Both the position numbers and the translations under genes were made by a program. Source: an uncultured delta proteobacterium (lineage in GTDB: Bacteria > Desulfobacterota > Desulfobacteria > Desulfobacterales > JAFDCJ01). Taken from it: a stretch of DNA of 64,000 nucleotides. Position 1 is the stretch's first letter, and each line of letters starts with the position of its first letter. The notes beneath the pieces are model-generated. The model ran no database searches and was not told the origin of the DNA. It saw only the letters and a program-made list of their open reading frames with translations. The stretch spans positions 64,001 through 128,000 of the forward strand of contig CAVYNY010000018.1 of assembly GCA_963769935.1 (NCBI GenBank). Reading direction: 5' to 3'. Shown piece after piece: positions 1-64,000 of this stretch.

Positions 1-534
1 CGCTGCGGCAAGCGAGGCCAGATCATGGACTGTCATGTGAGGCCCGCGGATATCTGAAAGGGCGAGCTTCACACCGATCACAGGCTGCATATAGATCAGA
101 TCCCGGGCGACATCGCCTGTAATCGTTGGAGAGGGGTGCCAGTAGGCGCCGGTCAGCATAAAGGCAGTGATGCCTTCGGCATTGAAGCTTTGGGTTTTTG
201 CATAGAGGCTTTCAACCGACCGGGTGAGAGAATCTGTTCCAAGAAGGCCCACCGCAGTTGTCACCCCATGGACTGTATTCATGGTCAGCGTCATCTCCGG
301 GGTCCGGGTGTGGAAGCCTCCCTCACCGCCGCCGCCTGTGAAATGCTGATGACCGTCTATGAAGCCCGGTACGACAGCCATCCCCTTTGCATCGATGACA
401 GCCACTGCGCCAGGCAGCATGCCGGCATCGATATGTTCTTCAATAGCCAGGATCTTCCGGCCGCCAGCGAGCAGGTCTCTTCTGCCCAGGGCCTTTGGCC
501 CGAAGAGCTCTCCGTTTTTTATAAGGATCATCAT
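1..534 (-). CDS. iadA: Isoaspartyl dipeptidase (beta-aspartyl peptidase), 3' end runs off window
   Basis: Hand translation of minus strand (not in ORF track): MMILIKNGELFGP...VVPGFIDGHQHFTGGGGEGGFHTRTPE...GVTTAVGLLGTD...GVKLALSD; IadA-type HxHxxGGGGEGG motif. Confidence 0.9.
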   Translation of the reverse strand, partial: MMILIKNGELFGPKALGRRDLLAGGRKILAIEEHIDAGMLPGAVAVIDAKGMAVVPGFIDGHQHFTGGGGEGGFHTRTPEMTLTMNTVHGVTTAVGLLGTDSLTRSVESLYAKTQSFNAEGITAFMLTGAYWHPSPTITGDVARDLIYMQPVIGVKLALSDIRGPHMTVHDLASLAAA

Positions 535-602
535 GATAAAGATAAGAAATTGCTTTTCCGGAGCGAATGAATCGAAATTCGCGAATTGTGCACCGGCATC
601 AG

Positions 603-874
603 CTTCCGTCTTCGTTCTTCGAACTACGCCGTGACAAGTCCGACTTCGCTCTACGAGCTACGACGGGACAAGGCAGCACAACATATTGAGGCGTCAATTA
701 AACGGAACCAATAGCCAACCGGATAACGGAAGCGGCCTTGATTGTCAATAGTGATTTTTTGAGGCGGGATTGAACTTATAGGCAAATTCGGGCATAGTTC
801 ACCGTAATGACTGCGGCTGGATTTTTTAAAGTTAGGCTTCCGTCTTCGTTCTACGAACTACGCCGCGACAGGTC
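603..874. repeat. REP-like short palindromic repeats, 3 copies (603-640, 641-672, 837-874)
   Basis: CTTCCGTCTTCGTTCT(T/A)CGAACTACGCCG(T/C)GACA(A/G)GTC twice plus variant CGACTTCGCTCTACGAGCTACGACGGGACAAG. Confidence 0.8.
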
Positions 875-1119
875 AATCGGATAATCTGCATCAATTATAT
901 GATCGTCCGCACCGGGCGAGGAGCACTCATCAAAGATGAGGACGGAGTTGGTTAAACCCCCGCAGTCCAAATAGCGCCGGATGACATCACTCCCCCGCAG
1001 GACCGGGGGGGGCGCCAAGTGATTGACATTGCGTAGAAAATATCATAGAAACGTCTCAAAATTGGCCTTAATCGACCGGTTTTCCTCCAAAACTGCCCTG
1101 TTAAGAGACTCGACAGGAA

Positions 1120-1360
1120 ATGGCTCGTGCAACAAGACATTATATACCCGGTTATGTCTGGCATACCCCGGTGAAACAAAGCAAGAAAATCTTTAACGGG
1201 GTAAATAACCCACAGATGCCATAAGCGAGAATTTCTTCTAAAATTCCCAAGAGACCGGCACAGATGGATGGAGTGGCTATACCAGGCAAAGAAAAGGCAT
1301 CATTGATTTTGATCGACTGATGGGCTTGCTGGGTTTTGAAAATTATACAGAAGTGGAGCC
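1120..1360 (+). pseudogene. RAYT/IS200-like HUH transposase remnant, interrupted by a 40-bp hairpin and internally deleted
   Basis: MARATRHYIPGYVWH-[40 bp]-ITHRCHKREFLLKFPRDRHRWMEWLYQAKKR, then jumps to IIDFDRLMGLLGFENY. Confidence 0.8.
1165..1204 (+). repeat. 40-bp hairpin insert, copy 1
   Basis: ACCCCGGTGAAACAAAGCAAGAAAATCTTTAACGGGGTAA between CAT and ATA codons. Confidence 0.85.
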
Positions 1361-1531
1361 AGCAAAGAGGTAACCAGACGGCGTCGGGGCCATTCTTTTT
1401 TCAGCCGTCGTCGCGTTTCCAGAGTCGCTATAAGGGCAAGGTCGAGCCAGTGTGCCAGCATGCGCGGATATAGAATATCGTTAAGTTAACGGCATTAGGC
1501 TCGACCCCAGTCCCACCCCGGCCCCCATATC

Positions 1532-2857
1532 CTAGTCCGACTCCCACAGCTGCCGGTAGGAGAGAGAATCCAGTATCTTGAGGTATTCCTGCTTCCCCAG
1601 CCGGGGTTTGAAATCACTTATGATCTCGCGGGCCGCCTGCGCATCATTTGCCAGCAGATCGATCACGGTGGCGGCAAGTATCTTGGCGGATGTAATGAAG
1701 GCCATCTCCTCATCGGTCGGTTCGAAATCCTTTGAATGCAGGTCTCCGCTAAAAGACCCTACGAAGGGATGTATGCCGGGCATCAAATGGGTGAGATCGC
1801 CCATATCGGTGGATCCGCCCCATGCCTCAACATAATGCACGTTTTCGTCGCCCAAGATGGCTTCGGCATTCTTTCGCCAGCATTTGGTCAAGCGCTCGTC
1901 GCTTAGGATCGGCAGGTATCCCGCCGTATTGGTGATCTCCACTTTGGCCCCTATCCCCATCGCTCCGGCCCGCAGTGCCCGATCCACTTTTGCATTAATC
2001 TCTTTTATCGCTTCAATCGTTTTTGCGCGTACATACATTTCCAGCCGCACCTCACCGGGAACGACGTTGACGGCATCGCCGCCTTTGGTGACGATCATGT
2101 GGACCCGGACGGCATCCTCATCGCGAAATGTTTCCCGCTGGGCATGGATAGCCGCCAAAGCCACATGGAAGGCGTTTAACGCATTGATCCCTTTGAAGGG
2201 TGCCACTCCGGCGTGAGCCGCACGACCCAAAAAACGCACGGCTTTCCCGACAAAACCGTTACTGCCCGAGGAGATAAAGGCGCTCTTCCCCGGGATATCC
2301 GACTGGGCATGCTGCATCACAACTAAATCAACATCATCCAGCGCCCCCAGCCTGACCAGCTCCTGTTTGCCGCCGAAGTACTTGATTTGGCCCTGCTCTT
2401 TCAGCTTCTGGCGAAACTCGAGGTTGACAAACTCTTCCGCCGGCACGGCAAAGAGAACCACCCTTCCGGGCAATTTATCCATTATTTTTTTCAGACCGAA
2501 GCCGGCGCCCACAAGACCCGCCAGCTGCGCGAAATGGCCGCAGGCATGAACCAGACCGCTTTCCTTGTCTGCTTTCGGATGATCCGCATTGAACAACGCA
2601 TCCAATTCGCCCAAAAGAGCGATACAGGGCCCCTCGCCGGTCCCTTCCAGATAGCCTTTTACGCCGGTGACTGCTAAACGGCTCTGGGTCCGGATGCCCC
2701 AATCTTGAAAAAACGTTTCCACTTTCCTGGCGGTTTTGTGTTCGCGGAAACCTTCTTCCGGTTCGTTAAACACTGAGCGGCCCAGCTCGATGATCTGATC
2801 CCTATTGCCTTCAATCTCCTCGAAGGCTTCATCCTTCAGTTTTTGAATGTTCATCAT
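1532..2857 (-). CDS. M20D-family amidohydrolase
   Basis: PEEGFRE, ELDAL, HACGH, PAEE, GSTDMGD motifs. Confidence 0.9.
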   Translation of the reverse strand: MMNIQKLKDEAFEEIEGNRDQIIELGRSVFNEPEEGFREHKTARKVETFFQDWGIRTQSRLAVTGVKGYLEGTGEGPCIALLGELDALFNADHPKADKESGLVHACGHFAQLAGLVGAGFGLKKIMDKLPGRVVLFAVPAEEFVNLEFRQKLKEQGQIKYFGGKQELVRLGALDDVDLVVMQHAQSDIPGKSAFISSGSNGFVGKAVRFLGRAAHAGVAPFKGINALNAFHVALAAIHAQRETFRDEDAVRVHMIVTKGGDAVNVVPGEVRLEMYVRAKTIEAIKEINAKVDRALRAGAMGIGAKVEITNTAGYLPILSDERLTKCWRKNAEAILGDENVHYVEAWGGSTDMGDLTHLMPGIHPFVGSFSGDLHSKDFEPTDEEMAFITSAKILAATVIDLLANDAQAAREIISDFKPRLGKQEYLKILDSLSYRQLWESD

Positions 2858-3057
2858 ATCAGTCCTTGTATTTTCAAAACTATTTCGGCAACTACGGCTG
2901 AACCGAAAAAGGTTCCCAAAAAGACCGCGAAGGCCACAACCACCAATTTCCAGCTCAGCTGCTTCAGTCGATCCACCTGGGTGCCGACAGCGATGCCGGC
3001 AAAGGCCAGAATGGGAGTGGTGGTGCCCAAAAAGTTCACCGAATTGGTATATTCCAA
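2854..3057 (-). pseudogene. 5'-truncated membrane protein (C-terminal part only)
   Basis: Two hydrophobic segments (TTPILAFAGIAVG; VVVAFAVFLGTFFGSAVVAE), coupled to amidohydrolase start, abuts vapC stop with no evident RBS. Confidence 0.55.
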
Positions 3058-3066
3058 TTAACTCAT

Positions 3067-3468
3067 TTATATAGATGTCAGCACTTTTAAACCAAGGTGT
3101 TTTTCTATAGGATTGAAATCTCTATCGTTATGTAAAAGGACCATATCGTTTTCGATTGCAACTGATGCTATCATGCAATCTATGAAATTTCTTATCGAAA
3201 TTCCCTTGCGGCGCAGGGTTCTATAAATTTCCGCTGCGCTCAAAAAAACTGAATATGGCATCGGCAAAAAAACCATGGTATTGAAAAGTTCCTTTGTTTT
3301 TCGAAACTCATTTTTCTCCCGGACACCTTGAAGTACCTCCGTTAAAATAATACCGCAGATACATATATCTTCCCGGTCTTTTATTAAAAGTTCAAGAACT
3401 GTTACATGAGGCAGCTGTCTTCCGGCAAAAAAATCAATCCATACAGTTGTGTCAATCAATACCATCAT
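3067..3468 (-). CDS. vapC: VapC PIN-domain toxin
   Basis: VLIDTTVWIDFF, EVLQG, DCMIA, HNDRDF. Confidence 0.9.
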   Translation of the reverse strand: MMVLIDTTVWIDFFAGRQLPHVTVLELLIKDREDICICGIILTEVLQGVREKNEFRKTKELFNTMVFLPMPYSVFLSAAEIYRTLRRKGISIRNFIDCMIASVAIENDMVLLHNDRDFNPIEKHLGLKVLTSI

Positions 3469-3668
3469 CAGTTGCGACCCCTGCGCCATTCGGCAAGATC
3501 ACCTTCCCAATTAATTCTGCCTTTTAATTCAAGTATCTTAGTCTGAGACTCATGCCTCAATAATTCTCGCAAGGCATGATCAATCAGAGCCCTTTGGGTT
3601 TTTATGCCCGTGGTTTTCATGCATTTATCAACCAGTTTATCATCAAGTACAATGTTTGTCCTTTTCAT
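3468..3668 (-). CDS. vapB: VapB antitoxin
   Basis: MKRTNIVLDDKL...WEGDLAEWR; TGATG overlap with vapC. Confidence 0.85.
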   Translation of the reverse strand: MKRTNIVLDDKLVDKCMKTTGIKTQRALIDHALRELLRHESQTKILELKGRINWEGDLAEWRRGRN

Positions 3669-3848
3669 ATGGCTGCTCCTTTTTCCGTTTATATACACAA
3701 AATAACACAATTAAGGTGTATTATAAAGAAAAAAAATTGGGGATACCGCTGGCGGTCACTTGCGCCAGAGGGATTTCAATTATTACAAAACAGGCAGTTA
3801 GTTCTGTACTTATGATCGTGAATTTTAAGAAAAAATGCAAATCGGGGG

Positions 3849-3937
3849 AGATAACGACCTAAATCAGCGGGCGGGCAACTACCATTGCTAAAACGGCGCC
3901 GCACTTATTCCGCGTCCGCTTGATTTTTTTGTCAGGC
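3849..3937 (-). other. attC site (R'' mutated to GAC)
   Basis: Minus: GCCTGAC-aaaaa-AATCAAGC...GCTGATT-taggtc-GTTATCT with extrahelical base in L''. Confidence 0.75.
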
Positions 3938-3960
3938 GCTTTTGTTTCTTCATTCCATTA

Positions 3961-4398
3961 TTATGAAGCGGTTATCTTGTATTCGGTTGTGACCTCGGTG
4001 TTGTTCTTCACCATTTGCCACACAGGGCTGACTGATTCTTCAGCGAGTTGAATTGCTTTTTGAATGTCCACGTCCCGCGTATCCCTGGAAGTCAAAAGGA
4101 ATTCGAGAAGTATCTTTTCAAACTTGATTGGGGGCTGTTCTCGCCTTATACCCTTTGCATTTACTTTCAGGCCAGATATATTTTTCTCCATCTTTCTCAG
4201 TAAATATACAATTGCCGTACCGCTGCATCCAGCAAGACTCATAAGCAGTAATTCAAGTCCGTTATAGCCCTGACCGTCGCCTATTGGCGGTTTAAAGTCG
4301 AAGGCAATTGGTCGAGTCGGATTGGATTTGGAGATGCCGGTAAATTGAACTTTATCATTCGTCAGATTAACTGTAACTTGCTCGAATTGCTCTGCCAT
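3961..4398 (-). CDS. OsmC-family protein
   Basis: GYNGLELLLMSLAGCSG; second Cys position reads SVSPV. Confidence 0.85.
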   Translation of the reverse strand: MAEQFEQVTVNLTNDKVQFTGISKSNPTRPIAFDFKPPIGDGQGYNGLELLLMSLAGCSGTAIVYLLRKMEKNISGLKVNAKGIRREQPPIKFEKILLEFLLTSRDTRDVDIQKAIQLAEESVSPVWQMVKNNTEVTTEYKITAS

Positions 4399-4454
4399 AC
4401 TAGCCTCCTTGAATCTGATAATCTTCGTTTTCCTTCATTATATCAGTACGTTTT

Positions 4455-4545
4455 CCGGTCAGGGCAGGGGCCTTCCAGCCCCATTGCCCCCTGAGAACCC
4501 TGCGTGATAGTTTTCCCTCACAGAGCTCAAGCATTTCAAAGGACA
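4455..4545 (-). mobile_element. Group II intron 3' remnant (domains V and VI)
   Basis: Minus: GAGCTCTGTGAGGGAAAACTATCACGCAGGGTTC, a 34-nt DV with AGC triad (4495-4528), then DVI-like hairpin ending CTGACCGG. Confidence 0.8.
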
Positions 4546-4639
4546 CACTTATGGGGCGGCGCGACTGTTCACATCATTCCCATGTTATACGCGCTTTATC
4601 AAATGGAGCATTTTAAACTGGATAGCAGCGATGGTCCCC

Positions 4640-4906
4640 AAAATTTGAGCAGTATGATATCTGTTCAAGAGCCTGCGCATTACCGTGGCGATAGGGGCAA
4701 CACCTATCCTCAATAATAAGTGAAGGCGTGATTATTATAAACGTCCACGCAAAGCAGGGGGTTTTGCTGTCGGATAAGATACCGCCGAGTCGATCCCAAA
4801 AATCACCACGGTCGGGATTATCGAAAAAAAACTTTCTTCGATTAATCCCCCTCACAATTATATGGTGCAGCGCTCCGGGGGCTTCTATGCTGGCTTTTCG
4901 AGGCAT
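4640..4906 (-). pseudogene. RAYT/IS200-like HUH transposase N-terminal remnant (second subtype)
   Basis: MPRKASIEAPGALHHIIVRGINRR...CFAW then frameshifted NH..HLLLRIGVAPIATVMRRLL. Confidence 0.85.
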
Positions 4907-4973
4907 GTCAACCAGGTATCAAATAAATCCGAATATGGAAACCGTAAATCCGAGGAACGTCGCCGATACCCCG

Positions 4974-5042
4974 CACTCAATTCTGATTCCATAAATTTTA
5001 TCCTTTGAAGTAAAACCACTAAACCCCGAAGAGAACAGGGTG
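4974..5042 (-). repeat. Duplicate of ybaK leader and first codons (other copy 10504-10570)
   Basis: ATTCTGATTCCATAAATTTTATCCTTTGA..ACCACTAAACCCCGAAGAGA.CAGGGTG at both places; both start MESELS. Confidence 0.85.
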
Positions 5043-5335
5043 TCAAATCCTGTTCATTGATTAAAATGGCCTCATTAATTACAGATCAAGACGCGTCCCT
5101 CCATCCCGGATTTATATCGCCTTCATTTCCAATTCGCCAGGCGCCGAACATACGCCCACTTTGTTAACGTGCATCTTACGACCATATCAGGCCTTAATCA
5201 CTAATCAAGACCCATTTTCCCATACATACACAAAAAGGTTAAGGTAGTGCCAAAGACTTTTTGGAGACTCATAGTATCCTGAAATTATTAAATTTTTAGA
5301 AAACGACTGTTAAAGATCAGTTTAAGATTGACACT

Positions 5336-5370
5336 ATGACCAAATGTAATTACAGTGGGTACATATAATC
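5336..5370 (+). promoter_or_regulatory. Probable mazEF operator/promoter region
   Basis: TTGACA at 5328-5333 and palindromic TGTAATTACA followed by GTACAT upstream of mazE. Confidence 0.5.
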
Positions 5371-5395
5371 ATAATATAAACTAGGAGCTAATCCC

Positions 5396-5668
5396 ATGGA
5401 AGATCACGCAAGAGTGAGAGATGCAAAGCTGGTCCCAATTGGAAATTCAAAGGGTGTTCGTATACCCAAAGCGCTCCTCCAAAAATATGGCCTAAAAAAT
5501 TCCCTTCTAATTGAAGAAACAGGCAGAGGCCTGCTTCTTCGGAATAAAGAAGAAAGCAAGCTTTCTTGGGAGGAAACATACAAAGCTATGGCAAATGAAA
5601 AGGAACATTGGGACGATTTTGACACAACGCTTCTTGATGGCTTGGAGGATGAAAACTTTGAATATTAA
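5396..5668 (+). CDS. mazE: AbrB/MazE-family antitoxin
   Basis: KLVPIGNSKGVRIPKALL AbrB motif; AGGAG RBS. Confidence 0.85.
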   Translation: MEDHARVRDAKLVPIGNSKGVRIPKALLQKYGLKNSLLIEETGRGLLLRNKEESKLSWEETYKAMANEKEHWDDFDTTLLDGLEDENFEY

Positions 5669-5984
5669 AAGGTACGAGATATATTCCGCAGATCTCAACC
5701 CCACGATAGGAAGCGAAATAAAAAAGGTGCGCCCCCTAGTCATAATTAGCCAAGACGAAATGAATAAATATTTGGAAACAGTTGTTGTATGTCCTTTAAC
5801 CTCAAAATTGCATCCCCAATGGAGGACCAGAATCCAGATTAAATGCGCGAAAAAAAATGCTGAAATCGCTGTTGACCAGATTCGTACCATTAGCAAACAG
5901 AGATTAAAACATAAAATTGATCAGTTATCCACTAGCAAAGCCGCCCAACTTCGAAAACTCATAACTGATATGTACGGTGAATAA
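5658..5984 (+). CDS. mazF: MazF/PemK-family toxin
   Basis: KRYEIYSADLNPTIGSEIKKVRPLVIIS...VCPLTS...DQIRTISKQRL; TTG start after GGAGG. Confidence 0.9.
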   Translation: MNIKRYEIYSADLNPTIGSEIKKVRPLVIISQDEMNKYLETVVVCPLTSKLHPQWRTRIQIKCAKKNAEIAVDQIRTISKQRLKHKIDQLSTSKAAQLRKLITDMYGE

Positions 5985-6038
5985 ATGCTTTCTCCAAATC
6001 ATCTATTCCAATATTTGCTCTTTTGCTTCAGCATCATC

Positions 6039-6072
6039 GCACAACGCCCGGCGTGAGCAGTGCCGCCAATAT
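6039..6072 (-). other. attC right half (L'/R' only)
   Basis: Minus GCACTGCTCACG-ccgggc-GTTGTGC resembles right arm of 14344-14446; left arm absent. Confidence 0.55.
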
Positions 6073-6249
6073 CGAAAAAACTGAACATCGCGTCCTCGAC
6101 GGCAAGCGAATCCGTGGCGAGGGGTCGGCAAATCGTCGAGAGGCAAGGGTAGAAGCTTGTGGACGAAAATATTGAATAATCCGAAAATCCGAGGAACGTC
6201 CCGGTATACGTTAACTTAAGCCTTCTGCCCCTTATTTGATTGCTTTTTG

Positions 6250-6277
6250 CGTCATCCCGGCGAAGGCCGGAATCCAG
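6250..6277. repeat. REP-like palindrome
   Basis: CGTCATCCCGGCGAAGGCCGGAATCCAG, hairpin CCGGC-GAAG-GCCGG. Confidence 0.6.
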
Positions 6278-6402
6278 TCTTTTCAATCTTTCCCAGTCCC
6301 AGAGCTAAGCGAGAGATGATGTCGGCTAAAAAGTTTTATTCACTCATCACGACACGGCCCCATATTTACATGAAGGTTTCGAACCCTTTCTACTTGAATT
6401 CA

Positions 6403-7929
6403 TTAAGGTGCTGCCGGGCCTCCACCTCCTTGGGCGTTGCGCTGTGCAAGGAAAGCTGAAACTGTTTGTCTTCTACCACCAGGTCTGGCTATCACAAAGA
6501 CAGTACCACCCGCAACTCTTCGGCCAAATCTAAATTCGTGAAAAATTCTATATCCTTCTGCTTGACTCGTGAATTGAAATAACGTTCTACTTCCCACATT
6601 ATATTGACCCGTAAACCTGATGGTAGGATCATTAAAAAGATTCTGAAGGAGGGTAGCCTCTGCGTTTAATCCAGCGCGGTGAGCTCTATTGAAAATGGCA
6701 TCGGATATTACCGTTCCAATCCTCCTGGCATAGTTTCGAGTTTGGAAACGCTCTTCCAGAATATGCACAAAATTCAGTTGGAGACTAAGGTCATCGCAGG
6801 CAAGCAAATCTTCAATATCGACGTAACCCATATCAAAGTCATCGACGTCGACAGGTTCTAATGGTGTTCCTGGAGGATTTCCGGGCCTCGTTGATAGGCC
6901 TTGACTTGTTATCAGTCGCATTGGTACTGTTACGCCTCTATCTATGAATGCCCGCATTTGTCTGTCAAAATGGGTGAGGCTTGCCTCATCGTGCAGATCG
7001 TATGCCAAATTCTGTCCATCTAAGCGATAGGTTATTGGTCTAGGCTGAGGCGGTAAGTTATTTAGCCGATCAATCAGTTCCTGCACTCTGCCAAAACCTG
7101 AAGCTTCACCCGGGCCAGGCGGGCGCAATTCAACCCTGCGTTGAATATTTGGAGTACTTTGTTCCCCTCCATTCTGCTGTATAAAATGCGTCAACTCGTG
7201 AGCCAGTAAGCGTTTGCCATCGTTCGATTGAGTATCGTATCGTCCTGCACGAAAGTATATATTTCTCCCTTGCGTAAATGCTCTGGCATTCAGTGCTCGA
7301 CTTTTTTTGTCTGCCGAACTATCCGTATGAACCCTGACCTTCGTGAGGTCATAACCCATGCGCGGCTCGAAAAAATCGCGCGTAGTCGAGTTTAGTGGAT
7401 GCCCTGGGGAGGAAATTGCCTTCTCTGCAGAGCTGGCAGGCTTGCCGATATCATTTCCTTGCGCAGGCTTGGTCTGTATTTGTGTTTGTACGTCTTGTCG
7501 ATTCTGGCTTTTCGGGCGCCCTCCGCCACATGGGCATGCGCGTTGCAAATTAGGTTCGGACATGTGCATCACTTGGTCTGCAACACGGTCTGCTTGCAGC
7601 TCATACATATCTCCTGACGTACTGACCGTAAGTTTTGGTTGCGTCTTCCTTTGTGGTGGGGCGGGATGAATAGGTATCTGGCTAAAGTCATGAACAAACC
7701 GAGCTGCAGCTGTGGCGCTGGATTCAACTTCATGGCTTTGGGAGTCAGCTCGCAGCAAGCTCTGCACTGCTTGACTGCCGGTGATGCGCTGCATTTGTAA
7801 GATAGCGCGCACGTCACGATGGTGTTTAGCAAGAGTCGTGCTGGCTTTTGTTGATTTTGACATTAAGGTCTGATGAATTGCCTTTGATCTTTGTGCGAAA
7901 GTGCGCATGCTTATTATCCTTTCGTTCAA
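6403..7929 (-). CDS. DUF4157 (eCIS-core domain) protein with uncharacterised C-terminal domain; start uncertain
   Basis: VRVHTDSSA...ARAFTQGRNIYF...LLAHELTHFIQQ; upstream QPKLTVSTSGDMYELQADRVADQVM. Confidence 0.85.
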   Translation of the reverse strand: MNERIISMRTFAQRSKAIHQTLMSKSTKASTTLAKHHRDVRAILQMQRITGSQAVQSLLRADSQSHEVESSATAAARFVHDFSQIPIHPAPPQRKTQPKLTVSTSGDMYELQADRVADQVMHMSEPNLQRACPCGGGRPKSQNRQDVQTQIQTKPAQGNDIGKPASSAEKAISSPGHPLNSTTRDFFEPRMGYDLTKVRVHTDSSADKKSRALNARAFTQGRNIYFRAGRYDTQSNDGKRLLAHELTHFIQQNGGEQSTPNIQRRVELRPPGPGEASGFGRVQELIDRLNNLPPQPRPITYRLDGQNLAYDLHDEASLTHFDRQMRAFIDRGVTVPMRLITSQGLSTRPGNPPGTPLEPVDVDDFDMGYVDIEDLLACDDLSLQLNFVHILEERFQTRNYARRIGTVISDAIFNRAHRAGLNAEATLLQNLFNDPTIRFTGQYNVGSRTLFQFTSQAEGYRIFHEFRFGRRVAGGTVFVIARPGGRRQTVSAFLAQRNAQGGGGPAAP

Positions 7930-8186
7930 TGCGCATCAGCTGCAGGCCGCATTTGTGCATGAATCTATCGCCATCTAAGGGCTCACTCAAAAATAACTTC
8001 ACATTTTATACGCCGATGCATTTCTTACGGCTGCGTTGCGAAAGCTCGGAATATCCAGATATTCCTGCGTTTTCGCGCCTTGCCGGAAGAGCGCCTCAAC
8101 ACCTAAAACTGTGAATTAATTTTTTCTTAAACCCTAAGGGTTTGCCCCGCACTTCCATTTCGTCAGCTGCATGCGACTTGTTGAGG
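7923..8186 (-). other. attC site interrupted by MITE, R' degenerate
   Basis: Minus CCTCAAC-aagtc-GCATGCAGCTGAC pairs with GCAGCTGATGCG at 7931-7943. Confidence 0.65.
7979..8134. mobile_element. 156-bp MITE with imperfect TIRs and TAA target duplication
   Basis: GGGCTCACTCAAAAATAACTTCACATTTTA versus reverse complement GGGTTTAAGAAAAAATTAATTCACAGTTTTA; TAA on both sides. Confidence 0.75.
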
Positions 8187-8466
8187 ACCCGGCAAGCGCG
8201 ATAATTTCCTGCGGAACGCTTCGCTAAAAATCGCTGCAACCTGACGAGTGAGCAGAAGGCCACCTCCCGATGGCAAATTTTGCTATGAGACCATTAGCCA
8301 TAGGTTAAACATTAACTTTATGGTTTAAAGAGGTGCCCAACGAAAATATACGCTGGAATTGATCTGCATTCAAATAATAATTTTATGGGCGTCCCCATTA
8401 TCCACGCGTGGTCAGTCCCAAGGATTGACCCCAATCTCCCCTGCTGACGCCCCGCCTGGTGCTTTT

Positions 8467-8736
8467 TTACCTTTGCCTTTTTACCATTGCGAGAGCTTCT
8501 TCATAGGCGTGCAACCTTTCCTCCCATTCATGCAGTTGCCGGTGGTCATTGCGCCAGCGCTCCATTTCACGTTTTCCGTCCGGTGATAGCCCTCCGCCTG
8601 AAACACTCAAGAACTGCTCCGTGGTCATCCCATATTGGTGCTCTCTTTTCAGCAAATCTGCCTTCAGACGCTTGATGACGCTACGGCAGATATTGGTCTC
8701 CCTGCCCATGGAGATCTCGTATTCGTCGTAATACAT
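8467..8736 (-). CDS. Small hypothetical protein
   Basis: 89 aa ORF with AGGAG RBS, helical composition. Confidence 0.65.
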   Translation of the reverse strand: MYYDEYEISMGRETNICRSVIKRLKADLLKREHQYGMTTEQFLSVSGGGLSPDGKREMERWRNDHRQLHEWEERLHAYEEALAMVKRQR

Positions 8737-8847
8737 GAAAACTCCTTCTGATGCGGATTGGGGGTTAAACCTTGAATTGTGAATTTCAAATCCAAGAGGT
8801 TAAGGACATTGGCCAAATTCACAATTCAAGGTATGACCTCAGTCTTA

Positions 8848-9043
8848 CAGTATGCTCAAGCCAAAACGCTTCTTTCCTTCAAAAAGCCACCAGAGTCGCC
8901 GGCGCCGATCTCTGCCAAACATCAAAAGGAATTCCTTCTTATGGCAACGGTGAGTTATTTACCCCGTTAAACCTTTTCTTACTTTGTTTAACTGGGGTGT
9001 GCCAGACATACCCCGGTACGTAATGCCTGCTTGTCCTTGGTAT
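8848..9043 (-). pseudogene. RAYT remnant with 40-bp hairpin insert
   Basis: (ATA)PRTSRHYVPGYVWH-[40 bp]-ITHRCHKKEFLLMFGRDRRRRLWWLFEGKKRFGLSIL*. Confidence 0.85.
8959..8998 (-). repeat. 40-bp hairpin insert, copy 2
   Basis: Minus ACCCCAGTTAAACAAAGTAAGAAAAGGTTTAACGGGGTAA. Confidence 0.9.
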
Positions 9044-9190
9044 GGAGCATATCCATAGAAGCCGATTTTCATGGTCAAAATCATCATTCTAAGGTCGATC
9101 GACAACAGCCGCCACTTTACACCTCTTATATCATGATCACAGGTACTTCCGGCGGTCAGACCCGCCCCGGGTGGAAAATTCGTCCGCTCT

Positions 9191-9550
9191 CTACAGAAAA
9201 TAGGGTTTGATGAAAAAGAGCATTGTTGAGAAAATAAAAATGCAGGCATTTAGAATCGCGCACAGAGCGGCCTCCCGCAGGAAAGGCCGGAGCTTCCCAT
9301 TATTGGGATTCCGGTTTATGCCCTTGAAGGCTTTTCGAAGGCACATGAGGTAATTGGCAAAAAGGCAGGTGCCAATAATCAATAAAGTCTTGACCAATAA
9401 ACTACCTCCCAGCTCATTGCCCGGAATAATAAGGATTTTACCTAAAGCAAGACCGAAAAAGACATTGGCCAGGATCGTTAAAATCGGAAATTTGTTGGAC
9501 GACAGGGTTCGTTTAAGGGAGTGAATAATTTCTTGCATGCCATGCCCCAT
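9191..9550 (-). CDS. Hypothetical membrane protein
   Basis: Three hydrophobic segments. Confidence 0.55.
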   Translation of the reverse strand: MGHGMQEIIHSLKRTLSSNKFPILTILANVFFGLALGKILIIPGNELGGSLLVKTLLIIGTCLFANYLMCLRKAFKGINRNPNNGKLRPFLREAALCAILNACIFIFSTMLFFIKPYFL

Positions 9551-9984
9551 AAATATCAGAATTTGGAAACCGAACCAAAGCTAAAACGGTATATAAGTCC
9601 ATTGGAATATTCAAAATCTGAACCGTAAGGCACCTCTAAAAAAATATTAAAAATCCGAAGCCTTTGGATTTGTTTCTCAACAACGCCTCAAAGCCTCAAC
9701 AAGTATTGCTGTAGTCCCTTTTCGGCTGATAAGCAAAAGCTTATTTTATGTCGATATACAGTTTTGGCGACCGCTCATTTCCCCTGTTTTTTTAATGACC
9801 ATCTTGGCGCCGATTCCGAAAGTAAAAAGAATAAAGGAGTATATCAAAGCTTGAATAGTGTATAAAGCAGTTGAAATTTTGTTTCTTATTCACAATTCAA
9901 GCTTTGCCCCCCTTTTTTCACATCTGCTATTTCAGCGGAGCATTTTTCGCATTTCATGATAATTAATACTTTCAGAGGTGTAGC

Positions 9985-10039
9985 CTTGGCAAAAGGTGCG
10001 GAGGCATTTTGCCGTCGCCCTTAATGCCGTTGTTTTATA
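9985..10039 (-). other. Degenerate attC (R' lost)
   Basis: Minus ATAAAAC-aacgg-CATTAAGGGCGACGG...CCGCACCTTTTGCC, no GTT follows. Confidence 0.5.
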
Positions 10040-10521
10040 TCTTCCGATAAATAGATCCATTTTCCTTTGGTAAGAGGCTCCAGATCGGAAGGTTTTAGCT
10101 GAAAAACGGCAAAAGGAGTGCCTGCCGCTGCCCATATCGTTTCATATTTTTTCAAATCCCTATCCAACAAGGTTTCCAAAGGTTCAATATGCCCTACAGG
10201 CGGAACACCACCGATTGCATATCCGACTCTAGCCTTTACAAAATTTCCATCCGCTTTTCCAATATTTAAACCTAACGACTTTTGGATTTTTTTCACATCA
10301 ACTCGATTTGAGCCGGATGCAATGACAAGAATAGGTCTGTCCGTTTTCTCCTCCCTGAAAACAAGCGATTTAGCAATCTGGGCCACCGTACATCCTATGC
10401 TGTCAGCAGCCTCCTGAGCGGTCCTCGCTGAACCAGGCAGTTCCTTGACATCAAATGAGAATCCCATTTCAGAAAGGAAATCCTGTACACGCTTCGCACT
10501 ATTGCTTAATTCTGATTCCAT
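10021..10521 (-). CDS. YbaK/EbsC-family aminoacyl-tRNA deacylase
   Basis: TAQEAA..IAKSLVF, GYAIGGVPPVGH, WAAAGTP. Confidence 0.9.
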   Translation of the reverse strand: MESELSNSAKRVQDFLSEMGFSFDVKELPGSARTAQEAADSIGCTVAQIAKSLVFREEKTDRPILVIASGSNRVDVKKIQKSLGLNIGKADGNFVKARVGYAIGGVPPVGHIEPLETLLDRDLKKYETIWAAAGTPFAVFQLKPSDLEPLTKGKWIYLSEDIKQRH

Positions 10522-10569
10522 AAATTTTATCCTTTGAGTATAACCACTAAACCCCGAAGAGAGCAGGGT

Positions 10570-10671
10570 GCATATTCCACAGTGAGCAGCGGCCCAATTT
10601 CAGACTGAACCTGCACGGCCTTTACGTTAAGCCGCGATTTTCACGCCGTCTGCTCCACCGGCATGTTTCAT
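10570..10671 (-). other. attC site, R' degenerate; homolog of attC 14344-14446
   Basis: Shared GAGCAGACGGCGTGAA.ATCGCG..CGTAAAGGCCGTGCA..GGGCCGCTGCTCAC. Confidence 0.7.
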
Positions 10672-11153
10672 GCGTCGCCTTTCTTCCAATACTCGCCCAT
10701 CAGCTCGCTGGACCAGGCGGGTTGGTCGACAGGACTTCTGGGAAGGAACTCCGACATGACAGGTTTCAGATCTACGACCGGTGTGCCATCGATGGCGTCC
10801 AATTCTTCCACCTGTATCTCCCGACCATTTACCGAAATAATCCGACAAATTGTACTGCCGAGTCGATTCGGGCGATTCTTGCCCCTTTGTGCGAATATCC
10901 CAACCTTTGGCCAATCGACGTTGTTCCTCGGGCGGCGCGCGCCAGAGACGATCTTCGAAGGCTCGACTTGATCGAAGACGAACAGAACCTCGACGTGGGA
11001 AAATTCCTGCAACCCTTGCAGCGCCTCGGCGTCGAAGCTATCGACAAGCCGAATCAAGGACCGGGTCTTGCCCCAGTAATCGTCCTTCGCCTCCTTGCGA
11101 GAGGTTCGAACGTATCCAATTGGCTCTATCTCAAAAGCCACCGCATACTCCAT
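10668..11153 (-). CDS. TrmO/TsaA (YaeB)-like SAM-binding beta-barrel protein
   Basis: IEPIGYV, GLQEFSHV, GIFAQR..NRPNRLG, LDAIDGTPVVDLKP. Confidence 0.85.
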   Translation of the reverse strand: MEYAVAFEIEPIGYVRTSRKEAKDDYWGKTRSLIRLVDSFDAEALQGLQEFSHVEVLFVFDQVEPSKIVSGARRPRNNVDWPKVGIFAQRGKNRPNRLGSTICRIISVNGREIQVEELDAIDGTPVVDLKPVMSEFLPRSPVDQPAWSSELMGEYWKKGDA

Positions 11154-11168
11154 GCTTTTCTTAGGAAT

Positions 11169-11253
11169 TTACCCTGTTAAACCTTTTCTTACTTTGTTTA
11201 ACTGGGGTATGCCATATCTGACCCAGTATGTTATGCCTTTTCGCTCTTGCCAT
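11169..11253 (-). pseudogene. RAYT 5' remnant ending at 40-bp hairpin (copy 3, 11169-11208)
   Basis: MARAKRHNILGQIWH-ACCCCAGTTAAACAAAGTAAGAAAAGGTTTAACAGGGTAA then unrelated sequence. Confidence 0.85.
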
Positions 11254-11420
11254 TGCTATATCGCTGTTTTTTGCTCCAAAAAGCTCAATATACCCCTGCT
11301 TTTGGGGGTACAAGTAAGCTCATTCTCTATAATTATAGCCTGTTAGCCTGGCCCGTCCCCAAATCTGGAAATGAGCAGGGCCGTAAGTGAATCGATATCA
11401 AGCGAGAGACGTGTCCCAGC

Positions 11421-12335
11421 TCAAAGGCCGGCAACGAATTGTCTAATCGTCTGTTTGACTGATCCGAGGTCTCCCCGATCCTCAATCGAGCCGTAGATGT
11501 CGCCACCAAGGTCTGCAGGCATCCTCGCACCCTTCTCACGAATCACAAGCACCTGATCTTTCCCCTTGGCTGCCGCGAAGTACCCCGCCTCGAACACAAC
11601 GTTGTCGCGAGGAGCAGCTTCGCGGCCGGGCCCTGGCAGGCCAAGGTCGTCGTCCTTGGTAAAGAGAAAGATCCCGAGCGAGGTGCGAGATCTGGCCTCA
11701 TCGATCTCCTCTAGAATCGTCCTTCCTGGCCTGAAGTCGCGCTGCCAATCCAGTACTGTCGCCCCCACCTCTGACTCGAGGAAGCTTCGAAGTTCGCCGG
11801 CGGTCGCCGATGCCTGACTGCAGTATCCAAAAAAGACATCCTTGCGGGCCCTCAATTGGTTCCCCCAGTGAGTCTTGAACACAACCTCAAACTGAGGAGT
11901 GTCGAGCCATGACTTGTCCGCATCATCGGGAAAGACGCCCACATAAGGACCAAAGGACATGTCAAACACCACCCTTCGCATAAGACGCTGTTGTGCCAGT
12001 ACCAAGAGAGGCAAGCCCAGGGTGCGTGCTAAGGCACCCTCATAATAACAATATTCAGTCGGTAAGAAGACCGGTCCGTCTGAGGCATGCAGCTCCCACC
12101 GAGGAAGCCCGATGATGGCCGCACCTTGACAATGTTGAGCGACTTCATGGGCAGCGGAAGCACTCCAAGCCTGTGGAGCAGACATCGAGTTACGACCAGT
12201 TGGATCGGTGAAGATCTCTGGTATGTATCCGAGCTGCTCGATGCGCTCAACCACACCCCACTTCAGATCATTTTCGTTATCGGTTAGCCAGGGATCGGCA
12301 GGCATACTGACGTAGATTCTTCGATTGACACCCAT
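11421..12335 (-). CDS. Two-domain protein: N-terminal NDT/DUF4062-like fold plus C-terminal CAP12/Pycsar-type TIR domain
   Basis: IYVSMP...TEYCYYEGALARTLGLPLLVL; VFFGY...GIFLFTKDD...PRDNVVFEAGYF...MPADLGG. Confidence 0.8.
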   Translation of the reverse strand: MGVNRRIYVSMPADPWLTDNENDLKWGVVERIEQLGYIPEIFTDPTGRNSMSAPQAWSASAAHEVAQHCQGAAIIGLPRWELHASDGPVFLPTEYCYYEGALARTLGLPLLVLAQQRLMRRVVFDMSFGPYVGVFPDDADKSWLDTPQFEVVFKTHWGNQLRARKDVFFGYCSQASATAGELRSFLESEVGATVLDWQRDFRPGRTILEEIDEARSRTSLGIFLFTKDDDLGLPGPGREAAPRDNVVFEAGYFAAAKGKDQVLVIREKGARMPADLGGDIYGSIEDRGDLGSVKQTIRQFVAGL

Positions 12336-12399
12336 TTCTACCTCCGTCGTCGTGATTTAGCGGGGCGCGGGTAAGCAGCACACTTTCGCGAGGAATAAG

Positions 12400-12570
12400 G
12401 GGCCGGATCGATTTTGTAATAGTGCGCTACTTTGTCAATGAGCGCCGGCAGTCTGACAGCAGTCACCTGCAGGCGATATCTTTCCTTCAACTGTTCATCG
12501 GCTTGCTTTAACACCCGTTGCATAAATTCTGACGAACCCAGCATCTATTCTGGCTTATGCGAGGCATAAC
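12400..12570 (-). pseudogene. RAYT C-terminal remnant
   Basis: LGSSEFMQRVLKQADEQLKERYRLQ...LIDKVAHYYKID resembles C-terminal extension of long RAYTs. Confidence 0.6.
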
Positions 12571-12631
12571 GCCTATTTATCAGATCTCTATAATAATGCA
12601 AATATAGAAATAGAACGGATGTTCCCATTAT

Positions 12632-12736
12632 CCCCCCAAGTGGGACTTTCACCTTCGGCGATCACCCACTGGGCAACATTATCAAATTTCACCTCCTTGG
12701 GAGGTTCCCAACGATTCGGGCTATGCTGGGCACGAC
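12632..12736 (-). mobile_element. Probable group II intron 5' remnant (domain I start)
   Basis: Minus GTCGTGCCCAGCATAGCCCGAATC...GGGTGATCGCCGAAGGTGAAAGTCCCAC; preceded by GCCGAAC-cacgc-AGTG (attC R'' and start of L''). Confidence 0.6.
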
Positions 12737-12753
12737 CACTGCGTGGTTCGGCC

Positions 12754-13356
12754 CTATCGTTCAGCAATTATACAGTCATCAATGTGCGAACCAAGATTGT
12801 CAGATAACCGCTGGGTAATCTTTCGCATAGATGCTTCCGGTCGATCGAAACCATAAACCGTTAATGGAAAATTTAGCGGCTCCTGAATTTTCCATATCTC
12901 ATCGTGCTTATTAGGCGAAAATAACTTGGCTGGATTACCAACGGCAATCCAGCCTATCGGCACTACAACTCCGGGTTCGAGGTACGATTTTAAATGAACA
13001 ACGGCATTTATTCGAACCTGAGATCCTTTGCCCAAACGTGCGCTATGAAAAATTGCGGCTCCGGTTGCAATGAAGACTTCGTCTTCGACAGCGCATCCAA
13101 CCACATGTGCATTAGGACCGATTAGGCAATAATTTCCGATGGACGCTGAATGATCGGGATTGCTCCTTACAACCGCGTTTTCGAAAATAATGCATTGTTC
13201 ACCAATAACTATTTTGCCGCCCTCTGCAATAATCGAAGCTCCATGCATTATCCTGCAATTCGGACCGATGGTAACATCACCACAAAGTGTTGCGGTAGGT
13301 GCAACATAGGCTGATGGATGAACTTGCGGTTGTTTACCGTTATGTGAAAGAAACAC
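12754..13356 (-). CDS. Gamma-carbonic anhydrase-like left-handed beta-helix protein
   Basis: PQVHPSAYVAPTATLCGDVTIG hexapeptide repeats, GNPAK; GGAGG RBS, GTG start. Confidence 0.85.
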   Translation of the reverse strand: MFLSHNGKQPQVHPSAYVAPTATLCGDVTIGPNCRIMHGASIIAEGGKIVIGEQCIIFENAVVRSNPDHSASIGNYCLIGPNAHVVGCAVEDEVFIATGAAIFHSARLGKGSQVRINAVVHLKSYLEPGVVVPIGWIAVGNPAKLFSPNKHDEIWKIQEPLNFPLTVYGFDRPEASMRKITQRLSDNLGSHIDDCIIAER

Positions 13357-13374
13357 ACCTACCTCCTATTTTGG

Positions 13375-13437
13375 ACTGAACGTGCTGCTCAGGGGCAGCG
13401 TGGTTTTTACGCTGACACCTGCAGCAGATTGTTGGCC
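13375..13437 (-). other. attC site (63 bp)
   Basis: GGCCAAC-aatct-GCTGCAGG...CCTGAGC-agcac-GTTCAGT. Confidence 0.9.
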
Positions 13438-13946
13438 ATTCTCTTTTTTCCAATTTCAATTTTAAGAATGACTCCATTATGGTAATGAAGTCTGGCAAAA
13501 ACTCCCTCACGAAGGGCACCTCCGTGAGAATTGGTTTGTTTGTATCCAGGTGTTACATGAAAATAATTAATTTCAAATTCTTGACCTCCGACAGTAATAA
13601 CGTCACCAGCTGAATGCCCGCCAAAAGGCTGTTCATGAGTAACGTGAACGACACCCTCCGCAATTTGGCATTGCCCGTTACGAAAGACATCGAGCAATTG
13701 TTCAATGTCGGATGTGCCTATCCGCCATAGGGGTATATGCAAAAGTAACCACATAACACCCCAAAAGGTCATAAATACAGGCCCCCAGAGCTTCTTTGGA
13801 AATAGGCCTCGCGTCTTTTTGCGAAGTATTAGGCCAGTAATTCCAGCAATCAAAATGACGATGCCAATAACCAGTCGGAATATGACATCTGCCCGGATTC
13901 CATTTGTTCCAGCGGTTATTTCAAATATAGTGGTGAATTCGTTCAT
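13407..13946 (-). CDS. Hypothetical 2-TM membrane protein (cassette gene)
   Basis: Start MNEF just after R'; two TM segments; ORF ends inside next attC. Confidence 0.7.
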   Translation of the reverse strand: MNEFTTIFEITAGTNGIRADVIFRLVIGIVILIAGITGLILRKKTRGLFPKKLWGPVFMTFWGVMWLLLHIPLWRIGTSDIEQLLDVFRNGQCQIAEGVVHVTHEQPFGGHSAGDVITVGGQEFEINYFHVTPGYKQTNSHGGALREGVFARLHYHNGVILKIEIGKKRMANNLLQVSA

Positions 13947-13956
13947 TATTAACTGG

Positions 13957-14085
13957 CTCCAACGTGGAAGTGAGGGGCCGGGCAGGGATTGCCTAAACTC
14001 TAAATAATGACCACAACCTGCTGAAAAACAATAATTGCAAAAATGGCACGGCTTTGCCCGGCCCCTCTCCACTGATTTGTTCTGC
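13957..14085 (-). other. attC site (129 bp)
   Basis: GCAGAAC-aaatc-AGTGGAGAGGGGCCGGGCA...TGCCCGGCCCCTCACT-tccac-GTTGGAG. Confidence 0.9.
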
Positions 14086-14088
14086 ATC

Positions 14089-14319
14089 TCAGTGAGTCTT
14101 AATATGGTTGTTAAATTTTTCCGCCAACTCCAAAATTGAAAGTTGAAGGCCTGCTATCTTTTGAATTGCCCAAGCTTGAAAAATTTCATCCTTACGATTC
14201 TTGTCATTAGGATGCTCTTCAATATACGATTGATAATGCGCATGGAATTCATAGATTAGGTCCTCAGTTTTTGCATCAACTCTTTTTAAACTTTCCGCTA
14301 ATTTATCAGCACTTGACAT
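14089..14319 (-). CDS. Small hypothetical cassette protein
   Basis: MSSADKLAE... 76 aa, GGGAG RBS, bounded by two attC. Confidence 0.7.
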   Translation of the reverse strand: MSSADKLAESLKRVDAKTEDLIYEFHAHYQSYIEEHPNDKNRKDEIFQAWAIQKIAGLQLSILELAEKFNNHIKTH

Positions 14320-14343
14320 GTGTTCTCCCTTTAAATGTTGGTA

Positions 14344-14446
14344 GCAGAACCCGGGCGTGAGCAGCGGCCCACATGATATTCGAGTTTGCACGGCCTTTAC
14401 GAAAAAACGCGATCTTCACGCCGTCTGCTCAACGCATTTGTTCTGC
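14344..14446 (-). other. attC site (103 bp)
   Basis: GCAGAAC-aaatg-CGTTGAGCAG...CTGCTCACG-cccgg-GTTCTGC. Confidence 0.9.
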
Positions 14447-14462
14447 AATTCCAAGCCCAGAG

Positions 14463-14699
14463 CTACAGTTTGTCATGCTTTTCAGGTTCAACATCAGGAA
14501 CTTTATCCAGTACAGCTTGATACTTTTTCCGTGATGCCCTCCTGGCTCTTTTGTTCAGATATTCCTCAGTCAGCAATGCCGTCATTTTTTCCGCAGTCGC
14601 TGAAGCAATGAACTGGTTTATAGAAATTCCCTCCCGTTGCGCCAGTTGTCGAATTTGTTCATGTAAAGAATTCGGTATTCGTAGGCTTAATGTACTCAT
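14463..14699 (-). CDS. RHH (HicB-like) antitoxin
   Basis: MSTLSLRIPNSLHEQIRQLAQREGISINQFI. Confidence 0.85.
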   Translation of the reverse strand: MSTLSLRIPNSLHEQIRQLAQREGISINQFIASATAEKMTALLTEEYLNKRARRASRKKYQAVLDKVPDVEPEKHDKL

Positions 14700-15112
14700 T
14701 TTATAACTCCTATCTCTGAAAGAAATTCTCTTGGATCGAGAACCCTTAGGCCGAATCGTTCAATACCTTTAAAATCACGCTTATTGTAGGTGACAATTGC
14801 ATCGCATCCCGCTGCAACAGCAACCTCCAGCACATGATCATCAGACGGATCCGGCAAAAAAGGGCGCCAGAGAAAAAATATTTCTTGATGATGGCCAATT
14901 TTACATAGAAAATCTACGAAATTTCCTATGTCCTGTGATGTGATAGCAGAGGATTCCAGTCGCTTTAACGCATCCTCATACTCCAAAACCAAAGGGACTG
15001 AAATGGCGATCGAAAACTCATCGCTTGGTAGAACCGATACGAGCTTAAAGGATGCACCACGGCGGGATCTTAACGCTGAAACTAAAACATTCGTATCAAT
15101 CACAATTTTCAT
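14696..15112 (-). CDS. PIN-family toxin
   Basis: IVIDTNVLVSAL, EYE, DPSDDHVLEVA, VTYNKRDF. Confidence 0.9.
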   Translation of the reverse strand: MKIVIDTNVLVSALRSRRGASFKLVSVLPSDEFSIAISVPLVLEYEDALKRLESSAITSQDIGNFVDFLCKIGHHQEIFFLWRPFLPDPSDDHVLEVAVAAGCDAIVTYNKRDFKGIERFGLRVLDPREFLSEIGVIK

Positions 15113-15166
15113 GTGGTATTATATATCATACCAAAACGGGGTATTCAAGTGTAAAGTGACGTTTCT

Positions 15167-15270
15167 GCAGAACGTCTCGGGATGAGCTGCAGGCCACAGA
15201 GCTACGATTACCTCTGGACTTTACGCAAACCGCCTGCTTATTCCTGTCAGCTCAATCCCGCTTGTTAGGG
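15167..15270 (-). other. attC site (104 bp)
   Basis: CCCTAAC-aagcg-GGATTGAGCTGAC...GCAGCTCATCC-cgagac-GTTCTGC. Confidence 0.9.
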
Positions 15271-15298
15271 CGCACTTGCTTGTTGAGAATCTAGTGAT

Positions 15299-16159
15299 CT
15301 ACACAATTGCTAGGGGGTTAACTGGGCTCCCTACTCCTGAGGTTAGCGGTAAGGGCGTGACCACGAATAAGAATTCGTAAACCCGATCCGTAGCCAGTTG
15401 CGCCAATTTTAAGTTCTCTAATAGGTAAATACCCAAATCTCTTATAACGACAGGGTGAAACGAAAGTTTGTCGGGCGGTATAGTCCCCATAACTTCTACG
15501 CCGTGGTTATCGGCGCCCACCGCGACAATATCGTGTTGCTGTAGCCAGCTTGGGGTAGACATATCAAGCCCCGGCTCGCCGCTGTTGAACCGCTCCCGAT
15601 CTCGTTCAAAGAGTTTCATCCAACCCGTGTGAATCAGCAAAATATCGCCAGCGTGAATCTCAACATTTTGACTGGCCGCGCAGGCGTCCAGATCAGCGGC
15701 GGAAATAGGTTCTCCCACATCAAGATGCTCAACCCCTTTCCAACCGGCAATATCCAACAGTACGCCACGACCGACGATAGCCGGCACGTTTTCGATAGCG
15801 TTGCGGGTTCCACCGCCATCCGAACTGATATGGTCGGCCACGTCAAAGCCGTTGTAAAGTTGGTTATGGTACCAAACGTGACACAGCGCATCAATGTGAG
15901 TACCTGAGTGAGAGTGCATCATCACAATGTCGTCCGCCCAACCAAACGTTGGGTTGTTGCCATAGCGCGTAGTCTTCCAAGTTTTATGGCGACTTGGCCA
16001 CTGAGGGCCTTCGGCTTCCAAGGGCATTGCCAGGCTATAAACTTTGCCGGTTCTAACCAAACCGGCTGCTTGTTTTATCAAGTCTGGGGTAATGAGATTT
16101 AAAGTGCCTTGTTCATCTTCAGGACCCCATCGACCCCAATTGCTTAATTGATTTGTCAT
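15299..16159 (-). CDS. Cyclase-family (kynurenine formamidase-like) metal hydrolase
   Basis: NWGRWGPEDEQGTLN, HSGTHIDALCH, GDILLIHTG, GSPVNP. Confidence 0.9.
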   Translation of the reverse strand: MTNQLSNWGRWGPEDEQGTLNLITPDLIKQAAGLVRTGKVYSLAMPLEAEGPQWPSRHKTWKTTRYGNNPTFGWADDIVMMHSHSGTHIDALCHVWYHNQLYNGFDVADHISSDGGGTRNAIENVPAIVGRGVLLDIAGWKGVEHLDVGEPISAADLDACAASQNVEIHAGDILLIHTGWMKLFERDRERFNSGEPGLDMSTPSWLQQHDIVAVGADNHGVEVMGTIPPDKLSFHPVVIRDLGIYLLENLKLAQLATDRVYEFLFVVTPLPLTSGVGSPVNPLAIV

Positions 16160-16250
16160 GGCATATGCTCTTTGAAAATAGATTTTGGAAAGAAATTATA
16201 TGAATACCCTTTAATATCAAGATTGCACAGGATAGATGATCATTTTAGCG

Positions 16251-16373
16251 CCCTAACGCCCACCATCAATGGGGAGCAGGGTTTACGGACTTCGCAAATG
16301 AGAGTTCAACACTAAAATACGCCAAAACCAAGGTGGCCCGCCCCTGCGAATCCAGTGAATGGTGATGTTAGCC
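16251..16373 (-). other. attC site (123 bp)
   Basis: GGCTAAC-atcac-CATTCACT...GCAGGG..CCCTGC...ATTGATG-gtgggc-GTTAGGG. Confidence 0.85.
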
Positions 16374-16696
16374 TTCAAATTTTCCTTTTTTCAGCTCGAT
16401 ATCCTTGCATTTTATTACTCTATAGCCAGCATTCGTATCCATTTTGTAAGTTGTGGCTTCGTATTCATCCGCAGCTTTATGGATATCAAAATCCAAAATA
16501 GTTATTTGGCCAGCAAACGGTCCTTCATGAATTCGGTACTGATAAATATCTTTGAACTCAATACAGTATATTTCATACTTATGTGCATCCCAATCAATGG
16601 GGTAATCAACTTCGAAAATGAGTTTACTATCCAATGGGATTTCAATTATTCTTTTGATTACGAATCATGCCAATTTATTTCTGATATATCAGTCAT
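16368..16696 (-). pseudogene. AT-rich hypothetical cassette gene with 1-nt frameshift near codon 12
   Basis: MTDISEINWHDS stops at once; shifted frame continues VIKRIIEIPLDSKLIFEVDYP... Confidence 0.6.
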
Positions 16697-16708
16697 GATA
16701 ATTCTACC

Positions 16709-16745
16709 GGGCTAACCAGTGATTGAGTGGTTTCTGTTTATCATC
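16709..16745 (-). other. R' core without pairing arm (attI-like or half attC)
   Basis: Minus ...ACCACTCAATCACTG-GTTAGCC; GTTAGCC complements GGCTAAC closing the same cassette. Confidence 0.5.
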
Positions 16746-17336
16746 TTGCAATTAAATAATCCTGCCGGTTATGCAATATATAAAAAGCTGCAATATGACG
16801 GTTTTCAAACTGTTTAACATGCAACATTTCATGTTAGACGGATCCCGCTTAAATACACATTAAATCCTGTCTGGTGCTTTTGGTTAGCGTTTCCACTTTT
16901 CACTGGATGCCAAAAAATAACGGATAAAGATGAGATCATGCTCATTGTTTGTATTTGATACCGGCGGCTCATAGATTCGCCCAAAAGAAATCCCGCTCTC
17001 TTTTTGAGAAACGGGATTTTTTATTGCGCTGCATCATTTATTCTCCTTTGTCGGGTCAACGAAGGAAGGCAGATGTTAGCTCGAATTATAAGTTTTTTGT
17101 TGATTCAATATATTATATTGTACATCAAATCAAGCTCCGTTCGAGTATCGAGGCACAAAAACCGTACGAAAAGCTCCGGACGAGATGACGCCATCGAATC
17201 GAAAAAGATCAAAAAAATCAACATTGGCAATAAAATCCGGGATTGTTTTCGGAATGGCGGTGGAGCACTCCGCATGGGTAGCGCGGCAGGTACCTGCTCA
17301 ATATCAATTAATTGCCGCGGCCAGACCCCCGACCAC

Positions 17337-17699
17337 TTATTCCTTTAACCACCTGATGGCTTTATCAATATCGGAGAACACGGTGACCGTCACCCCCCGG
17401 TTGCGCGCAGCATTTTCGAAGAATTTGTCGGGTAAGATCTGATCTCTCCGTCCCAGCATGGCGATCTTGACAGAGTAAGGGATTGTCACCGCCCCATACT
17501 GGGCAATGTCGAACCGATTCATCACCGACATGTCACCTGCCATCGGCCTGCAATCAAACAGAACCTTCGCGCATTTTTCTCTCGTGCACGCCGCCACCAT
17601 TTCATCCACACAGCGCTTGGCAGCTTCAGGGCTGAACCGCCCCGAAAATGTGATGTGGATATAACCCTCGGCCTTTACGATATCGACAAAGTCAGTCAT
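17337..17699 (-). CDS. STAS/SEC14-like small protein
   Basis: YIHITFSG, KVLFDCR, KIAML, FFENAARNRG, FSDIDKAIRWL. Confidence 0.7.
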   Translation of the reverse strand: MTDFVDIVKAEGYIHITFSGRFSPEAAKRCVDEMVAACTREKCAKVLFDCRPMAGDMSVMNRFDIAQYGAVTIPYSVKIAMLGRRDQILPDKFFENAARNRGVTVTVFSDIDKAIRWLKE

Positions 17700-17714
17700 G
17701 ATTATTCGCTCGTA

Positions 17715-17786
17715 GTCCAACGAAAAATGTTCAGCCGAAAAAAGAAGCGCCAGCTGCTTTTTGTCGGTTGGAACGGAATGTTAAGT
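17715..17786 (-). other. attC site (72 bp)
   Basis: ACTTAAC-attcc-GTTCCAACCGACAAAAAGCAGC...GCTTCTTTTTTCGGCTGAAC-atttttc-GTTGGAC. Confidence 0.85.
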
Positions 17787-18098
17787 TTCATTATCGTCAG
17801 GTTTTGTCACCATTGCAATCGCCGCAAAAAATACCGCTGAAATTAATACTAAAATAGAACCCCCAATCAGAACAAAAAGAAGAGACCGCGCGTATAATTC
17901 GCCAATTATCGCCTTATCTAAAACTTCTTCGAGACCGGACAAAATAAAGAACAGAACGCCATACAATACTACGGGAAGAAAGGAATATCCGGCAAAAAGG
18001 CAGATGGCTTTGGGCTTCGTCACTTTCCCCCGCTTCAGGCGCTTAAATTGCCAGAAAAAAACACTTACGACGATAATAATTAGAAGCAAAAAAACCAT
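17781..18098 (-). CDS. Hypothetical 3-TM membrane protein (cassette gene)
   Basis: Stop codon TAA lies in R'' of attC. Confidence 0.7.
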   Translation of the reverse strand: MVFLLLIIIVVSVFFWQFKRLKRGKVTKPKAICLFAGYSFLPVVLYGVLFFILSGLEEVLDKAIIGELYARSLLFVLIGGSILVLISAVFFAAIAMVTKPDDNET

Positions 18099-18166
18099 AC
18101 TTAGACAATCACCTTATCCATATCCCTGTCATCGTGGAATTGAGGTGCGTGGAAATGCGTTAGCAT

Positions 18167-18472
18167 TTACACGTCATGCTCAAAGGACTTCCCCCTTGGT
18201 TTTTCAATAAGTCTTCCAGTTACGAACCGATGCAGAATGCTCGATATTAGCGTTTGATAAGGCATACCATCTTCAACAGCCATAGTTTGTAGCTCTTCAA
18301 GTACCATTGACGAAATCCGTATGTTTACCCGTTTGTCTTTTTTTAAAGTCTGACGAGCGTATCTTCTATGTTTTTCAATTTCTTGCTCAAGATTTTTAAC
18401 GGACTTCCATTCTCCTCTTTCATAGCTGTCAAGAATTTCCTTTTCTTCTTTATTAAGTTTTAATTTAGCCAT
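18167..18472 (-). CDS. CopG/BrnA-like antitoxin
   Basis: KKDKRVNIRISS..GMPYQTLISSILH. Confidence 0.85.
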   Translation of the reverse strand: MAKLKLNKEEKEILDSYERGEWKSVKNLEQEIEKHRRYARQTLKKDKRVNIRISSMVLEELQTMAVEDGMPYQTLISSILHRFVTGRLIEKPRGKSFEHDV

Positions 18473-18473
18473 T

Positions 18474-18746
18474 TCATCCTCCCAAATAATCACGAGTTGC
18501 TTTACGGCTCGGAATTATGGTCTTTAAAAATTTGCCTTCTTCATCCTCAACAAATGAGACCAGATAAACATATTCTTTGATTTTAACAATCAGCATCTGT
18601 TCATTTGGGTACTTGGCTTGATTCGGATGCTCAACTACATCAATAAGGTCACCACGTTCAATGTGTAGTATCACTTGTTCGAAACCAACGCCGCGTTCGG
18701 CCTTAAGCTTTTCATTTTTTTCATGATTCCATTTATAATATGCCAT
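18474..18746 (-). CDS. BrnT/DUF4258-like toxin
   Basis: WNHEKNEKLKAERGVGFE...HPNQAKYPN...FLKTIIPSRKAT. Confidence 0.85.
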   Translation of the reverse strand: MAYYKWNHEKNEKLKAERGVGFEQVILHIERGDLIDVVEHPNQAKYPNEQMLIVKIKEYVYLVSFVEDEEGKFLKTIIPSRKATRDYLGG

Positions 18747-18852
18747 AAGCAATAATTAAGCACGATGTGTGCCATATGTCAACACAATGATTGTGGGGTG
18801 AGGACGAAAGGGCACATGAATTGAATCCACCAAATCCCTTTTAAAATATGAA

Positions 18853-18958
18853 TTAGCCACGAATGGACACGGATAACCACGAATTATGAGAATCGGCAAA
18901 AGCAAGGTCATTTATACCGAAAAATAAATTCGTGAAAATTCGTGTTAATTTGTGGCTT
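18853..18958. repeat. Inverted arms of short tandem CACGAA-type units
   Basis: AGCCACGAATGGACACGGATAACCACGAATT / AATTCGTGAAAATTCGTGTTAATTTGTGGCT. Confidence 0.75.
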
Positions 18959-19223
18959 TTTCAAACAGCTGGAATGTTATAAATAAGATGTGTTGTGCTT
19001 CCAGCAAATTGCCCCCAGACCTGCCGGCCGGATCCGGGCCAGCTGCACCTCGAAATTGCGAAAGCCATTGACACCGGCTACTAAGACCTTATAAACGACA
19101 GGCTATTCAGAGTTTGGATTTGAGCTTGGTTTTAGATTCAATTGGGGTATAAGATCATGTCTACAAAAAAGATCTTATAAACTGATTTGGTTGCAGTTGA
19201 TGGCCTGCATTGGGTGATGGACG

Positions 19224-20267
19224 ATGAAAAAAATTGTGATTGCACGCCCCGGCGGCTACCGTCGACTCGAAATTAAAGAATTTCCCGACCCGACGCCGAA
19301 AGAAGAGGAAGTCCTGGTGGAAGTTTCCGCCGCGGGGGTCAACTTCGCCGACGTCGTGATTCGGCAGGGGCTTTACAAATCTGCGAAGGACTTTGTCGGG
19401 TGGCCCATCAGCCCGGGTTTTGAGTTTTCGGGCAAGGTGTTGCAGTGCGGTTCGGGTGCACAAAAACTCGCAGAAGGAACCCCTGTATTCGGCCTTACAC
19501 GCTTTGGTGCGTATGCGTCCCATGTTTGTGCGCCCCGGCACCAGATTTTTCCGATTTCCAAAGACTCGAAATTTTCAGCCGACGAATGGGCGGCCTTTCC
19601 CACCGTATTTTTAACCGCCTATCATGGACTCTTTCAAAACATTGTGGTGCGTGAGGGGATGAACATCCTCGTTCATTCGGCCGCCGGGGGCGTCGGCGGC
19701 GCCCTGATGCAGCTCGGCAAAATCGCACATTGCCGGATGACCGGCGTGGTCGGCGCAAGCCACAAAGTCGATCCGGTTCGCGACCTCGGCGCCGATTTTG
19801 TCATCGACAAAAGCAGGCAAAATCTCTGGGACCGGGCAGAAGCCGGCTGCCCGGCTGGATTTGACATCATCTTCGACGGCAACGGCCCCAGCACTTTGAG
19901 ACAGAGCTACCGGCACCTGGCACCGACCGGCAAACTGGTTTCCTATGGCTTTCACTCTTTTTTTTCAAAAAAGGGCGGCGTCCCCAATTACTTCAAAATG
20001 GCGTTTCAGTACTTTCGCATGCCCAGGTGGAATCCGCTCAATATGACCAACGAGAACAAAAGTGTGATCTCTTTTAACCTGTCTTACCTTTTTGACCGGG
20101 CGGACTTGCTCGATGAGGCCATGCAGGATCTTTTAAAATGGGTCGCGGAAGGAAAGATCAAGCCCCCCAAATTGCAGCGTTTCGCCTACGAAAATGTTGC
20201 CGATGCTCACCGGGCGCTGGAGTCCGGCACAACGGTGGGAAAAGTGATTCTGACGTTTACAGGATGA
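19224..20267 (+). CDS. Zinc-independent MDR (VAT-1-like) NAD(P)H oxidoreductase
   Basis: GVNFAD, PGFEFSG, ILVHSAAGGVG, TTVGKVIL. Confidence 0.85.
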   Translation: MKKIVIARPGGYRRLEIKEFPDPTPKEEEVLVEVSAAGVNFADVVIRQGLYKSAKDFVGWPISPGFEFSGKVLQCGSGAQKLAEGTPVFGLTRFGAYASHVCAPRHQIFPISKDSKFSADEWAAFPTVFLTAYHGLFQNIVVREGMNILVHSAAGGVGGALMQLGKIAHCRMTGVVGASHKVDPVRDLGADFVIDKSRQNLWDRAEAGCPAGFDIIFDGNGPSTLRQSYRHLAPTGKLVSYGFHSFFSKKGGVPNYFKMAFQYFRMPRWNPLNMTNENKSVISFNLSYLFDRADLLDEAMQDLLKWVAEGKIKPPKLQRFAYENVADAHRALESGTTVGKVILTFTG

Positions 20268-20571
20268 CAAAATGGGAACTGCCGCTTTCCCCGCAGTCCT
20301 CTTCGTCATGATCGAGCCTGGGTTGCCTTGTATGAGAGGATCGAAGGGAGCTTCATTTCAAAAATAAGGATTTTAGAACCACGATTTCACATTTTCATAT
20401 ATCCATCATTGCGTCCGGCCTGAATTTGGTGTAAAAGAAACCTTATATTTCACCGCTCCAAAAAAACTGACTGTGAGATAAAAGCCACTCCAATATTCTG
20501 AATTCTCACAACAATACCTGCAATGTTCTTAATAAACCATCAGCAAAACCAGGAAGCCGGTTTCAATTTCA

Positions 20572-21243
20572 TTGAGGAGCCCGTACGTGAAGGACGTCCA
20601 ATTCAACAAGACACCGATTCGCCTTTTTAAATCGGATTTTCTTGAATTTTTTACACACATCCATCCGGCTGTCGTGCTGATTATCTGGGTACCGGTCTCC
20701 GCGGCATTTGCCGTCTACGGCATCGTGAACCGGCCGCAAGGGGTACCATGGATTTACTTTCCGATATGCCTGGTCGCCGGCCTTGTACTCTGGACCTTTA
20801 CGGAGTATACGCTGCACCGCTTCGTATTTCATTTCCGACCGCGAAACAGTTGGCAGGAGCGGATCACATATCTTTTCCACGGTGTACATCACGCCCAGCC
20901 GATGGTAAAAAGCCGGCTGGTGATGCCGCCGGTGGTGAGCATCCCCCTGGCTCTCATGTTTTACTATTTCTACACCTATGTCATCGGCGAACTGTTGGGC
21001 CGGCCGTACTGGGTGTATCCCCTGTTTGCGGCCTTTTTGGCGGGATACATCTGCTATGACATGATCCACTACACCAGCCACTACTTCAATTTAAAGTCGC
21101 GGTATCTGAAACATGTTCGAAAAAACCACATGCGGCATCACTGGAAGACGCCGGACAAGCGGTTCGGCGTGACGAGTATTTTGTGGGATATCGTTTTCGG
21201 GACGCGGGTAAAAGAAGGGCAGCAATCTGACGACGATCAATAA
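20572..21243 (+). CDS. Fatty acid hydroxylase / sterol desaturase family (FA2H-like)
   Basis: EYTLHRFVFH, HGVHH, YDMIHYTSH, HMRHH boxes; RLVMPP. Confidence 0.9.
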   Translation: MRSPYVKDVQFNKTPIRLFKSDFLEFFTHIHPAVVLIIWVPVSAAFAVYGIVNRPQGVPWIYFPICLVAGLVLWTFTEYTLHRFVFHFRPRNSWQERITYLFHGVHHAQPMVKSRLVMPPVVSIPLALMFYYFYTYVIGELLGRPYWVYPLFAAFLAGYICYDMIHYTSHYFNLKSRYLKHVRKNHMRHHWKTPDKRFGVTSILWDIVFGTRVKEGQQSDDDQ

Positions 21244-22219
21244 AAAATTTGCCGTCAAGCAGGAAGATTTTGATTCACTCGCTGCTTACCGGCAGACTGC
21301 AAGGCACTCACTCGGCTGGAGGTGCCTTTTCGTTTTGCCGGAATGGCTGCGGGCCTGGTGGGACGTGTTTGGCGGTGCCGCCGATCTCAGGATTCTCTCT
21401 GTCGGCAATCAGGAAAATATGATCGGCCTGGCCCCGCTCCAGCTAAAAGGTGACAGCGCCTCCCTTATCGGTAGCACCGATGTTTGCGACTACCTCGATT
21501 TCATTGTCGCCGCCGGCCGGGAAGGGGAGTTCTTCGATGTCTTGCTCGATTATTTAAACCAACAGGGCATAGCGCACCTGGAATTGGGACTTTTGCGGCC
21601 GGATTCAACTGTGCTCTCTTATCTTGTCAAAGTGGCCGAAAATCGGGGATGTGCGGTTTCCACCAGCGCTGAAGATATTACGCTGGAAATGGAGCTGCCC
21701 GCGAGCTGGGATGATTACCTGGGCCTGTTGAACGGCAAACAGCGCCATGAAGTCAAACGCAAACTCAGAAGATTGTCCGAGGCCGGCGACGTCAATTTGC
21801 GGGTCGTGGAAGATGCCGCAGAAATCCCCGAGCACATGCCCACCTTTTTTGAGCTGTTTAAAATGAGCAGCAGCGAGAAAGCGGCCTTTATGACCGATCA
21901 AATGACCGCTTTTTTCCAGGCGCTGGCGGGTGCAATGGCAAAGTCGAAGATAGTGAAGCTTTACATACTCGAACTGAATGACGCGCCGGCGGCCGCAGCC
22001 ATGTGCTTTGATTTCAACGCGGCGCTGCATCTGTATAACAGCGGCTTTGATCCGCGCTTCCAATCATTGAGCGTTGGATTATTATGCAACGTGCTTAGCA
22101 TCAAAGACGCCATCCAAAGCGGCAGGCAAAAATATGACTTTTTAAAAGGCGCCGAAACTTATAAATATCGTCTGGGCGGCCGGGAAATTCCTCTGTATAG
22201 TTGCAAGATAGGGCTGTGA
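21227..22219 (+). CDS. CelD/BcsL-like GNAT protein; start probably upstream of ORF-track TTG
   Basis: PEWLRAWW, DYLDFI, YNSGFD, YDFLKGAETYKYRLG; frame open back to CTG at 21227. Confidence 0.8.
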   Translation: MTTINKKFAVKQEDFDSLAAYRQTARHSLGWRCLFVLPEWLRAWWDVFGGAADLRILSVGNQENMIGLAPLQLKGDSASLIGSTDVCDYLDFIVAAGREGEFFDVLLDYLNQQGIAHLELGLLRPDSTVLSYLVKVAENRGCAVSTSAEDITLEMELPASWDDYLGLLNGKQRHEVKRKLRRLSEAGDVNLRVVEDAAEIPEHMPTFFELFKMSSSEKAAFMTDQMTAFFQALAGAMAKSKIVKLYILELNDAPAAAAMCFDFNAALHLYNSGFDPRFQSLSVGLLCNVLSIKDAIQSGRQKYDFLKGAETYKYRLGGREIPLYSCKIGL

Positions 22220-22369
22220 AAGCTGTGAGTATTCGGAGACTTTGCTTGAAACAGCCGGCAAGTTGCTCGATTAGCGGAGCAGACAAAAAATTTCAGGTGT
22301 CAGGCCTAAAATGCGCTAAGTTATTTTAAAAACAACATTAAAATCAATATCGACTGTCTTGGCTCTCAA

Positions 22370-22391
22370 CGGTGGGCAATGCCCACCCTAC
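22370..22391 (-). repeat. GTAG-family REP
   Basis: Minus GTAGGGTGGGCATTGCCCACCG. Confidence 0.7.
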
Positions 22392-22623
22392 ATCGGTAAT
22401 GTGGATTCAACAGGCAGTGAGTTCCAGATGCACAATCGTAATTGAGTTTCCTTCTTATGCGGTTTTATAAACACAATCAGTGTCATTTATGCAGCTACAA
22501 GTTTTATTTGCCCATCAAATTGGCAGCCCTCCCATGGCGGGTAAACATCCAGGCTTGGCGACTGGGCTGCCTGCCCTGCTTAGCCTTGAAGGCGAAGCGG
22601 GGGCACCTGAAACCTTCTCTTTC

Positions 22624-23565
22624 TTACAACTTCTTTTCATACCACTCGGTTTTCATGTATTTTTCAAACCCGGCGGATTCATAGAGCGCCAGGGCGGCCG
22701 GCATCCCACTGTCGGCCTTTAATTCGACAAGTTCGACGCCTTTGTGCTCAAGGTGGGATAAGCCCGCCAGCAAAACATTTTTGCCGATCGATTGTTGCCG
22801 AAAATCAGGATCCACACCCAGCATATGAATTTCGCCCCTGCTCCCTCCGCCGGCCTCACGGCTTTCATGGAATATCCGCGTCCAGCAATAGGCGATGGGT
22901 TTATCTTCCCGGTAAACCATGATGACATCTTCCGGGGTGCAGGTGCTGGAATGAACCCGATAGGAAATTTCATCCCGGGTATTGGGATTAAAGCCCCAGG
23001 TACCGGCAAAAGCGCGGTTCTGGATGGCAGTCAATTTATCTTCTTCACCCGGCCGCAGACTGCGAAAGATATAGTTATCCGTTTTGATCTCCGGTAATTG
23101 AACCGCGGCAAGATCCAGCCGGTAGCCAATGAAATGGCGGATAAATTTAAGACCCAGCCGCGTGCACAATTGCCTGGCTGCCAGGTTGTTTTTCGCGATG
23201 CAGATTTGCACCCGTTCGGATCCGGCCGCTTGCGCACGCCGGACGGCGTGATCAAAAAGTGCGGTGGCAATGCCCTTTCTGCGGTGCCGCGGATGCACAA
23301 GCCCGCCCACCAGCGCACGCCCGATACCCGGTTCCAGGAAAACCCTGATATAACCGATCATGTTTTCAGCATTCCGGGCCAGGAACAAATCATTTTCCGG
23401 CTGCAGCCCGGGATGTCCCAATGCTTCTGCCAACAGCGATCTTGAAACGCGGTGGTCGGCATTATCCAGCTTTTCAGTCTCAAGATGCAGCCGGAGATAG
23501 TTTTCAAAATCAGCCGGCTGATAGTTTCGAATTGTCCAAACACCGTCGGTCATTTCAATCTCCAT
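22624..23565 (-). CDS. Tandem GNAT acetyltransferase, MshD-like
   Basis: VHPRHRRKGIA; GEIHMLGVDPDFRQQSIG...AGLSHL...ALALYESAGF. Confidence 0.75.
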   Translation of the reverse strand: MEIEMTDGVWTIRNYQPADFENYLRLHLETEKLDNADHRVSRSLLAEALGHPGLQPENDLFLARNAENMIGYIRVFLEPGIGRALVGGLVHPRHRRKGIATALFDHAVRRAQAAGSERVQICIAKNNLAARQLCTRLGLKFIRHFIGYRLDLAAVQLPEIKTDNYIFRSLRPGEEDKLTAIQNRAFAGTWGFNPNTRDEISYRVHSSTCTPEDVIMVYREDKPIAYCWTRIFHESREAGGGSRGEIHMLGVDPDFRQQSIGKNVLLAGLSHLEHKGVELVELKADSGMPAALALYESAGFEKYMKTEWYEKKL

Positions 23566-23753
23566 CAGGATTAAGTAATCTCGAACGCATTAGAGTATAA
23601 GTCCATGGGATGCGAATTTCAATGCAGCCGGACACAAAAACCCCGCAGTGTCTTCCATTTTGGCTTTTTGATATTATTTTTAGACCTTGAATCACCAAAT
23701 CATTGCGCACTGCCTGTGCGGTAGCTGATAAAGTTGACTGGAGGTTTATTTAA

Positions 23754-24446
23754 ATGACAGATGCAGACATTATGGTTGTGAGTCCACACCCGGATGATGC
23801 CGAATACGGCGTCGCCGGTACGGTAGCGCGTTGGGTAAAAGAGGGTAAGCGCGTGATTTACGTGGTGTGCACCAATGGAGATAAAGGCACTTCGGATATC
23901 AATATGGATCCGGAGAAATTGGCCGACACGCGAAAAAAAGAGCAGCGCGCCGCAGCGGAGGTCCTGGGCGTCAGCGAGGTGATTTTTCTCGGACTTCCGG
24001 ATCAGGGACTGGAAGACACCCCGGAGTTCAGAAAGCGGATTGTGCGCCTGATAAGGCAGTACCGGCCCCATACCATGGTAACCGCAGATCCCTATCGACG
24101 CTATATCTGGCATCGGGACCATCGCATCACCGGTCAGGTTGTCCTGGACGCGGTTTTCCCCTACGCGAGGGATCATCTCGCCTATCCGGATCTATTTGAA
24201 GAAGGCCTGCCGCCTCACAAGGTAAAGGAAATATTTTTCTGGGCGGCCGATGATATCAATTATCGTTCCGACATCACCGCGACATTTGATCTTAAAGTTC
24301 AGGCCCTGCGCTGTCATAATAGTCAGATGCAGCAATTGGAGGTTCCCAACCCGGAAGGCTGGCTGCGTCAGCGCTGCAAGGATATCGCCAAAAAAGAAGA
24401 TTTTGAGTTGGGCGAGGCGTTTCACCGGGTTGAAATATTGAGGTAA
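23754..24446 (+). CDS. PIG-L family deacetylase (MshB/Mca/BshB superfamily)
   Basis: PHPDD, TNGDKG, HRDH, ALRCHNSQ. Confidence 0.9.
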   Translation: MTDADIMVVSPHPDDAEYGVAGTVARWVKEGKRVIYVVCTNGDKGTSDINMDPEKLADTRKKEQRAAAEVLGVSEVIFLGLPDQGLEDTPEFRKRIVRLIRQYRPHTMVTADPYRRYIWHRDHRITGQVVLDAVFPYARDHLAYPDLFEEGLPPHKVKEIFFWAADDINYRSDITATFDLKVQALRCHNSQMQQLEVPNPEGWLRQRCKDIAKKEDFELGEAFHRVEILR

Positions 24447-24451
24447 AATGA

Positions 24452-24760
24452 GCTTCATTTCTGGAAAACGAAGAGTTCATCACTCAAGCCAGGGATACCC
24501 TCAGAGAACTGATTGTTTTGCTGGGCAACGAACTTGCGGCTGCTCCCAAAGACGAAGCGAAATGTCTTGCACTGCTGGTTGGAGCGCTGCTCAAACTAAG
24601 GCAAAACTTCCGGGCCAACAAGCAATGGGCTGAGGCCGACGAGATCCGCGATAGCCTGTATCGGGTCAACATAACGGTGGAAGATATCGAAGGCGGTTCG
24701 CGCTGGCAGCTCGCATCGAATTGTAAAAAGGGGGCTCCCCAAAAAAACAAGGAAAGTTAA
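24452..24760 (+). pseudogene. 5'-truncated remnant ending in a CysS anticodon-binding-like domain
   Basis: LENEEFITQARDTLRELIVLLG...LRQNFRANKQWAEADEIRDSL..VEDIEGGSRW; frame closed upstream by TGA. Confidence 0.6.
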
Positions 24761-24900
24761 CCTTAACGAAAGACAGGCTTGAATTATTCGCCGGATGATA
24801 GTATTGCCGACGTGCGCGTTCCGACCGCCTTGTCGGAAACCGCCCGAACCGCAAGCACGGTGGGCTTGTCGCCCGACCCGCTCGATTCGAAATTATTAGC

Positions 24901-26181
24901 TTGCAGGTAAATGAGAGTGCCGAGTTGAAAGAAGACTGTTTAAAAATTGCGATGCTGAGCATCCATTCTGATCCGATCGGAGAGCTGGGATCAAAAGATA
25001 CCGGCGGTATGAGCGTCTACATCCGAGAGCTTGCCCGCGAGCTCGGCCGACGCGAGCACCATATCGATATATACACCCGGTTGCAAGGGGACGAGAAACA
25101 ATCCATAACCGATCTTTATGACAATGTCCGCCTGATCCATCTTGGCATTCCAAACGGCGGCCGTCTGTCAAAACTGGCGCTTTATCATTACCTGTCAAAA
25201 TTTTTCCGGGCCCTGGAAGATTTTCGCTCGGCTGAAAATCTGTCCTACGATATTATCCACAGTCACTACTGGTTGTCCGGTCGGTTGGCCAACTGGGCCC
25301 AAAGTTTCTGGAATCGGCCGCATGTTGCCACATTTCACACGCTGGGTGAGGTCAAAAATCGAACGGGCACCGGTGCGCATGAACCCGGGTTCCGACTCGC
25401 CGCCGAAAAGGAGATCGTTCACACCTGCCACCGCATTTTGGCACCGACGGCGCGGGAGCGCGACAGCCTGGTCAGGTTTTATGGTGCGCCGGCAGAAAAA
25501 ATCGGCGTGGTGCCATGCGGGGTCAATCTGGATCTTTTTTACCCGGAACCGAAAACGGCAGCCCGCAACCGGCTGGGTTTGAATCCGGCCGACACCATTC
25601 TTTTGTATGTCGGTCGATTCGATCCGTTAAAAGGATTAAACACATTGCTGGAAGCAATGACTTACCTCAGGCATCATCCTCGGATTCGACTGGTAGTCGT
25701 CGGCGGTGATGGTGACCTATCCCCCGAATATCAGGCCTTGGCTGAAAAAACCGAAAGGTTGGCAATTGAAGGAAAAGTGATGTTTGTAGGGCGCATCGAC
25801 CAACACAATCTACCGCCGTACTACAATGCCGCGGATGTACTGGTGATGCCGTCCCGTTACGAAAGCTTTGGAATGGTGGGATTGGAGGCTTTGGCCTGCG
25901 GCATACCGGTAGTCTCCACCCCCGTGGGAGCTGTCGACAGCCTCATCCGCAATGCGCGGGCCGGCTGCATTGTGTCCGATCCCTCTCCCCGATCCCTGGC
26001 CGAAGGAATTCAATCAATCATCAACGATCGCTCCATTCCGGCGGCGGATGCGATCCGTCAATCCATTCTCGACTACAGCTGGCCCAATGTGGCGTCCGGC
26101 GTCATCGCTGAATATGAAAGCGCAATAAAGCAGCAAATTTTTGAAGACGATCACCGGATTCCCGCCCGAGCCTCATTTTGA
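24901..26181 (+). CDS. GT4 glycosyltransferase, MshA-like
   Basis: IAMLSIHSDP...DTGGMSVY, IHSHYWLSG, FHTLG, GRFDPLKG, ESFGMVGLEA. Confidence 0.85.
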   Translation: MQVNESAELKEDCLKIAMLSIHSDPIGELGSKDTGGMSVYIRELARELGRREHHIDIYTRLQGDEKQSITDLYDNVRLIHLGIPNGGRLSKLALYHYLSKFFRALEDFRSAENLSYDIIHSHYWLSGRLANWAQSFWNRPHVATFHTLGEVKNRTGTGAHEPGFRLAAEKEIVHTCHRILAPTARERDSLVRFYGAPAEKIGVVPCGVNLDLFYPEPKTAARNRLGLNPADTILLYVGRFDPLKGLNTLLEAMTYLRHHPRIRLVVVGGDGDLSPEYQALAEKTERLAIEGKVMFVGRIDQHNLPPYYNAADVLVMPSRYESFGMVGLEALACGIPVVSTPVGAVDSLIRNARAGCIVSDPSPRSLAEGIQSIINDRSIPAADAIRQSILDYSWPNVASGVIAEYESAIKQQIFEDDHRIPARASF

Positions 26182-26194
26182 GTCAACTGATTTA

Positions 26195-26836
26195 CTAGGC
26201 TGAAGACCACAAAACATCGCCGCAAAGATTGGGCGCATGAGGCCTGGCGGAAAATGTCTCAAATGCCTGCCGCTCTTTCTCCACAATGGTAGAATCGCCG
26301 TGGCCCGGAAAAATTTGCACGCCGTCGGGCAAAACGAAAATCTTGGCGGTCAGAGACGCCACAATTCTCTTGAAATCAGCGGGCGATCCCGTATTTCCCG
26401 GTCCATCCGGAAACAGGGTATCACCGGCAATTAAGTAATTGCCGGTCAGAAAGCACAGGCTGCCCGGTGTGTGCCCCGGTGTATGCAACACAGACAATTT
26501 AATATCGCCGCAGGCAATGACATCCCCGTCATTTAGCAATCGACCCGCTGCTACCGGCAGCCGGCCGGCATCGTCGGCGTGTGCGGCCACCGGTACAGCG
26601 AGGGCTGATTTTAATTCGGCCAGGGCACCGGTATGGTCCATGTGATTGTGGGTGATCAGAATATAGCGGGGGGTCGTTCCTTCGAGCAACTCCAATATTT
26701 TTGGGGCCTCCCCCGGCACATCCACAACCACGCTTTCGCCGGTATGGCGGCAGATCAGGACATAGGCATTGGTGCCGTAAGGTCCCAGCTGGAGTTTCTC
26801 AATTTGGATATGCTCGTCTTTTGCCACGGTTGTCAT
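26195..26836 (-). CDS. MBL-fold metallo-hydrolase (glyoxalase II-like)
   Basis: THNHMDH, HTPGHTPG, GDTLF, PGHG. Confidence 0.9.
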   Translation of the reverse strand: MTTVAKDEHIQIEKLQLGPYGTNAYVLICRHTGESVVVDVPGEAPKILELLEGTTPRYILITHNHMDHTGALAELKSALAVPVAAHADDAGRLPVAAGRLLNDGDVIACGDIKLSVLHTPGHTPGSLCFLTGNYLIAGDTLFPDGPGNTGSPADFKRIVASLTAKIFVLPDGVQIFPGHGDSTIVEKERQAFETFSARPHAPNLCGDVLWSSA

Positions 26837-26846
26837 TTTAGCCTCC

Positions 26847-27392
26847 TTATAAATTCCTTTGCACATTCACATTTTCGCTGTCGTAAGTGCGGAAAATCAA
26901 TTTTTCCCGTTCCCGCCGCTCGGGCGGGAAGGCAGCCAACCGGTAGGAATCCAAATTTTTGGTGACGGCATCCTTCGAGGGAACGGCATCCATCCCTTCA
27001 CCAATTTTTTTGCCCGAAATGGTATCCAGTACAATAGCCGTTTTACCATCGGAAACGACCGCCAGGGGAATCTGATAATCATCCAGCAGCCGGGCTGCGG
27101 CCACGATTTCTCTTTCCCGCGACCCGAGGGAACCGGCGGCACACTTAAAGGCCATAATCCGTTTTTTTGCGGCACCCACGGTCACCACCAGATCCACCTG
27201 GGAGCCGTATGGTTTTCCAGCAACATTCATTTCAATTTTGACATCCGTGGCGATATCATCCTTTGAATAACCTTTGGCATTGACTAAAAATTGCTCCACG
27301 GCCTGCCGGTTTTCCTCGGCACCGATATTCGGAATCTCCCGGCCGGTGACATAGTCGGTGATCATTGTATAGGGTTTCAGGGTATCCGGCAC
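26847..27392 (-). CDS. HsdR N-terminal-like (HSDR_N_2) domain protein
   Basis: EENRQAV..LVNAKGY, DLVV, LAVVSDG. Confidence 0.65.
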   Translation of the reverse strand: MPDTLKPYTMITDYVTGREIPNIGAEENRQAVEQFLVNAKGYSKDDIATDVKIEMNVAGKPYGSQVDLVVTVGAAKKRIMAFKCAAGSLGSREREIVAAARLLDDYQIPLAVVSDGKTAIVLDTISGKKIGEGMDAVPSKDAVTKNLDSYRLAAFPPERREREKLIFRTYDSENVNVQRNL

Positions 27393-27407
27393 AATAAGCT
27401 CCCGACG

Positions 27408-27537
27408 GAATTGAAGATTGAAGATTGCAAATTGAATATTTGTGGATGTCCTCTGCGCAGCACCGCCCGTTGCTCTGTTCTTTTAAAAACGAAAGAATAC
27501 CTTGAATATTCAATATTCAATCGAAAATATTCAATCG
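27408..27537. repeat. Inverted arms of heptamer tandem units
   Basis: GAATTGAAGATTGAAGATTGCAAATTGAATATT / AATATTCAATATTCAATCGAAAATATTCAATC. Confidence 0.75.
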
Positions 27538-27538
27538 C

Positions 27539-27940
27539 TTAGGCATCCGCCAGCTTCTCGGATGAGGCGGCAGCGTTTTTATGCTTTTTAAGAGAAGGCG
27601 TCATGATTCGCTGGGCATCGATCCACAGCCCCTCCAGGTCATAGAATACCCGTACAGGCTCATAAAACACATGGATGATCACATGCCCGTAATCCAGCAA
27701 CACCCAGTGGCCGTCTTTGGTGCCTTCCACGCTTAAAGGCTTTATCTTGTGCTTCTTCAGATCGGTTTGTATAAATTCCGCAATGGCATTGACCTGTCGA
27801 TTCGAGCTGCCGCTGCAAATAATAAAGACATCCGCGTAGGAGGTTAATTCAGCAACGTTCAGCACCACCACATTGCCGACTTTCTTGCCCAAGACAGCCT
27901 TGACATAAAGATCAAGGGGAGGGTCCATCGTATTCGTCAT
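27539..27940 (-). CDS. rsfS: Ribosome silencing factor
   Basis: WVLLDYGHVIIHVF, FYDLEGLW; follows nadD. Confidence 0.95.
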   Translation of the reverse strand: MTNTMDPPLDLYVKAVLGKKVGNVVVLNVAELTSYADVFIICSGSSNRQVNAIAEFIQTDLKKHKIKPLSVEGTKDGHWVLLDYGHVIIHVFYEPVRVFYDLEGLWIDAQRIMTPSLKKHKNAAASSEKLADA

Positions 27941-28602
27941 AAATATATTCCTTTGGATTGGATAAATTCAGCAACTTTCTGCGGCACCAGATATCCGATC
28001 GACCGGCCTTCTTTTGCCAGCCTGCGGACCGCCGTTGAAGAAATGTCCAGAGCGGTTACCTCAAAAACATAGACCGGTTGTTTGTCCGGTGAGCAGAAAC
28101 CGCACTGGGATTCGGCAAAGACATAGTCGGCGGATATTTTAGCTTTCAGGTAATCTTCCAGGACCTTCCATCGGAACCCATGGGCACCGATGCCGGCCTT
28201 CGGACGATTGATAATTATAAAAGGAATCTGCCGCAGCAATTCTTCATAGGATTTCCAGGTATCGATTTCAAGAAATGCATCCAGGCCCATAATCAGAAAG
28301 ATCCGGGAGTCAGCAGGCAGAGTGCGCTTAAAATGGTGTACAGTATCGATCGTATAGGATGGTCCGGATCGCTTTAATTCAACGTCTGAAAGTTCCAGGC
28401 CTGCAGAATCTTCAAGCGCCAGGCGCAGCATAAGCAGGCGGTCGGCTGCTTCAGCCACTTCTCCGGGCAGTTTGTGGGGCGGCAGGGCCGCGGGAATCAG
28501 AATAACCTCATCCAGTTCAAACCCTTCTTTTACCTCCAGTGCAGACCGGAGATGACCGAAATGAACCGGATTATACGTGCCGCCGAATAGTCCGATACGC
28601 AT
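27937..28602 (-). CDS. nadD: Nicotinate-nucleotide adenylyltransferase
   Basis: GLFGGTYNPVHFGH, SYTIDT, ISST. Confidence 0.95.
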   Translation of the reverse strand: MRIGLFGGTYNPVHFGHLRSALEVKEGFELDEVILIPAALPPHKLPGEVAEAADRLLMLRLALEDSAGLELSDVELKRSGPSYTIDTVHHFKRTLPADSRIFLIMGLDAFLEIDTWKSYEELLRQIPFIIINRPKAGIGAHGFRWKVLEDYLKAKISADYVFAESQCGFCSPDKQPVYVFEVTALDISSTAVRRLAKEGRSIGYLVPQKVAEFIQSKGIYL

Positions 28603-28629
28603 AGAAAAGCCTGCTTTTGGTTATTTGTT

Positions 28630-29889
28630 CTATTCACGAATTTGTCCATTCCCCAGCACCACAAATTTCGTGGTCGTCAGCTCCTCCACTCCCATAGGCC
28701 CAAAGGCATGCAGTTTAGAGGTGCTGATGCCGATTTCGGCACCCAGCCCCAGCTGACCGCCGTCGTTAAAACGCGTTGAAGCATTGACCAGCACCACGGA
28801 TGAATCCACTTCCCGCACGAAGCGTTTCGCCCGCTCATAATTCCGGGTTACGATGGCTTCGGTATGGTTGGATGAATATTCGGCGATGTGGGCCATCGCC
28901 GCGTCCATATCTTCCACCACTTTAATGGCCAGAATTAGATCAAGGTATTCGGCCGGCCAGTCTGATTCGGCCGCTTTCCCGGCAGCGGGCAGGATGCGGC
29001 AAGTTGCTTCACATCCTCTGAGCTCCACTCCCGCCCGCAGAAAACGTTCGGCCATGGGCGGCAAAAATGATTCGGCCGCCGCCTGATGCACAAGCAGGGT
29101 TTCCAGGGAATTGCACACACCGGGGCGCTGGACCTTGGCATTGAAGCAGATTTCCTGCGCCATATCCAAGTCGGCATCATCATCGACGTAAATATGGCAA
29201 ACCCCTTTGTAGTGTTTTAAGACCGGAATTTTCGAGTTCTCCACCACAAACCGGATAAGCCCTTCGCCGCCCCGCGGAATGATGAGGTCTACAAACTCCT
29301 GCTGTTTCAAAAGCGCCAGCACCGCCTCCCGCTCCCGCACCGGTACCACCTGCACGGAATTTCGCGGCAAATCCGTATCGGCCAGTGCCCGATAAATGAT
29401 TTGGGCCAGGGCCTGATTCGAATGAAATGCTTCCGATCCGCCGCGCAGGATGACCGCGTTGCCGGCTTTAAGACACAACCCGGCGGCATCGACGGTCACA
29501 TTGGGCCGCGACTCGTAAATGATGCCGATGACTCCCAGCGGAATCCGCATGCGCGCAACCTGCAGTCCGTTGGGCCGAATCCAGGTCTCACTCATGGTCC
29601 CGACCGGGTCGTTTATTCCCACGACCTCATTCAGGCCGGCCACCATCGAAGAGATGGTCTCATCTTTAACCGTCAGCCGATCGATCATGGCGGCGGAAAG
29701 GCCCTTTTCTTCCGCCCGGATCAGGTCCTTGCGGTTTTCCGCCTTGATAAAGGCGGCTTCCCTTTCAAGATAGTCGGCAATTGACAGCAATGCCGCATTT
29801 TTTTGATCCGAAGATAGCCGGCCCAGCTTTTTTGCCGCAGCCTTGGCGGCTTGAGCCATTTCCTGGATGGTTGCTTCGGTAGGAGTCAT
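28630..29889 (-). CDS. proA: Gamma-glutamyl phosphate reductase
   Basis: [29 protein letters not shown]. Confidence 0.97.
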
Positions 29890-30103
29890 TGTCTTTTCCC
29901 GATACTCTTAATGAATGCTATTTCGTACTGCAGATGCTCGATACTGGATACTCGATGCCGGATGCTGGACTCGATGACTTAATATGGCTACTTTATTCCT
30001 GGTTTAAAAACGATTAACATCCTTAACTTTAGTTTTACAAGGCAATTTAGGCATTTCTTTAATCACCTGCTGATTGGATATAAATAAAGGCGCGCGATTT
30101 CAG

Positions 30104-31273
30104 CTAACGCAGTCCCCGATCACCCAACTCACATACCTCATCCTCCGCAGTAATAGCAAGATTATCCCGGTGTATAACCTCGTCGTAGGATTTGTGGCCC
30201 AGCACCTGCGTAATGCGGTTGGACTTCAAGCCCTTGATCTTTTCAATGTCAGCCGCGCTGTAGTTGACCAGTCCCATACCCAGGGGTTCGTTGCGCAGAT
30301 TCCGAAATTCCACCGGTGCACCGACGCCGAATTCATTTTTCACTTCAACGATGCCGATGGGCAGCAGGCTTTTCCCATTTTTCAGGATGGCCTTGACGGC
30401 CCCGTCGTCAATTCTGATGATGCCTTTGGGTTTTAAAGAATAGGCGATCCAGCACTTGCGCCGGGTCAGTTTCTGTCTATTGGGCGCGAAGAACGTACCG
30501 TGCTTTTCTCCGGTAAACAACTTGAGCAGGATATTCGGTTTGTCGCCTTTGGCAATCACCATGGGCACACCGGCTGAAGTAACCTTGCGGGCCGCTTTAA
30601 TTTTGCTGATCATTCCGCCGGTTCCTAAAGCACCGGGAATATGGCCGGCCAGCATTTCGGTAGATTTATTGATATGCGCCACCGTCGCGATCAGTTCGGC
30701 CTCCGGATGAACCCGCGGATCCCGGGTAAAGAGCCCGTCGATGTCGGTGAGATTAATCAACAGGTCCGCATCCATCAGCAGGGTGATCATCGCGGCCAGA
30801 TTATCATTGTCGCCCAGCTTGATCTCCTCGACCCACACCGTATCGTTCTCATTTACAATCGGGATCACCTGCCAGGACAGCAGGGTGTTAAGGGTATTTC
30901 TGGCGTTCAGATAGCGCTTGCGATTGGATAGATCCTCACTGGTTAAGAGAATCTGGGCAACTTTCAATCGGTACCGGCCGAAGGCTTTTTCATATTCCAT
31001 CATCAGGCCGGCTTGGCCGACGGCCGCTACCGCCTGGCGCTTGGGAAGTTCATCCGGTCTTGCCGGCAGGCCGATTTTTTTTATCCCGGACGCCATGGCG
31101 CCGGATGAAACCAGAATCACTTCCAGTCCGTTTGCGATCAACTGCCCTATCTGGCGGGTGAGGGACCGTATGACTTTCAAATTCAGACCATTATCTTCGG
31201 TCAACACGTTGCTTCCCACCTTCACCACGATCCGTCTGGCCCCGTCAAAGCTCAATTTATTTTTTTTGGCCAT
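30104..31273 (-). CDS. proB: Glutamate 5-kinase
   Basis: VKVGS, NENDTV, GDNDNL, GTGGM, PUA tail VIHRDNL. Confidence 0.97.
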   Translation of the reverse strand: MAKKNKLSFDGARRIVVKVGSNVLTEDNGLNLKVIRSLTRQIGQLIANGLEVILVSSGAMASGIKKIGLPARPDELPKRQAVAAVGQAGLMMEYEKAFGRYRLKVAQILLTSEDLSNRKRYLNARNTLNTLLSWQVIPIVNENDTVWVEEIKLGDNDNLAAMITLLMDADLLINLTDIDGLFTRDPRVHPEAELIATVAHINKSTEMLAGHIPGALGTGGMISKIKAARKVTSAGVPMVIAKGDKPNILLKLFTGEKHGTFFAPNRQKLTRRKCWIAYSLKPKGIIRIDDGAVKAILKNGKSLLPIGIVEVKNEFGVGAPVEFRNLRNEPLGMGLVNYSAADIEKIKGLKSNRITQVLGHKSYDEVIHRDNLAITAEDEVCELGDRGLR

Positions 31274-32267
31274 GGGATTTGTCCAATAATTCGACCAACT
31301 TCAATTTCAGCGGTTCGAGCCCTCGGTGGGTGGCAGCAGATATTTTCAAAACCGGACGGTCATGCATGGCAGCCTGAAACGCTTCTGCGGCCTGGTCGGC
31401 ACCCGGCATATCCATTTTATTTAAAACTATAATCTGGGCCTTTTCCGTCAGCAGCGGATTGTACTGCGCCAGTTCCGAATTGATGGTTGAATAAGCGGCG
31501 ATCGGATTCTGCGGATCTATAGCGGCGGCATCGATCAGATGAACCAGAATATGCGTGCGTTCAATATGGCGTAAAAAACGAATTCCCAGGCCGGCTCCTT
31601 TGTGGGCTCCTTCGATCAATCCGGGAATATCGGCAACAACAAAGGACTCTGCCTGATCGGGCTGGACGACTCCCAGAATTGGTGCAAGGGTGGTAAAGGG
31701 ATAATCAGCTATTTTAGGCGTAGCCGAAGAAATGACACTGATCAGGGTGGATTTTCCGGCGTTGGGCAAACCGATCAGTCCCACGTCGGCTAAAAGTTTG
31801 AGTTCGAGCTTGAGCTTTAGAGACTGACCCGGCTCACCGGGTTGGGCAAAACGCGGTGTGCGATGGGTGGAGGATTTAAAATGCGTATTCCCCAGCCCCC
31901 CGCGGCCGCCTTTGGCAATAACAACCGACTCGCCGGACTGGACGAAGTCTTTCAGTAGTTCATCGGTCTCCGCATTGCTGACCAGAGTTCCCGGCGGAAT
32001 TTCAATGCTAAGATCACTGCCGTTTTTGCCGGTTTTCTGATTTCCCTGTCCATGGGCGCCGTTTTGGGCTTTAAACTGCCGCTTGAATCGAAACGGATAC
32101 AAAGTTCGTCTGTGCGATGTGCTTAATAAGACTACATCACCGCCTTTGCCTCCGTCGCCGCCGTCCGGACCCCCCCGGGGAATAAATTTTTCGCGTCGAA
32201 AACTTACGCATCCGCGACCGCCGTTGCCGGACTGAACGGTAATGAACACTTCATCAATGAATTTCAC
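31257..32267 (-). CDS. obgE: GTPase ObgE
   Basis: [36 protein letters not shown]. Confidence 0.97.
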
Positions 32268-32518
32268 GCTGCATAAACGCTCACTTTTTTGCGATCGCGT
32301 CCCACTCGTTCATAGGCCACCGTGCCGTCAACCTTGGCAAAAAGAGTATAATCCCTGCCCATACCGACATTGTCACCCGGATGGATTCTAGTGCCCACCT
32401 GGCGCACCAGAATATTGCCGGCTTTGACCGTTTGACCGCCAAAACACTTGACGCCCCGTCGTTGAGCATTGCTGTCGCGGCCATTTTTTGAACTGCCGCC
32501 TGCTTTTTTATGAGCCAT
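32264..32518 (-). CDS. rpmA: 50S ribosomal protein L27
   Basis: [16 protein letters not shown]. Confidence 0.98.
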
Positions 32519-32550
32519 TGTAGATACCTCAACAAATTAGAATTTAAACA

Positions 32551-32949
32551 TTAATCCGATACCGGCGCAGCATCTGCCTGTTTAATTTCCGGCTCGGACG
32601 CTGTATCGGATGGGGCGGCTTCCTGGGCTGTGAGGCCGGCGCCCTTTATGCTGTCGATCTGCACCGCGGTGAATTCCTGACGATGCCCCTGTTTGCGGCG
32701 GTAGCGTTTGCGCCTTTTGTACTTGAATACGAGGATTTTTTTGGCCCTGCCCTGCGCCACAATATGGCCTTCAACGGCAATATTGTCCAACATTGGCTGG
32801 CCGATGCTGACATTTTCACCGTCGGAAAACATCAATACCCGGTCGAAGCTTACGGGGCTGCCGACATTCCCCGGGATCCTTTCAATTCTTAAAACCTCGC
32901 CTTGCTGGACTTTGTATTGTTTACCGCCAGTATTGACTACCGCATACAT
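32551..32949 (-). CDS. rplU: 50S ribosomal protein L21
   Basis: MYAVVNTGGKQYKV, GHRQ; GGAGG RBS. Confidence 0.97.
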   Translation of the reverse strand: MYAVVNTGGKQYKVQQGEVLRIERIPGNVGSPVSFDRVLMFSDGENVSIGQPMLDNIAVEGHIVAQGRAKKILVFKYKRRKRYRRKQGHRQEFTAVQIDSIKGAGLTAQEAAPSDTASEPEIKQADAAPVSD

Positions 32950-33206
32950 CGGATCAGCCTCCTGTAAAATATATTTTAATCTTGGATTTAAAATTTGCAA
33001 ATATTAATCTTTAGAAACAATTTGTCAAGAAAAATCTGTAATTAACCCGTCCTCGAAAATAGACAAATGGTCATTCGGTCATATATTTTAATTATTTAAT
33101 CCGCCCTGAAAAGCGTCAAATATATTTTTTGGTTTTCGCCGAACCGTTCAACCGGTTCGGAACCTGATATCGATAGTCTCAGGGCGGCGTAAATAAGGAG
33201 GAATTA

Positions 33207-34013
33207 TTGAATACGACCACCCCTCGCCAGATTATTCACTGGGACCGGACATCCAATACAACCAAAGATAAGGATCTTCTGGGCGAAGAACCGCTTTCGA
33301 TTCGCATTCAGGGAAACCCATACTCGGTTATCATGCGCACGCCGGGCGATGAAATCGAGCTTGCGGCCGGATTCTGCCTGACGGAAGGCATCATCGACAC
33401 GCCGGCTGACTTCCAGTCGCTGGCTTTCTGTGACGGTGAAGATACCAATACGGTTGCCGTCACGCTGGTCCCGTCGCGCCGGGCGCTCATATCTGAAATT
33501 TTAGACCGACGGGGTTTTATCAGCCAATCCAGCTGCGGCCTTTGCGGCAAAGTGATCGTGGAAGATCTCTATCAAAAAATCATGCCTCTGGAGGACAATT
33601 CCCCGGTCGACATCAACGGCGCACTTGCCTGTCTTGAAAAAATTTCCCGGCATCAGCCCCTGCGCCGGCAGACGCGGGCCGCGCACGCTGCGGTTTTATA
33701 CAATTCGGACTTTGAATTATTGGCCGCGGCGGAGGATGTCGGCCGGCACAATGCCCTTGATAAAGTCATCGGCAAGACCTTTCTCGATAAAAAACTGGAT
33801 CAGACCGCGCTGCTGACCCTGTCATCCCGCATCAGTTATGAACTTGTTCAAAAAGCAGCCCGGGCCCGCATCCCGATCATTCTGGCCATATCGCGTCCCA
33901 CGGCGCTGGCAGTACAACTGGCAGCCCAATTAAACATCACGCTGGCAACCCTGGCGGATGGACCCGGATTATATATTTTTTCAGGCGCCCGGCGACTGTT
34001 GAACGGAAGGTAA
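33207..34013 (+). CDS. fdhD: Formate dehydrogenase accessory sulfurtransferase
   Basis: MRTPG, SSCGLCG, EDVGRHNALDK. Confidence 0.95.
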   Translation: MNTTTPRQIIHWDRTSNTTKDKDLLGEEPLSIRIQGNPYSVIMRTPGDEIELAAGFCLTEGIIDTPADFQSLAFCDGEDTNTVAVTLVPSRRALISEILDRRGFISQSSCGLCGKVIVEDLYQKIMPLEDNSPVDINGALACLEKISRHQPLRRQTRAAHAAVLYNSDFELLAAAEDVGRHNALDKVIGKTFLDKKLDQTALLTLSSRISYELVQKAARARIPIILAISRPTALAVQLAAQLNITLATLADGPGLYIFSGARRLLNGR

Positions 34014-34163
34014 ATAATCCCAGCCCAGAGGGTCAGGCTTTGAGTTCACCCCGGCTTCCGGCTCGCAGAGCCCACAGCTCGGAGAGAGGGGTGGTGTTTA
34101 CCGCCAGAGAACCCATGGAATAATGGATTGGAATAAAATTCGCTACGAAAAGGAGATTCGATC

Positions 34164-35228
34164 ATGCAATATTCGAATTTCGGCAACACCGGACTCATCG
34201 TCTCCCGTTTGGCCTTCGGCGCCATGACATTCGGCCAGGGAACCCTGGTCGGCGAGCTCAAAAATAATATGGATCAGAACGTTGCCGATCAGCTGGTGGG
34301 AATGTGCCTGGATGCCGGTATCAACTTCTTTGACACAGCCGACATGTATACCTCCGGTCAGTCTGAAATTATGCTGGGAAAAGCGCTGAAAGGCAAACGC
34401 GATGATGTTATCATAAGCACCAAATGCGGCTTTCGCAGCGGTGCGGCGGTGATCGCCAGCGGATTGTCCTACCGCTACATTTTAAAAGCCGTGGCGGCTA
34501 GCCTGAAGCGCCTGGCCACCGATTACATCGACCTTTTTCTGGTCCACATTCCGGATCCCATCACGCCCCTGGAAGAAACCGCCCGGGCCCTGGATGACGT
34601 CGTCAAAAAGGGTTGGGTGCGTTATGTCGGCTGCAGCAACTATCCGGCCTGGAAAGCGCAGAAAATGCTCGCTATTCAGCAAAGGGACGGCCGGGTAAAA
34701 TGGATCGGCGCCCAGATGTACTATTCGTTGCTGGGCCGCGATCTGGAAATTGACGTGGTACCGTTTCTGCAAGACAACGGTCTGGGACTGATGGTCTGGA
34801 GCCCCCTGGCCAGCGGATTTTTGACCGGCAAATATACCGGCGAAAACCCGGTGCCGCCGGACAGTCGCCGGGCTGTCTTCGATTTCCCTCCCATAGACAT
34901 CGAAAAAGGCTATGCCGTGGTCGCAGCGCTCAAAGAACTCGGTGCTAAATACGAGGCTTCGGTGGCCCAGATGGCGCTGGCCTGGCTGCTGGCCAAACCG
35001 GTGGTTTCCAGCATAATCATCGGCGCAACCAAAACCCGGCAACTGGAAGAAAACCTCGGGGCCGCACGGCTTAATCTGTCAGCCGAAGATGTGCAGGCGC
35101 TCGATGATTTAACATCCACCCCTGCGCCATATCCGGCCTGGATGCAGCCGCTGGGCTGGGATGAGAAAGTCAAAGAAGCGCTTGGCGCAGAGGGCAGAGA
35201 GCAGAGAGCAGTGGGTTTGGGAGCTTAA
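34164..35228 (+). CDS. Aldo/keto reductase
   Basis: FDTADMY, GCSN, WSPLASGFLTGKY. Confidence 0.92.
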   Translation: MQYSNFGNTGLIVSRLAFGAMTFGQGTLVGELKNNMDQNVADQLVGMCLDAGINFFDTADMYTSGQSEIMLGKALKGKRDDVIISTKCGFRSGAAVIASGLSYRYILKAVAASLKRLATDYIDLFLVHIPDPITPLEETARALDDVVKKGWVRYVGCSNYPAWKAQKMLAIQQRDGRVKWIGAQMYYSLLGRDLEIDVVPFLQDNGLGLMVWSPLASGFLTGKYTGENPVPPDSRRAVFDFPPIDIEKGYAVVAALKELGAKYEASVAQMALAWLLAKPVVSSIIIGATKTRQLEENLGAARLNLSAEDVQALDDLTSTPAPYPAWMQPLGWDEKVKEALGAEGREQRAVGLGA

Positions 35229-35256
35229 GGTATTTTACAAAAACCGGAGCGGATCA

Positions 35257-35498
35257 AAATCTCAAATCCCAAATCACAAATTCCAAATAAATTTCAATGA
35301 CCAAAATTCAAAATTCCAAACGGGCCATAGTCTATTTCGCTTAAATCTCTTGTAAATACGGGATCTTTCATCACGGAAGCACGAAAGCTGTAAAACTCGG
35401 AGAACACGTACCTGGATTTTCGTGGTTTTGCCGGTTTCGGTCATTGATTATTGTAATTTGGGATTTATTTGTAATTTGGTGCTTGGAATTTGGAGTTT
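35257..35498. repeat. Long inverted arms of CCAAA/TTTGG heptamer units with nested inner repeat
   Basis: AAATCCCAAATCACAAATTCCAAATAAATTTCAATGACC / GGTCATTG..TTTGGGATTTATTTGTAATTTGGTGCTTGGAATTTGG. Confidence 0.8.
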
Positions 35499-35586
35499 AT
35501 TCCATTTTTAAAAAATATTCTTCAATCTTCAATCGTCATTCGTCAATCGTCATTTCCCAGGGTCTCCCGGACCCTCAGGAACAGCC

Positions 35587-36750
35587 TCAGGTAGGCCCGC
35601 ATTGCGACGGCGTGAGTGAGCAACCAGAATCGGACGATGCCGGGGCGGATGTTTTGGGCGCGGACGGCCGGGCCGATTTCGGCCGCACTGCCAGAGATCT
35701 TATTTTACGGTATAAAGGTTTAACCGATAGAAACAGTATCAACAGCGCACCTGCCCACTGCACCCAAACCGGCACCAGCTCGGATGCGTGGCCCACCATG
35801 GCTTGCGCTGAAATGCCCATGACGGCATACACATGATCGAGAACCAGGCCGAAAAATACGGCCGAAACCGCTATCGTGCTCAGATAGATAGCGGTGGCCC
35901 GCTTGCCGAGAATTCCCGTCAGAACGGTCAAAGACGCCACATTCGTGGCGGGACCGACCAGTAAAAACACCAGGGCTGCGCCCGGGCTGACGCCTTTTAA
36001 GATCAAGGCCGCAGCAATGGGCGTTGAAGCGGTTGCACAAATATACAATGGAATTCCAATGACCAGCATCAGAAGCATGGCCGACAACCCGGACCCGAGA
36101 TATCTGCTGAAGATATCATCCGGGATTAAAACAGTTATGAACCCCGCCAGCAACACTCCGAAAAGAAACCATTTTGCAATGTCCTCCCAGAGATCGCCAA
36201 AGGCATAGCCTACCCCGGCTTTGACTTTTTCTGAAAAGGTATGGTGACTTCGGTGGGTTTCCGGATCACAATTTTTGCCGTCACAGCAGTTGTCGACCGG
36301 ACAGCTGAGATCCGGTATGATCCTTTTGTTTTCAGCGCTATTGCCGAATAAATTTTCGGCGATGCCGGCGATGGTTGCCGTGATAAAGGCGACCAAAGGT
36401 CTTGCCACCGTCATGATCGGGTCCAGCAGCGCATAGGTGATGGAAATCGAATCCACCCCGGATTCCGGCGTTGATATTAAAAAGGCCGTCGTGGCGCCGT
36501 TGTTGGCGCCCTGTTTACGCAGCGACACGGCTGCGGGCAATACCCCGCAGGATCACAACGGAATGGGAATACCTAGAAAAGCCGCTTTAAAGACCGATGA
36601 AAACCGTCCCCGGCCCAGGTGCCGGATCACTGTGTTCGGATTGAGAAACACCCGCAACAGACCGCTGACCAGCAGACCGAATAAAATATAAACCGAGGCT
36701 TCGAGCAGCAGATGCCACGATTCCTTCAATACATCGAGTATAAAATTCAA
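35587..36750 (-). CDS. DUF318/SO_0444-like metal permease, probable selenoprotein (UGA at 36553-36555)
   Basis: ORFs 36553-36750 and 35587-36540 are in frame: GIPIPL-TGA-SCGVLP matches family PLCSCGVxP; later PLYICATASTP. Confidence 0.85.
36529..36552 (-). promoter_or_regulatory. Candidate SECIS hairpin
   Basis: CTGCGGG-GTATTG-CCCGCAG immediately 3' of in-frame UGA. Confidence 0.55.
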
Positions 36751-37180
36751 GTCCTCTATCCCCTGCTTTTGTTGATTAAGTTTGTTGTGTTCGTTGAGTG
36801 TATTGAGTTCATTGAGTTCGTTGTGTTGATGCGATTGAATGAATCACCCTCTCACACGAATCAACCCAATCCATATTTGACGATACGCTCTGCTCTCAGC
36901 CCTTCGCGTCTCGTCCTTTCCGCTTATATGAAACTACATCTCACACAAAGCGCTCGGAGATCACATAGGTCTAGGTTTACAGGCGCCTGCGGCGAAAGAA
37001 AAATGTTCTCTGCGGTCTCTGTGAGCTCTAACGAAGTGGGCGTGATATTAAATCCAACTGTGTCCGATTTCCAAAAGTTTCTTTTATGATCAGACCGGCC
37101 GTTGTTTTGGCCGGCGGCGGCGCTGACACCTGAAACCTCAAAACCGCTCTCTGCCCTCTGCTCTATGCGCTTTGCGCTGA

Positions 37181-37555
37181 CTATTCCCTAACGTGTTCCA
37201 GCCCAAGATTTAAAAGCCGGGCGACATGTTCATCATCCAGCGAATAGTACATGACTTGTCCCGCACGCCGTTTTTTGACCAGGGATAGATCTTTCAGACG
37301 GCGCAGCTGATGGGACACGGCCGACTCGCTCAGCCCCGTAAATGCCGCCAGATCGCAGACACACATTTCGACATTTCGCAGGGTCATCACGATTTTGAGG
37401 CGGTTCGGATCACCCAACACCTTGTACGTCAGGGACAGTCGTTCCACTTCGCGGTCCGAAATGGCATCTTCACGCGCCTGCTCAACCCGGTCCAGGTGAA
37501 TCACCCGTATTTGACAGCCGTCTTCCTGGATTAATTTGGCCTTGGCTGATCCCAT
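37181..37555 (-). CDS. ArsR/SmtB (CadC-like) metal-responsive repressor
   Basis: LGDPNRLKI, EMCVCDLA, SAVSHQLRRL, YYSLDDEHV. Confidence 0.92.
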   Translation of the reverse strand: MGSAKAKLIQEDGCQIRVIHLDRVEQAREDAISDREVERLSLTYKVLGDPNRLKIVMTLRNVEMCVCDLAAFTGLSESAVSHQLRRLKDLSLVKKRRAGQVMYYSLDDEHVARLLNLGLEHVRE

Positions 37556-37618
37556 GCCGCCCCCCCTGCTAAAATATCTGAACAGATGTTCATATATTAA
37601 ATCAATGTGCGTCAATAA

Positions 37619-39490
37619 TCAAGATTTTTTTTGCGGCAAGGTAATGGTGAATTCACAGCCGGACCCCTTAAGATTTTTGACGGATATATTGCCTCTGTAT
37701 TTTTTTACGATCCCGTAACTCACGGATAATCCCAGCCCCAGGTTGGCGTCATTGCCCTTCTTGGTGGAATAGAATGGCAGGAAAATATTGTCCGGATTTT
37801 CATCTTCGATTCCGATGCCATCGTCTTTGAAAACAATGCAGGCATAGGGCTTGCCGTCCATCTGGACACTCGAAGTGTGAATGCAAATCTCTCCGCCGCC
37901 AACGGAGGCCTCGAAACTGTTTTTCAACAGATTCAATACCACCTGTTTGATCTCATTCATATTGGCATTCAGATGAATGGGATGCTCGGCCGGGGTATAT
38001 TCAATGCGAATCCTTTTATTTTTGGCGTTGAATCGGATAAGATTAATAATGCTGGCAATCAGGCCGTTTAATTCAAACTCCTCGTTGACCAATTTATTGC
38101 TGTCTGAAAACGAAATCAGGTTGCTGACAATCTGCTTAATATCGGTAAGTTCTTCTTCAATGTTGGCAATGGTTTCATACATTTTTTCTTTGTCGATATG
38201 GAATTTCATAAAATTTAAATGATTATAAATGATCTCCAGGGGGTTGTTGATTTCATGCGCCACCCCGGCGGCCAGAATTCCCACCGAAGCCAGTTTCTCG
38301 GAGAGAATCACCTGCTGGCGCAGCTTTTCCTGTTTGGAGACATCTTCGATGATGGTAATATTGCCGATGAGAAAGGCGCCGTCATATATGGGCAGGATTT
38401 TGATGTTCGTGATGGTCTTATTGGCATTTACAACCATTGGCACATTGTAAAATGTCTTCTCTTTTTTTTCTGAAAAGGCGGATTTGATCAGGTCCAGTGC
38501 GTTTTTACTGCCTTCCGAAAATAATCCGTCCAGAAAGAGATTTCGATAGCCTGCTTTTTCGAGATTGAAATAGGCTTTGCCGTGGTCGTTGATCATTTTA
38601 ATCTTATTTTCATTGTCTGAAACAATGAGGTTGATGGGCAGCTTCTGCAAAATGGCCTCATTGTATCGCAGAAGTTGAATGAAATCCTGGTAGCTTTCGA
38701 TGTCGTCACTTCCGGAAATTTGAGTATAGCACAATTTGATCAGGTTGATTTTGTCAATGTTGTTCACCGAATCGGTTAAAATAATCTCGCCGTTTCGCAG
38801 GATGGTGACCTTATCGGCCAAACCGTAGATATCATCGATGCTGTGCGTGATGCAGAGAATGGATGTCCCTGTTTTCTTCAGTGCGCTTAATATATCGAGA
38901 ATTTTTTCCAGATGCGTTGCCGCCAGCTTTTCAAGCACGGCGTCGAGGATCAGAAGATCAGGTTTGCGGTACACGCTTCTCAGAATATGGATGACCATCC
39001 GGTCGGACAACGGTAAATTGTTAATAATGGCTGCGGGATCGATGTCGAAACCGTAGCCGGACAGCAGGGCACTCGCCTCTTCCTGCATCAGTCGTCTCTT
39101 TTTGATGAGGGGAAACGGATGATAGACTTTATCCGGGATGAGAAGATTTTCAGCGACGGAGAAATAATTAATGAGTTGAATCTCCTGGGAAGCCATCTCG
39201 ATGTTCAATTTACGCGCTTTACGCAGTGTGAAGTGAGGATAGCTTTCGTCTTTGAACAAAAGTTCACCGGAGGCGGGCTTGATCGCGCCGCAGAGGATCA
39301 TCCCCAACGTAGACTTGCCGGAACCGTGATCTCCCACGATGGCGTGAAATTCAGACCGGTGAAGTTCCAGGCTGATGTTTTTCAGAACCTGAATATTATC
39401 CCGGTTAAAATTGATATTCTTCAGCCTTAATAGGGTCGGCGGACTGGAAGGCTGGGATCGACTAACCTGTTCCTGTAAGTGATATTCCAT
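37619..39490 (-). CDS. Hybrid ABC-ATPase-domain / PAS / histidine kinase
   Basis: Walker A GDHGSGKST, Walker B LLILDA, ITH switch; PAS-like ILQKLPINLIVSD; H-box AHEINNPL; N, G1, F, G2 boxes; no TM helix. Confidence 0.9.
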   Translation of the reverse strand: MEYHLQEQVSRSQPSSPPTLLRLKNINFNRDNIQVLKNISLELHRSEFHAIVGDHGSGKSTLGMILCGAIKPASGELLFKDESYPHFTLRKARKLNIEMASQEIQLINYFSVAENLLIPDKVYHPFPLIKKRRLMQEEASALLSGYGFDIDPAAIINNLPLSDRMVIHILRSVYRKPDLLILDAVLEKLAATHLEKILDILSALKKTGTSILCITHSIDDIYGLADKVTILRNGEIILTDSVNNIDKINLIKLCYTQISGSDDIESYQDFIQLLRYNEAILQKLPINLIVSDNENKIKMINDHGKAYFNLEKAGYRNLFLDGLFSEGSKNALDLIKSAFSEKKEKTFYNVPMVVNANKTITNIKILPIYDGAFLIGNITIIEDVSKQEKLRQQVILSEKLASVGILAAGVAHEINNPLEIIYNHLNFMKFHIDKEKMYETIANIEEELTDIKQIVSNLISFSDSNKLVNEEFELNGLIASIINLIRFNAKNKRIRIEYTPAEHPIHLNANMNEIKQVVLNLLKNSFEASVGGGEICIHTSSVQMDGKPYACIVFKDDGIGIEDENPDNIFLPFYSTKKGNDANLGLGLSVSYGIVKKYRGNISVKNLKGSGCEFTITLPQKKS

Positions 39491-40805
39491 ACTTCTTTAA
39501 CTTGTTATACAAGGTTTTCCTGCTGATATCCAACAATCTTGCGGCCTTGCGCTTATTGTAATCGGATTGCTTCAGCATCTTCAAAATCAGCATTTTTTCG
39601 GTTTCTTCCATGATGTTGTATTCGCTTTGTTCTAGCTTCATATCGATAAACGCCGCCGGCAAATCCTCAATTCGAATGTCGCCCGTCGTTGCCATGGTGG
39701 CCGCGTAATTAATGGTATTTTTAAGCTCTCTGATATTACCGGGCCAGTGATAATGACAAAAACGCTTCAACACGTCTTCGGATACCCGCTTGACCATTTT
39801 TGGGTTGTTGTTTGAAATTTGGCTGAGAAAATAATTTACCAGAACAGGAATATCCTCCATGCGCTCCTTGAGCGGGGGAATGTGCAGGGTCGCCGCATTG
39901 ATGCGATAGTATAGATCTTCTCTAAAACGCCCCGCTTCGATAAAGGCTCTAATATCCTTATTGGTGGAAGCGATAAAGCGCACGTCGATGGTGATGTTCT
40001 TGTTGCCGCCGATTCGTCTGATCTCATTGTTTTGAAGGGTTCGAAGTATTTTGGCCTGGGTCGAAGGCGCCATGTCGCCGATTTCATCCAGGTGCAGGGT
40101 GCCTCCATCGGCCCTTTCAAAAATACCGATAAAGGCTGCATCCGCGCCGGTATAGGCACCCTTCTCATGGCCGAACAGCTCGTTGTCCAGCAGCGACTCG
40201 GGAAATGCCGCACAGTTGATGCTGTTGATCTGATATGCGCTGCGTTTTGAGTTGTTGTGGATGAAATTCGCCAGCAGTTCCTTGCCCGTCCCATTTTCCC
40301 CGATGATGAGAATCGGAATATCGGTTTTGGCCAGCCGTTTTGCTTTATTGCACACATCGTTCATTTTCTGGTTGCGCGTGATGATACGATCCGTTAAAGC
40401 GACGATTCTGTTCTTTAAGCGCTGATTTTCATTTTTAAGATCCGCCATCCGAACGGCGTTCTCCACGATTTTCAATATGTTGTTGAAATTTAACGGCTTC
40501 TGCAAGTAATCAAAGGCACCGAGTTTTACGGATTTGACGGCGGTTTCAATGGAGCCGTACCCGGTAATCATGATGACGGGCAGTTTACTATCCCAGGACA
40601 ACAGCCGCTCAAGGACGCTGACGCCGTCTTCTTTGCCCAGCACAATATCCAAAAGAACCACTCCCACCGGGTGTTGCGATAATATGTCAAAGGCCTTGGT
40701 GCTGTTTTCGGCATAATGGCAACGGTATCCGAGTTGATCAAAATTCTGGGCCAGGCTTTTACAGAGTTTGATGTTGTCATCGATGATCAGAATACCCGCT
40801 GCCAT
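39462..40805 (-). CDS. Sigma54-dependent response regulator (REC-AAA+-Fis HTH)
   Basis: IIDD, LLDI, GENGTGKE, LFGHEKGAYTGA, LDEIG, WPGNIREL, SRKTLYNK. Confidence 0.95.
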   Translation of the reverse strand: MAAGILIIDDNIKLCKSLAQNFDQLGYRCHYAENSTKAFDILSQHPVGVVLLDIVLGKEDGVSVLERLLSWDSKLPVIMITGYGSIETAVKSVKLGAFDYLQKPLNFNNILKIVENAVRMADLKNENQRLKNRIVALTDRIITRNQKMNDVCNKAKRLAKTDIPILIIGENGTGKELLANFIHNNSKRSAYQINSINCAAFPESLLDNELFGHEKGAYTGADAAFIGIFERADGGTLHLDEIGDMAPSTQAKILRTLQNNEIRRIGGNKNITIDVRFIASTNKDIRAFIEAGRFREDLYYRINAATLHIPPLKERMEDIPVLVNYFLSQISNNNPKMVKRVSEDVLKRFCHYHWPGNIRELKNTINYAATMATTGDIRIEDLPAAFIDMKLEQSEYNIMEETEKMLILKMLKQSDYNKRKAARLLDISRKTLYNKLKKYGISLTGTG

Positions 40806-40817
40806 GGTGATCGCTCC

Positions 40818-40861
40818 TTACACGTAGTTACACAATGTGTGTAATATTTACACAATGTGTG
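40818..40861. promoter_or_regulatory. Candidate upstream activating sequence
   Basis: TTACACAATGTGTG twice; palindromes TTACACA-ATG-TGTGTAA and TGTGTAA-TAT-TTACACA. Confidence 0.65.
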
Positions 40862-41079
40862 CCCCCAAGTCAACATCATAAAAATCATATTCTCAACTTT
40901 GTTTCCGCCGTGAAAAGGATCGTGCCCCATTGCATGCTTATCGAGTTTACTTCATGGTCTTATCTTTGATCGGTAATAAAATCAAACTATTATGGCATCG
41001 CTTACCGGCAGGACGCCATCCGGTCGCCCGCCTGTTGTTTTCAGTCCATTGCTTTCAAAACCCATCGAAACTCTTAATC

Positions 41080-41095
41080 TGGCACATGGATTGCT
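41080..41095 (+). promoter_or_regulatory. Sigma54 -24/-12 promoter
   Basis: TGGCAC-ATGGA-TTGCT, exact consensus spacing, upstream of sugar operon. Confidence 0.85.
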
Positions 41096-41254
41096 TTTTG
41101 GATACAATAGCCGCGGTGTTGATATCATTATTTTTAAGAGAGGGCGGAACAAAAACACCCTGTCATGCGTCCATTTTGACCTTAACACCCAAGGCGGAAT
41201 TCCCTATATTTCGCCCCTAAAAAAGCGGGGTCTTCTCACCAAAGGAGGGAGGTT

Positions 41255-41893
41255 ATGAAAGAAGCGTGTCGATGGGGATTGGTCCTCGGCATCCTGATGT
41301 CGGTCATCGTGGCAGGGTCGTCATCTGCCCAAGCGAATGCGGGCGCGCTGAAATGCGTCGGAATCTACTCGGAAACCGCGGCGGGACAGATCAGCTACAG
41401 AATCGGGACCGGCGACTGGGTGGTTATCAAGGTTGGGGATGTCATTCCCGCCGACGCACAGATTCGGGTAAACGTGGCCCAGGATTGGATCGAGCTGACG
41501 CCTTCCAACAATCCAGACGCTGTCTACAAAATCAGCGGAAGCAGCGCGGGAGACATCGTCCGGACGGTAGCGGACATACAGACGAACTCGCCGAAGGGGG
41601 TCAGCTTTCCGCAGCCAAGCGGAGGCACGCCGGATCCGAAATTCGCGAACAAACTGGTCGTCACTCAGTACAATTCGCGGCACGTTTATCGTCAGCCCGG
41701 GCAGCGAGGCAGGGACATTCAGTACGGTGATGTTCTGGAGGCCAACGGCACGGTGAGCATCATCGCTATCAACACGACCATCACCCTCATGAAAGCAGAC
41801 GGAACTACGATCAACGTCATTGGACCGCTGACGTTCAGCGTCCAGAAGGCGATTGCGGGCGAGAAGCTCTACAAGTTCTTGAATGCGCCGTGA
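41255..41893 (+). CDS. Secreted hypothetical protein with two beta-rich repeats
   Basis: Signal peptide ending SSAQA; WVVIKVGDVIP / RDIQYGDVLE repeats; strong RBS. Confidence 0.75.
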   Translation: MKEACRWGLVLGILMSVIVAGSSSAQANAGALKCVGIYSETAAGQISYRIGTGDWVVIKVGDVIPADAQIRVNVAQDWIELTPSNNPDAVYKISGSSAGDIVRTVADIQTNSPKGVSFPQPSGGTPDPKFANKLVVTQYNSRHVYRQPGQRGRDIQYGDVLEANGTVSIIAINTTITLMKADGTTINVIGPLTFSVQKAIAGEKLYKFLNAP

Positions 41894-42057
41894 TACCCAC
41901 GGAAAGGAGGTGATGAAGGTCGGGCAAGAGAGAGCCCGGCAATTGGACCGGGCCCATGAGTATGGCCAACATGGTCTTTCTTCGACCGGCATCGCCGGTG
42001 GGGGAAGAAATCATCCACGGAAGATAAAAAGGGATCTATTTAGTTAGGAGGTTATTC

Positions 42058-43098
42058 ATGAAGCCAACAGCAAAAGTGCTTTTAGGGATCGCAATCGTCA
42101 TGCTCGTCCTGGGTGGGATGATGTTTGCAGGCGGGCTGAAGGAAGGCAGTTACGCATGGGGAGCGTCAATGTCGGAGAGCGGATTTCCGGCCATCACGCA
42201 TCGGCCGATTGTGGTCGGCTTCTCGCAGATCGGTTCTGAGAGTGAATGGCGAACAGCCGATACGGCGTCCGTCCAGCAGTCATTCAAGAACGATCCAGAG
42301 ATGAAACTGATCTACTCCGACGCACAGCAGAAGCAGGAGAATCAGATACAGGCGCTGCGGTCATTCGTCGCACGCAAGGTCGACGTTATCCTGTTCACGG
42401 CGCTGGTTGAGACCGGCTACCGCCCGGTTCTCGAGGAGGCAAAGGCCGCTCGCATTCCCGTCATCATGATCGACCGTGATGTCGCAAAGGAGGATCGTGA
42501 CCTGCGGCTCACAATCATGGGCTCAAATTTCGTGAAGGAGGGCGAGAAGGCCGCCACCTGGCTCGCGAACTACCTGAAGCAGCAGGGCAAAGACGATGGT
42601 ACCAAGACCATCAACATCGTCGAGCTCCAGGGGACCACCGGCTCGGCTCCCGCTATCGATCGGTACAACGGTTTCCGCAACATCATGAAAGATCATCCCA
42701 ACTGGACAATCACCCGTTCCCAGACCGGGAACTTCACGAGCTCAGAGGGCAAGGCGGTCATGGAAGCGTTTTTGAAGGCAGACAAAAACATCGACGTGCT
42801 CTATGCCCACAATGACCAGATGGCGCTCGGCGCGATCCAGGCCATTAAAGAAGCGGGATTGAAGCCCGGCAAAGACATCATCATCGTCTCTATTGACGCC
42901 GTCAAGGGAGCGTTCGAAGCTATGGTGAAGGGCGAGCTGAATGCCTCCATCGAGTGCAACCCGCTCCTCGGACCGCAGGCGCTTCAGGCCGTGCACGATC
43001 TGGCCGACGGGATGAAGCTCCCGGAAAGGATCTGGACGATCGAAGGTGTTTTCGATCAAACCAACGCTGCGGCAGCGCTGCCGACGCGTCAGTACTAG
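42058..43098 (+). CDS. Sugar ABC substrate-binding protein, YtfQ (galactofuranose)-like
   Basis: VGFSQIGSESEWRTA, SDAQQKQENQI, ELQGTTGS, HNDQMALGA, ECNPLLGP. Confidence 0.88.
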   Translation: MKPTAKVLLGIAIVMLVLGGMMFAGGLKEGSYAWGASMSESGFPAITHRPIVVGFSQIGSESEWRTADTASVQQSFKNDPEMKLIYSDAQQKQENQIQALRSFVARKVDVILFTALVETGYRPVLEEAKAARIPVIMIDRDVAKEDRDLRLTIMGSNFVKEGEKAATWLANYLKQQGKDDGTKTINIVELQGTTGSAPAIDRYNGFRNIMKDHPNWTITRSQTGNFTSSEGKAVMEAFLKADKNIDVLYAHNDQMALGAIQAIKEAGLKPGKDIIIVSIDAVKGAFEAMVKGELNASIECNPLLGPQALQAVHDLADGMKLPERIWTIEGVFDQTNAAAALPTRQY

Positions 43099-43182
43099 CC
43101 GCATATTTGAGCGACACGCAACCTCTCCGGACCGCTTTGATCCTTCGAAGCGGCCCGGATTCAGGTGAGAGGAGGAAGTGAT

Positions 43183-44715
43183 ATGCCGGGCGGCGCCCCA
43201 ATTTTGGAAATGAAGGGCATTCACAAGTCCTTCCCGGGGGTCAAGGCGCTGTCGGGCGTGGATTTCCGCCTCTTCAAGGGCGAAGTGCACGCCGTCATGG
43301 GCCAGAACGGCGCCGGAAAATCCACCCTGGTAAAGGTAATGACCGGCGTGCACCGGCAGGATTCGGGCGAGCTGCTGCTTGAGGGCCGACCGATCAGGCC
43401 CGATTCTCCGTTGGCGGCGCAGCGGTTGGGAATCAGCACGGTCTATCAGGAAATCAACCTCTGCCCCAACCTATCGGTCGCGGAGAACATCTTCATCGGA
43501 AGGCAGCCGATAAAGCTCGGAAGAATCGACTGGAAAAAGATGAACGCACGGGCCCAGGAGCTCTTGCGTAGGCTAAATATCACCGTCAATGTGACGCAAG
43601 TCTTGTCGTCCTATTCAATCGCAATCCAGCAGATGGTCGCCATCGCCCGAGTGTTGGACATCTCATCGAAGATCCTGATTCTGGACGAGCCAACTTCCAG
43701 CTTGGATGAGAACGAGGTCGGGCTTCTTTTCAGCGTCATCCGCTCCTTGCGCGATGGTGGAATGGCGATTCTGTTCATTACCCACTTCCTCGATCAAACC
43801 TACCAGATTTCGGATCGCATTACGATATTGAAAAACGGAACTTTCGTCGGCGAATATGCGACCCAGAGTCTTCCCAAGCTCGATCTCATATCTAAGATGC
43901 TCGGCAAGGAATTGTCCGAGTTCGACTACGCTTCCAATGGCACACGAAAAAAGCGAAATCTCGCATTGGCTGCAGATGATGCTGTGCCGCTGTTGAGCGT
44001 CAAGGAGCTGGGGTTGCGGGGTTCTGTAACTCCGTTCAGTCTCGATCTGCACAAAGGCGAGGTGCTTGGATTCGCGGGACTGCTGGGCTCGGGCCGGACC
44101 GAGACAGCGCGGCTCATCTTCGGCGTCGAACGTGCGAGCCAGGGCGAGGTCTCCGTGCAAAGCAAGAGGATCGGCCTGAGCAGCCCGAGAAGCGCCATGC
44201 TCGCGGGAATGAGCTTCTGCCCCGAAGACCGAAAGAACGAGGGGATCTTTTCCGAGCTTTCCGTTCGAGAGAACATCATCCTGGCGCTGCAGGGAAGCCG
44301 AGGAATCCTCAAGCATCTCTCAGCCCAGAGACAGCTGGAAATTGCCGACGAGCTGATACGGTCCCTTGGGATCATCACACCGAGCGCAAACAGCGTGGCC
44401 GGCCAACTCAGCGGGGGAAACCAGCAGAAGGTGATGCTCGCGCGGTGGCTCGCTACCCGTCCCATCATCCTTATCCTCGACGAGCCGACGCGAGGAATCG
44501 ATGTCGGCGCCAAGCTGGAAGTCATGGCGCTGATTCTCAAGCTTAGCAACGAGGGAATGGGGGTCATCTTCATCTCGGCAGAATTTGAAGAGGTGCTTCG
44601 CTGCAGCGACCGAATCGCGATTCTGAAAGACCGCGCCAAAATCGCTGAGCTCCAGGGCGACGATATGACGGAGGCAAACATTTTGCGTGTCATCGCGGAG
44701 GAAACACAGGAATGA
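43183..44715 (+). CDS. Sugar ABC ATPase, two NBDs (YtfR-like)
   Basis: GQNGAGKST, LDEPTSSL, LSGGNQQK, DEPTRGIDVGAK. Confidence 0.93.
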   Translation: MPGGAPILEMKGIHKSFPGVKALSGVDFRLFKGEVHAVMGQNGAGKSTLVKVMTGVHRQDSGELLLEGRPIRPDSPLAAQRLGISTVYQEINLCPNLSVAENIFIGRQPIKLGRIDWKKMNARAQELLRRLNITVNVTQVLSSYSIAIQQMVAIARVLDISSKILILDEPTSSLDENEVGLLFSVIRSLRDGGMAILFITHFLDQTYQISDRITILKNGTFVGEYATQSLPKLDLISKMLGKELSEFDYASNGTRKKRNLALAADDAVPLLSVKELGLRGSVTPFSLDLHKGEVLGFAGLLGSGRTETARLIFGVERASQGEVSVQSKRIGLSSPRSAMLAGMSFCPEDRKNEGIFSELSVRENIILALQGSRGILKHLSAQRQLEIADELIRSLGIITPSANSVAGQLSGGNQQKVMLARWLATRPIILILDEPTRGIDVGAKLEVMALILKLSNEGMGVIFISAEFEEVLRCSDRIAILKDRAKIAELQGDDMTEANILRVIAEETQE

Positions 44716-45761
44716 CATCGTTCCATCCCATACGTTCCGTATTCGCAGCACGGGATGCAAGCAAAAGCATGATCCTATGGTCCCTCGTAGCCCTGGGCTG
44801 CCTCTTCCTGTTCAACCTGTTTTTTACCCCTCACTTCTTCAGCCTCGAGATCAAAGAGGGACACCTATACGGCAACCTTATTGATATTCTAAAGAACGGC
44901 GCGCCGATCATGTTGCTTGCCATCGGGATGACACTTGTCATCGCCACTCGCGGCATCGATATCTCCGTGGGCTCTGTGGTCGCGATTTCCGCAGGTACCG
45001 TTGCAATTTTGCTCGGTGGTGATCTGGCGGGGCATGCAAAGACCCCCCTTGCGATCGCAATGGGCGCTGCTCTATTGATCTCGATTGCCGCCGGAGCGTG
45101 GAATGGGATGCTGGTCTCGCGAATCGGGATGCAGCCCATTATCGCCACGCTGATCTTGTTTGTCGCAGGACGCGGGATCGCAATGGTCTTTACGAATGCA
45201 ATGGTCATCTGGCTCTACGTAAAGCCCTTTGCGCTCCTGGGGCAGGGCTACGTCTTGGGCTTGCCCTTCTCCATCTACATCGTGGGTTTCGTGTTGATCG
45301 TAACGGCGCTCTTTACACGAAGAACAGCGCTCGGCCTCTTCATAGAAGCCGTAGGCATAAACCCTCAGGCTGCCCGCCTTAGCGGCATTAACTCCAAGAA
45401 CATTCTCTTGCTGGTTTACACCTTCAGTGGATTGTGCGCGGGGATATCCGGGTTGATTGTCTGCTCGACCGTCATGAGCGCGGATGGTAACAACGCGGGC
45501 AATCTCTTTGAGCTCGATGCCATTCTCGCCGTTGTGCTGGGCGGCACGTCGCTCAACGGCGGCAAGTTCACGCTCATCGGCAGCATGATCGGCGCTCTCA
45601 TCATCCAGACGCTGACAACCACCATCTATGCATTCAACGTTCCTCCTGAGATTTCCCAGGTGGTCAAGGCGTTAGTTGTCTACGCCGTATGCCTGCTGCA
45701 GTCAGCGGAATTCCGGGGTCGGGTTGCAGGATTGTTCGGCAGAAAGGCGGCTACGGCATGA
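44712..45761 (+). CDS. Sugar ABC permease (YtfT-like)
   Basis: GIDISVGS, QPIIATL, ELDAILAVVLGG. Confidence 0.9.
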   Translation: MTSFHPIRSVFAARDASKSMILWSLVALGCLFLFNLFFTPHFFSLEIKEGHLYGNLIDILKNGAPIMLLAIGMTLVIATRGIDISVGSVVAISAGTVAILLGGDLAGHAKTPLAIAMGAALLISIAAGAWNGMLVSRIGMQPIIATLILFVAGRGIAMVFTNAMVIWLYVKPFALLGQGYVLGLPFSIYIVGFVLIVTALFTRRTALGLFIEAVGINPQAARLSGINSKNILLLVYTFSGLCAGISGLIVCSTVMSADGNNAGNLFELDAILAVVLGGTSLNGGKFTLIGSMIGALIIQTLTTTIYAFNVPPEISQVVKALVVYAVCLLQSAEFRGRVAGLFGRKAATA

Positions 45762-46780
45762 AAAGGAAACCTCTTATTGATCCCCGCAACCTACCGGTTC
45801 TCGTAACCTTGGGGCTGTTCATCGTCATGTTCGGGCTCGGGTCGATTGCATTCACGAATTTCTTCTCGATGCAGAACTTCTTCAACCTCTTTATCAACAA
45901 TGCGTACCTGCTCGCTCTTGCGGTCGGCATGACCTTCGTCATCATATCGGGCGGCATCGATCTTTCGGTCGGCTCCATGCTTGCCCTATCAACGATGGTG
46001 TCGGCGAGCCTTGTTGAAAAGTCGCACATGAGTCCCGCCATCGTAATACCGATCGTCCTCTTGATGGGGGTAGTGTTCGGCCTCTTCATGGGCTACCTCA
46101 TCCAGGCCTTCAACATACCGCCCTTCATCGTTACCTTGGCCGGTCTGTACCTGTTCCGTGGGCTGTGTTACGTGGTCAGTATCGACACGATCGCCTTTAA
46201 AAACGATTTCTACCAAACAGTCGCGCGCACCCGCCTGGCAATTATCGGGGAGAACTTTCTTTCGCCGGGCGCAATTGTCGCGCTCGTTGCCGTCCTTGCA
46301 GGTTTGTTCGTTTCCCGCTATACGAAGTTCGGAAGGACCGTCTACGCAATCGGTGGCAACGAGCAGTCCGCAATTCTCATGGGTCTTCCAGTGGTGCGAA
46401 CGAAAATGGCGATTTACGCGGTGAGCGGCTTCTGCTCGGCGCTGGCCGGAATCATCTTCACCTTCTTCACGCTCTCCGGCTACGCGTTGGACGGAAAGGG
46501 GATGGAGCTAGACGCGATTGCGACCGTTGTCATCGGCGGCACCTTGTTGACCGGCGGGGCGGGCAGCATCTTAGGCTCGCTCTTGGGCGTGCTTGTATAT
46601 GGCACAATTCAGGTGCTCATTGTCTTCCAGGGAACGCTCAATTCCTGGTGGACGCGAATCGTGATCGGCTTCCTCTTTTTCGCGGTCTGCTTTATGCAGC
46701 GTATCTTCGAATCGGCGCGAGGCGCCGCCCCGAGAAGGGCGATCCCGAAAGCGTCGGAAAGCGTTTCTGCCGAAAGATAG
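45758..46780 (+). CDS. Sugar ABC permease (YjfF-like)
   Basis: GGIDLSVGS, GMELDAIATVVIGG, NSWWTRI. Confidence 0.9.
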   Translation: MKRKPLIDPRNLPVLVTLGLFIVMFGLGSIAFTNFFSMQNFFNLFINNAYLLALAVGMTFVIISGGIDLSVGSMLALSTMVSASLVEKSHMSPAIVIPIVLLMGVVFGLFMGYLIQAFNIPPFIVTLAGLYLFRGLCYVVSIDTIAFKNDFYQTVARTRLAIIGENFLSPGAIVALVAVLAGLFVSRYTKFGRTVYAIGGNEQSAILMGLPVVRTKMAIYAVSGFCSALAGIIFTFFTLSGYALDGKGMELDAIATVVIGGTLLTGGAGSILGSLLGVLVYGTIQVLIVFQGTLNSWWTRIVIGFLFFAVCFMQRIFESARGAAPRRAIPKASESVSAER

Positions 46781-46847
46781 CATGGATCTCCCTTCTCCCT
46801 GGGCCGTACCGTCGCAGCGGGACTATTTCCGGATGGACAGTAACTTA

Positions 46848-47011
46848 TACAGAGAAGACCATAATTAAGTAGACATAGAAGATGTCCGGGTCAGCCACCA
46901 TGGTTTTAATAATTTCGAAATGGCATTCGGCGCAGGGTATTCGGTGCACGGTGAAGGTTTGTTTTCGATTTTGAATACATTTATGTCTATTAATTTATGC
47001 TCGGCTTATTA
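46848..47011. mobile_element. ~164-bp MITE-like element, copy 1
   Basis: Colinear with 53344-53506; imperfect TIRs TACAGAGAAG.CCATAATTA / TAATTTATGCTCGGCT. Confidence 0.75.
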
Positions 47012-47056
47012 ATCCCCAATTGGGACTAAATTGGGATTACAGAAAGGAGGAGCGCA

Positions 47057-48064
47057 ATGGCAAAACGAACCACTATAATTTTACTGGTACTAATGCTGAT
47101 CGTCGGCGCGGCGCTGACGGACATTGGGGTTGCGAACGCCCAAGCCGCCGGCAAACAGTTTGAAGGCATCCGGATCGTTTTTTTCCCCGGCGGCAGTGAA
47201 GGGGGACCCTTTGCGTCGGTGGTTTACCGCGGCGCCAAAGCCGCTGAGGAAGATCTCGGCTGCATGGTGGATTACGTCTGGTCGGGTTGGCTGCCTGATA
47301 AAATGGTGGCGCAGTTCAAAGATGCGATTGCCAGGAGGCCGGACGGCATCGCCATCATGGGCCACCCGGGAGTTGCCGCTTATGCGCCGCTGGTGGACGA
47401 GGCGGAGTCCAAAGGCATTATTGTGACCAGCCAGAACACCACGCTGCCGGCGATCGAAGACAAATACAAGGCCCGGGGCTTTGGCTATGTCGGGCAGGAA
47501 CTCTATCCTTCCGGCGTCATGCTGGCCAAAGGTGCGGCTCAAAGAGCCGGTCTGAAAAAAGGTGACCGGGCCATGGTCTGGGGGCTGCTGGGGCAGGAAA
47601 CCCGGGGGCTGAGGACCAAAGGCTGTATCGATGCGCTCAAGCAGCTGGGAGTCACGGTCGATTATATCGAAATCTCGGATGCCGTTAACAGTGATGCGTC
47701 GCTGGGCACGCCGGTGGTTGCCAGCTATATCGCCACCCACCCGGATGTAAAACTGCTCATCACGGACCACGGTGCGTTGACCGCCACGCTGGGCACCTAC
47801 CTGAATGGCGCCCGCAAAAAACCGGGTGATATTTACACCGCCGGGTTTGATTTGAGTGCAGCCACCGCCGCGGCCATCACGGAAGGCTGGGTCGGCTGTG
47901 TTCTCGATCAGCAACCGTGGCTTCAAGGGTACCTGCCGATCCTGCAGATCTGCCTGACCAAAAAATACGGCTTTGCCGGTCTGCATATTGATACGGGCGC
48001 TGCCATCATCGATAAGACGAATATCGATTTTGTTGCGCCGCTGGCGGAAAAAGGCATCCGCTAA
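47057..48064 (+). CDS. Sugar ABC substrate-binding protein (RbsB-like fold)
   Basis: Signal peptide, PDGIAI, GFDLS, DQQPWLQGY, IDTG. Confidence 0.88.
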   Translation: MAKRTTIILLVLMLIVGAALTDIGVANAQAAGKQFEGIRIVFFPGGSEGGPFASVVYRGAKAAEEDLGCMVDYVWSGWLPDKMVAQFKDAIARRPDGIAIMGHPGVAAYAPLVDEAESKGIIVTSQNTTLPAIEDKYKARGFGYVGQELYPSGVMLAKGAAQRAGLKKGDRAMVWGLLGQETRGLRTKGCIDALKQLGVTVDYIEISDAVNSDASLGTPVVASYIATHPDVKLLITDHGALTATLGTYLNGARKKPGDIYTAGFDLSAATAAAITEGWVGCVLDQQPWLQGYLPILQICLTKKYGFAGLHIDTGAAIIDKTNIDFVAPLAEKGIR

Positions 48065-48075
48065 AAGGAGACCAG

Positions 48076-48855
48076 ATGGCCGCCGCGAATTCCGATCTTG
48101 CGTTGCTGTCCATGTCGAACATTTCAAAATCCTTTGGCGAGGTGGATGTGCTCACCAATGTCGATTTCGCGGTCGGCACGAATGAAATCGTCGGCCTGGT
48201 GGGCGACAACGGCGCCGGCAAATCCACCTTGATCAAAATCATCACCGGTGTGCATCCACCCACCGCCGGCGAGATTTACTTCAAAGGCGAGAAAATCACC
48301 CGGCATTCGGTCAAGCGCTCCCGCCGCCTGGGCATCGAAACCGTCTATCAGGAAAGGGCACTGGCCGATCAGCAGGCGCTCTGGCGCAATGTATTTGCCG
48401 GACGGGAGCTGACCTATAAATTCGGCTTTCTTAAAGTCAAACAGCAAAAAGCGGAAACCGACCGGCTGATCCGGGAGCATATGGGGTTTACCTCTAAAGC
48501 CATTGCCACGGATTCCATGGTTTTATCCCTGTCCGGCGGCGAGAAGCAGGGGATTGCTATCGGCCGCGCTCTTTACTTCGAAGCGGATTTAATCATTCTC
48601 GATGAGCCGACCATGGGCCTTTCCCTCTCCGAGACCCGCAAAGTGCTGGATTTTGTCCGCAACATCAAAAGGCAGGGAAAATCGGCCATCTTTATCAGCC
48701 ACAATATTTACTATGTATATCCGGTGGCCGACCGGTTCGTTATTCTGGACCGCGGCAGCGTGGCCGGAGAATTCTTGAAAGAAGACATTTCTCAGGAGGA
48801 TCTTGTTGAAAAGATGGTTCAGCTGGCACGCACGGGGAAATTGAGTCCGTATTGA
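48076..48855 (+). CDS. Sugar ABC ATPase, single NBD
   Basis: GDNGAGKST, LSGGEKQ, LDEPT, ISHN. Confidence 0.92.
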   Translation: MAAANSDLALLSMSNISKSFGEVDVLTNVDFAVGTNEIVGLVGDNGAGKSTLIKIITGVHPPTAGEIYFKGEKITRHSVKRSRRLGIETVYQERALADQQALWRNVFAGRELTYKFGFLKVKQQKAETDRLIREHMGFTSKAIATDSMVLSLSGGEKQGIAIGRALYFEADLIILDEPTMGLSLSETRKVLDFVRNIKRQGKSAIFISHNIYYVYPVADRFVILDRGSVAGEFLKEDISQEDLVEKMVQLARTGKLSPY

Positions 48856-49024
48856 ACAGAAAATGCCCCCTGCGGCGAAAATTGCGGAATGGGCAAAAAG
48901 AATCCGCCGGCGGACCGTGTTCTCAGTGCCTTGTGGTGAAAAGATATTACTGCTAATACGTCACCGCAATTATGAATAAGAGCACTAAATGATTGCTTTA
49001 TTTTAAAAATCTGAGGATAGCCGG

Positions 49025-49984
49025 TTGAAAACAGCTACAATGCGACAGGCAAGGCTGGAGCTGAGTATCGCCGCCGTAATGGTGGGTATCTTTTTGCTGT
49101 TTATTGTCGGCAACCCCAGGGTGTTTACGCGATTTGATATCTACTACTCCTTCATGTCGACCATTCCGTTTTTCGGGATTATGGCCCTGGCCATGACGCC
49201 GGTGGTAACCCTGGGTGAGATGGATCTCTCCTTTCCCTCCGTGCTGGCCCTGTCCGCTCTTCTTTTCGGCAAGGTCTTTATGCTGACGGGAAACATCTGG
49301 CTGGCCGTCCTGGTGTGTCTGACAATCGGCCTGCTGGCCGGGGCCGTGAACGCTGTTCTGATCGTTCGGGTGGGAATACCATCACTGGTGGCCACCATCG
49401 GAACCATGTTCTTTTTTCGCGGCATGGTCAACGTCATCGCCCAGGGTAAGGGAATACCGCTCGTCGCAGCGAAAACGACCCTGGTTTACAGTTTGGCGGT
49501 CGGGCGAATCGGCGGCGTTGTCCCGGCCCAGGCGGTATGGATGCTGGTGCTGGGCATTGCCTTCTGGCTATTGATGAATCGTCACCGATTCGGCTCCCAC
49601 ATTCTTTTTGTCGGCGACAACATGGATAGCTCCCGCATGATGGGCATCAACGTTGAACGGGTGAAAACGATCGTCTTTATGCAGATGGGGTTTTTTGCGG
49701 CGTTTGCCGGGATATTATCCACGCTTGAAGTCACCTACTTCTGGCCGAGTCAGGGCCAGGGGTATCTGCTGACCACCCTGGCGGCCGTATTCATCGGGGG
49801 CACCTCCGTCTTCGGCGGAATGGGCACGATTTTCGGAACCTTTGCCGGCGCCGTCATCATCGGTTCACTGGAAGCCGGAATCATTGCCATCGGTCTGACC
49901 GGATTCTGGATTCAGCTGATATACGGTTTGATTATCATGGTCTCGGTGTCGATTTACGCGATCCTGTTGAAGCGCAAAGCATAG
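49025..49984 (+). CDS. Sugar ABC permease
   Basis: GEMDLS, GIPSLVATIG, AAVFIGGTS. Confidence 0.9.
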   Translation: MKTATMRQARLELSIAAVMVGIFLLFIVGNPRVFTRFDIYYSFMSTIPFFGIMALAMTPVVTLGEMDLSFPSVLALSALLFGKVFMLTGNIWLAVLVCLTIGLLAGAVNAVLIVRVGIPSLVATIGTMFFFRGMVNVIAQGKGIPLVAAKTTLVYSLAVGRIGGVVPAQAVWMLVLGIAFWLLMNRHRFGSHILFVGDNMDSSRMMGINVERVKTIVFMQMGFFAAFAGILSTLEVTYFWPSQGQGYLLTTLAAVFIGGTSVFGGMGTIFGTFAGAVIIGSLEAGIIAIGLTGFWIQLIYGLIIMVSVSIYAILLKRKA

Positions 49985-50001
49985 TACCGCTTAGAAAATT
50001 T

Positions 50002-50169
50002 TGATGAATTTGTAAAAAGTCGAATTCATCATGTCTGTGGTATTTGTGTTTGGTGTTTGGTATCAAGTATTCAGCGGCATATGAGGGTGTCAGGTCACTA
50101 AACACAAAATACAAAACACTAAACACTCTCGTAAAAAGATCATTTTTTTGACTTTTTACGAGACCGTCA
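50002..50169. mobile_element. MITE-like element containing nested heptamer-arm repeat
   Basis: TGATGAATTTGTAAAAAGTC ... GACTTTTTACGAGACCGTCA inverted ends; ATTT on both flanks; inner GTGTTTG/CTAAACA arms. Confidence 0.65.
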
Positions 50170-50195
50170 ATTTCGACGAAGGGAGTTCAACATAT

Positions 50196-51203
50196 ATGAA
50201 AGTCTTACGTTTGCACGCGGTCGGCGATTTACGACTGCATGATGAAAATGATCCGCTTCCCAATGACGATGAGAGTTTGCTGCGTATAACGGCAGTCGGG
50301 ATTTGCGGGTCCGATTTACATTGGTATGAGGAGGCCGGCATTGGCGATGCGCATTTAAAAAGACCGCTTGTTCTCGGCCACGAGTTTGCGGGAATCATTG
50401 ATTCCGGAGATCAGCAGGGCCGGATAGCAGCGGTTGATCCGGCCATTGCCTGCCGGCAATGCCGCTATTGTGAGGAGGGCAACCCCAACCTGTGTGACAA
50501 TGTGCGCTTTGCCGGCCACGATGCGGTGGATGGCGCCCTGCGTGAAAAAATTTGCTGGCCGAAATCCCTGGTGCACGTGTTGCCGGATGAATTTACCGCT
50601 GCCGACGGGGCGATGTTGGAACCGCTGGGAGTTGCCCTGCATGCGTTGTCTTTGGGGCATGTGCTGCCGGGAATGTCGGTCGGCATATTCGGGTGCGGGC
50701 CGATTGGTCTTTTGCTGGTTCAACTTGCGCGGGCGGCCGGCGCGGCTAAAATCATCGCCACCGACCGTTTAGCCAACCGTCTAGATGCGGCCAGGGCATT
50801 TGGTGCTTCCAGCATCATATTGGCGGCCGGCGGCCGGGAAAACGCGGAGGTGGAAGCCGCCGCCCCGGGCGACGGCGTCGATATCGCCTTTGAAGCCGCC
50901 GGCGACAACGAGGCCGTCGCAACAGCGATTCGGGCAACCCGGCCGGGCAGACAGGTTATTCTGATCGGGATTCCGGATGACGATCGAACGGCATTTCCAG
51001 CTTCGATTGCCCGGCGCAAAGGATTGACGCTAAAGCTGGTGCGAAGGATGAAACACACCTACCCGCTCGCCATTCGGATGGTGCAAAGCGGCGTTGTGGA
51101 CGTCCGGTCCATAGTAACACACCGCTTTCCATTATCCGAATACAAAACGGCCTTTGAAACTGCCAAAAAAAGAGAAGGCCTAAAGATTGTTATCGAACCA
51201 TAA
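50196..51203 (+). CDS. Zn-dependent polyol (sorbitol/iditol-type) dehydrogenase
   Basis: GICGSDLH, GHE, CxxCxxC...C, GCGPIG. Confidence 0.88.
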   Translation: MKVLRLHAVGDLRLHDENDPLPNDDESLLRITAVGICGSDLHWYEEAGIGDAHLKRPLVLGHEFAGIIDSGDQQGRIAAVDPAIACRQCRYCEEGNPNLCDNVRFAGHDAVDGALREKICWPKSLVHVLPDEFTAADGAMLEPLGVALHALSLGHVLPGMSVGIFGCGPIGLLLVQLARAAGAAKIIATDRLANRLDAARAFGASSIILAAGGRENAEVEAAAPGDGVDIAFEAAGDNEAVATAIRATRPGRQVILIGIPDDDRTAFPASIARRKGLTLKLVRRMKHTYPLAIRMVQSGVVDVRSIVTHRFPLSEYKTAFETAKKREGLKIVIEP

Positions 51204-51443
51204 TGCCGGAAGCAGATCTTCAAAAAACGAATGTCGAATGTCGATCGTCAAATGGAGGTATTCTGACTATTTTTAGGAATGACCGAGCGCAGTGAAACCA
51301 GCTTTCGAGATGCTGGGATTCGTCATTATGCTGTTCTAAGGTTTGCTGTTCAAACTTGGTGATGTTTCACATGAGCTCGGCCTCTGGCCGCGAGCGTTCA
51401 GTCTGATCAGAAAAAAAACTTTATAATTGGAGAGAAAAAGACG

Positions 51444-51596
51444 AATGGATTCTCATTTTAAAGAAAATAATTGGACAGGATCAACAGGATCGTTAGGATA
51501 ATGCGGCCTTCGGCCGAAAGGCCCCTCGCCGCAGGCGAAAAAATTCCTGATAATCCTGTTAATCCTGTCTAAATAAAATATAAGCCGAATCCATTC
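51444..51596. repeat. Nested palindromic element
   Basis: GAATGGATTC/GAATCCATTC outer IR, GACAGGAT/ATCCTGTC nonamer arms, central CGGCCTTCGGCCG. Confidence 0.75.
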
Positions 51597-51662
51597 CACA
51601 TACCTTCATTGAAGTTTCACATGAGATCTCCGGGTTTTGGAAGCGGTCAGAAGGAGTAAATC

Positions 51663-53342
51663 ATGAGCACAAACAAATATGCCCTTGGCATCGATTTCGG
51701 CACCGAATCGGGACGCGCGGTTTTGGTGGAAACCAAGACCGGCCGGGAAATTGCCGCAGCCGTTTATTCCTATGAAAACGGCGTCATTGATGAAAAACTG
51801 CCGGTGGATGGTGCGCCGGTCCGGCTCGAACCCGAATGGGCGCTGCAGGACCCGCAAGACTATATTCGAACCTTCCGGCAGACGGTACCGGCGGTACTGT
51901 CCCAAGCCGGGGTTCATCCGGAGGATGTCATCGGCATCGGCATCGACTTTACCGCCTGCACCATGATGCCGGTCAAAAGCGACGGTACGCCCCTGTGCGA
52001 CCTGCCCGAATATCGACGCCACCCGCATGCCTGGGTCAAACTTTGGAAACACCACGCCGCCCAGCCGGAAGCGGATAAAATCAACGCCGCCGCTCGCCGC
52101 CTGGGCGAAGCCTGGCTTGACCGCTATGGCGGGAAAATTTCATCGGAATGGTTTTTTTCCAAAGCGCTGCAGATCCTGGACGAGGCGCCTGAAATCTATG
52201 CCGCCGCCGATCGTCTGATCGAAGCCGCCGACTGGGTGGTCTGGCAATTGACCGGCGTCGAAAAGCGCAATTCATGCACCGCCGGCTACAAAGCCATGTG
52301 GTCCAAACGGGAAGGGTACCCGCCGAACGCCTTTTTCAGGGAGCTGGACCCGCGCCTGGAAAAGATCGTCGACGAAAAAATGGCGCGCACGATTTACCCC
52401 ATCGGCGCCAGGGCCGGGGAACTCACCGCCCGGGCCGCCGCCTGGACCGGCCTCAAGGAGGGCACGGCGGTGGCCGTCGCCAATGTCGACGCCCATGTTT
52501 CGGTGCCGGCCGCCACGGTGACCGAACCCGGACGGATGGTGATGATTATGGGCACCAGTATCTGCCACATGTTGCTGGGCGAGGAAGAGCGGCGGGTGGA
52601 AGGGATGTGCGGGGTGGTCGAAGACGGTATCATTCCGGGGTTGTTCGGATATGAGGCCGGCCAATCCGGGGTCGGCGATATTTTTGCCTGGTTTGTAAAT
52701 AACGGCATTCCCGCCGCCTATCAGCGCGAGGCCCGCGAACGGGCCATGGATATTCATCAGCTGCTGGAAGAAAAGGCGGCCTTGCAAAAACCCGGTCAGC
52801 ACGGACTGTTGGCGCTGGATTGGTGGAACGGCAACCGCTCGGTGCTGGTGGACGTGGAACTCTCGGGCCTTTTAATCGGAGCGACCCTGGCCACCAAAGC
52901 CGAAGACATTTACCGGTCGCTGATTGAAGCGACGGCCTACGGAACCCGGGTCATCATCGAAGCCTTTGAAAAAAACGGTGTGCGGGTGGAAGAGCTCGTC
53001 GCCTGCGGCGGACTGCCGGAAAAAAACAAGCTGTTGATGCAAATATATGCCGATGTCAGTGGGCGTAATTTTAAAATTTCAGCCGCTAAACAAACGCCCG
53101 CCCTGGGGTCGGCGATGTTCGGGGCGGTGGCGGCCGGCCGCCGGGCCGGCGGGTATGACACCATTATTGAAGCCGCCCGCCGCATGGCCAGGTTAAAGGA
53201 TGAAGTGTACCGGCCGATCCCTGCCAATCGGAAAATTTATGATCGGCTGTTTGCCGATTACGTGCGCCTGCACGATTACTTCGGTCGCGGGGAAAACAAT
53301 GTGATGAAGACCCTCAAGCGGATACGGAACGAGGTGAGCTAA
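51663..53342 (+). CDS. araB: L-ribulokinase
   Basis: [42 protein letters not shown]. Confidence 0.93.
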
Positions 53343-53343
53343 T

Positions 53344-53506
53344 TACAGAGAAGGCCATAATTAAGTAAACATAAAAGATGTCTCTGTCAGCCACCATGTT
53401 TTATTAATTTAGAAATGGCATTCGGCGCAGGGCTTTAGGCACAAGGTAAAGGTTTTTTTCGATTTTAAATACATCTTATGTCTAATAATTTATGCTCGGC
53501 TCAGTA
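53344..53506. mobile_element. ~164-bp MITE-like element, copy 2
   Basis: Direct-orientation diverged copy of 46848-47011. Confidence 0.75.
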
Positions 53507-53559
53507 AGCCCGCCCTGAAAAACAGCACATTGATGTAAGCCATTGGCCGTATTGATAGA

Positions 53560-54639
53560 TTGAAAGTTATCCACATGTGCGAATTCCCTCACCGCCGCTT
53601 TAACCCGTTAACCGGTGAATGGATTCTGGTGTCGCCCCATCGCACCCAACGACCCTGGCAGGGGCAGCAGGAATCATCCGGCCGGCCGGATCTTCCGGAC
53701 TATGACCCGGACTGCTACTTGTGTCCGGGCAATTCACGGACGGGCGGCAGTCGCAACCCGGACTACCGGGATATATTCGTATTCGACAACGACTTTCCGG
53801 CGCTGCTGCCCGACCTCCCGGCCCGAAAAATGAATGCCGCCGGCTTGCTGAAAGCAACGCCAGAAAAGGGCCTTTGCCGGGTCATGTGTTTTTCGCCGCG
53901 CCACGATCTTTCCCTGCCGCAGATGGCGCCTGCCATGATTCAAAAAGTCATCGCCGAATGGGCCCGTCAATACCTTGAACTTGGCAAACTTGCGTGGATC
54001 AATCATATTCAGATCTTTGAAAACAAAGGCGCTATGATGGGCGCCAGCAACCCGCATCCCCATTGCCAGATTTGGGCCGGCCAAAGCATACCGGCCGAAC
54101 CGGCCAAAGAGCTGACGGCCTGCAGCCGCTATATGCAGGCCGAATCAGCGTGTTTGTTGTGTGATTATCTTGGGTTGGAACTTCAACGGGATGAACGGCT
54201 TGTTATGGAAAACGGCAGTTTTGTGGTTGTGGTTCCTTTTTGGGCGATCTGGCCGTATGAAACCCTGCTCATCTCACGTCGCCATGTCGCCGACCTGGCA
54301 GAATTGACGCCGGATGAACAGCGGGACCTGGCCGACATTTTGAAACGGTTGACCATACGCTATGACAACCTTTTTCAAACTTCTTTCCCGTATTCCATGG
54401 GCTGGCATCAATGTCCCACCGACGGGCGACCGTATCCGCAGCTGCACCTGCATGCGCACTTCTACCCGCCGCTGCTCAGATCGGCGACCGTGCGCAAATT
54501 TATGGTGGGCTTTGAAATGCTGGGGGAACCGCAGCGCGACATTACCGCGGAGACCGCCGCCCTGCAATTAAGACAGCTGCCGGAAGAGCATTTCCGCGCC
54601 GCATCGGCAAATGGGCCTCCGGCCGGCCGGCTCTCCTGA
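53560..54639 (+). CDS. galT: Galactose-1-phosphate uridylyltransferase
   Basis: [36 protein letters not shown]. Confidence 0.96.
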
Positions 54640-54647
54640 AAGATTTT

Positions 54648-55796
54648 ATGCCACTGATTTCACAGACGGTCGCGTCCCATCGCACCCACTTTGACCGGCC
54701 CGCGACGCCCCGTATTTTCCAGGCGCCCGGCCGGGTCAATCTGGTCGGCGACCACACGGATTACAACGATGGATTTGTGCTGCCGGCCGCCATCGATCGG
54801 CAAATTGTGGTTGCGGCCACTCCCAGGCGGGACTCCCGGGTCAATGTGTATGCCCTGGATTTTGATCAATGGGATCATTTTGATTTGCAAAATGAAATTG
54901 CGCGGCTCGGCGAAAATTCCTGGGGCAACTATATCCGGGGCATGGCGTGGTCGCTGCTGCGGGAAGGCTGTCGATTAAGGGGCATGGATGCCGCCGTGTC
55001 CGGAAATATTCCCATCGGCGCCGGCCTGAGCTCATCGGCGGCAATTGAAGTGGCCGCCGGCTATGCCATGCTGCAACTGTCGGAACAAGAGTGCGATCGA
55101 ACGTGCCTGGCCCTGGCCGCCCAAAAAGCCGAAAACGACTTTGTGGGGATGCGCTGCGGTATTATGGATCAGTATATTTCATGTTTGGGGCGGCAAAATC
55201 ATGCGCTGCTCATCGACTGCCGCGACCTGAGGTATCGGGCCCTGCCGTTGCCGTCCGGGGCCCGGATCGTCATTGTCGACAGCGGCGTCCACCGTGGCCT
55301 GGTGGATATGGCGTACAACGCACGCCGCCTGGAATGTGAAGCCGCCGCCGCCCATTTCGGTGTCTGCGCGCTGCGGGACGTCAGCCTGCAGGCATTTAAG
55401 GCCCGGGCCCATGAATTGGACCCGACCGCACGCCGTCGAGCCCGGCATGTGATCACCGAAAACGATCGCACCGCAGCGGCGGCCGAAGCCTTAACGGCCG
55501 AAGATCTCAAGACCGTCGGCAGCTTGATGGTTGCTTCCCATGCCAGTTTGCGGGATGACTTTGAAGTCAGCTGCCCTGAACTCGATCTATTGGTGGAGAT
55601 TGCCCTGGAAGTGCAAGGCGTATACGGCGCCCGTCTGACCGGCGCCGGATTCGGGGGATCCATGGTGGCCCTGGTGCAGCCGGAAGCGGCGGCGGATTTA
55701 GCCGCCGCCGTCGCAGCGCGTTATGGAACCGTATCGGATCGCCGGGCAACCGTCTATGTCTGCAGGGCATCTGAGGGAGTGTCGGAAATTACATAA
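54648..55796 (+). CDS. galK: Galactokinase
   Basis: APGRVNLVGDHTDYNDG, GLSSSAA, CGIMDQ, GAGFGG. Confidence 0.95.
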   Translation: MPLISQTVASHRTHFDRPATPRIFQAPGRVNLVGDHTDYNDGFVLPAAIDRQIVVAATPRRDSRVNVYALDFDQWDHFDLQNEIARLGENSWGNYIRGMAWSLLREGCRLRGMDAAVSGNIPIGAGLSSSAAIEVAAGYAMLQLSEQECDRTCLALAAQKAENDFVGMRCGIMDQYISCLGRQNHALLIDCRDLRYRALPLPSGARIVIVDSGVHRGLVDMAYNARRLECEAAAAHFGVCALRDVSLQAFKARAHELDPTARRRARHVITENDRTAAAAEALTAEDLKTVGSLMVASHASLRDDFEVSCPELDLLVEIALEVQGVYGARLTGAGFGGSMVALVQPEAAADLAAAVAARYGTVSDRRATVYVCRASEGVSEIT

Positions 55797-55852
55797 TTTG
55801 TGGTTTTTTTAACCAGCTAAAATGTTACCAAAATTAGAGAAAGGGACAAGCG

Positions 55853-57364
55853 ATGCAGGATTTAAAAAAATATGAAGTCTGGTTTTTGACCGGCAGTCAG
55901 CACCTTTACGGTGACGAAACCCTCCGGCAGGTTGCCGAACACGCCCGCACAATAGCCGCTGCCCTTTCTTCCTCCAAGGCGATCCCTGTCCGGGTGGTTT
56001 GCAAGCCGGTCCTGACCACGGCGGAAGCCATTTCGAAGCTCTGTCTTGAAGCCGCCGCCGAATCGGCCTGCGTCGGTCTGATCGCCTGGATGCACACATT
56101 TTCGCCGGCCAAGATGTGGATCGCGGGTTTAAAGGCGCTGCAAAAGCCCTTTCTGCATCTTCATACTCAGTACAACCGCGATATTCCCTGGTCGCAGATT
56201 GACATGGATTTCATGAACTTAAATCAGTCGGCCCACGGCGGCCGGGAGTTCGGGTACATCTGCACCCGCCTGGGCAAACAAAGAAAGGTGGTCGTCGGCC
56301 ACTGGCAGGACCCGACGGTCCAGGAAAAGCTGAATACCTGGATGCGGGCGGCCTGTGCGTGGCATGATGCGCAGCAAGGCAAAATCGCCCGCTTCGGGGA
56401 CAATATGCGGGATGTGGCCGTTACCGAAGGCGATAAGGTCGAAGCTCAACTGCGGCTTGGCTATGCGGTGAACGGCTACGGCGTCGGTGACTTGGCCGCC
56501 TACGTCAAAGCAATAGAGGATTCGGCCGTCGACCGGCTGATCGGCGAATATGCCGAGTTGTATGATATTGCTGGATCCGCCGCCAGGGGCGGCAGCCGTC
56601 ATCATGCGCTGCGGGAATCCGCCCGCATCGAACTGGGTATGCGGGCGTTTTTAAAAGAGGGCAACTTTAATGGGTTTACAACGACGTTCGAAGATTTGCA
56701 CGGGTTGGAACAATTGCCCGGTTTGGCAGTCCAAAGACTCATGGCCGACGGCTATGGCTTCGGCGCTGAAGGCGACTGGAAAACAGCCGCCTTGGTCAGA
56801 GCCCTGAAAGTGATGTCGATCGGTCTTGGGGGAGGGACATCTTTCATGGAAGACTACACCTATCACCTGGATCCGTCCGGGATGAAAGTGCTGGGCGCCC
56901 ATATGCTTGAAGTCTGCGCCAGCATCGCACAGGGCCGTGCCGCAATCGCCGTCCATCCGCTTTCAATCGGAGGCAAAGCCGATCCGGCGCGTCTGGTGTT
57001 TAACGTTGCCGTGGGTGATGCCCTGAATGCATCCATCATCGATTTGGGCGACCGTTTCCGCATGATTGTCAATGAGGTTGCGGTGGTTGCACCGGATGAA
57101 CCGCTGCCCAAATTACCGGTCGCGCGGGTCATGTGGGTGCCGAAACCCGATTTGGCAACTGCGGCCGGGGCCTGGATCTTGGCCGGCGGGGCTCATCACA
57201 CCGCCTTCAGTCAATCCGTAACAAGCGATCATCTGGAAGATTTTGCCGAAATGGCCCGGATTGAATTTTTGCTGATCAATGCGGAAACGAGATTATCCGA
57301 CTTTAAAAAGGAACTGCGTTGGAATGAGGCTTACTACCTTAATAGAGTCAAAGGACTCTATTAA
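55853..57364 (+). CDS. araA: L-arabinose isomerase
   Basis: [38 protein letters not shown]. Confidence 0.97.
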
Positions 57365-57370
57365 GGTGTC

Positions 57371-57515
57371 GGTTGTGGGTTGTAAGTTGTGTGTTGCATG
57401 TTGTGTGTTGCTTCATAGGATGACTTCAAATTTATATTCGCTGGGATCGTGAAATATAGAATTCAAATTGATATCATCCGAATCTCCAACAAACAACATC
57501 CAACTTACAACATGC
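57371..57515. repeat. Inverted arms of GTTG heptamer units
   Basis: GTTGTGGGTTGTAAGTTGTGTGTTGCATGTTG / CAACAAACAACATCCAACTTACAACATGCA. Confidence 0.75.
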
Positions 57516-57586
57516 ATTGAGCGGTACGACTCAATTTGAGTGCTATAAATTAAAGCATATGTGTTGCTAAAGAGGAGCCACAACGC

Positions 57587-58291
57587 ATGGATTTAAAGCA
57601 ATTGAAAGAATCGGTTTATCAGGCCAATATGGCGCTCAGCGCCAGCGGCCTGGTACTGTTTACCTTCGGCAATGTTTCCGGCGTTGATCGGGAGCGCCGC
57701 TTGCTGGTGATCAAGCCCAGCGGGGTGCCCTATGAGTCGCTGTCGCCCGATAACATGGTGTGCGTTTCACTTGAAAGCGGTGCTGTGATCGACGGCGATC
57801 TCAACCCCTCTTCGGACACCGCCACGCACTTGGCGCTTTACCGGGCGTTTACGGCTTGCGGCGGGATCGTCCATACGCATTCGGAATATGCCACGGCCTG
57901 CGCCCAGGCCCGCATTCCGATCCGCTGCATGGGAACCACCCAAGCCGACTACTTTTTCGGCGACATCCCGGTGACGCGCGCGATGACCCGGGCTGAAACC
58001 ATTGAAAACTATGAGAAAAACACCGGCCTGGTGATTACCGAGACTTTTAAAAAGTTGGACCCGCAGCAAATTCCGGCCGTGCTCGTTGCCAACCACGGTC
58101 CGTTTGTCTGGGGACCCAATCCGCAGGATGCGGTTCATCACGCCGTGGTCCTTGAATTTCTGGCGAAAATGGAACTGCACATCCGGCAGTTGAATCCGGA
58201 CGCTCCCCGACCCGCCCGGCACCTTATCGAAAAGCATTATCTGCGCAAGCATGGTGCCGCTGCCTACTATGGACAGCGTTCCCAAAAGTAA
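57587..58291 (+). CDS. araD: L-ribulose-5-phosphate 4-epimerase
   Basis: TFGNVS, IKPSG, PSSDT, HTHS, RKHG. Confidence 0.92.
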   Translation: MDLKQLKESVYQANMALSASGLVLFTFGNVSGVDRERRLLVIKPSGVPYESLSPDNMVCVSLESGAVIDGDLNPSSDTATHLALYRAFTACGGIVHTHSEYATACAQARIPIRCMGTTQADYFFGDIPVTRAMTRAETIENYEKNTGLVITETFKKLDPQQIPAVLVANHGPFVWGPNPQDAVHHAVVLEFLAKMELHIRQLNPDAPRPARHLIEKHYLRKHGAAAYYGQRSQK

Positions 58292-58320
58292 ATTTTTTCA
58301 AGAAATAGGGGAGAACAAAT

Positions 58321-59379
58321 ATGGGCCCCCAAAAGCTGACTTTTGGACAGACTCCTGATGGGAAGCGGGTTGATCTTTACACCTTGGCCAACGCCGGCGG
58401 CATGGAAGTAAAAATCACAACCTATGGTGCGGCGATCGTTTCGCTGGTGGTGCCGGATCGCAACGGCAAACCGGCAGATGTGGTTTTAGGTTATGACTCG
58501 CTGGAAGACTACATCGCAGGGGGATATTACTTCGGCTGCATTGCCGGACGCTATGCCAATCGAATCGCCGGCGGCAAGTTTACATTATACGGTACGGAAT
58601 ACCGGCTGGCCGCCAATGACGGCGACAACCATTTGCACGGCGGCCTGCGCGGCTTCGACAAAATGGTGTGGCAGGCCCACGAATTTGAAGACAACGCCGA
58701 CATGGGCTTAAAGTTTTCTTATTTGAGCCCGGGCGGCGAGGAAGGCTACCCCGGAAACCTGGCGTGCACCGTAAGTTATACCCTCGGCGCAGCCAACGAG
58801 CTCAAAATCGATTACCATGCCACCGCCGATGCACCGACGATCGTAAATTTGACCCAGCATACCTATTTCAATCTGGCCGGCGCCGGGTCCGGTGATATTT
58901 TAAATCATGAGCTGATGATCAATGCCGATCGGTTTACACCGGTTGACAACCGTCTGATACCAACCGGCGAATTAAGAAGCGTCCAGCATACCCCGTTTGA
59001 CTTTACCCGGCCCACAGCCATCGGCGCCCGCATCGATCATGACGACCAGCAGCTGCTTTTTGGAAACGGCTACGACCACAACTGGGTCTTAAACAAAGAT
59101 GGGGACGGCCCGTGTCTGGCGGCCAGGGCCTTGGAACGAAATTCCGGGCGCACGCTGGAAGTGTACACGACCCATCCCGGCCTTCAGTTTTATTCCGGCA
59201 ACTTTCCGGATAACCGGATTGCCGCCAAAGCCGGTCAAATATACCCGCATCGCGGCGGCTTTTGCCTGGAAACCCAGCATTTTCCGGACTCGCCGCACCG
59301 GCCGGATTTTCCGTCCACGGTACTTGACCCCGGAGCGGAATATGAACACACAACCATCTATAAGTTTACAGCCGGATGA
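58321..59379 (+). CDS. galM: Aldose 1-epimerase
   Basis: GRYANRI, LHGG, HTYFNL, GYDHN, CLETQHFPD. Confidence 0.95.
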   Translation: MGPQKLTFGQTPDGKRVDLYTLANAGGMEVKITTYGAAIVSLVVPDRNGKPADVVLGYDSLEDYIAGGYYFGCIAGRYANRIAGGKFTLYGTEYRLAANDGDNHLHGGLRGFDKMVWQAHEFEDNADMGLKFSYLSPGGEEGYPGNLACTVSYTLGAANELKIDYHATADAPTIVNLTQHTYFNLAGAGSGDILNHELMINADRFTPVDNRLIPTGELRSVQHTPFDFTRPTAIGARIDHDDQQLLFGNGYDHNWVLNKDGDGPCLAARALERNSGRTLEVYTTHPGLQFYSGNFPDNRIAAKAGQIYPHRGGFCLETQHFPDSPHRPDFPSTVLDPGAEYEHTTIYKFTAG

Positions 59380-59594
59380 ATGCTGCCGGGTTGCCACACA
59401 ATTTTCCGGCATCTGCCGGTGGAATTTTGGCTAAGAGCACTAAGCCTGGTTACCGTATTTTCGCACATACCATTACCACCAAATCCATCCCTTTAAACTT
59501 GCGGATAAGTGGTTTTTGTTTTCATTTACCTTATTACATGGTATGAGACGCCTGTCTCAAGGGAATTTAAATCGTCCGCAATTTCAAAAGAAAA

Positions 59595-60821
59595 ATGATC
59601 TCTGAATTTTCTCTTCTTATCTTAGGCTATATTTTTGGGTTTTACATGGCCTGGAACATCGGCGCCAATGACGTGGCCAATTCAATGGCGTCGGCTGTCG
59701 GCGCCAAAGCCATTACCATCCGCCAGGCAATTTTCATTGCCGGAATCCTGAATATAGTCGGAGCGACTTTCATCGGCAGCCATGTTACCAACACCATCCG
59801 CAAGGGCATTGTCTCAACCGACATCCTGGCGGACCCGAACCTGGCTCTCATTGGAGCCCTCGCCGCCCTTCTATCAGCTGCTTTATGGGTATCCTTTGCG
59901 ACCTGGAAATCACTGCCCGTATCGACGACCCATTCCATCGTCGGCGCCATGATCGGCTTCGGCATCATGGCGGGTGGATTTGCCACGATCAACTGGGGCA
60001 AGCTGGGAGCCGTGGTCCTGAGCTGGATTATCTCCCCGGTCTTCAGCATGGTAATCGGCTACGGCATGTTTAAAATAATCGTTAGGACCATTTTGGGAAA
60101 AAAAGACACGTACGACCGGGCGTTGAGATTGTCCCCTTATTTTATCGGAATCGCCATATTTGTCGTTATCCTTTCTTTTCTATTTAAAACACCGCTCGGC
60201 GAAGAGTTGTCCATCGGGACGCCCGCGGCATTGATCGTTGCGGGTATACTGGCCTGCCTTCTGGGCTATGCCGGAATGCGTGCGCTGCGCCGCTTCGTTA
60301 AAAATCCTGGAACTTCCGGCGAGGAAGCCATCTTTCGTAAAATTCAGATCGGGACCTCATGCTATGTTGCCCTGGCGCAGGGCGCAAACGACGTTGCCAA
60401 TGCCATCGGACCGCTGGCCGTGATTTATTTCATCGTCAAAACCGGCAGCGTGGGTGCCAAGGTTCCGGTGCCGTTGTTTCTGCTGTTTTTCGGCGGCATC
60501 GGAATTGCCTGCGGTATCGCAATGGCCGGCAATCGCGTGATGGAAACCATCGGCCGCCGGATCACAACCCTCAACAATACCCGCGGTTTTTCGGTTGATT
60601 TTGCCGCCGCCACCACCGTGCTGGCAGCCTCAAAATTGGGGCTGCCGGTTTCCACCACCCATGCGGCCGTCGGCGGTGTGATGGGCGTGGGTCTGGCCCG
60701 CGGAATCGAGGCCGTGAATTTCAAGATCATCTATCAAATCATGATTTACTGGATACTGACCGTACCGGCTTCGGCGATAACAAGCATGGTCATATTTAAA
60801 ATCCTTCAACTCATTGTTTAA
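59595..60821 (+). CDS. PiT-family inorganic phosphate transporter
   Basis: GANDVAN twice, PVSTTH twice. Confidence 0.93.
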   Translation: MISEFSLLILGYIFGFYMAWNIGANDVANSMASAVGAKAITIRQAIFIAGILNIVGATFIGSHVTNTIRKGIVSTDILADPNLALIGALAALLSAALWVSFATWKSLPVSTTHSIVGAMIGFGIMAGGFATINWGKLGAVVLSWIISPVFSMVIGYGMFKIIVRTILGKKDTYDRALRLSPYFIGIAIFVVILSFLFKTPLGEELSIGTPAALIVAGILACLLGYAGMRALRRFVKNPGTSGEEAIFRKIQIGTSCYVALAQGANDVANAIGPLAVIYFIVKTGSVGAKVPVPLFLLFFGGIGIACGIAMAGNRVMETIGRRITTLNNTRGFSVDFAAATTVLAASKLGLPVSTTHAAVGGVMGVGLARGIEAVNFKIIYQIMIYWILTVPASAITSMVIFKILQLIV

Positions 60822-60832
60822 AGGAGATAGAT

Positions 60833-61501
60833 ATGCGAATTCCCTTTCTTTCAATGTTTGTAACTTCACCATTCGAGGGCTTGCTGGAACACGCCGAAAA
60901 GGTAAACGAGTGCGCCCTGGTTTTCCAGCAGGCGATGGAGTGTTATATGTCTGAAGGATGTGAGCGCTTTGAAGATTTCCGGCAGGAAATTCATCGCATA
61001 GAAGATGAGGCCGATGCGATCAAACGCCGGATTCGGGGTCATCTGCCCAAAGGCACCCTGCTGCAGTATGATAAATTTGAGCTTTTCAGGTACCTGGGGG
61101 AGCAGGATAAAGTCCTGGACGCCATGCAGGACAGCTTGGACTGGATCTCCATCAGAAGAGAACTCGGAATCCCGCAAAGTCTTGCAACCGACATAAAAGT
61201 ATTCGTGGATGCGGTCACAAATGCCGTAGCAGAGTTGAGCAAAATGGCGGCTGAGGCGCACAAGTATTTTAAAAGCTATGCCAATGACCAGCGGATTCAT
61301 GTCAAGGAAATGATACGAAGCCTGCGCCGGCAGGAACACGAAGCCGACAAATTAGAGGATGGCTTTAAACAGAAGGTCTTTGATTCGATCAGCGATCCGG
61401 TGACGGTGTTTCATCTGGTCAGAATGGCGGAGATAATCGGTTCAATCGCGGACCATGCCGAGAATGCAGGTGATATGATGCGGGCCATGATCGCTGTATA
61501 G
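60833..61501 (+). CDS. DUF47 (PhoU-like) phosphate transport regulator
   Basis: EDEAD, EHEAD, IADHAEN; coupled to pit. Confidence 0.88.
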   Translation: MRIPFLSMFVTSPFEGLLEHAEKVNECALVFQQAMECYMSEGCERFEDFRQEIHRIEDEADAIKRRIRGHLPKGTLLQYDKFELFRYLGEQDKVLDAMQDSLDWISIRRELGIPQSLATDIKVFVDAVTNAVAELSKMAAEAHKYFKSYANDQRIHVKEMIRSLRRQEHEADKLEDGFKQKVFDSISDPVTVFHLVRMAEIIGSIADHAENAGDMMRAMIAV

Positions 61502-61591
61502 TAAAGAATCCTGCTCGATAGAAAGGTGCTGGGCAGCCGAGTGAGCCTTTTTGACGAGCTCGCTCGATTAGGGCAAAAAAAGGGGGGACCT

Positions 61592-62488
61592 ATGAAAGAG
61601 TTCACGAATCGGGTAGCGGTTGTCACCGGAGCCGCCAGCGGTATCGGCCGCGCCATGTCAAAGAGTTTCCTGGATGCCGGAATGAAGGTAGTTCTGGCCG
61701 ACATTGATGAAGAAAGGTTGGAAAGCACCCTGCATTCATTCGCGGACTTCGGCGCCAATCTGCTTGGGGTGCCAACCGACGTCTCGCAGGCCAAGCAGGT
61801 TGAGGAGCTGGCCCACAGAACGCTTGAGAGGTTCGGTGCCGTGCATATGTTATGCAACAATGCCGGCGTCGGTTACGGGGGGCGCAGCAGCTGGGAAACG
61901 CCGCTGGAGGGCTGGAAATGGGTACTCGACGTCAATCTCATGGGCGTTGTCAATGGCATTTACACCTTCATGCCGATTATGTTGGAACAAAACACCGAAG
62001 CCCACGTGGTGAATACGGCATCGATAGCGGGCCTCATCCGAAATGTATTTTCCATCACCTACGGCGTCAGCAAACACGCGGTTGTTGCCTTATCAGAGTC
62101 CATGCATCTCGAACTGCTAAGCCGCAATTCCAAAATAAAGGTCAGTGTCCTGTGCCCCGGACCGGTCAGCACGGACATCTTTAATTCGTCGGAACGAAAT
62201 CGACCTGCAAACGTTCCGCCGCCCCCGGAATTAACCCCCGGGGAAGCTTTTTTCTTGAGGGTCTATCAAACATATATTGAGCGCGGCCTTGATCCCGCTG
62301 AAGTTGCCCACCTGGTACTCGAAGCGATCCGCGAAGAACGCTTTTACGTGATTACCCATGATTATAAAAGCTATATCGAAGCCCGCCTGAAGAATGTGCT
62401 GGCCGGGGAAAATCCGGAAATTCTGCCACCGCCGCAGGACTATTTGAAGATCTACCAGGAACTGATGAGTCAATCGGAAGGGCACTAG
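61592..62488 (+). CDS. Short-chain dehydrogenase/reductase
   Basis: TGAASGIG, NNAG, YGVSK. Confidence 0.92.
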   Translation: MKEFTNRVAVVTGAASGIGRAMSKSFLDAGMKVVLADIDEERLESTLHSFADFGANLLGVPTDVSQAKQVEELAHRTLERFGAVHMLCNNAGVGYGGRSSWETPLEGWKWVLDVNLMGVVNGIYTFMPIMLEQNTEAHVVNTASIAGLIRNVFSITYGVSKHAVVALSESMHLELLSRNSKIKVSVLCPGPVSTDIFNSSERNRPANVPPPPELTPGEAFFLRVYQTYIERGLDPAEVAHLVLEAIREERFYVITHDYKSYIEARLKNVLAGENPEILPPPQDYLKIYQELMSQSEGH

Positions 62489-62490
62489 CG

Positions 62491-62872
62491 ATGCAGGTTA
62501 AGGACAAAGTTGTAGTTGTCACCGGCGGCGCCAGTGGTATCGGAGCGGCCTTGTGCCGCCGTTTTCGCCGGGAAGGAGCGCGCGCCGTCATTGTAGCGGA
62601 TTTGGACGGCGACGGCGCACGGCAGGTGGCGGAGGATATCGGCGGTTTAGGATTACAGGCCGATGCTGGGAGATTTCACCGCCGGCGGTCCGCAGGGCGT
62701 CGACGGTGTATTAACAGCGGAGCAGGTGGCTGAAAGCGTCATCGACGGTCTGGCCGCCGCAACCTTTCTGATTCTGCCCCACGAGAAGGTGCGTCTTTAC
62801 CTGCAGCGCAAAACCTCGGACTATGACCGCTGGCTGAACGGCATGCGCCGTCTGAGGCGCTCGTTCGCCTAA
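62491..62872 (+). pseudogene. SDR with internal deletion and frameshift
   Basis: N-terminus TGGASGIG..LQAD joined out of frame to C-terminus LTAEQVAESV..FLILPH; catalytic YxxxK missing. Confidence 0.8.
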
Positions 62873-62881
62873 GGCACCATC

Positions 62882-63853
62882 CTATATCATGTTGATAACA
62901 ATCAGCAGCACCGGTAATACCACCACCAGCAGGGCAGTGGTGAAGAACCAGCAGGAATTGGCCAGATCCAGATCCAGATTGTAAATGGAGGGCGGTATCA
63001 GGGCATTGAAGGCAACCGGCATGGAAGAAAGAACTATGACAACCTTCAACGGCAGACCGTTCTGGATGTGACCGTATCCCAAAAAGTACGCCGGCAGGGA
63101 CACCAGCACCGGGACCAGAACAAATTTGATGAGCGAAATCGACACGCATTCCCGAAGGTAGGCCCCTATTTTACGAAATTCCATGGCCATCCCGATGGAT
63201 AGCAGCAATAACAAAGTCAAAAGCGGCACAAAAACGGATATGATAATTTTGTAAAACTCCGGTCTTTGAACACCGCTGATGTTGAGCAGCCCGCCGATGG
63301 CTAGAGCGGACACGGCCACGATCAGGTAGGGGTCGCGCGCCAGGTGCTTCAGGAGCCCCCGGGCGGGAGCGTCGTGCCGGCTGCTGCCTAAATATTTTGC
63401 GACGGGAAATCCGATGCCGTAATAGGCTATCTCTTGAAACAATTTAAATATGGCCACCAGGGCAAAACCAGCCTCCCCCAGAAAAATATAACAGACCAGG
63501 GTGCCGATGGCGCCGATATTGGTGAAAAAGCCGCAGCCGAACAGCGCCCCGGTTTTTCTGCCCTCCAGATCCAGCAACCTGGAAGCGCCGACCGCCAAGG
63601 CCCCTCCGAGCAAATAGGTAGACAGTCCGAAAAAAGGCAGAGCGAAAAGCGCGGCATTTTTTAAGTTCACAATCCAGACCGCACCCACGATGGCGACCGG
63701 ATTGAAAAAAAGAAGCGCCACTTTCTGCAGCAGTATCCTTAAATCATCAAGGGGAATGCCAAACGAAACCTGTTTGCGCCGGACGATGATTTGAGTCACA
63801 TAGCCCAGCAGCAGCCCCACGAAAATAATCGCAAACGAATAGATAAACTTCAA
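62882..63853 (-). CDS. AEC (auxin efflux carrier)-like membrane transporter
   Basis: About 10 TM segments, FTNIG, IKFVLVP, SSMPVA. Confidence 0.7.
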   Translation of the reverse strand: MKFIYSFAIIFVGLLLGYVTQIIVRRKQVSFGIPLDDLRILLQKVALLFFNPVAIVGAVWIVNLKNAALFALPFFGLSTYLLGGALAVGASRLLDLEGRKTGALFGCGFFTNIGAIGTLVCYIFLGEAGFALVAIFKLFQEIAYYGIGFPVAKYLGSSRHDAPARGLLKHLARDPYLIVAVSALAIGGLLNISGVQRPEFYKIIISVFVPLLTLLLLLSIGMAMEFRKIGAYLRECVSISLIKFVLVPVLVSLPAYFLGYGHIQNGLPLKVVIVLSSMPVAFNALIPPSIYNLDLDLANSCWFFTTALLVVVLPVLLIVINMI

Positions 63854-64000
63854 AATCTGAAACCTTCAACTTGATATTCGGCAACTGTCGGACAATTCTC
63901 CCGGCCTTCCGACCGCGCATCATTCACCACCTAACCGGTAAAACAGCTAAAATATAAGACAGGATTCGCGCGAGACAATTTTCGGCAAAGTCAATCCCCC

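Follow-up and report, generated by a model that had tools for sequence, protein, structure and literature searches.

The window, a stretch of 64,000 nucleotides from contig CAVYNY010000018.1 of an uncultured delta proteobacterium, contains three remnants of one type of transposase gene, each interrupted by a short hairpin (Table 1). The host gene encodes a Y1 HUH transposase (PF01797; NF047646 at 79.1 bits, against a cut-off of 80) and had been taken for a RAYT. It proves to be flanked by terminal inverted repeats (TIRs) and not by REPs, and is of the TIRYT type. The TIRs, GGGGACGG and GGGGTCGG, agree with the GGGGWSAS consensus at 7 of 8 positions, and Pfam detects no C-terminal HTH in the protein. 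According to the available text of the two sources, the TIRtron/TIRYT type was described in PMC3733652 and tied to subclass 2.1 in 10.1101/279083. As in that type, a Y1 gene lies between terminal inverted repeats starting GGGG[AT]C; the present family departs from the description in the motif after the Tyr, NM instead of NP, and in its many decayed copies per genome.

Table 1. TIRYT remnants, hairpin inserts and terminal repeat in the window
Feature	Position	Strand	Remarks
TIRYT (Y1/HUH transposase) remnant 1	1013..1346	+	Upstream region, ATG at 1120, ~47 codons, then internal deletion
Tagged hairpin insert copy 1	1166..1205	+	CCCC...GGGG + TAAA tag; at CATA^TAACC; frameshift
TIRYT remnant 2	8854..9081	-	Start codon decayed at 9043; truncated past ~50 codons
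Tagged hairpin insert copy 2	8958..8997	-	At CACA^TAACT; frameshift
TIRYT remnant 3	11166..11363	-	Left terminal repeat and leader, initial 15 codons, hairpin + 2 nt; remainder deleted
Tagged hairpin insert copy 3	11168..11207	-	1 base off copy 2
TIRtron left terminal inverted repeat	11343..11360	-	Starts GGGGAC; inverted partner found in intact C35 copy

Much of the original prediction concerning these copies is borne out. All three carry a 40-nt insert directly after the W-H codons and in the orientation of the gene; copy 1 differs from copies 2 and 3 by five and six bases, while identity among the 45-nt left flanks reaches only 64-69%. The expected frameshift is present in copies 1 and 2, both of which are also cut short further downstream, and copy 3 does end at the hairpin edge, with 'TT' as the sole remainder of the gene before the junction with a TrmO-family gene. 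The insert lies where it had been placed, with its register off by one base, because a lineage with a TTA empty allele keeps the T on the left when filled (L182 versus L064); the unit is better written CCCC...GGGGTAAA. The literal pattern proposed for it, with a single N between the arms, has no match, the actual loop being ~13 nt. Remnant 1, which lacks approximately nt 133-459 of the coding sequence, is 72-82% identical by blastn to the intact relatives L074 and L102, and its left flank is 93% identical both to an empty allele (C20:223843) and to a filled copy on C31. Remnant 2 is 78-82% identical to the empty allele L103 (C10:482798), as is its left flank (82%), and remnant 3 is 91% identical over 156 nt to the intact TIRtron L117 on C35. 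Folding z-scores run from -2.9 to -4.7 for the hairpins of copies 2 and 3 and from -1.8 to -2.8 for the weaker copy 1; an Rfam search of window positions 1-13000 gave no match. The insert of copy 2 is not an assembly error, since it is present in short-read contigs of run X1 and, in RNA run X6, in a contig with 96% identity.

The inserted unit consists of a stem with a bulge and, at the foot of the stem, a 4-nt tag (TAAA, CAGG or CAAG; TTTA, CCTG or CTTG on the opposite strand); it belongs to a family that ranges from 36 to 56 nt at the TIRYT site. In the genome of this sediment bacterium, 40-base hairpins of the family occupy dozens of repeat sites, and a broad hairpin pattern gives 87 strand-hits, against none in 2 Mb of Markov-simulated sequence. 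The hairpin is not confined to the TIRYT gene: 54 of 58 genomic sites lie within other repeats or inside other hairpins. When the flanks are joined, they match intact cacgaaa, catagct, gatcgtt and gttgat repeats and other hairpins, in which hairpins nest; intact sites are thus restored with at most 1 nt of ambiguity, and there is no target-site duplication. Single hairpins insert cleanly, and separate forms of 102-107 nt, tagged at both ends, also exist. Stem covariation extends to 4 of 11 pairs changed on both sides (for cells paired, 0 of 500 shuffles scored as high). A pyrimidine follows the unit at 52 of the 58 sites, which are not independent of one another; the tags across these sites are the three named above and their variants, none being GTAG (GT[AG]G) or CGTC. 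Neither a fixed target tetramer nor a left/right end pair was found, this genome holds no long parent element in which such arms enclose a gene, and no leading/lagging strand bias is detectable (25 versus 21, with weak skew). The loop subtype seen in the window occurs in this genome only at the TIRYT site (4 of 4 at no more than two substitutions), and in none of 400 further genomes from the class, among which was one congener.

The nearest known repeats are the REPs and REPINs that accompany RAYT (TnpA-REP) enzymes and carry GTAG or CGTC tags (PMC3733652, PMC8266576 and PMC3116915, in their available text). The present hairpins share with REPs an imperfect palindrome of 20-50 nt, a bulged stem, a tetranucleotide foot and dozens of mostly intergenic copies. 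They differ in their tags, in the lack of any REPtron found for them, in nesting within themselves and in recurring at fixed bonds; nor are their junctions predicted by the guide-to-cut rule given in the available text of PMC8266576. Whereas the mobile form of a REPIN is an inverted doublet, and REP singlets have been argued to be remnants (PMC3116915), here a single hairpin is seemingly the mobile unit. The ends of IS200/IS605 elements and their transposase-less derivatives likewise combine a tetranucleotide with a bulged hairpin and cause no target duplication, but the present unit has a single hairpin and lacks both paired left and right ends and a fixed target tetranucleotide. Such derivatives bear the name PATE. 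The absence of a target-site duplication also distinguishes the unit from MITEs of DDE transposases.

At the TIRYT site, the unit enters the bond CAYN^TNAC at codon 16 without duplication, and its removal restores the intact site exactly. Five of the 11 TIRYT copies in this genome are filled, and congeners hold 10 filled alleles in 8 of 22 genomes, compared with 15 strict empty matches. In genomes and metagenomes together, 119 filled alleles, gathered with site-specific patterns that included the terminal TAA and representing a count and not a rate, hold 74 different inserts at this same bond. As predicted, every insert inactivates the gene, 57 through an internal stop and 62 through a frame shift. 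The TIRYT gene is a frequent victim of the hairpin. A gap-pattern scan of GTDB seemed at first sight to add 89 filled alleles in several phyla, but 72 of its 87 distinct matches proved to be something other than hairpin inserts (70 were empty alleles in which the pattern fitted the region of the start codon, one was a tandem duplication and one was of another kind); the 15 true matches come from MAGs titled Desulfobacterales-type, Deltaproteobacteria, Thermodesulfobacteriota or Pseudomonadota. A simple pattern search gave matches in 2 of 121 genomes, and the single match of a further pattern search was due to chance, in an unrelated gene.

The filled alleles are polyphyletic, in keeping with the recurrent arrival at one bond that had been proposed. 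A tree of 64 alleles (12 filled, 52 empty) requires 10 changes, of which starred branches force 7, and 10 are also needed on a tree of 71 rows restoring the seven left out of the AU test for long branches or internal deletions (five filled, two empty), although such counts cannot separate gain from loss. A single clade of filled alleles is rejected (p-AU 3.1e-6), a rejection that holds unless empty alleles arise by repeated precise loss, and the five 40-41-nt alleles alone as one clade give p-AU 9.1e-5. The original doubt about a single ancient insertion was thus justified on comparison of inserts with flanks, and inheritance of one ancestral insertion by all filled copies is scarcely credible: the common bond and arms and the partly clonal character of one lineage would fit it, but an identical 39-mer is present in 15 alleles whose flanks are 61-93% identical, near-identical flanks (93-96%) hold different inserts, and for every window copy an empty allele is the closest relative or ties for closest.

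Alternatively, a few founder insertions might have passed from one TIRtron copy to another through short-patch gene conversion or annealing of single-stranded DNA, the site being shared through the homologues. We regard this as unlikely. The confinement of the 40-nt loop subtype to the TIRYT site speaks for copying, as does clonal spread, which does occur, since six filled alleles have one deletion in common (nt 162-429); A occupies the third position of the split codon in 70 of the 119 filled but only 12 of 91 empty alleles. Yet this excess of ATA tracks lineage in close pairs, and copying would need crossovers confined to 0-7 nt on the left side and to 1 nt on the right side (L182, L245): filled alleles keep their own bases at both junctions, and across all 54 nt displayed filled L245 is the same as the empty allele on C35. 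Over 23 pairs of a filled and an empty allele, mismatches near the junction (rate 0.092) are not rarer than those far from it (0.089), and no flank is co-converted. At least four loop classes occupy the bond, and a second palindrome family and a second conserved site are also involved. The same absence of flank co-conversion, together with a 40-nt unit that encodes nothing and hence no nuclease of its own, separates the process from endonuclease homing, the sense in which the idea of homing is not supported.

The predicted excisable off-switch fares no better, and we consider a precisely excisable insert that restores the gene very improbable. The frame is restored exactly on removal, and four alleles (L164, L176, L232 and L236) then have 235-266 open codons with low dN/dS. 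But a long ORF returns in only 3 of 55 judgeable filled alleles, the other 52 being otherwise broken, against 33 of 75 empty ones, and all three window copies are truncated. No contig of runs X1, X2, X3 and X6 presents an excised form or a joint skipping the insert, although contigs drop rare forms. The dN/dS of filled and empty alleles was compared in 6 and 11 pairs, respectively (p=0.06).

The W-H...C-H codons form a weak target stem-loop (-3.3 to -3.6 kcal/mol). It follows from the codons themselves, and filled alleles do not have a stronger one than empty alleles do (p=0.52). Secondary structure of the target is not supported as a general rule, other targets being no more structured than random DNA. 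Nine of the 119 filled alleles have the second palindrome family, of 32 nt, at the far side of the target loop, which measures 11 nt, and in none of 23 genus genomes was that family found alone at its site. Three Y1 subfamilies have hairpins with the arms of the tagged unit at the bond L^N that follows the catalytic Tyr, and among 64 Y1 segments of this genome the tagged hairpin family occurs only at two conserved motifs, in five and two copies. The intact TIRYT protein of C35 is 268 aa long, and C9, C15, C22 and C27 encode other intact Y1 proteins.

Neighbouring genes offer no clear mobiliser: 83 ORFs beside 40 genomic hairpin stretches include no Y1 gene or other obvious candidate, and 28 ORFs beside viral hairpins none but one HNH in a phage. 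Contrary to the notion that the hairpin belongs to 'its' transposase, matches of the family to Y1 genes lie only inside those genes, and across one genome and 14 viral loci it was never seen to flank a Y1 gene as a REPtron would. These results weigh against the proposal that the enzyme binding the tagged hairpin is the TIRYT, and that it joins the hairpin into the gene encoding it, either in cis or in single-stranded copies of the element, the hairpin being a minimal parasite that disables its helper. A precedent exists in TnpA-Y1 subclass 2.4 (RAYT group 4), where REPs lie inside their own tnpA-REP genes (10.1101/279083, in its available text). There, as here, palindromic repeats are inserted within a Y1 transposase gene, but those are in frame, with the HuH motif to one side and the Y motif to the other, whereas ours lie at codon 16, always with a stop or frameshift, or just past the catalytic Tyr, and the host gene is TIR-flanked. 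The high occupancy of the site, the restriction to two motifs among Y1 segments and the dN/dS of 0.06-0.12 in some otherwise intact filled alleles would also suit such self-insertion. The gene's own ends are, however, unrelated inverted repeats, most hairpins lie at non-Y1 sites, and the available text of 10.1101/279083 reports subclass 2.1 genes as lacking REP-like neighbours. We hold self-insertion by the TIRYT, itself a special case of the explanation preferred below, to be less likely still than copying.

We consider it probable, on balance, that a tagged hairpin has repeatedly been placed at one TIRYT bond, likely by single-strand cutting and rejoining and probably by an HUH/Y1-type enzyme. 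HUH chemistry joins DNA without duplication, and REP cleavage is guided by the tags (PMC8266576, available text). The hairpin would be moved as single-stranded DNA, the bonds preferred for its joining would mostly precede a pyrimidine, and the loop of the weak W-H...C-H stem-loop may accept it unusually well. Part of the filled copies with internal deletions may then have spread passively with the TIR element, and events would therefore be fewer than alleles (at least 7-10 changes on the 64-allele tree). Against this explanation, a freely mixing pool would not predict a loop subtype confined to the TIRYT site, and no enzyme is linked to the hairpin among the neighbouring ORFs. A bolder version, which is conceivable but doubtful, is that the ~40-nt hairpin is aimed at conserved motifs of Y1 genes, at codon 16 and at the position following the catalytic Tyr, possibly by those enzymes, and that recurring knockout makes passive elements of autonomous TIR elements across sulfate-reducer lineages.

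In the literature searched we found no report of a Y1 gene being knocked out repeatedly at a single bond, and none of hairpin insertion into TIRYTs in the available text of PMC3733652 and 10.1101/279083. How REP-like repeats reach new sites is posed as an open question in the available text of PMC8266576. The present system pairs donor and target precisely in nature: the unit measures 40 nt, the bond is exact, filled and empty alleles each number above 100, and the genome also encodes an intact candidate enzyme. It is therefore directly testable by oligonucleotide assay. Should the hairpin not be targeted to transposase genes, there is still the precise insertion of single tagged hairpins at preferred bonds. 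If such targeting is real, it would represent a parasite of a parasite or a self-limiting mechanism, with a very compact, site-preferring insertion reaction, and, were the aim at Y1 motifs to prove true, the ~40-nt hairpin would rank among the smallest mobile DNAs.

The genes that hold the three hairpin inserts of the window had been taken for RAYTs. An intact relative on contig C35 of this genome encodes 268 aa with a Pfam Y1_Tnp match (NCBIfam REP_Tyr_transpos falls slightly below its cut-off) and is flanked by terminal inverted repeats starting GGGGAC, matching the TIRtron/TIRYT arrangement in the available text of Di Nocera 2013 (PMC3733652), which is linked to subclass 2.1 in that of Quentin 2018 (10.1101/279083). 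The host is therefore a TIRYT, a Y1 transposase gene between terminal inverted repeats, and not a REP-flanked RAYT. Eleven TIRYT copies in this genome still span the insertion site, five filled by a hairpin and six empty. The left flank of copy 1 has 93% identity to both an empty copy and the filled copy on contig C31; that of copy 2 matches one empty copy at 82%, and that of copy 3 a different empty copy at 91-93%. A remnant of another Y1 subfamily in the window lacks the insert.

Domain matches mark three genes of other families near the remnants. Three two-gene pairs in the window look toxin-antitoxin-like by eye. An approximately 85-nt repeat, present in several copies in most congeners, may resemble an integron attC-type site; the region may therefore be a cassette array.

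Coordinates of features in the window and of related elements in other sequences
Feature	Location	Strand	Remark
Insert copy 1	window 1166-1205	+	40 nt
Insert copy 2	window 8958-8997	-	40 nt
Insert copy 3	window 11168-11207	-	40 nt
Remnant, different Y1 subfamily	window 4613-4906	-	without insert
CAP12/Pycsar TIR-domain gene	window 11421-12335	-	PF10137
eCIS-core-domain gene	window 6403-7929	-	PF13699
TrmO-family gene	window 10668-11153	-	PF01980
Two-gene pairs	window 3067-3710, 5396-5984, 14463-15112		PIN-like, MazEF-like
Repeat, ~85 nt	window ~10580-10670		possibly attC-like
Post-tyrosine hairpins	G000 (this genome) C12:46949-47112 and C12:53485-53648 (L364, L363); L221; L362:117-230
REPIN-like elements, 102-107 nt	G000 C1:36739, C9:280591, C10:287712, C11:605797, C13:241519, C17:175478, C19:91671, C20:504567
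Alleles with 32-nt palindrome	L163, L171, L184, L203, L225, L229, L242, L260, L269		9 nt downstream of insert

As seen earlier, each insert in the window directly follows TGG CAY (the W-H codons) in the gene's orientation. Copies 2 and 3 differ by one base and insert 1 differs from both by 5-6 bases, whereas the 45-nt left flanks share only 64-69%. The unit folds into a stem that has a single bulged base and carries a tail of 4 nt; it reads CCCC...GGGGTAAA and is joined into CAYN^TNAC. The boundary is placed at this bond (^) because a lineage with TTA when empty keeps the T on the left (filled L182 versus empty L064). Two alleles with C in that position agree with this placement. A shifted register fits one allele (L254) and ATG is read in five; the L254 register and the ATG alleles may reflect mutations that came later. 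The TIRYT insertion site shows no target duplication.

Genus genomes, GTDB (15 true filled alleles among 87 distinct pattern matches), metagenomes (at least 121 stretches with a filled site) and this genome together gave at least 119 distinct filled alleles with at least 74 different inserts, mainly of 36 nt (at least 53 alleles) and 40 nt (at least 52). An identical 39-mer is common to at least 15 filled alleles whose flanks are 61 to 93% identical, and some near-identical flanks hold different inserts. In a 64-allele tree with 12 filled tips (7 of 71 rows were dropped), the state changes 10 times, not fewer than random labels give (91 of 500 shuffles were equally low), and a single clade of filled alleles is rejected (p-AU 3.1e-6), in keeping with the earlier view that one ancient insertion fits poorly. 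Clonal spread occurs too, one deletion being common to six filled alleles. Hairpins could also have been placed by conversion between TIRYT copies, which we consider rather improbable. Across 23 close pairs of a filled and an empty allele, sequence around the junction is as divergent as elsewhere; the insert therefore carries no flank along. The 40-nt loop subtype looks genus-specific, with no occurrence in 400 other genomes, and this genome has it nowhere but at the TIRYT site. This pairing of loop and site is the chief puzzle and gives the strongest case for copying between alleles.

Among the matches listed, the insert disrupts the gene in all 119 filled alleles, as anticipated, 57 times by a stop (in-frame length) and 62 times by a frameshift, with the final TAA built into the search patterns, so that in-frame variants without a stop could have been missed. 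A few filled alleles are otherwise intact (for example, L164), and the insert can thus be the first lesion. The further proposal of an excisable off-switch is unlikely: among the matches listed, at least 235 codons are open after insert removal in 3 of 55 filled alleles with enough sequence versus 33 of 75 empty ones (partly different collections), and no contig skips the insert in four sequencing runs.

In its tag and bulged hairpin the insert resembles the substrates of HUH/Y1 enzymes, and in its lack of a duplication their products, as these are described in the accessible part of PMC8266576. From this likeness we infer that a putative enzyme would have inserted the hairpin by single-stranded DNA cut-and-rejoin of HUH/Y1 type, the best and a reasonably probable explanation; that TIRYT itself catalyses the insertion is a special case of it and rather doubtful. 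The REP guide rule, as given in that part of PMC8266576, does not predict the junctions. An unselected scan of 240 alleles placed the family at just two more positions along the TIRYT gene: CDS nt ~373, in one allele, at the bond L^N right after the catalytic tyrosine, and CDS nt ~603, where three alleles (L190, L231, L269) hold opposite-strand hairpins with three different loops. The post-tyrosine bond is struck in two other Y1 subfamilies as well, on contig C12 (two related copies) and in genome G124; the hairpins at Y-I-[DH]-L^N, seen in three distinct subfamilies of Y1, have the same arms and longer loops of about 50-150 nt. When this genome's 64 Y1 segments are taken together, the family turns up at no motif but the codon-16 W-H site and the post-tyrosine L^N.

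The empty site forms a stem-loop from the W-H and C-H codons, and insertion falls one base inside its 11-nt loop. Of 237 windows along 42 intact genes, those over this stem-loop fold best, but the fold is weak and does not differ between filled and empty alleles. No structure was found at other family targets. In at least nine filled alleles of several lineages, an unrelated 32-nt palindrome lies in this loop too, at its far side, and a third palindrome, ending CAGG, appears inserted a few codons upstream of the W-H codons in L032 and L034; both count in favour of a special acceptor. Relatives of the 32-nt palindrome are nested in other repeats of this genome; in L163 hairpin and palindrome add up to 72 nt, and frame is regained for a short stretch. 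The otherwise empty allele L348 (G008:C25) carries a 5-nt insertion within the target loop, possibly a scar.

A relaxed pattern search found the family at 58 non-redundant sites in this genome (67 rows minus 3 doubtful and 6 composite), four of them in TIRYT, the pattern having overlooked the fifth filled copy. All other sites belong to intergenic repeat arrays or are nested in further members of the family, and neighbouring genes are ordinary. Flanks joined across the hairpin match intact sites at other genomic places, in many of the matches listed at 85-100%, and 4 of 11 stem pairs show compensatory changes in 18 hand-picked copies. Of 23 genus genomes, 21 contain the family; it is also present on viral contigs, in 21 stretches (L311-L331), and there too lies within short repeat arrays. 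Eight elements of this genome share the arms, bear a tag at both ends around a highly variable spacer, sit in one host repeat and resemble REPINs.

REPs within their own transposase genes are known from subclass 2.4 (10.1101/279083, available text), but these are in frame, whereas the TIRYT inserts stop or frameshift the gene. Mostly non-subscription literature, in main texts (including PMC5581495, PMC3116915 and PMC11893778), yielded no description of the hairpin family or of recurrent inactivating TIRYT insertion; the supplements and figures accompanying 10.1101/279083 and PMC3733652 may contain repeats of this kind. The tagged hairpin is real, and is a previously undescribed variant among REP-like elements.

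Follow-up and report, generated by a model that had tools for sequence, protein, structure and literature searches.

An attI-headed cassette array without an intact integrase in an uncultured delta proteobacterium: a likely relic of a complete integron

Clusters of attC sites lacking an integron-integrase (CALINs) are more numerous than complete integrons. They were defined as at least two attC sites within 4 kb without a nearby intI (Cury et al., 2016; PMC4889954), a study in which only 15 of 279 CALINs had a recognisable intI pseudogene nearby and whose attI search was limited to classes 1-3. Their origin has been left open in print because most carry no recognisable intI pseudogene and the attI is unknown for most integron classes. 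Among the systems closest to the one described here, the sedentary integrons of Xanthomonas (10.1101/2025.06.18.660453; PMC8618304) keep the attI and the array, with intI inactivated by stops, frameshifts or large deletions, and class 2 integrons carry a truncated intI2 (PMC8876359). The TIRtrons met in our locus, with their transposase TIRYT, correspond to TnpA-Y1 subclass 2.1 (PMC3733652; 10.1101/279083).

We have analysed a stretch of 64,000 nucleotides (hereafter the window) from a delta proteobacterial assembly (96.7% complete, 5.4% contaminated, 41 contigs), in which an earlier note had recognised a cassette array. An integron array taken alone is an ordinary finding. This one, with an attI and without an intact intI, is in our view quite probably what is left of a complete integron, at which cassettes were likely still gained or lost through an integrase encoded elsewhere. 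It is formally a CALIN, with seven covariance model matches between 10582 and 17786 separated by gaps of at most 2.7 kb (the site at 3849 lies 6.6 kb from the next match) and, in place of the intact intI that a complete integron has beside its array, only a putative stub. Historically it is a relic integron, since its own attI and a likely intI stub were kept. The features are collected in Table 1.

Table 1. Features of the array and its surroundings, in window coordinates.
Feature	Position	Strand	Remarks
Cassette 1, protein without assigned function (ORF 16368-16634)	16257-16715	-	attC 16251-16373; exact boundaries; CM E 0.0022
Cassette 2, putative cyclase PF04199 (15299-16159)	15173-16256	-	attC 15167-15270; CM match
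Cassette 3, PIN toxin (PF13470) and RHH/HicB-like antitoxin	14350-15172	-	attC 14344-14446; CM match
Cassette 4, 76-aa gene	13963-14349	-	attC 13957-14085; duplicated at G000:C9:371174-371560
Cassette 5, 179-aa predicted membrane protein	13381-13962	-	attC 13375-13437; CM match
Cassette 6, hexapeptide-repeat (gamma carbonic anhydrase-like) gene	12754-13380	-	attC reduced to R'' box 12759-12765
attI core	16714-16745	-	motif shared with intI-adjacent copies; crossover G/TT between 16716 and 16715, top (minus) strand
Putative distal attI and former intI promoter region	16746-16852		aligns with intI-upstream region of C16
Likely decayed 5' stub (~40 codons) of long-type intI, rest deleted	16853-16980	+	via sister copies
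Conserved non-coding block with terminator-like hairpin	16981-17060		identity 69/80 to C11, 72/80 to G022
Second, co-oriented cassette stretch beyond intI relic	17250-18752	-	
STAS/SpoIIAA-like gene	17337-17720	-	attC 17715-17786
105-aa gene	17781-18098	-	
brnTA pair	18167-18752	-	
Group II intron 5' end	12637-12740	-	86% identical to 5' end of RT-bearing intron at C10:566.5-568.8 kb
Candidate anti-phage effector gene with a TIR domain of CAP12/Pycsar type	11421-12335	-	PF10137 E 1e-23; PADLOC TIR hits
TIRtron end	~11342-11360		TIR motif
TrmO-like gene (10668-11153)	10582-11153	-	attC stem 10582-10658 without R'
YbaK/tRNA-edit gene (10021-10521)	9960-10521	-	degenerate attC ~9975-10036
eCIS-core-domain gene (6403-7929)	6403-8140	-	half attC 7923; cut by MITE (7964-8140)
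mazEF pair (5396-5984)	5396-6203	+	half attC 6039-6068; cut by TIRYT C-terminal piece (6069-6203)
TIRYT (Y1/RAYT-like transposase) N-terminal fragment and decayed left terminal repeat	4543-4970	-	tblastn E 3e-25
Further TIRYT piece	8848-8958	-	
Further TIRYT piece	1205-1300	+	
Group II intron 3' end (domains V-VI)	4458-4530	-	RF00029 38.2 bits, E 2e-4; gathering score 40, not reached
OsmC-like gene (3961-4398)	3849-4398	-	attC 3849-3937 (R'' mutated)
vapBC toxin-antitoxin pair, distal end	3067-3710	-	

The attC sites of the array are genuine. A covariance model (CM R1) built from 22 attC sites, all outside the window and 11 belonging to integrons of relatives that have an intact intI, matched on the plus (bottom) strand only, at 14344, 15167, 17715, 3849, 13957, 13375, 16251 and the stem of 10582 (E 6e-9 to 0.0022), and beyond these eight its best match over the 64 kb had an E of 1.8. 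The covariation of the stem model was reached in 0 of 500 shuffles, with 85% pairing versus at most 48% in slid controls, and an independent anatomy scanner found three sites in 3001-18000 versus 0-1 per shuffle (20 shuffles). It placed extrahelical bases as A/T, A/T, C/A and C/CC bulges, and the plus-strand alignments to the model fit the attC bottom-strand fold, in which two extrahelical bases stand about 6 bp apart. Four of the seven sites that the earlier note had called well formed have a DNA fold z below -2.8 and three are weak (3849, 15167, 16251), although MFE z-scores by themselves overlook genuine attC; a first MAFFT alignment of the window sites was uninformative. As that note had proposed to check, all seven are matched by the model on the bottom strand, and six have both boxes (RYYYAAC ... 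GTTRRRY, R''/R'); 3849 is not fully well formed (R'' GAC instead of AAC, fold z -0.93). Its four quoted pairs of cassette boundaries and the 76 amino acids of one gene are exact. Of its partial sites, two (6039 and 7923) are, by eye, halves on the R' side and two more (9985 and 10570) have lost R', whereas 16709 is something else (see below). Degenerate attC-like hairpins that the note does not mention appear at about 18125-18200 (fold z -3.43) and, by eye, near 17250-17314. A candidate at 12706-12765 (fold z -2.65) was rejected as an overlooked attC, being mostly group II intron 5' end.

The array is intact between 13.4 and 16.7 kb and eroded between 3 and 13 kb, much as had been noted before, and its intact cassettes are those adjoining the attI. 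The ORF of cassette 1 is probably longer, given a difference of 1 nt at 16661 in run X1. Among the eroded pieces, the 5' end of the YbaK/tRNA-edit gene is duplicated at 4976-5042 and the MITE has 79 genomic copies. The two intron ends are on the same strand as the cassettes, and not in the orientation of group IIC-attC introns (attC bottom strand, opposite to the cassettes). Full TIRtrons, with a Y1/HUH transposase gene (NF047646, E 3e-17, under the cut-off) between GGGGWSAS terminal inverted repeats, are found elsewhere in the genome, the window holding fragments only. They are enriched in cassette arrays and co-oriented with them. Replication direction was considered as a possible reason for this co-orientation; of the pieces near arrays, 22 of 33 agreed with the inferred leading strand, as did 14 of 28 of the others, on a skew that is too weak and patchy in this assembly to decide the matter. 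TIRtrons as attC-targeting elements were unsupported, their ends lying mostly in genes or spacers with few abutting an attC, and no literature linking REP-associated tyrosine transposases (RAYT) to integrons or attC was found at the level of titles and opening lines of abstracts. The arrays of G000 gather other elements as well; 4 of 9 DDE matches (6 of 9 counting the weaker C10:489 kb site) and 2 of 5 IS110 matches lie within 10 kb of an attC (by eye).

By its sequence, 16714-16745 is the attI heading the cassette array. The motif stands upstream of long-type intI genes, at a distance of 163 nt in G000:C16, 131 nt in L083 and 134 nt in L096 (the L083 intI scoring 373 bits against TIGR02249, cut-off 265), and also precedes an intI stub on C35; in intact members it lies upstream of, and divergent from, intI. 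Homology ends at the G/TT crossover, the window core being identical to the C11 and G022 copies at 30/32 and 29/32 positions and the cassette side at only 15/60 and 28/60. Among 21 GTDB loci with the exact motif, seven have an attC within 2.5 kb on the cassette side, 7/7 in the expected orientation, and only two have a full-length intI. Six copies of one family are present in this assembly, on six contigs. No sigma-70 Pc was detected in 16716-17340, where the promoter scan gave one site, inside a cassette, versus a shuffle mean of 2.0 (chance level). The attI and trans-recombination literature searched does not describe this attI family or orphan attI-headed CALINs, and the alignment figures in PMC3146285 and 10.1101/2022.02.06.479319 may include the family.

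Neither tblastn with 11 intact IntI nor a profile search detected an intI in C18:50001-128000 (the window plus 14 kb leftward), so the earlier statement that the window has no integrase holds. The genome-wide search it suggested gave four intI copies, all without large parts and none matching TIGR02249 above the cut-off, along with at least ten arrays. What probably remains at the locus itself is the decayed 5' stub of a long-type intI at 16853-16980. The stubs of C11 and G022 both match the start of the C16 intI (0/1000 shuffles each; tblastn E 1e-6 for G022), and the window is identical to each of them at 81/128 positions (63%); its own comparison with intI is not significant (169, 365 and 152 of 1000 shuffles), so the assignment comes through the two sister copies. 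The junction from stub to hairpin is common to the window, G000:C11 and G022:C122. The consensus stem of the hairpin, drawn from 10 copies, is 13 bp long and shows covariation at one pair only, and an Rfam search of 16.7-17.3 kb returned no RNA family.

Two observations bear on cassette movement. In a marsh-metagenome contig from run X7, which comes from a different study than the best-matching run, the cyclase cassette is joined directly to the attI and exactly the 459-nt cassette 1 is missing; the contig differs from 15703-16257 at 3 of 555 positions and continues with 30 letters equal to 16717-16746 at 29/30 (by eye). It has only 34 letters past the crossover and may thus represent a different locus, where intI could even be intact. 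In addition, cassette 4 and its copy on C9 are identical at 383/387 positions, the four differences all falling within the attC, with flanks matching at 17/60 on each side. This duplication with breaks at both crossovers points to an IntI acting in trans. The earlier description as a CALIN that can be recombined in trans therefore agrees with the formal definition and with this sequence evidence, although the locus is not a bare attC cluster, having its own attI and a likely stub.

In the history that we favour, the local intI would have been deleted long ago, and a long-type IntI acting in trans, most likely encoded by the C16 copy before it was broken or else brought in with foreign DNA, would have inserted cassettes at the attI, so that the newest adjoin it. 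The distal part, presumably under weak selection, would have been broken up by the group II intron, the TIRtron pieces and the MITE. Toxin-antitoxin cassettes have an established role in slowing array loss and probably do so here. Alternatively, the attI could be real and the array static ever since its own intI was lost, with older events, other loci or mixed-strain assembly behind the shared cassette and the X7 allele. This we consider unlikely. The assembly has no intact intI and 5.4% contamination, the X7 evidence is a single short contig end, and no cassette joints or circles at the crossovers were seen in the contigs of six runs, all of which suit such a static array; against it, cassette 4 differs from its copy at 4/387 positions versus 47/128 for the stub and its sisters, its homology ends at both crossovers, and the X7 attI letters are closer to the window variant than to those of C11 or C16.

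That the cassettes were dropped at an attG, or split off from another integron by rearrangement, without a platform of their own, as the earlier note implied, is very improbable for the locus as a whole and largely refuted for its 12.7-16.7 kb part, where a cognate attI heads five intact cassettes in the classical orientation. The absence of a detectable intI in the window would fit, as would the position at a synteny break (in relatives, different genes surround the dehydrogenase gene of the right flank). The flanks gave no empty-site allele; at 11 orthologue loci for the right flank and five for the left, the neighbouring genes were different and no attC lay within ~1.5 kb. Such an origin may hold for the cassettes at 17.25-18.75 kb, which are situated beyond the relic and which the attI does not explain. 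Finally, we give hardly any credence to 16709 being the degenerate attC of a non-coding cassette, close to the partial attC of the earlier note; it does begin with an R'-like box and has weak R''-like letters about 60 nt away, but it has no CM R1 match and no fold (z -0.28), is conserved on one crossover side only and precedes intI start codons elsewhere, being instead the attI core.

A tentative extension of the relic reading, possible but on the whole doubtful, is that the attI and its non-coding module lost intI once, were copied to new loci and have been kept across species under selection as non-autonomous platforms on which a rare long-type IntI acts in trans. The shared junction, an attI core 91-94% identical in the window, C11 and G022 against 63% for the stub, and the scarcity of full-length intI at the GTDB motif copies all suggest it, and co-oriented TIRtrons may be vehicle or eroder of such platforms. 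If true, many CALINs would be live attI-headed arrays and not debris. The case at hand shows that a CALIN can be an attI-headed relic with its intI erased below detection, at a site that likely still takes cassettes. With a defined attI family and a cognate intact IntI, the site and its service in trans both lend themselves to direct tests, and the family can be looked for in other CALINs.

Compared with described systems, the locus shares with the CALINs of PMC4889954 the toxin-antitoxin cassettes, those without annotated function and the several arrays per genome, and mechanism (iii) of that study, intI loss, fits; it differs in that an attI is identified and the intI has decayed past detection. 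With sedentary and class 2 integrons (10.1101/2025.06.18.660453; PMC8618304; PMC8876359) it has in common a kept attI and array and an inactivated integrase, trans mobilisation being accepted in principle, but those of Xanthomonas are stabilised at one fixed locus, whereas here six attI of one family sit on six contigs and cassette traffic likely continued. As for attG insertions and SALIN (10.1101/2022.09.11.507474), an IntI encoded elsewhere explains dispersed small clusters, although our main array starts at a conserved attI and not at a GWT genomic site. The TIRtrons resemble those of PMC3733652 and 10.1101/279083 in their Y1 transposase with a C-terminal extension and their GGGG-W-S-A-S terminal inverted repeats; the available text of these two sources draws no link to integrons (the word occurs 0 times in that of 10.1101/279083), whereas here they are enriched in arrays and co-oriented with them. 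Lastly, the group II intron fragments recall those in the CALINs of PMC7923331, truncated, in some cases co-oriented with the cassettes and lying beside toxin-antitoxin cassettes, but their orientation here is not that of IIC-attC introns.

The locus is likely an attI-headed relic integron that is served in trans. The site at 16709, read in the earlier note as a partial attC, is instead an attI, since its motif precedes intI and is conserved outward from the crossover. A DNA search with 16700-17270 matched the stretch immediately upstream of a broken long-type intI on contig C16 of the same assembly, G000, in which the window spans C18:64001-128000, and a motif profile found six copies in that genome (C18, C11, C16, C28, C35 and C7), all conserved from the crossover outward and with unrelated cassette sides; the C35 copy has an intI stub behind it. 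The distance from motif to intI start is 163 nt in C16, 134 nt in locus L096 from another record and 131 nt in L083, where the IntI is intact (441 aa, 373 bits vs a cut-off of 265). In an order-wide sample, 11 motif matches occurred in 8 of 200 other genomes, two of them preceding a full-length intI, in one case with an internal stop. Scanning GTDB for the exact pattern yielded 21 loci, some of them DNA already among those matches: two have a full-length intI, one an intI truncated where its contig stops and three 5' stubs (tblastn), while intI was undetected at 15, three of which offer less than 1.2 kb on the intI side and one of which shows a decayed start by eye. An attC lies within 2.5 kb on the cassette side at 7/21 loci, correctly oriented in all seven; one of these has an additional scanner match on the opposite strand, on the intI side. 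Most named public records bearing the motif are MAGs of Desulfobacterales or deltaproteobacteria, which makes a Desulfobacterota host likely. The motif's presence in six records labelled Gammaproteobacteria, Planctomycetia or archaeal bin (L100, L106, L111, L117, L119 and L120) suggests wide horizontal spread or binning errors. A second attI type, unlike the window's family, was seen beside the short-type intI of this genus (L039:11640-11720 and L036:6400-6450).

As the earlier note had it, no intI was detected in the window, nor in the 14 kb to its left. Behind the attI, the window, C11 and contig C122 of a relative, G022, align at about 73%. In C11 and G022 the aligned region matches the start of the C16 intI over 30-40 codons (0/1000 shuffles each), and the G022 stub matches intI by tblastn (E 1e-6). 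The window stub is identical to both sister stubs at 81/128 positions; compared directly with intI it is not significant (169/1000 shuffles as good), so its identity is inferred through the sister copies. All three run from the stub into one common non-coding hairpin block and so share a deletion junction. The window agrees with its sisters at 30/32 and 29/32 positions of the attI core and at 69/80 and 72/80 of the hairpin block, so selection is not limited to attI. This repeated block, comprising a purine-rich leader, a short unconserved ORF start and a terminator-like hairpin, matched no Rfam family and is possibly an sRNA end or leader; blocks of its type occur without attI in several genomes (L069-L073, L075, L076, L078 and L080).

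The attC sites proved genuine. A covariance model was seeded with 22 attC, none of them from the window: relatives' integrons with intact intI supplied 11 and further G000 arrays the other 11, the C9 copy of site 13957 being excluded. Its stem covaries: 85% of cells paired, a figure that 0/500 shuffles reached, and sliding the stem left no more than 48% paired. This control is biased in the model's favour because the seed sites were chosen by a pairing scanner. Run unfiltered over the whole 64 kb, the model gave 13 matches with E <=5. Eight of them have E <=0.0022 (14344, 15167, 17715, 3849, 13957, 10582, 13375 and 16251), all on the + (bottom) strand; the remaining five have E >=1.8. A separate scanner found three sites within 3001-18000 vs 0-1 per shuffle (20 shuffles). 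The earlier observation is largely right: all seven sites called well-formed were matched, although the R'' of 3849 is mutated, and the four R'/R'' pairs quoted as cassette boundaries are exact; the 179-aa cassette matches only partially.

Across G000 (7.99 Mb, 41 contigs, completeness 96.7%, contamination 5.4%) the model and scanner found at least 48 attC in 16 clusters, ten with two or more sites, a lower bound as 150 of 1982 model candidates were scored; some single sites may be false. The rest of the genome, where the earlier note proposed looking for intI, holds only broken traces and no working integrase gene. A TIGR02249 profile search of G000 gave nothing above its cut-off, and in each of the four traces (C13, C16, C17 and C20) much of the gene is missing, too much for a mere frameshift in the assembly. 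Stop-free full-length intI was found in 5/22 same-genus genomes, one heading a classical array (G013:C39).

Features of the locus and of related arrays (window positions unless a contig is given)
Feature	Position	Remark
attI core	16714-16745 (-)	
intI stub	16853-16980 (putative)	
Hairpin block	16981-17060	
Cassette 4 (76-aa gene)	13963-14349	
Copy of cassette 4	C9:371174-371560	
Group II intron 5' end	12637-12740	flanks eroded part
Group II intron 3' end	4458-4530	flanks eroded part
TIR gene	11421-12335	stand-alone CAP12/Pycsar-type, no cyclase partner alongside; candidate anti-phage gene
eCIS-core-domain protein	6403-7929	508 aa; begins directly after half attC and is therefore apparently cassette-borne; no annotation for the C-terminal part
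Left island border	2854-3057	5'-truncated membrane-protein gene ahead of M20 amidohydrolase
TIRtron pile-ups in G000 arrays (examples)	C9:360-371 kb; C15:122-145 kb; C11:165-203 kb	

Cassette 4 and its C9 copy differ at four positions, every one in attC, and at each of the two crossovers flank identity drops to 17/60. The two cassettes are about 1% apart, whereas the stub beside the array differs from its sisters by 37%; this implies recombination after the death of the local intI, irrespective of the direction in which the cassette travelled. Run X7 is a marsh metagenome whose study is not that of the best-matching run. One of its contigs follows the cyclase cassette up to 16257 (3 differences in 555 letters) and then continues as 16717-16746 (29/30 letters, by eye); judged by its sequence, it is this array minus exactly the 459-nt first cassette, and the most direct evidence for the attI. 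Two further X7 contigs carry homologues of a STAS-like gene ahead of related attI sequence. Together, the cassette 4 pair and the X7 allele support an integrase having acted in trans on the array, for which the cognate-type C16 intI would be the best in-genome candidate donor. A mixed assembly is possible, as is an X7 locus with its own intI. Calling the array a CALIN recombinable in trans was formally correct, and trans service is likely, but attI-headed relic integron describes it better. Contigs of the best-matching run, which may be the source sample, bridge attC 14344 and 16251. At 15262, two runs from separate studies, X7 and X12, show the cyclase gene meeting, at the R'' box, an attC body that differs from the window's, which suggests that one cassette gene has exchanged its attC. 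One extra base at 16661 in run X1 would extend the cassette-1 ORF; the window's assembly may have an error there or a real frameshift. Elsewhere in G000, identical attC at C10:489259 and C15:139967, with near-identical DDE and IS110 matches nearby, reflect either shared cassettes or a duplicated segment.

The contrast between an intact core and an eroded 3-13 kb part also stood: five intact cassettes adjoin attI and damage rises with distance, an order that makes sense with attI as array head. Toxin-antitoxin cassettes stabilise arrays. The two intron ends, which by eye may be one interrupted intron, enclose most of the eroded part, and between them lie TIRtron pieces, one MITE and half attC sites. 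The genes usually found beside the right-flank dehydrogenase are on C10, separate from it. TIRtrons heaped in G000 arrays, co-oriented with cassettes, are of several end types, and in some the right end is duplicated in tandem. Of 61 genomic pieces of TIRYT, the TIRtron Y1 transposase, 28 lie within 10 kb of attC, a zone that makes up 4.9% of the genome; 26 of these run in the cassette orientation, and the window holds both exceptions. Among 12 relatives, 13/120 pieces are near detected attC (<=1.7% of their DNA), 12 of them co-oriented, vs 1/57 DDE matches; two kinds of MITE-like repeats (7/79 and 1/14 near attC) show no enrichment. The link may nevertheless not be specific to TIRtrons, as DDE and IS110 copies cluster in G000 arrays too (the DDE copies all opposite to the cassettes, by eye), TIRYT pieces are not independent events, and co-orientation may have a replication-strand cause.

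A literature search, with figures, supplements and most subscription journals outside its scope, found neither this attI family, nor orphan attI-headed CALINs, nor TIRtrons in integrons. The comparison also took in 10.1101/2022.02.06.479319 and 10.1101/2020.03.09.984088. CALINs (PMC4889954), intI loss or inactivation with trans mobilisation (10.1101/2025.06.18.660453, PMC8618304, PMC8876359), attG insertion (10.1101/2022.09.11.507474), group II intron fragments in CALINs (PMC7923331) and TIRtrons (PMC3733652, 10.1101/279083) are already described, as is the position of the newest cassette next to attI (PMC3146285).

Follow-up and report, generated by a model that had tools for sequence, protein, structure and literature searches.

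A soluble histidine kinase with an ABC-type input domain

What does the motor domain of a sugar importer do at the N-terminus of a soluble histidine kinase? The question is raised by P0001, a 623-aa sensor kinase encoded on the minus strand (37619..39490) of the window, i.e., the whole 64-kb stretch of DNA analyzed here, in which an NBD1-like ABC domain precedes PAS, HisKA and HATPase_c domains. The initial annotation had described a single ORF of this domain order without transmembrane helices, and the ORF, Pfam, an AlphaFold2 model and hydropathy bear it out. Pfam placed ABC_tran at residues 36-183 (E = 1.1e-18), HisKA at 406-463 (E = 3.3e-7) and HATPase_c at 513-621 (E = 1.2e-18); it called one ABC_tran stretch only, the second NBD present in CUT2 ATPases being absent. 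No membrane segment was found in the kinase, whose 19-residue Kyte-Doolittle mean peaks at 1.49.

The AlphaFold2 model (mean pLDDT 89.5) resolves these parts. The ABC nucleotide-binding domain (NBD; residues 19-255; 38726..39436, minus strand), with pLDDT mostly >90, has an ABC fold, aligning with LptB at a TM of 0.87-0.88 and an rmsd of 3.0 Å, and the 60 best matches listed by a sequence search of solved structures are all ABC ATPases. A linker of low confidence (residues 256-264) leads into a PAS-type alpha/beta unit (residues 265-383; 38342..38698, minus strand), assigned from the secondary structure and pLDDT of the model, from the Pfam PAS families listed for many relatives and from Foldseek; in the window kinase itself Pfam called no PAS domain at E ≤ 0.01. 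The remainder (residues 385-620; 37631..38338, minus strand) holds the HisKA helices (DHp), with the invariant His412, followed by the catalytic ATP-binding domain, and Foldseek matched the PAS-kinase part to the LOV-kinase 4gcz. HisKA-type kinase features are present, with H412, N524, D556, G558, G560, G585 and G587 invariant across 121 sequences; the last six we take to be the Asn and Gly-rich boxes of the GHKL domain.

The NBD descends from CUT2 sugar ATPases, as judged by family models

Among NCBIfam models, residues 19-254 matched YtfR best (E = 3.6e-44, model positions 1-233 of 492), followed by AraG, AlsA, LsrA, XylG, GguA, MglA and RbsA (to E = 4.7e-32). The CUT2 ATPase models aligned through their first half (~1-240) at E-values of 1e-44 to 1e-31, the best-scoring ABC family outside CUT2 reaching 1.8e-23, and all CUT2 scores lay far below the models' cut-offs. 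Mean identity of the kinase NBD was 27% to the neighboring NBD1s and 20% to the NBD2s. Judged from these matches together with motifs, fold and dN/dS, the kinase NBD is a descendant of NBD1 of the tandem CUT2 sugar ATPases. The NBDs of 44 kinases, from as many loci, form one clade (support 0.993), and in phylogenetic terms the fused domain had a single origin among them. Recurrent capture, or gene conversion from the neighboring ATPase, was considered and rejected: identity averaged 27.3% to the kinase's own neighbor and 27.1% to those of others, a difference reached by 1224 of 5000 shuffles.

The window NBD reads GDHGSGKST at Walker A, Q102 at the Q-loop, LPLSD at the signature, LLILDAVLEKL, and ITHS (H216), so that each of the motifs annotated from the sequence (including the H-switch and DAVL) was read correctly. 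Walker A, GxxGxGK(S/T), is intact, and its Lys is kept in 116 of 121 family representatives and in 120/120 close relatives. The Walker B Asp is nearly as constant (117/121), while the Q-loop Gln (92/121) and H-loop His (84/121), both present in the window protein, vary more. The catalytic Glu is absent from the window protein (Walker B being D183-A184) and kept in 106/121 representatives and 89/120 closer relatives, its loss being a trait of a subgroup and not of the family. Of the 31 Glu-less proteins among the closer relatives, 29 branch apart from the clade that the 89 with Glu define, and P0025 and P0027 fall inside it, ruling out loss of the Glu as one clean event. Calling the NBD degenerate, as the initial annotation did, holds for the window protein, which lacks the Glu, the D-loop and the signature, but should be qualified, most family members having intact Q- and H-loops, Walker A and the Asp-Glu of Walker B.

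The degeneracy has a pattern. In place of LSGGQ stands LPLSD, and the family shows no conservation at the Ser and Gly positions. Because NBD1 of the neighboring tandem ATPases is already degenerate there (YSIAIQQ, LPIGQRQ, LSISYQQ), this feature is inherited rather than a sign of decay after fusion. The D-loop EPTxxLD is replaced by AVLEKL; its Pro and Thr, 98% and 91% conserved in NBD1, are replaced in the kinase family. Compared with NBD1, the elements lost belong to the NBD-NBD interface (D-loop Pro-Thr and the last signature Gln), whereas ATP-site and Q-loop positions are retained. In the window subgroup the adenine-stacking Tyr is gone as well as the catalytic Glu, with the Walker A Lys, Q-loop and H-loop kept. 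This NBD would at most bind nucleotide, without hydrolysis, and even binding is uncertain because these two residues are lost.

The fusion is widespread and constrained

The same architecture recurs in 119 of the best 120 database clusters and, with clustering at 50%, in over 100 representatives; the concern that the fusion might be unique to this assembly is thereby removed. Family members occur in Desulfobacterota, Spirochaetota, the candidate phylum KSB3 and many metagenomes. In the own genus beyond the own genome, only G018 holds a full-length kinase and G022 a contig-end fragment, three other matches spanning the kinase part only; in the own phylum, a search with residues 1-395 (E ≤ 1e-50) gave no match in any of 400 other genomes, with four candidates per genome scored. 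A full-length-alignment search of genome contigs gave 80 loci, most of them ordinary kinases since the search patterns fell in the HisKA box, and six full-length relatives (L001-L004, L009, L022). Short contigs from two studies, with depth and gaps uninformative, agree with the window: there were 0 differences over the NBD-PAS junction (X2, 38450-38959) and two in 989 nt over the regulator-kinase overlap (X1, 39250-40238). RNA-library contigs of ~92-97% identity cover parts of the kinase and regulator genes, which is no proof of transcription.

The NBD has a dN/dS of 0.062, the kinase part 0.077. By this estimate the NBD is under strong purifying selection, and neutral evolution, which the initial annotation had named as an objection to look for, is excluded. 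Mean pairwise identity is 0.30 in the NBD, 0.35 in the catalytic domain and lowest in the PAS domain (0.24).

A conserved regulator, promoter and importer surround the kinase

The kinase start overlaps by 29 nt the 3′ end of a gene for a 447-aa NtrC-type response regulator (39462..40805, minus strand), composed of REC (Response_reg, E = 5.6e-25), sigma-54 AAA+ (Sigma54_activat, E = 2.3e-65) and Fis-type HTH (HTH_8, E = 1.4e-14) domains, just as had been proposed. Its AAA+ loop, of the GAFTGA type, reads GAYTGA, and rpoN is present in the genome. Adjoining the regulator start, the inverted repeat TTACACAATGTGTG occurs twice and makes up a candidate regulator-binding site (40825..40861). In the related loci L089 and L090 the two copies are conserved amid diverging intergenic DNA, and we infer that they are bound by the regulator. 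Further along, a sigma-54 promoter element, TGGCACATGGATTGCT (41080..41095, plus strand), is aimed at the importer genes; it is conserved in L089 and L090 and is the sole zero-mismatch sigma-54 match within the window. At ≤2 mismatches the window holds 29 such matches against 36 expected, not above chance, and we give weight only to the perfect match and to its being conserved. Across the family, 37 of 45 divergent intergenic regions have a sigma-54 element on the importer strand (background, 0.105 per kb). Rfam gave no match in the window.

The first ORF past the promoter (41255..41893, plus strand) encodes 212 aa; its start resembles a signal peptide, it matched no family, and L088, L089, L090, L092, L082 and L083 have no counterpart. 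The two sugar importers noted earlier as divergent from the kinase proved to be CUT2 importers, their permeases being BPD_transp_2 proteins by Pfam, and all genes that follow lie on the plus strand. Importer 1 (42058..46780) consists of a YtfQ-like binding protein (42058-43098), a tandem-NBD ATPase (43165-44715) and permeases at 44712-45761 and 45689-46780, the latter likely starting at 45758. Importer 2 (47057..49984) has a binding protein (47057-48064), an ATPase with one NBD and the full set of canonical motifs (48076-48855), and one permease (49025-49984). A Zn-dependent dehydrogenase (50148-51203) and an FGGY sugar kinase (51663-53342), both identified by Pfam, are likely the catabolic genes of the same cluster (50148..53342); an FGGY kinase or dehydrogenase also adjoins the relatives L001 and L004.

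This arrangement is conserved among deduplicated relatives, deeply diverged ones included. The sigma-54 regulator lies directly upstream of the kinase in 60/60 assessable clusters, and importer parts lie ≤6.5 kb upstream or ≤4.5 kb downstream in all 27 clusters fully assessable for the importer, with at least two parts in 27, all three in 25, and divergence from the regulator in 23. The importer is of CUT2 type with a tandem ATPase in 27/27. Control of the importer operon by the kinase-regulator pair is a well-supported prediction.

The cargo of the conserved module varies. Binding proteins adjoining the relatives have different nearest subfamilies (YtfQ, RhaS, RbsB, XylF, rhizopine). Between the window and its closest relatives, kinase and regulator are 87-92% identical and importer 1 only 48-62%, which suggests that the importer cassette was exchanged. 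In L089, importer 2, single-NBD ATPase included, has kept pace with the kinase at 93-96% identity; it was not seen in the 21 kb of L090, whose kinase is 91% identical.

Possible docking of the kinase on the permease

How might a soluble kinase with a CUT2 NBD1 as input domain learn of the sugar? We tentatively favor a reading, at a little under an even chance, in which it sits on the coupling loop of the permease and reads the state of the transporter. A sugar-loaded binding protein engaging the permease might change the coupling loop, and that change might shift the pair of NBD-like domains in the kinase dimer, with the PAS domains relaying the movement to set autophosphorylation; these two steps are the looser ones. 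The kinase would then phosphorylate the regulator at Asp53, and the phosphorylated regulator would bind the inverted repeats at 40825-40861 and open the promoter at 41080, driving the 212-aa ORF and importer 1 and probably, further on, importer 2, the dehydrogenase and the sugar kinase. The identity of the sugar would be read by the transporter, not the kinase. The diversity of binding-protein subfamilies and the constancy of kinase and regulator beside a diverging importer 1 would suit such a sugar-independent read-out.

The near-invariant coupling loop of the permease and the loss, relative to NBD1, of NBD-NBD interface elements are consistent with docking. So is the retained Q-loop, although ABC proteins without membrane-domain contact also keep the Q-loop and Walker motifs. 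Covariation points the same way, if faintly. Among the 50 strongest permease-NBD column pairs, three join the coupling loop to the Q-loop/post-Walker-A region, where 0.64 are expected and 4 of 264 shuffles reach three; this is a small signal from 37 loci, with shuffles that ignore relatedness. The true NBDs gave comparable values by the same measure, three for NBD1 (6/160 shuffles) and four for NBD2 (0/120). The 'groove' used here was defined from what we take to be its place in ABC structures. A block-mean measure was not significant (61/264 shuffles reach it), and a column-wise test for a match between kinase NBD and neighbor, over 194 columns, gave a best p of 0.0007, none passing correction. 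Raw mutual information, with a high z for both the kinase NBD and the NBD1 control, was set aside as relatedness-driven.

Docking makes demands of its own. The permease coupling loop is near-invariant at G208, G215, N217 and G225, so that a further source of specificity would be needed, and since every assessable locus has a complete ATPase, the kinase would have to compete with it or use free permease. The gene neighborhood, taken alone, would look the same for any dedicated operon regulator. The genome encodes 18 tandem CUT2 ATPases and a single kinase of the NBD-fused type, and the kinase NBD is no more like NBD1 of its own neighbor than those of others. An extension of the docking reading, which we consider doubtful, is that some permease complexes carry the kinase dimer in place of the ATPase, creating a 'receptor version' of the ABC importer in which docking of the sugar-loaded binding protein would lead to phosphorylation rather than transport. 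Because the CUT2 coupling loop is near-invariant, the kinase-regulator-promoter module could then be plug-and-play, and any CUT2 cassette placed behind the promoter would become inducible by its own substrate with no need for a new sensor, as the apparent exchange of importer 1 suggests.

Alternative modes of sensing

The kinase may instead work without touching the transporter, a possibility that we hold to be rather unlikely: the NBD would bind ATP or ADP and report the energy state or drive closure of the dimer, the PAS domain would sense a cytoplasmic sugar or metabolite, and adjacency to the importer would reflect regulation and an NBD copied once. The near-constant Walker A Lys agrees with nucleotide binding, low conservation of the PAS domain is what a ligand varying with the sugar would produce, and the missing likeness to the cognate NBD1 and the 18 CUT2 ATPases, awkward for generic docking, fit as well; in KdpD, too, the N-terminal domain of a kinase binds nucleotide. 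Against this, kinase and regulator are ~90% identical while the adjacent importer is so divergent, and the binding proteins that accompany the family come from at least five subfamilies. Moreover, an ATP-driven NBD sandwich requires precisely what was lost, the signature and D-loop; the window subgroup without stacking Tyr and catalytic Glu is ill-suited to a pure nucleotide sensor; and the loop-groove covariation, a weak signal, is as high as that of true NBDs.

It is improbable that the partner is the ATPase rather than the permease. Here the kinase would form a head-to-tail ABC dimer with NBD2 of the tandem protein or with the 48076 ATPase and read the nucleotide cycle of the motor. Its NBD retains the Walker A, Walker B, Q-loop and H-loop that NBD1 contributes to the single consensus site for ATP, and the signature it lacks could be supplied by NBD2 (LSGGNQQ) or by the 48076 ATPase (LSGGEKQ, with DEPT and the H-loop His), whose importer keeps pace with the kinase in L089. 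Yet in each of the 27 assessable clusters NBD2 shares a chain with its own NBD1, and only 2/27 add a single-NBD ATPase in a transporter context, so that the pairing with such an ATPase suggested in the initial annotation fails as a general mechanism. Near the kinase of L090 no importer 2 was seen in the 21 kb, and the D-loop, which mediates NBD-NBD contact, is replaced. As weak evidence in the same direction, no longer fusion of kinase and second NBD was found (≥1092 residues, E ≤ 1e-30); the 851-aa relative P0222 merely has two HisKA stretches.

Finally, the reading of the gene as a chimeric assembly or of the NBD as a functionless, decaying relic, invited by the non-canonical Glu, D-loop and signature of the window protein, is refuted by the recurring architecture, the agreeing contigs of two studies and the low dN/dS.

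Comparison with known systems

A full-text literature search found no characterized example of the NBD-fused kinase family, in keeping with the initial annotation, which knew of none. CUT2 tandem ATPases (TC 3.A.1.2) share with the kinase NBD the Walker A, Q-loop, H-loop, degenerate NBD1 signature and ABC fold, but carry NBD2 where the kinase has PAS and kinase domains; the D-loop Pro-Thr, the last signature Gln and, in the subgroup, the catalytic Glu are theirs alone. To AtoS/NtrB-like PAS-HisKA kinases with NtrC-type regulators the system is likened by the domains of its regulator and by residues 270-622, which match the AtoS model at E = 2.4e-58 and 198 bits, far below the cut-off of 646; membrane segments are absent, and the N-terminus is of ABC type. 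CbrA/CrbS-type kinases bear N-terminal SLC5 transporter and STAC domains, whereas Pfam finds only ABC_tran, HisKA and HATPase_c here.

In MalK-MalT and PstB-PhoU-PhoR signaling, an importer's ATPase subunit likewise informs a regulator of the state of transport, but the contacts are made by separate proteins, and we know of no ATPase domain inside the regulator or kinase of these systems. Transporter-based sensing is known in few systems, with kinase and transporter separate; here the motor domain lies inside the kinase. If the NBD docks on the permease, it would be a direct and portable means of converting any binding-protein-dependent sugar importer into a receptor, and a simple soluble protein in which to study signaling from ABC membrane domain to ATPase domain. 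The present database names of the relatives, 'ABC-type branched-chain amino acid transport ATPase' or 'AtoS', would then be corrected.

Other histidine kinases have a transporter piece built in as input (PMC5715377). Those fuse a whole membrane transporter domain, whereas the window kinase incorporates a cytoplasmic ATPase domain and leaves the membrane part to separate genes. In the Bce modules of Firmicutes (BceAB with BceS/BceR), as outlined in PMC10314905 and PMC6978683, a kinase without a ligand-binding sensor of its own is signaled by an ABC transporter and induces the transporter's genes; according to the former, BceS is a membrane kinase and a separate protein that touches the permease via transmembrane helices. 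By analogy, the window kinase may work similarly to such a module without being a member: it is soluble, has the motor domain fused in, is paired with a binding-protein-dependent sugar importer and acts with a sigma-54 activator.

A soluble histidine kinase with an N-terminal ABC domain

The 623-residue product of the gene at 37619-39490 (minus strand) is, from the ORF call and its Pfam matches, a soluble sensor histidine kinase with ABC_tran (residues 36-183; E = 1.1e-18), HisKA (406-463) and HATPase_c (513-621) domains. An AlphaFold2 model based on an alignment of 121 family representatives (mean pLDDT 89.5) placed the ABC domain at residues 19-255 and the PAS unit at 265-383, with a loose linker between them (256-264); two long DHp helices (385-462) and the catalytic domain (470-620) follow. 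Foldseek matched the N-terminal domain to LptB (TM 0.87-0.88, rmsd 3.0 Å) and the remainder to PAS/LOV kinases such as 4gcz. The mean hydropathy over 19 residues peaks at 1.49, and hence no membrane segment is expected. The upstream gene on the same strand, which overlaps the kinase by 29 nt, encodes an NtrC-type response regulator (39462-40805), and two CUT2-type sugar importers (42058-46780 and 47057-49984, plus strand), a dehydrogenase and an FGGY kinase are divergent from this pair. The initial annotation had reported a kinase with an ABC domain that overlaps a sigma-54 regulator and faces two importers; this observation holds on the ORF, domain, fold, hydropathy and neighbourhood results. 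As the ORF is drawn, a gene for an ArsR-family HTH protein (37181-37615, minus strand) starts 4 nt past the kinase stop and is followed by one for an ArsP-type permease (35587-36540, minus strand); neither was found beside the kinase in six related loci (L088, L089, L090, L092, L082 and L083), several of which have little or no kinase-downstream DNA.

The fusion is genuine and widespread. Well over 100 full-length relatives, with identities down to 27%, were listed when 1.84 billion cluster representatives were searched, and ABC_tran, HisKA and HATPase_c co-occurred at about 600-660 residues in 119 of the 120 best database clusters, the sole exception being a 393-residue fragment. The architecture is thus not unique to this assembly, a concern raised in the initial annotation. 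Source names of the relatives include Pseudodesulfovibrio indicus, Candidatus Vecturithrix granuli (KSB3), Desulfomarina and Spirochaetales, and the kinase's own 90% cluster includes a member named for an Olavius-associated deltaproteobacterium. Matching contigs from two sequencing studies showed zero differences at the NBD-PAS junction and two differences in 989 nt across the regulator-kinase overlap. Nor does the ABC domain evolve neutrally: relative to the ortholog in a genome of the same genus (G018), dN/dS was 0.062 for the NBD, 0.071 for the PAS unit and 0.077 for the kinase part, and mean pairwise identity across the family was higher for the NBD (0.30) than for the PAS unit (0.24). Occurrence of the family is patchy. 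Among 22 other genomes of the genus, the full kinase was present only in G018, with a contig-end fragment in G022, and an ABC-domain kinase was found in none of 400 sampled genomes of the phylum. Metatranscriptome contigs from sediment and mangrove samples (runs X18 and X19), about 92-97% identical, span parts of the kinase and regulator genes (37619-40805), a hint of expression in relatives for which DNA carry-over may account.

Origin and motif content of the ABC domain

Residues 19-254 matched the NCBIfam models of CUT2 ATPases (YtfR, AraG, AlsA, LsrA, XylG, GguA, MglA and RbsA) with E-values of 3.6e-44 to 4.7e-32, always through the first half of the model; the best non-CUT2 model reached 1.8e-23. 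We aligned the domain with the first (NBD1) and the second (NBD2) half of neighbouring tandem ATPases. In NBD1, Walker A, Walker B, the Q-loop and the H-loop all follow the consensus, and the signature is degenerate (YSIAIQQ, LPIGQRQ, LSISYQQ). In NBD2, the signature is consensus (LSGGNQQ), but Arg replaces the Walker A Lys, Glu the Q-loop Gln, and Ser or Ala the H-loop His. Each tandem ATPase thus has a single consensus ATP site, to which NBD1 contributes the Walker motifs and NBD2 the signature. The kinase domain shows the NBD1 pattern. It had been described as degenerate, and its signature is indeed non-consensus; since NBD1s already share this trait, however, the alignment indicates that it was inherited from NBD1 rather than acquired by decay after the fusion. 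All 44 kinase NBDs examined fall into one clade (support 0.993). They share 27% identity with NBD1s and 20% with NBD2s, and they resemble the NBD1 at their own locus no more than they do other NBD1s. Together, the one clade and the lack of cognate likeness point to a single old capture rather than repeated ones.

Compared with NBD1, the kinase family no longer has the Pro-Thr of the D-loop or the signature's final Gln, and it has retained the ATP-site and Q-loop positions; of 121 representatives, 116 keep Lys59, 117 Asp183, 106 Glu184, 92 Gln102 and 84 His216. Loss of the catalytic Glu, a feature stressed in the initial annotation, is therefore true of the window's kinase but not family-wide. 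This kinase belongs to a minority of 31 among 120 close relatives that lack the residue (26 Ala, 4 Thr, 1 Ser), which was lost at least twice. Of the 89 Glu-bearing relatives, 82 have Tyr at the adenine-stacking position; all 31 Glu-less ones lack it. Judged by its sequence, the ABC domain of the Glu-less subgroup cannot be a working ATPase.

A conserved locus with a putative sigma-54-dependent target

For the gene neighbourhood, ORFs were called in six genome and 79 metagenome loci and typed by profiles made from the window and the first six loci; merging kinases at least 90% identical gave 69 clusters. Conservation of the neighbourhood, proposed as a check in the initial annotation, was complete where it could be assessed: a sigma-54 regulator lies immediately upstream on the same strand in all 60 clusters with at least 1.4 kb of upstream sequence, and at least two CUT2 importer parts are near the kinase in all 27 with at least 6 kb upstream and at least 4 kb downstream (all three parts in 25, divergent from the regulator in 23, with a tandem ATPase in 27). 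In three further clusters (L128, L142 and L163) no importer part was seen, upstream sequence being missing there. The binding proteins encoded alongside come closest to different subfamilies (YtfQ, RhaS, RbsB, XylF and rhizopine-type), with all scores under the curated cut-offs and three proteins without a match at E ≤ 1e-20. One locus (L022:4974-11824) holds two paralogous regulator-kinase pairs back to back, each with its own CUT2 importer beside it, and L104 likewise holds two pairs. In the KSB3 genome, the kinase locus adjoins a gene for an 879-aa chemoreceptor (MCPsignal; L001:13693-16332, minus strand) that carries a sugar-binding-protein domain (Peripla_BP_4) at its C-terminus.

TGGCAC-N5-TTGCW has just one perfect match in the window, a sigma-54 promoter element at 41080-41095 that points towards the importer genes. 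Two copies of an inverted repeat, TTACACAATGTGTG, lie beside the regulator's start, about 220-250 bp from this element. Element and repeats are kept in the two closest relatives (L089 and L090), the DNA between them having diverged. Among other clusters, 37 of 45 divergent intergenic regions (mean length 381 nt) carry an importer-strand -24/-12 element (GG and GC cores, at most two mismatches), as against a background of 0.105 per kb, and RpoN is encoded in the window's own genome. Given the conserved promoter and repeats, this tally and the presence of RpoN, it is well supported that the kinase-regulator pair would control the importer operon.

Comparison with the same two relatives suggests what has changed behind this promoter. 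The kinase is 92% and 91% and the regulator 90% and 87% identical in L089 and L090, respectively, whereas importer 1 (42058-46780), in the same place, is only 48-62% identical to its counterparts (L089:3295-8080 and L090:3405-8079). The binding proteins of importer 1 and of both counterparts are all YtfQ-like. L089 has importer 2 at 93-96% identity; it does not occur within the 21 kb of L090. Conservation of kinase and regulator alongside divergence of importer 1 argues that the sensing module stayed while the cassette behind the promoter changed, a cassette exchange. The window also carries an extra ORF of 212 aa (41255-41893, plus strand) with a signal-peptide-like start, the first past the promoter, without a Pfam match or a counterpart in the loci of these close relatives. 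G+C content is 0.444 for the kinase and 0.469 for the regulator versus 0.535-0.595 for the importer and catabolic genes (41255-53342); the deficit, also seen in L089 and L090, could stem from a separate origin or from different codon use.

Candidate routes of signal entry

Within an importer, the sugar is invisible to the ATPase domain and seen only by binding protein and permease. The kinase would dock on the importer's permease and read the transporter rather than the sugar. Transporter reading is favoured on three counts: the importers beside these kinases have binding proteins of several subfamilies, the sensing module stayed while the cassette changed, and the permease loop expected to contact an NBD hardly varies among 40 CUT2 permeases. 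Covariation between kinase-NBD and permease columns was scored at 37 loci with a single permease gene. Three of the 50 strongest corrected pairs join the loop to the Q-loop/post-Walker-A region, against 0.64 expected (three reached in 4/264 shuffles); the true ATPase halves gave three (NBD1; 6/160 shuffles) and four (NBD2; 0/120 shuffles), and by a block-mean measure the kinase was not significant (61/264 shuffles). Since the sample is small, the contact region was chosen by analogy with ABC structures and relatedness is not preserved in the shuffles, the signal amounts to no more than a hint.

Docking of the kinase NBD on the permease is likely, albeit with points against it: a full ATPase is already present at each locus, the elements lost are the NBD-NBD ones that normally turn a permease change into domain closure, and the genome of about 8 Mb encodes 18 tandem CUT2-type ATPases (E ≤ 1e-60) and only one ABC-domain kinase, so that a generic docking interface would invite cross-talk. 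In the main rival to docking, the NBD would serve as a nucleotide gate and the PAS unit would sense a ligand. A heterodimer with the single-NBD ATPase at 48076, proposed in the initial annotation, agrees with the motif logic but not with the distribution, as such an ATPase accompanies the tandem one in a transporter context in only 2 of 27 fully assessable clusters.

Relation to known systems

A full-text literature search found no account of a kinase whose input domain is an ABC ATPase; the ABC-domain kinase is real, conserved and, within the literature searched, undescribed. It would represent transporter-coupled two-component sensing in a new form, for which MalK-MalT, PhoU-PhoR and KdpD are among the nearest concepts. 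Also among these are kinases with a fused SLC5 transporter domain (PMC5715377) and the Bce modules, in which an ABC transporter is reported to form a complex with a membrane kinase (PMC10314905; PMC6978683).
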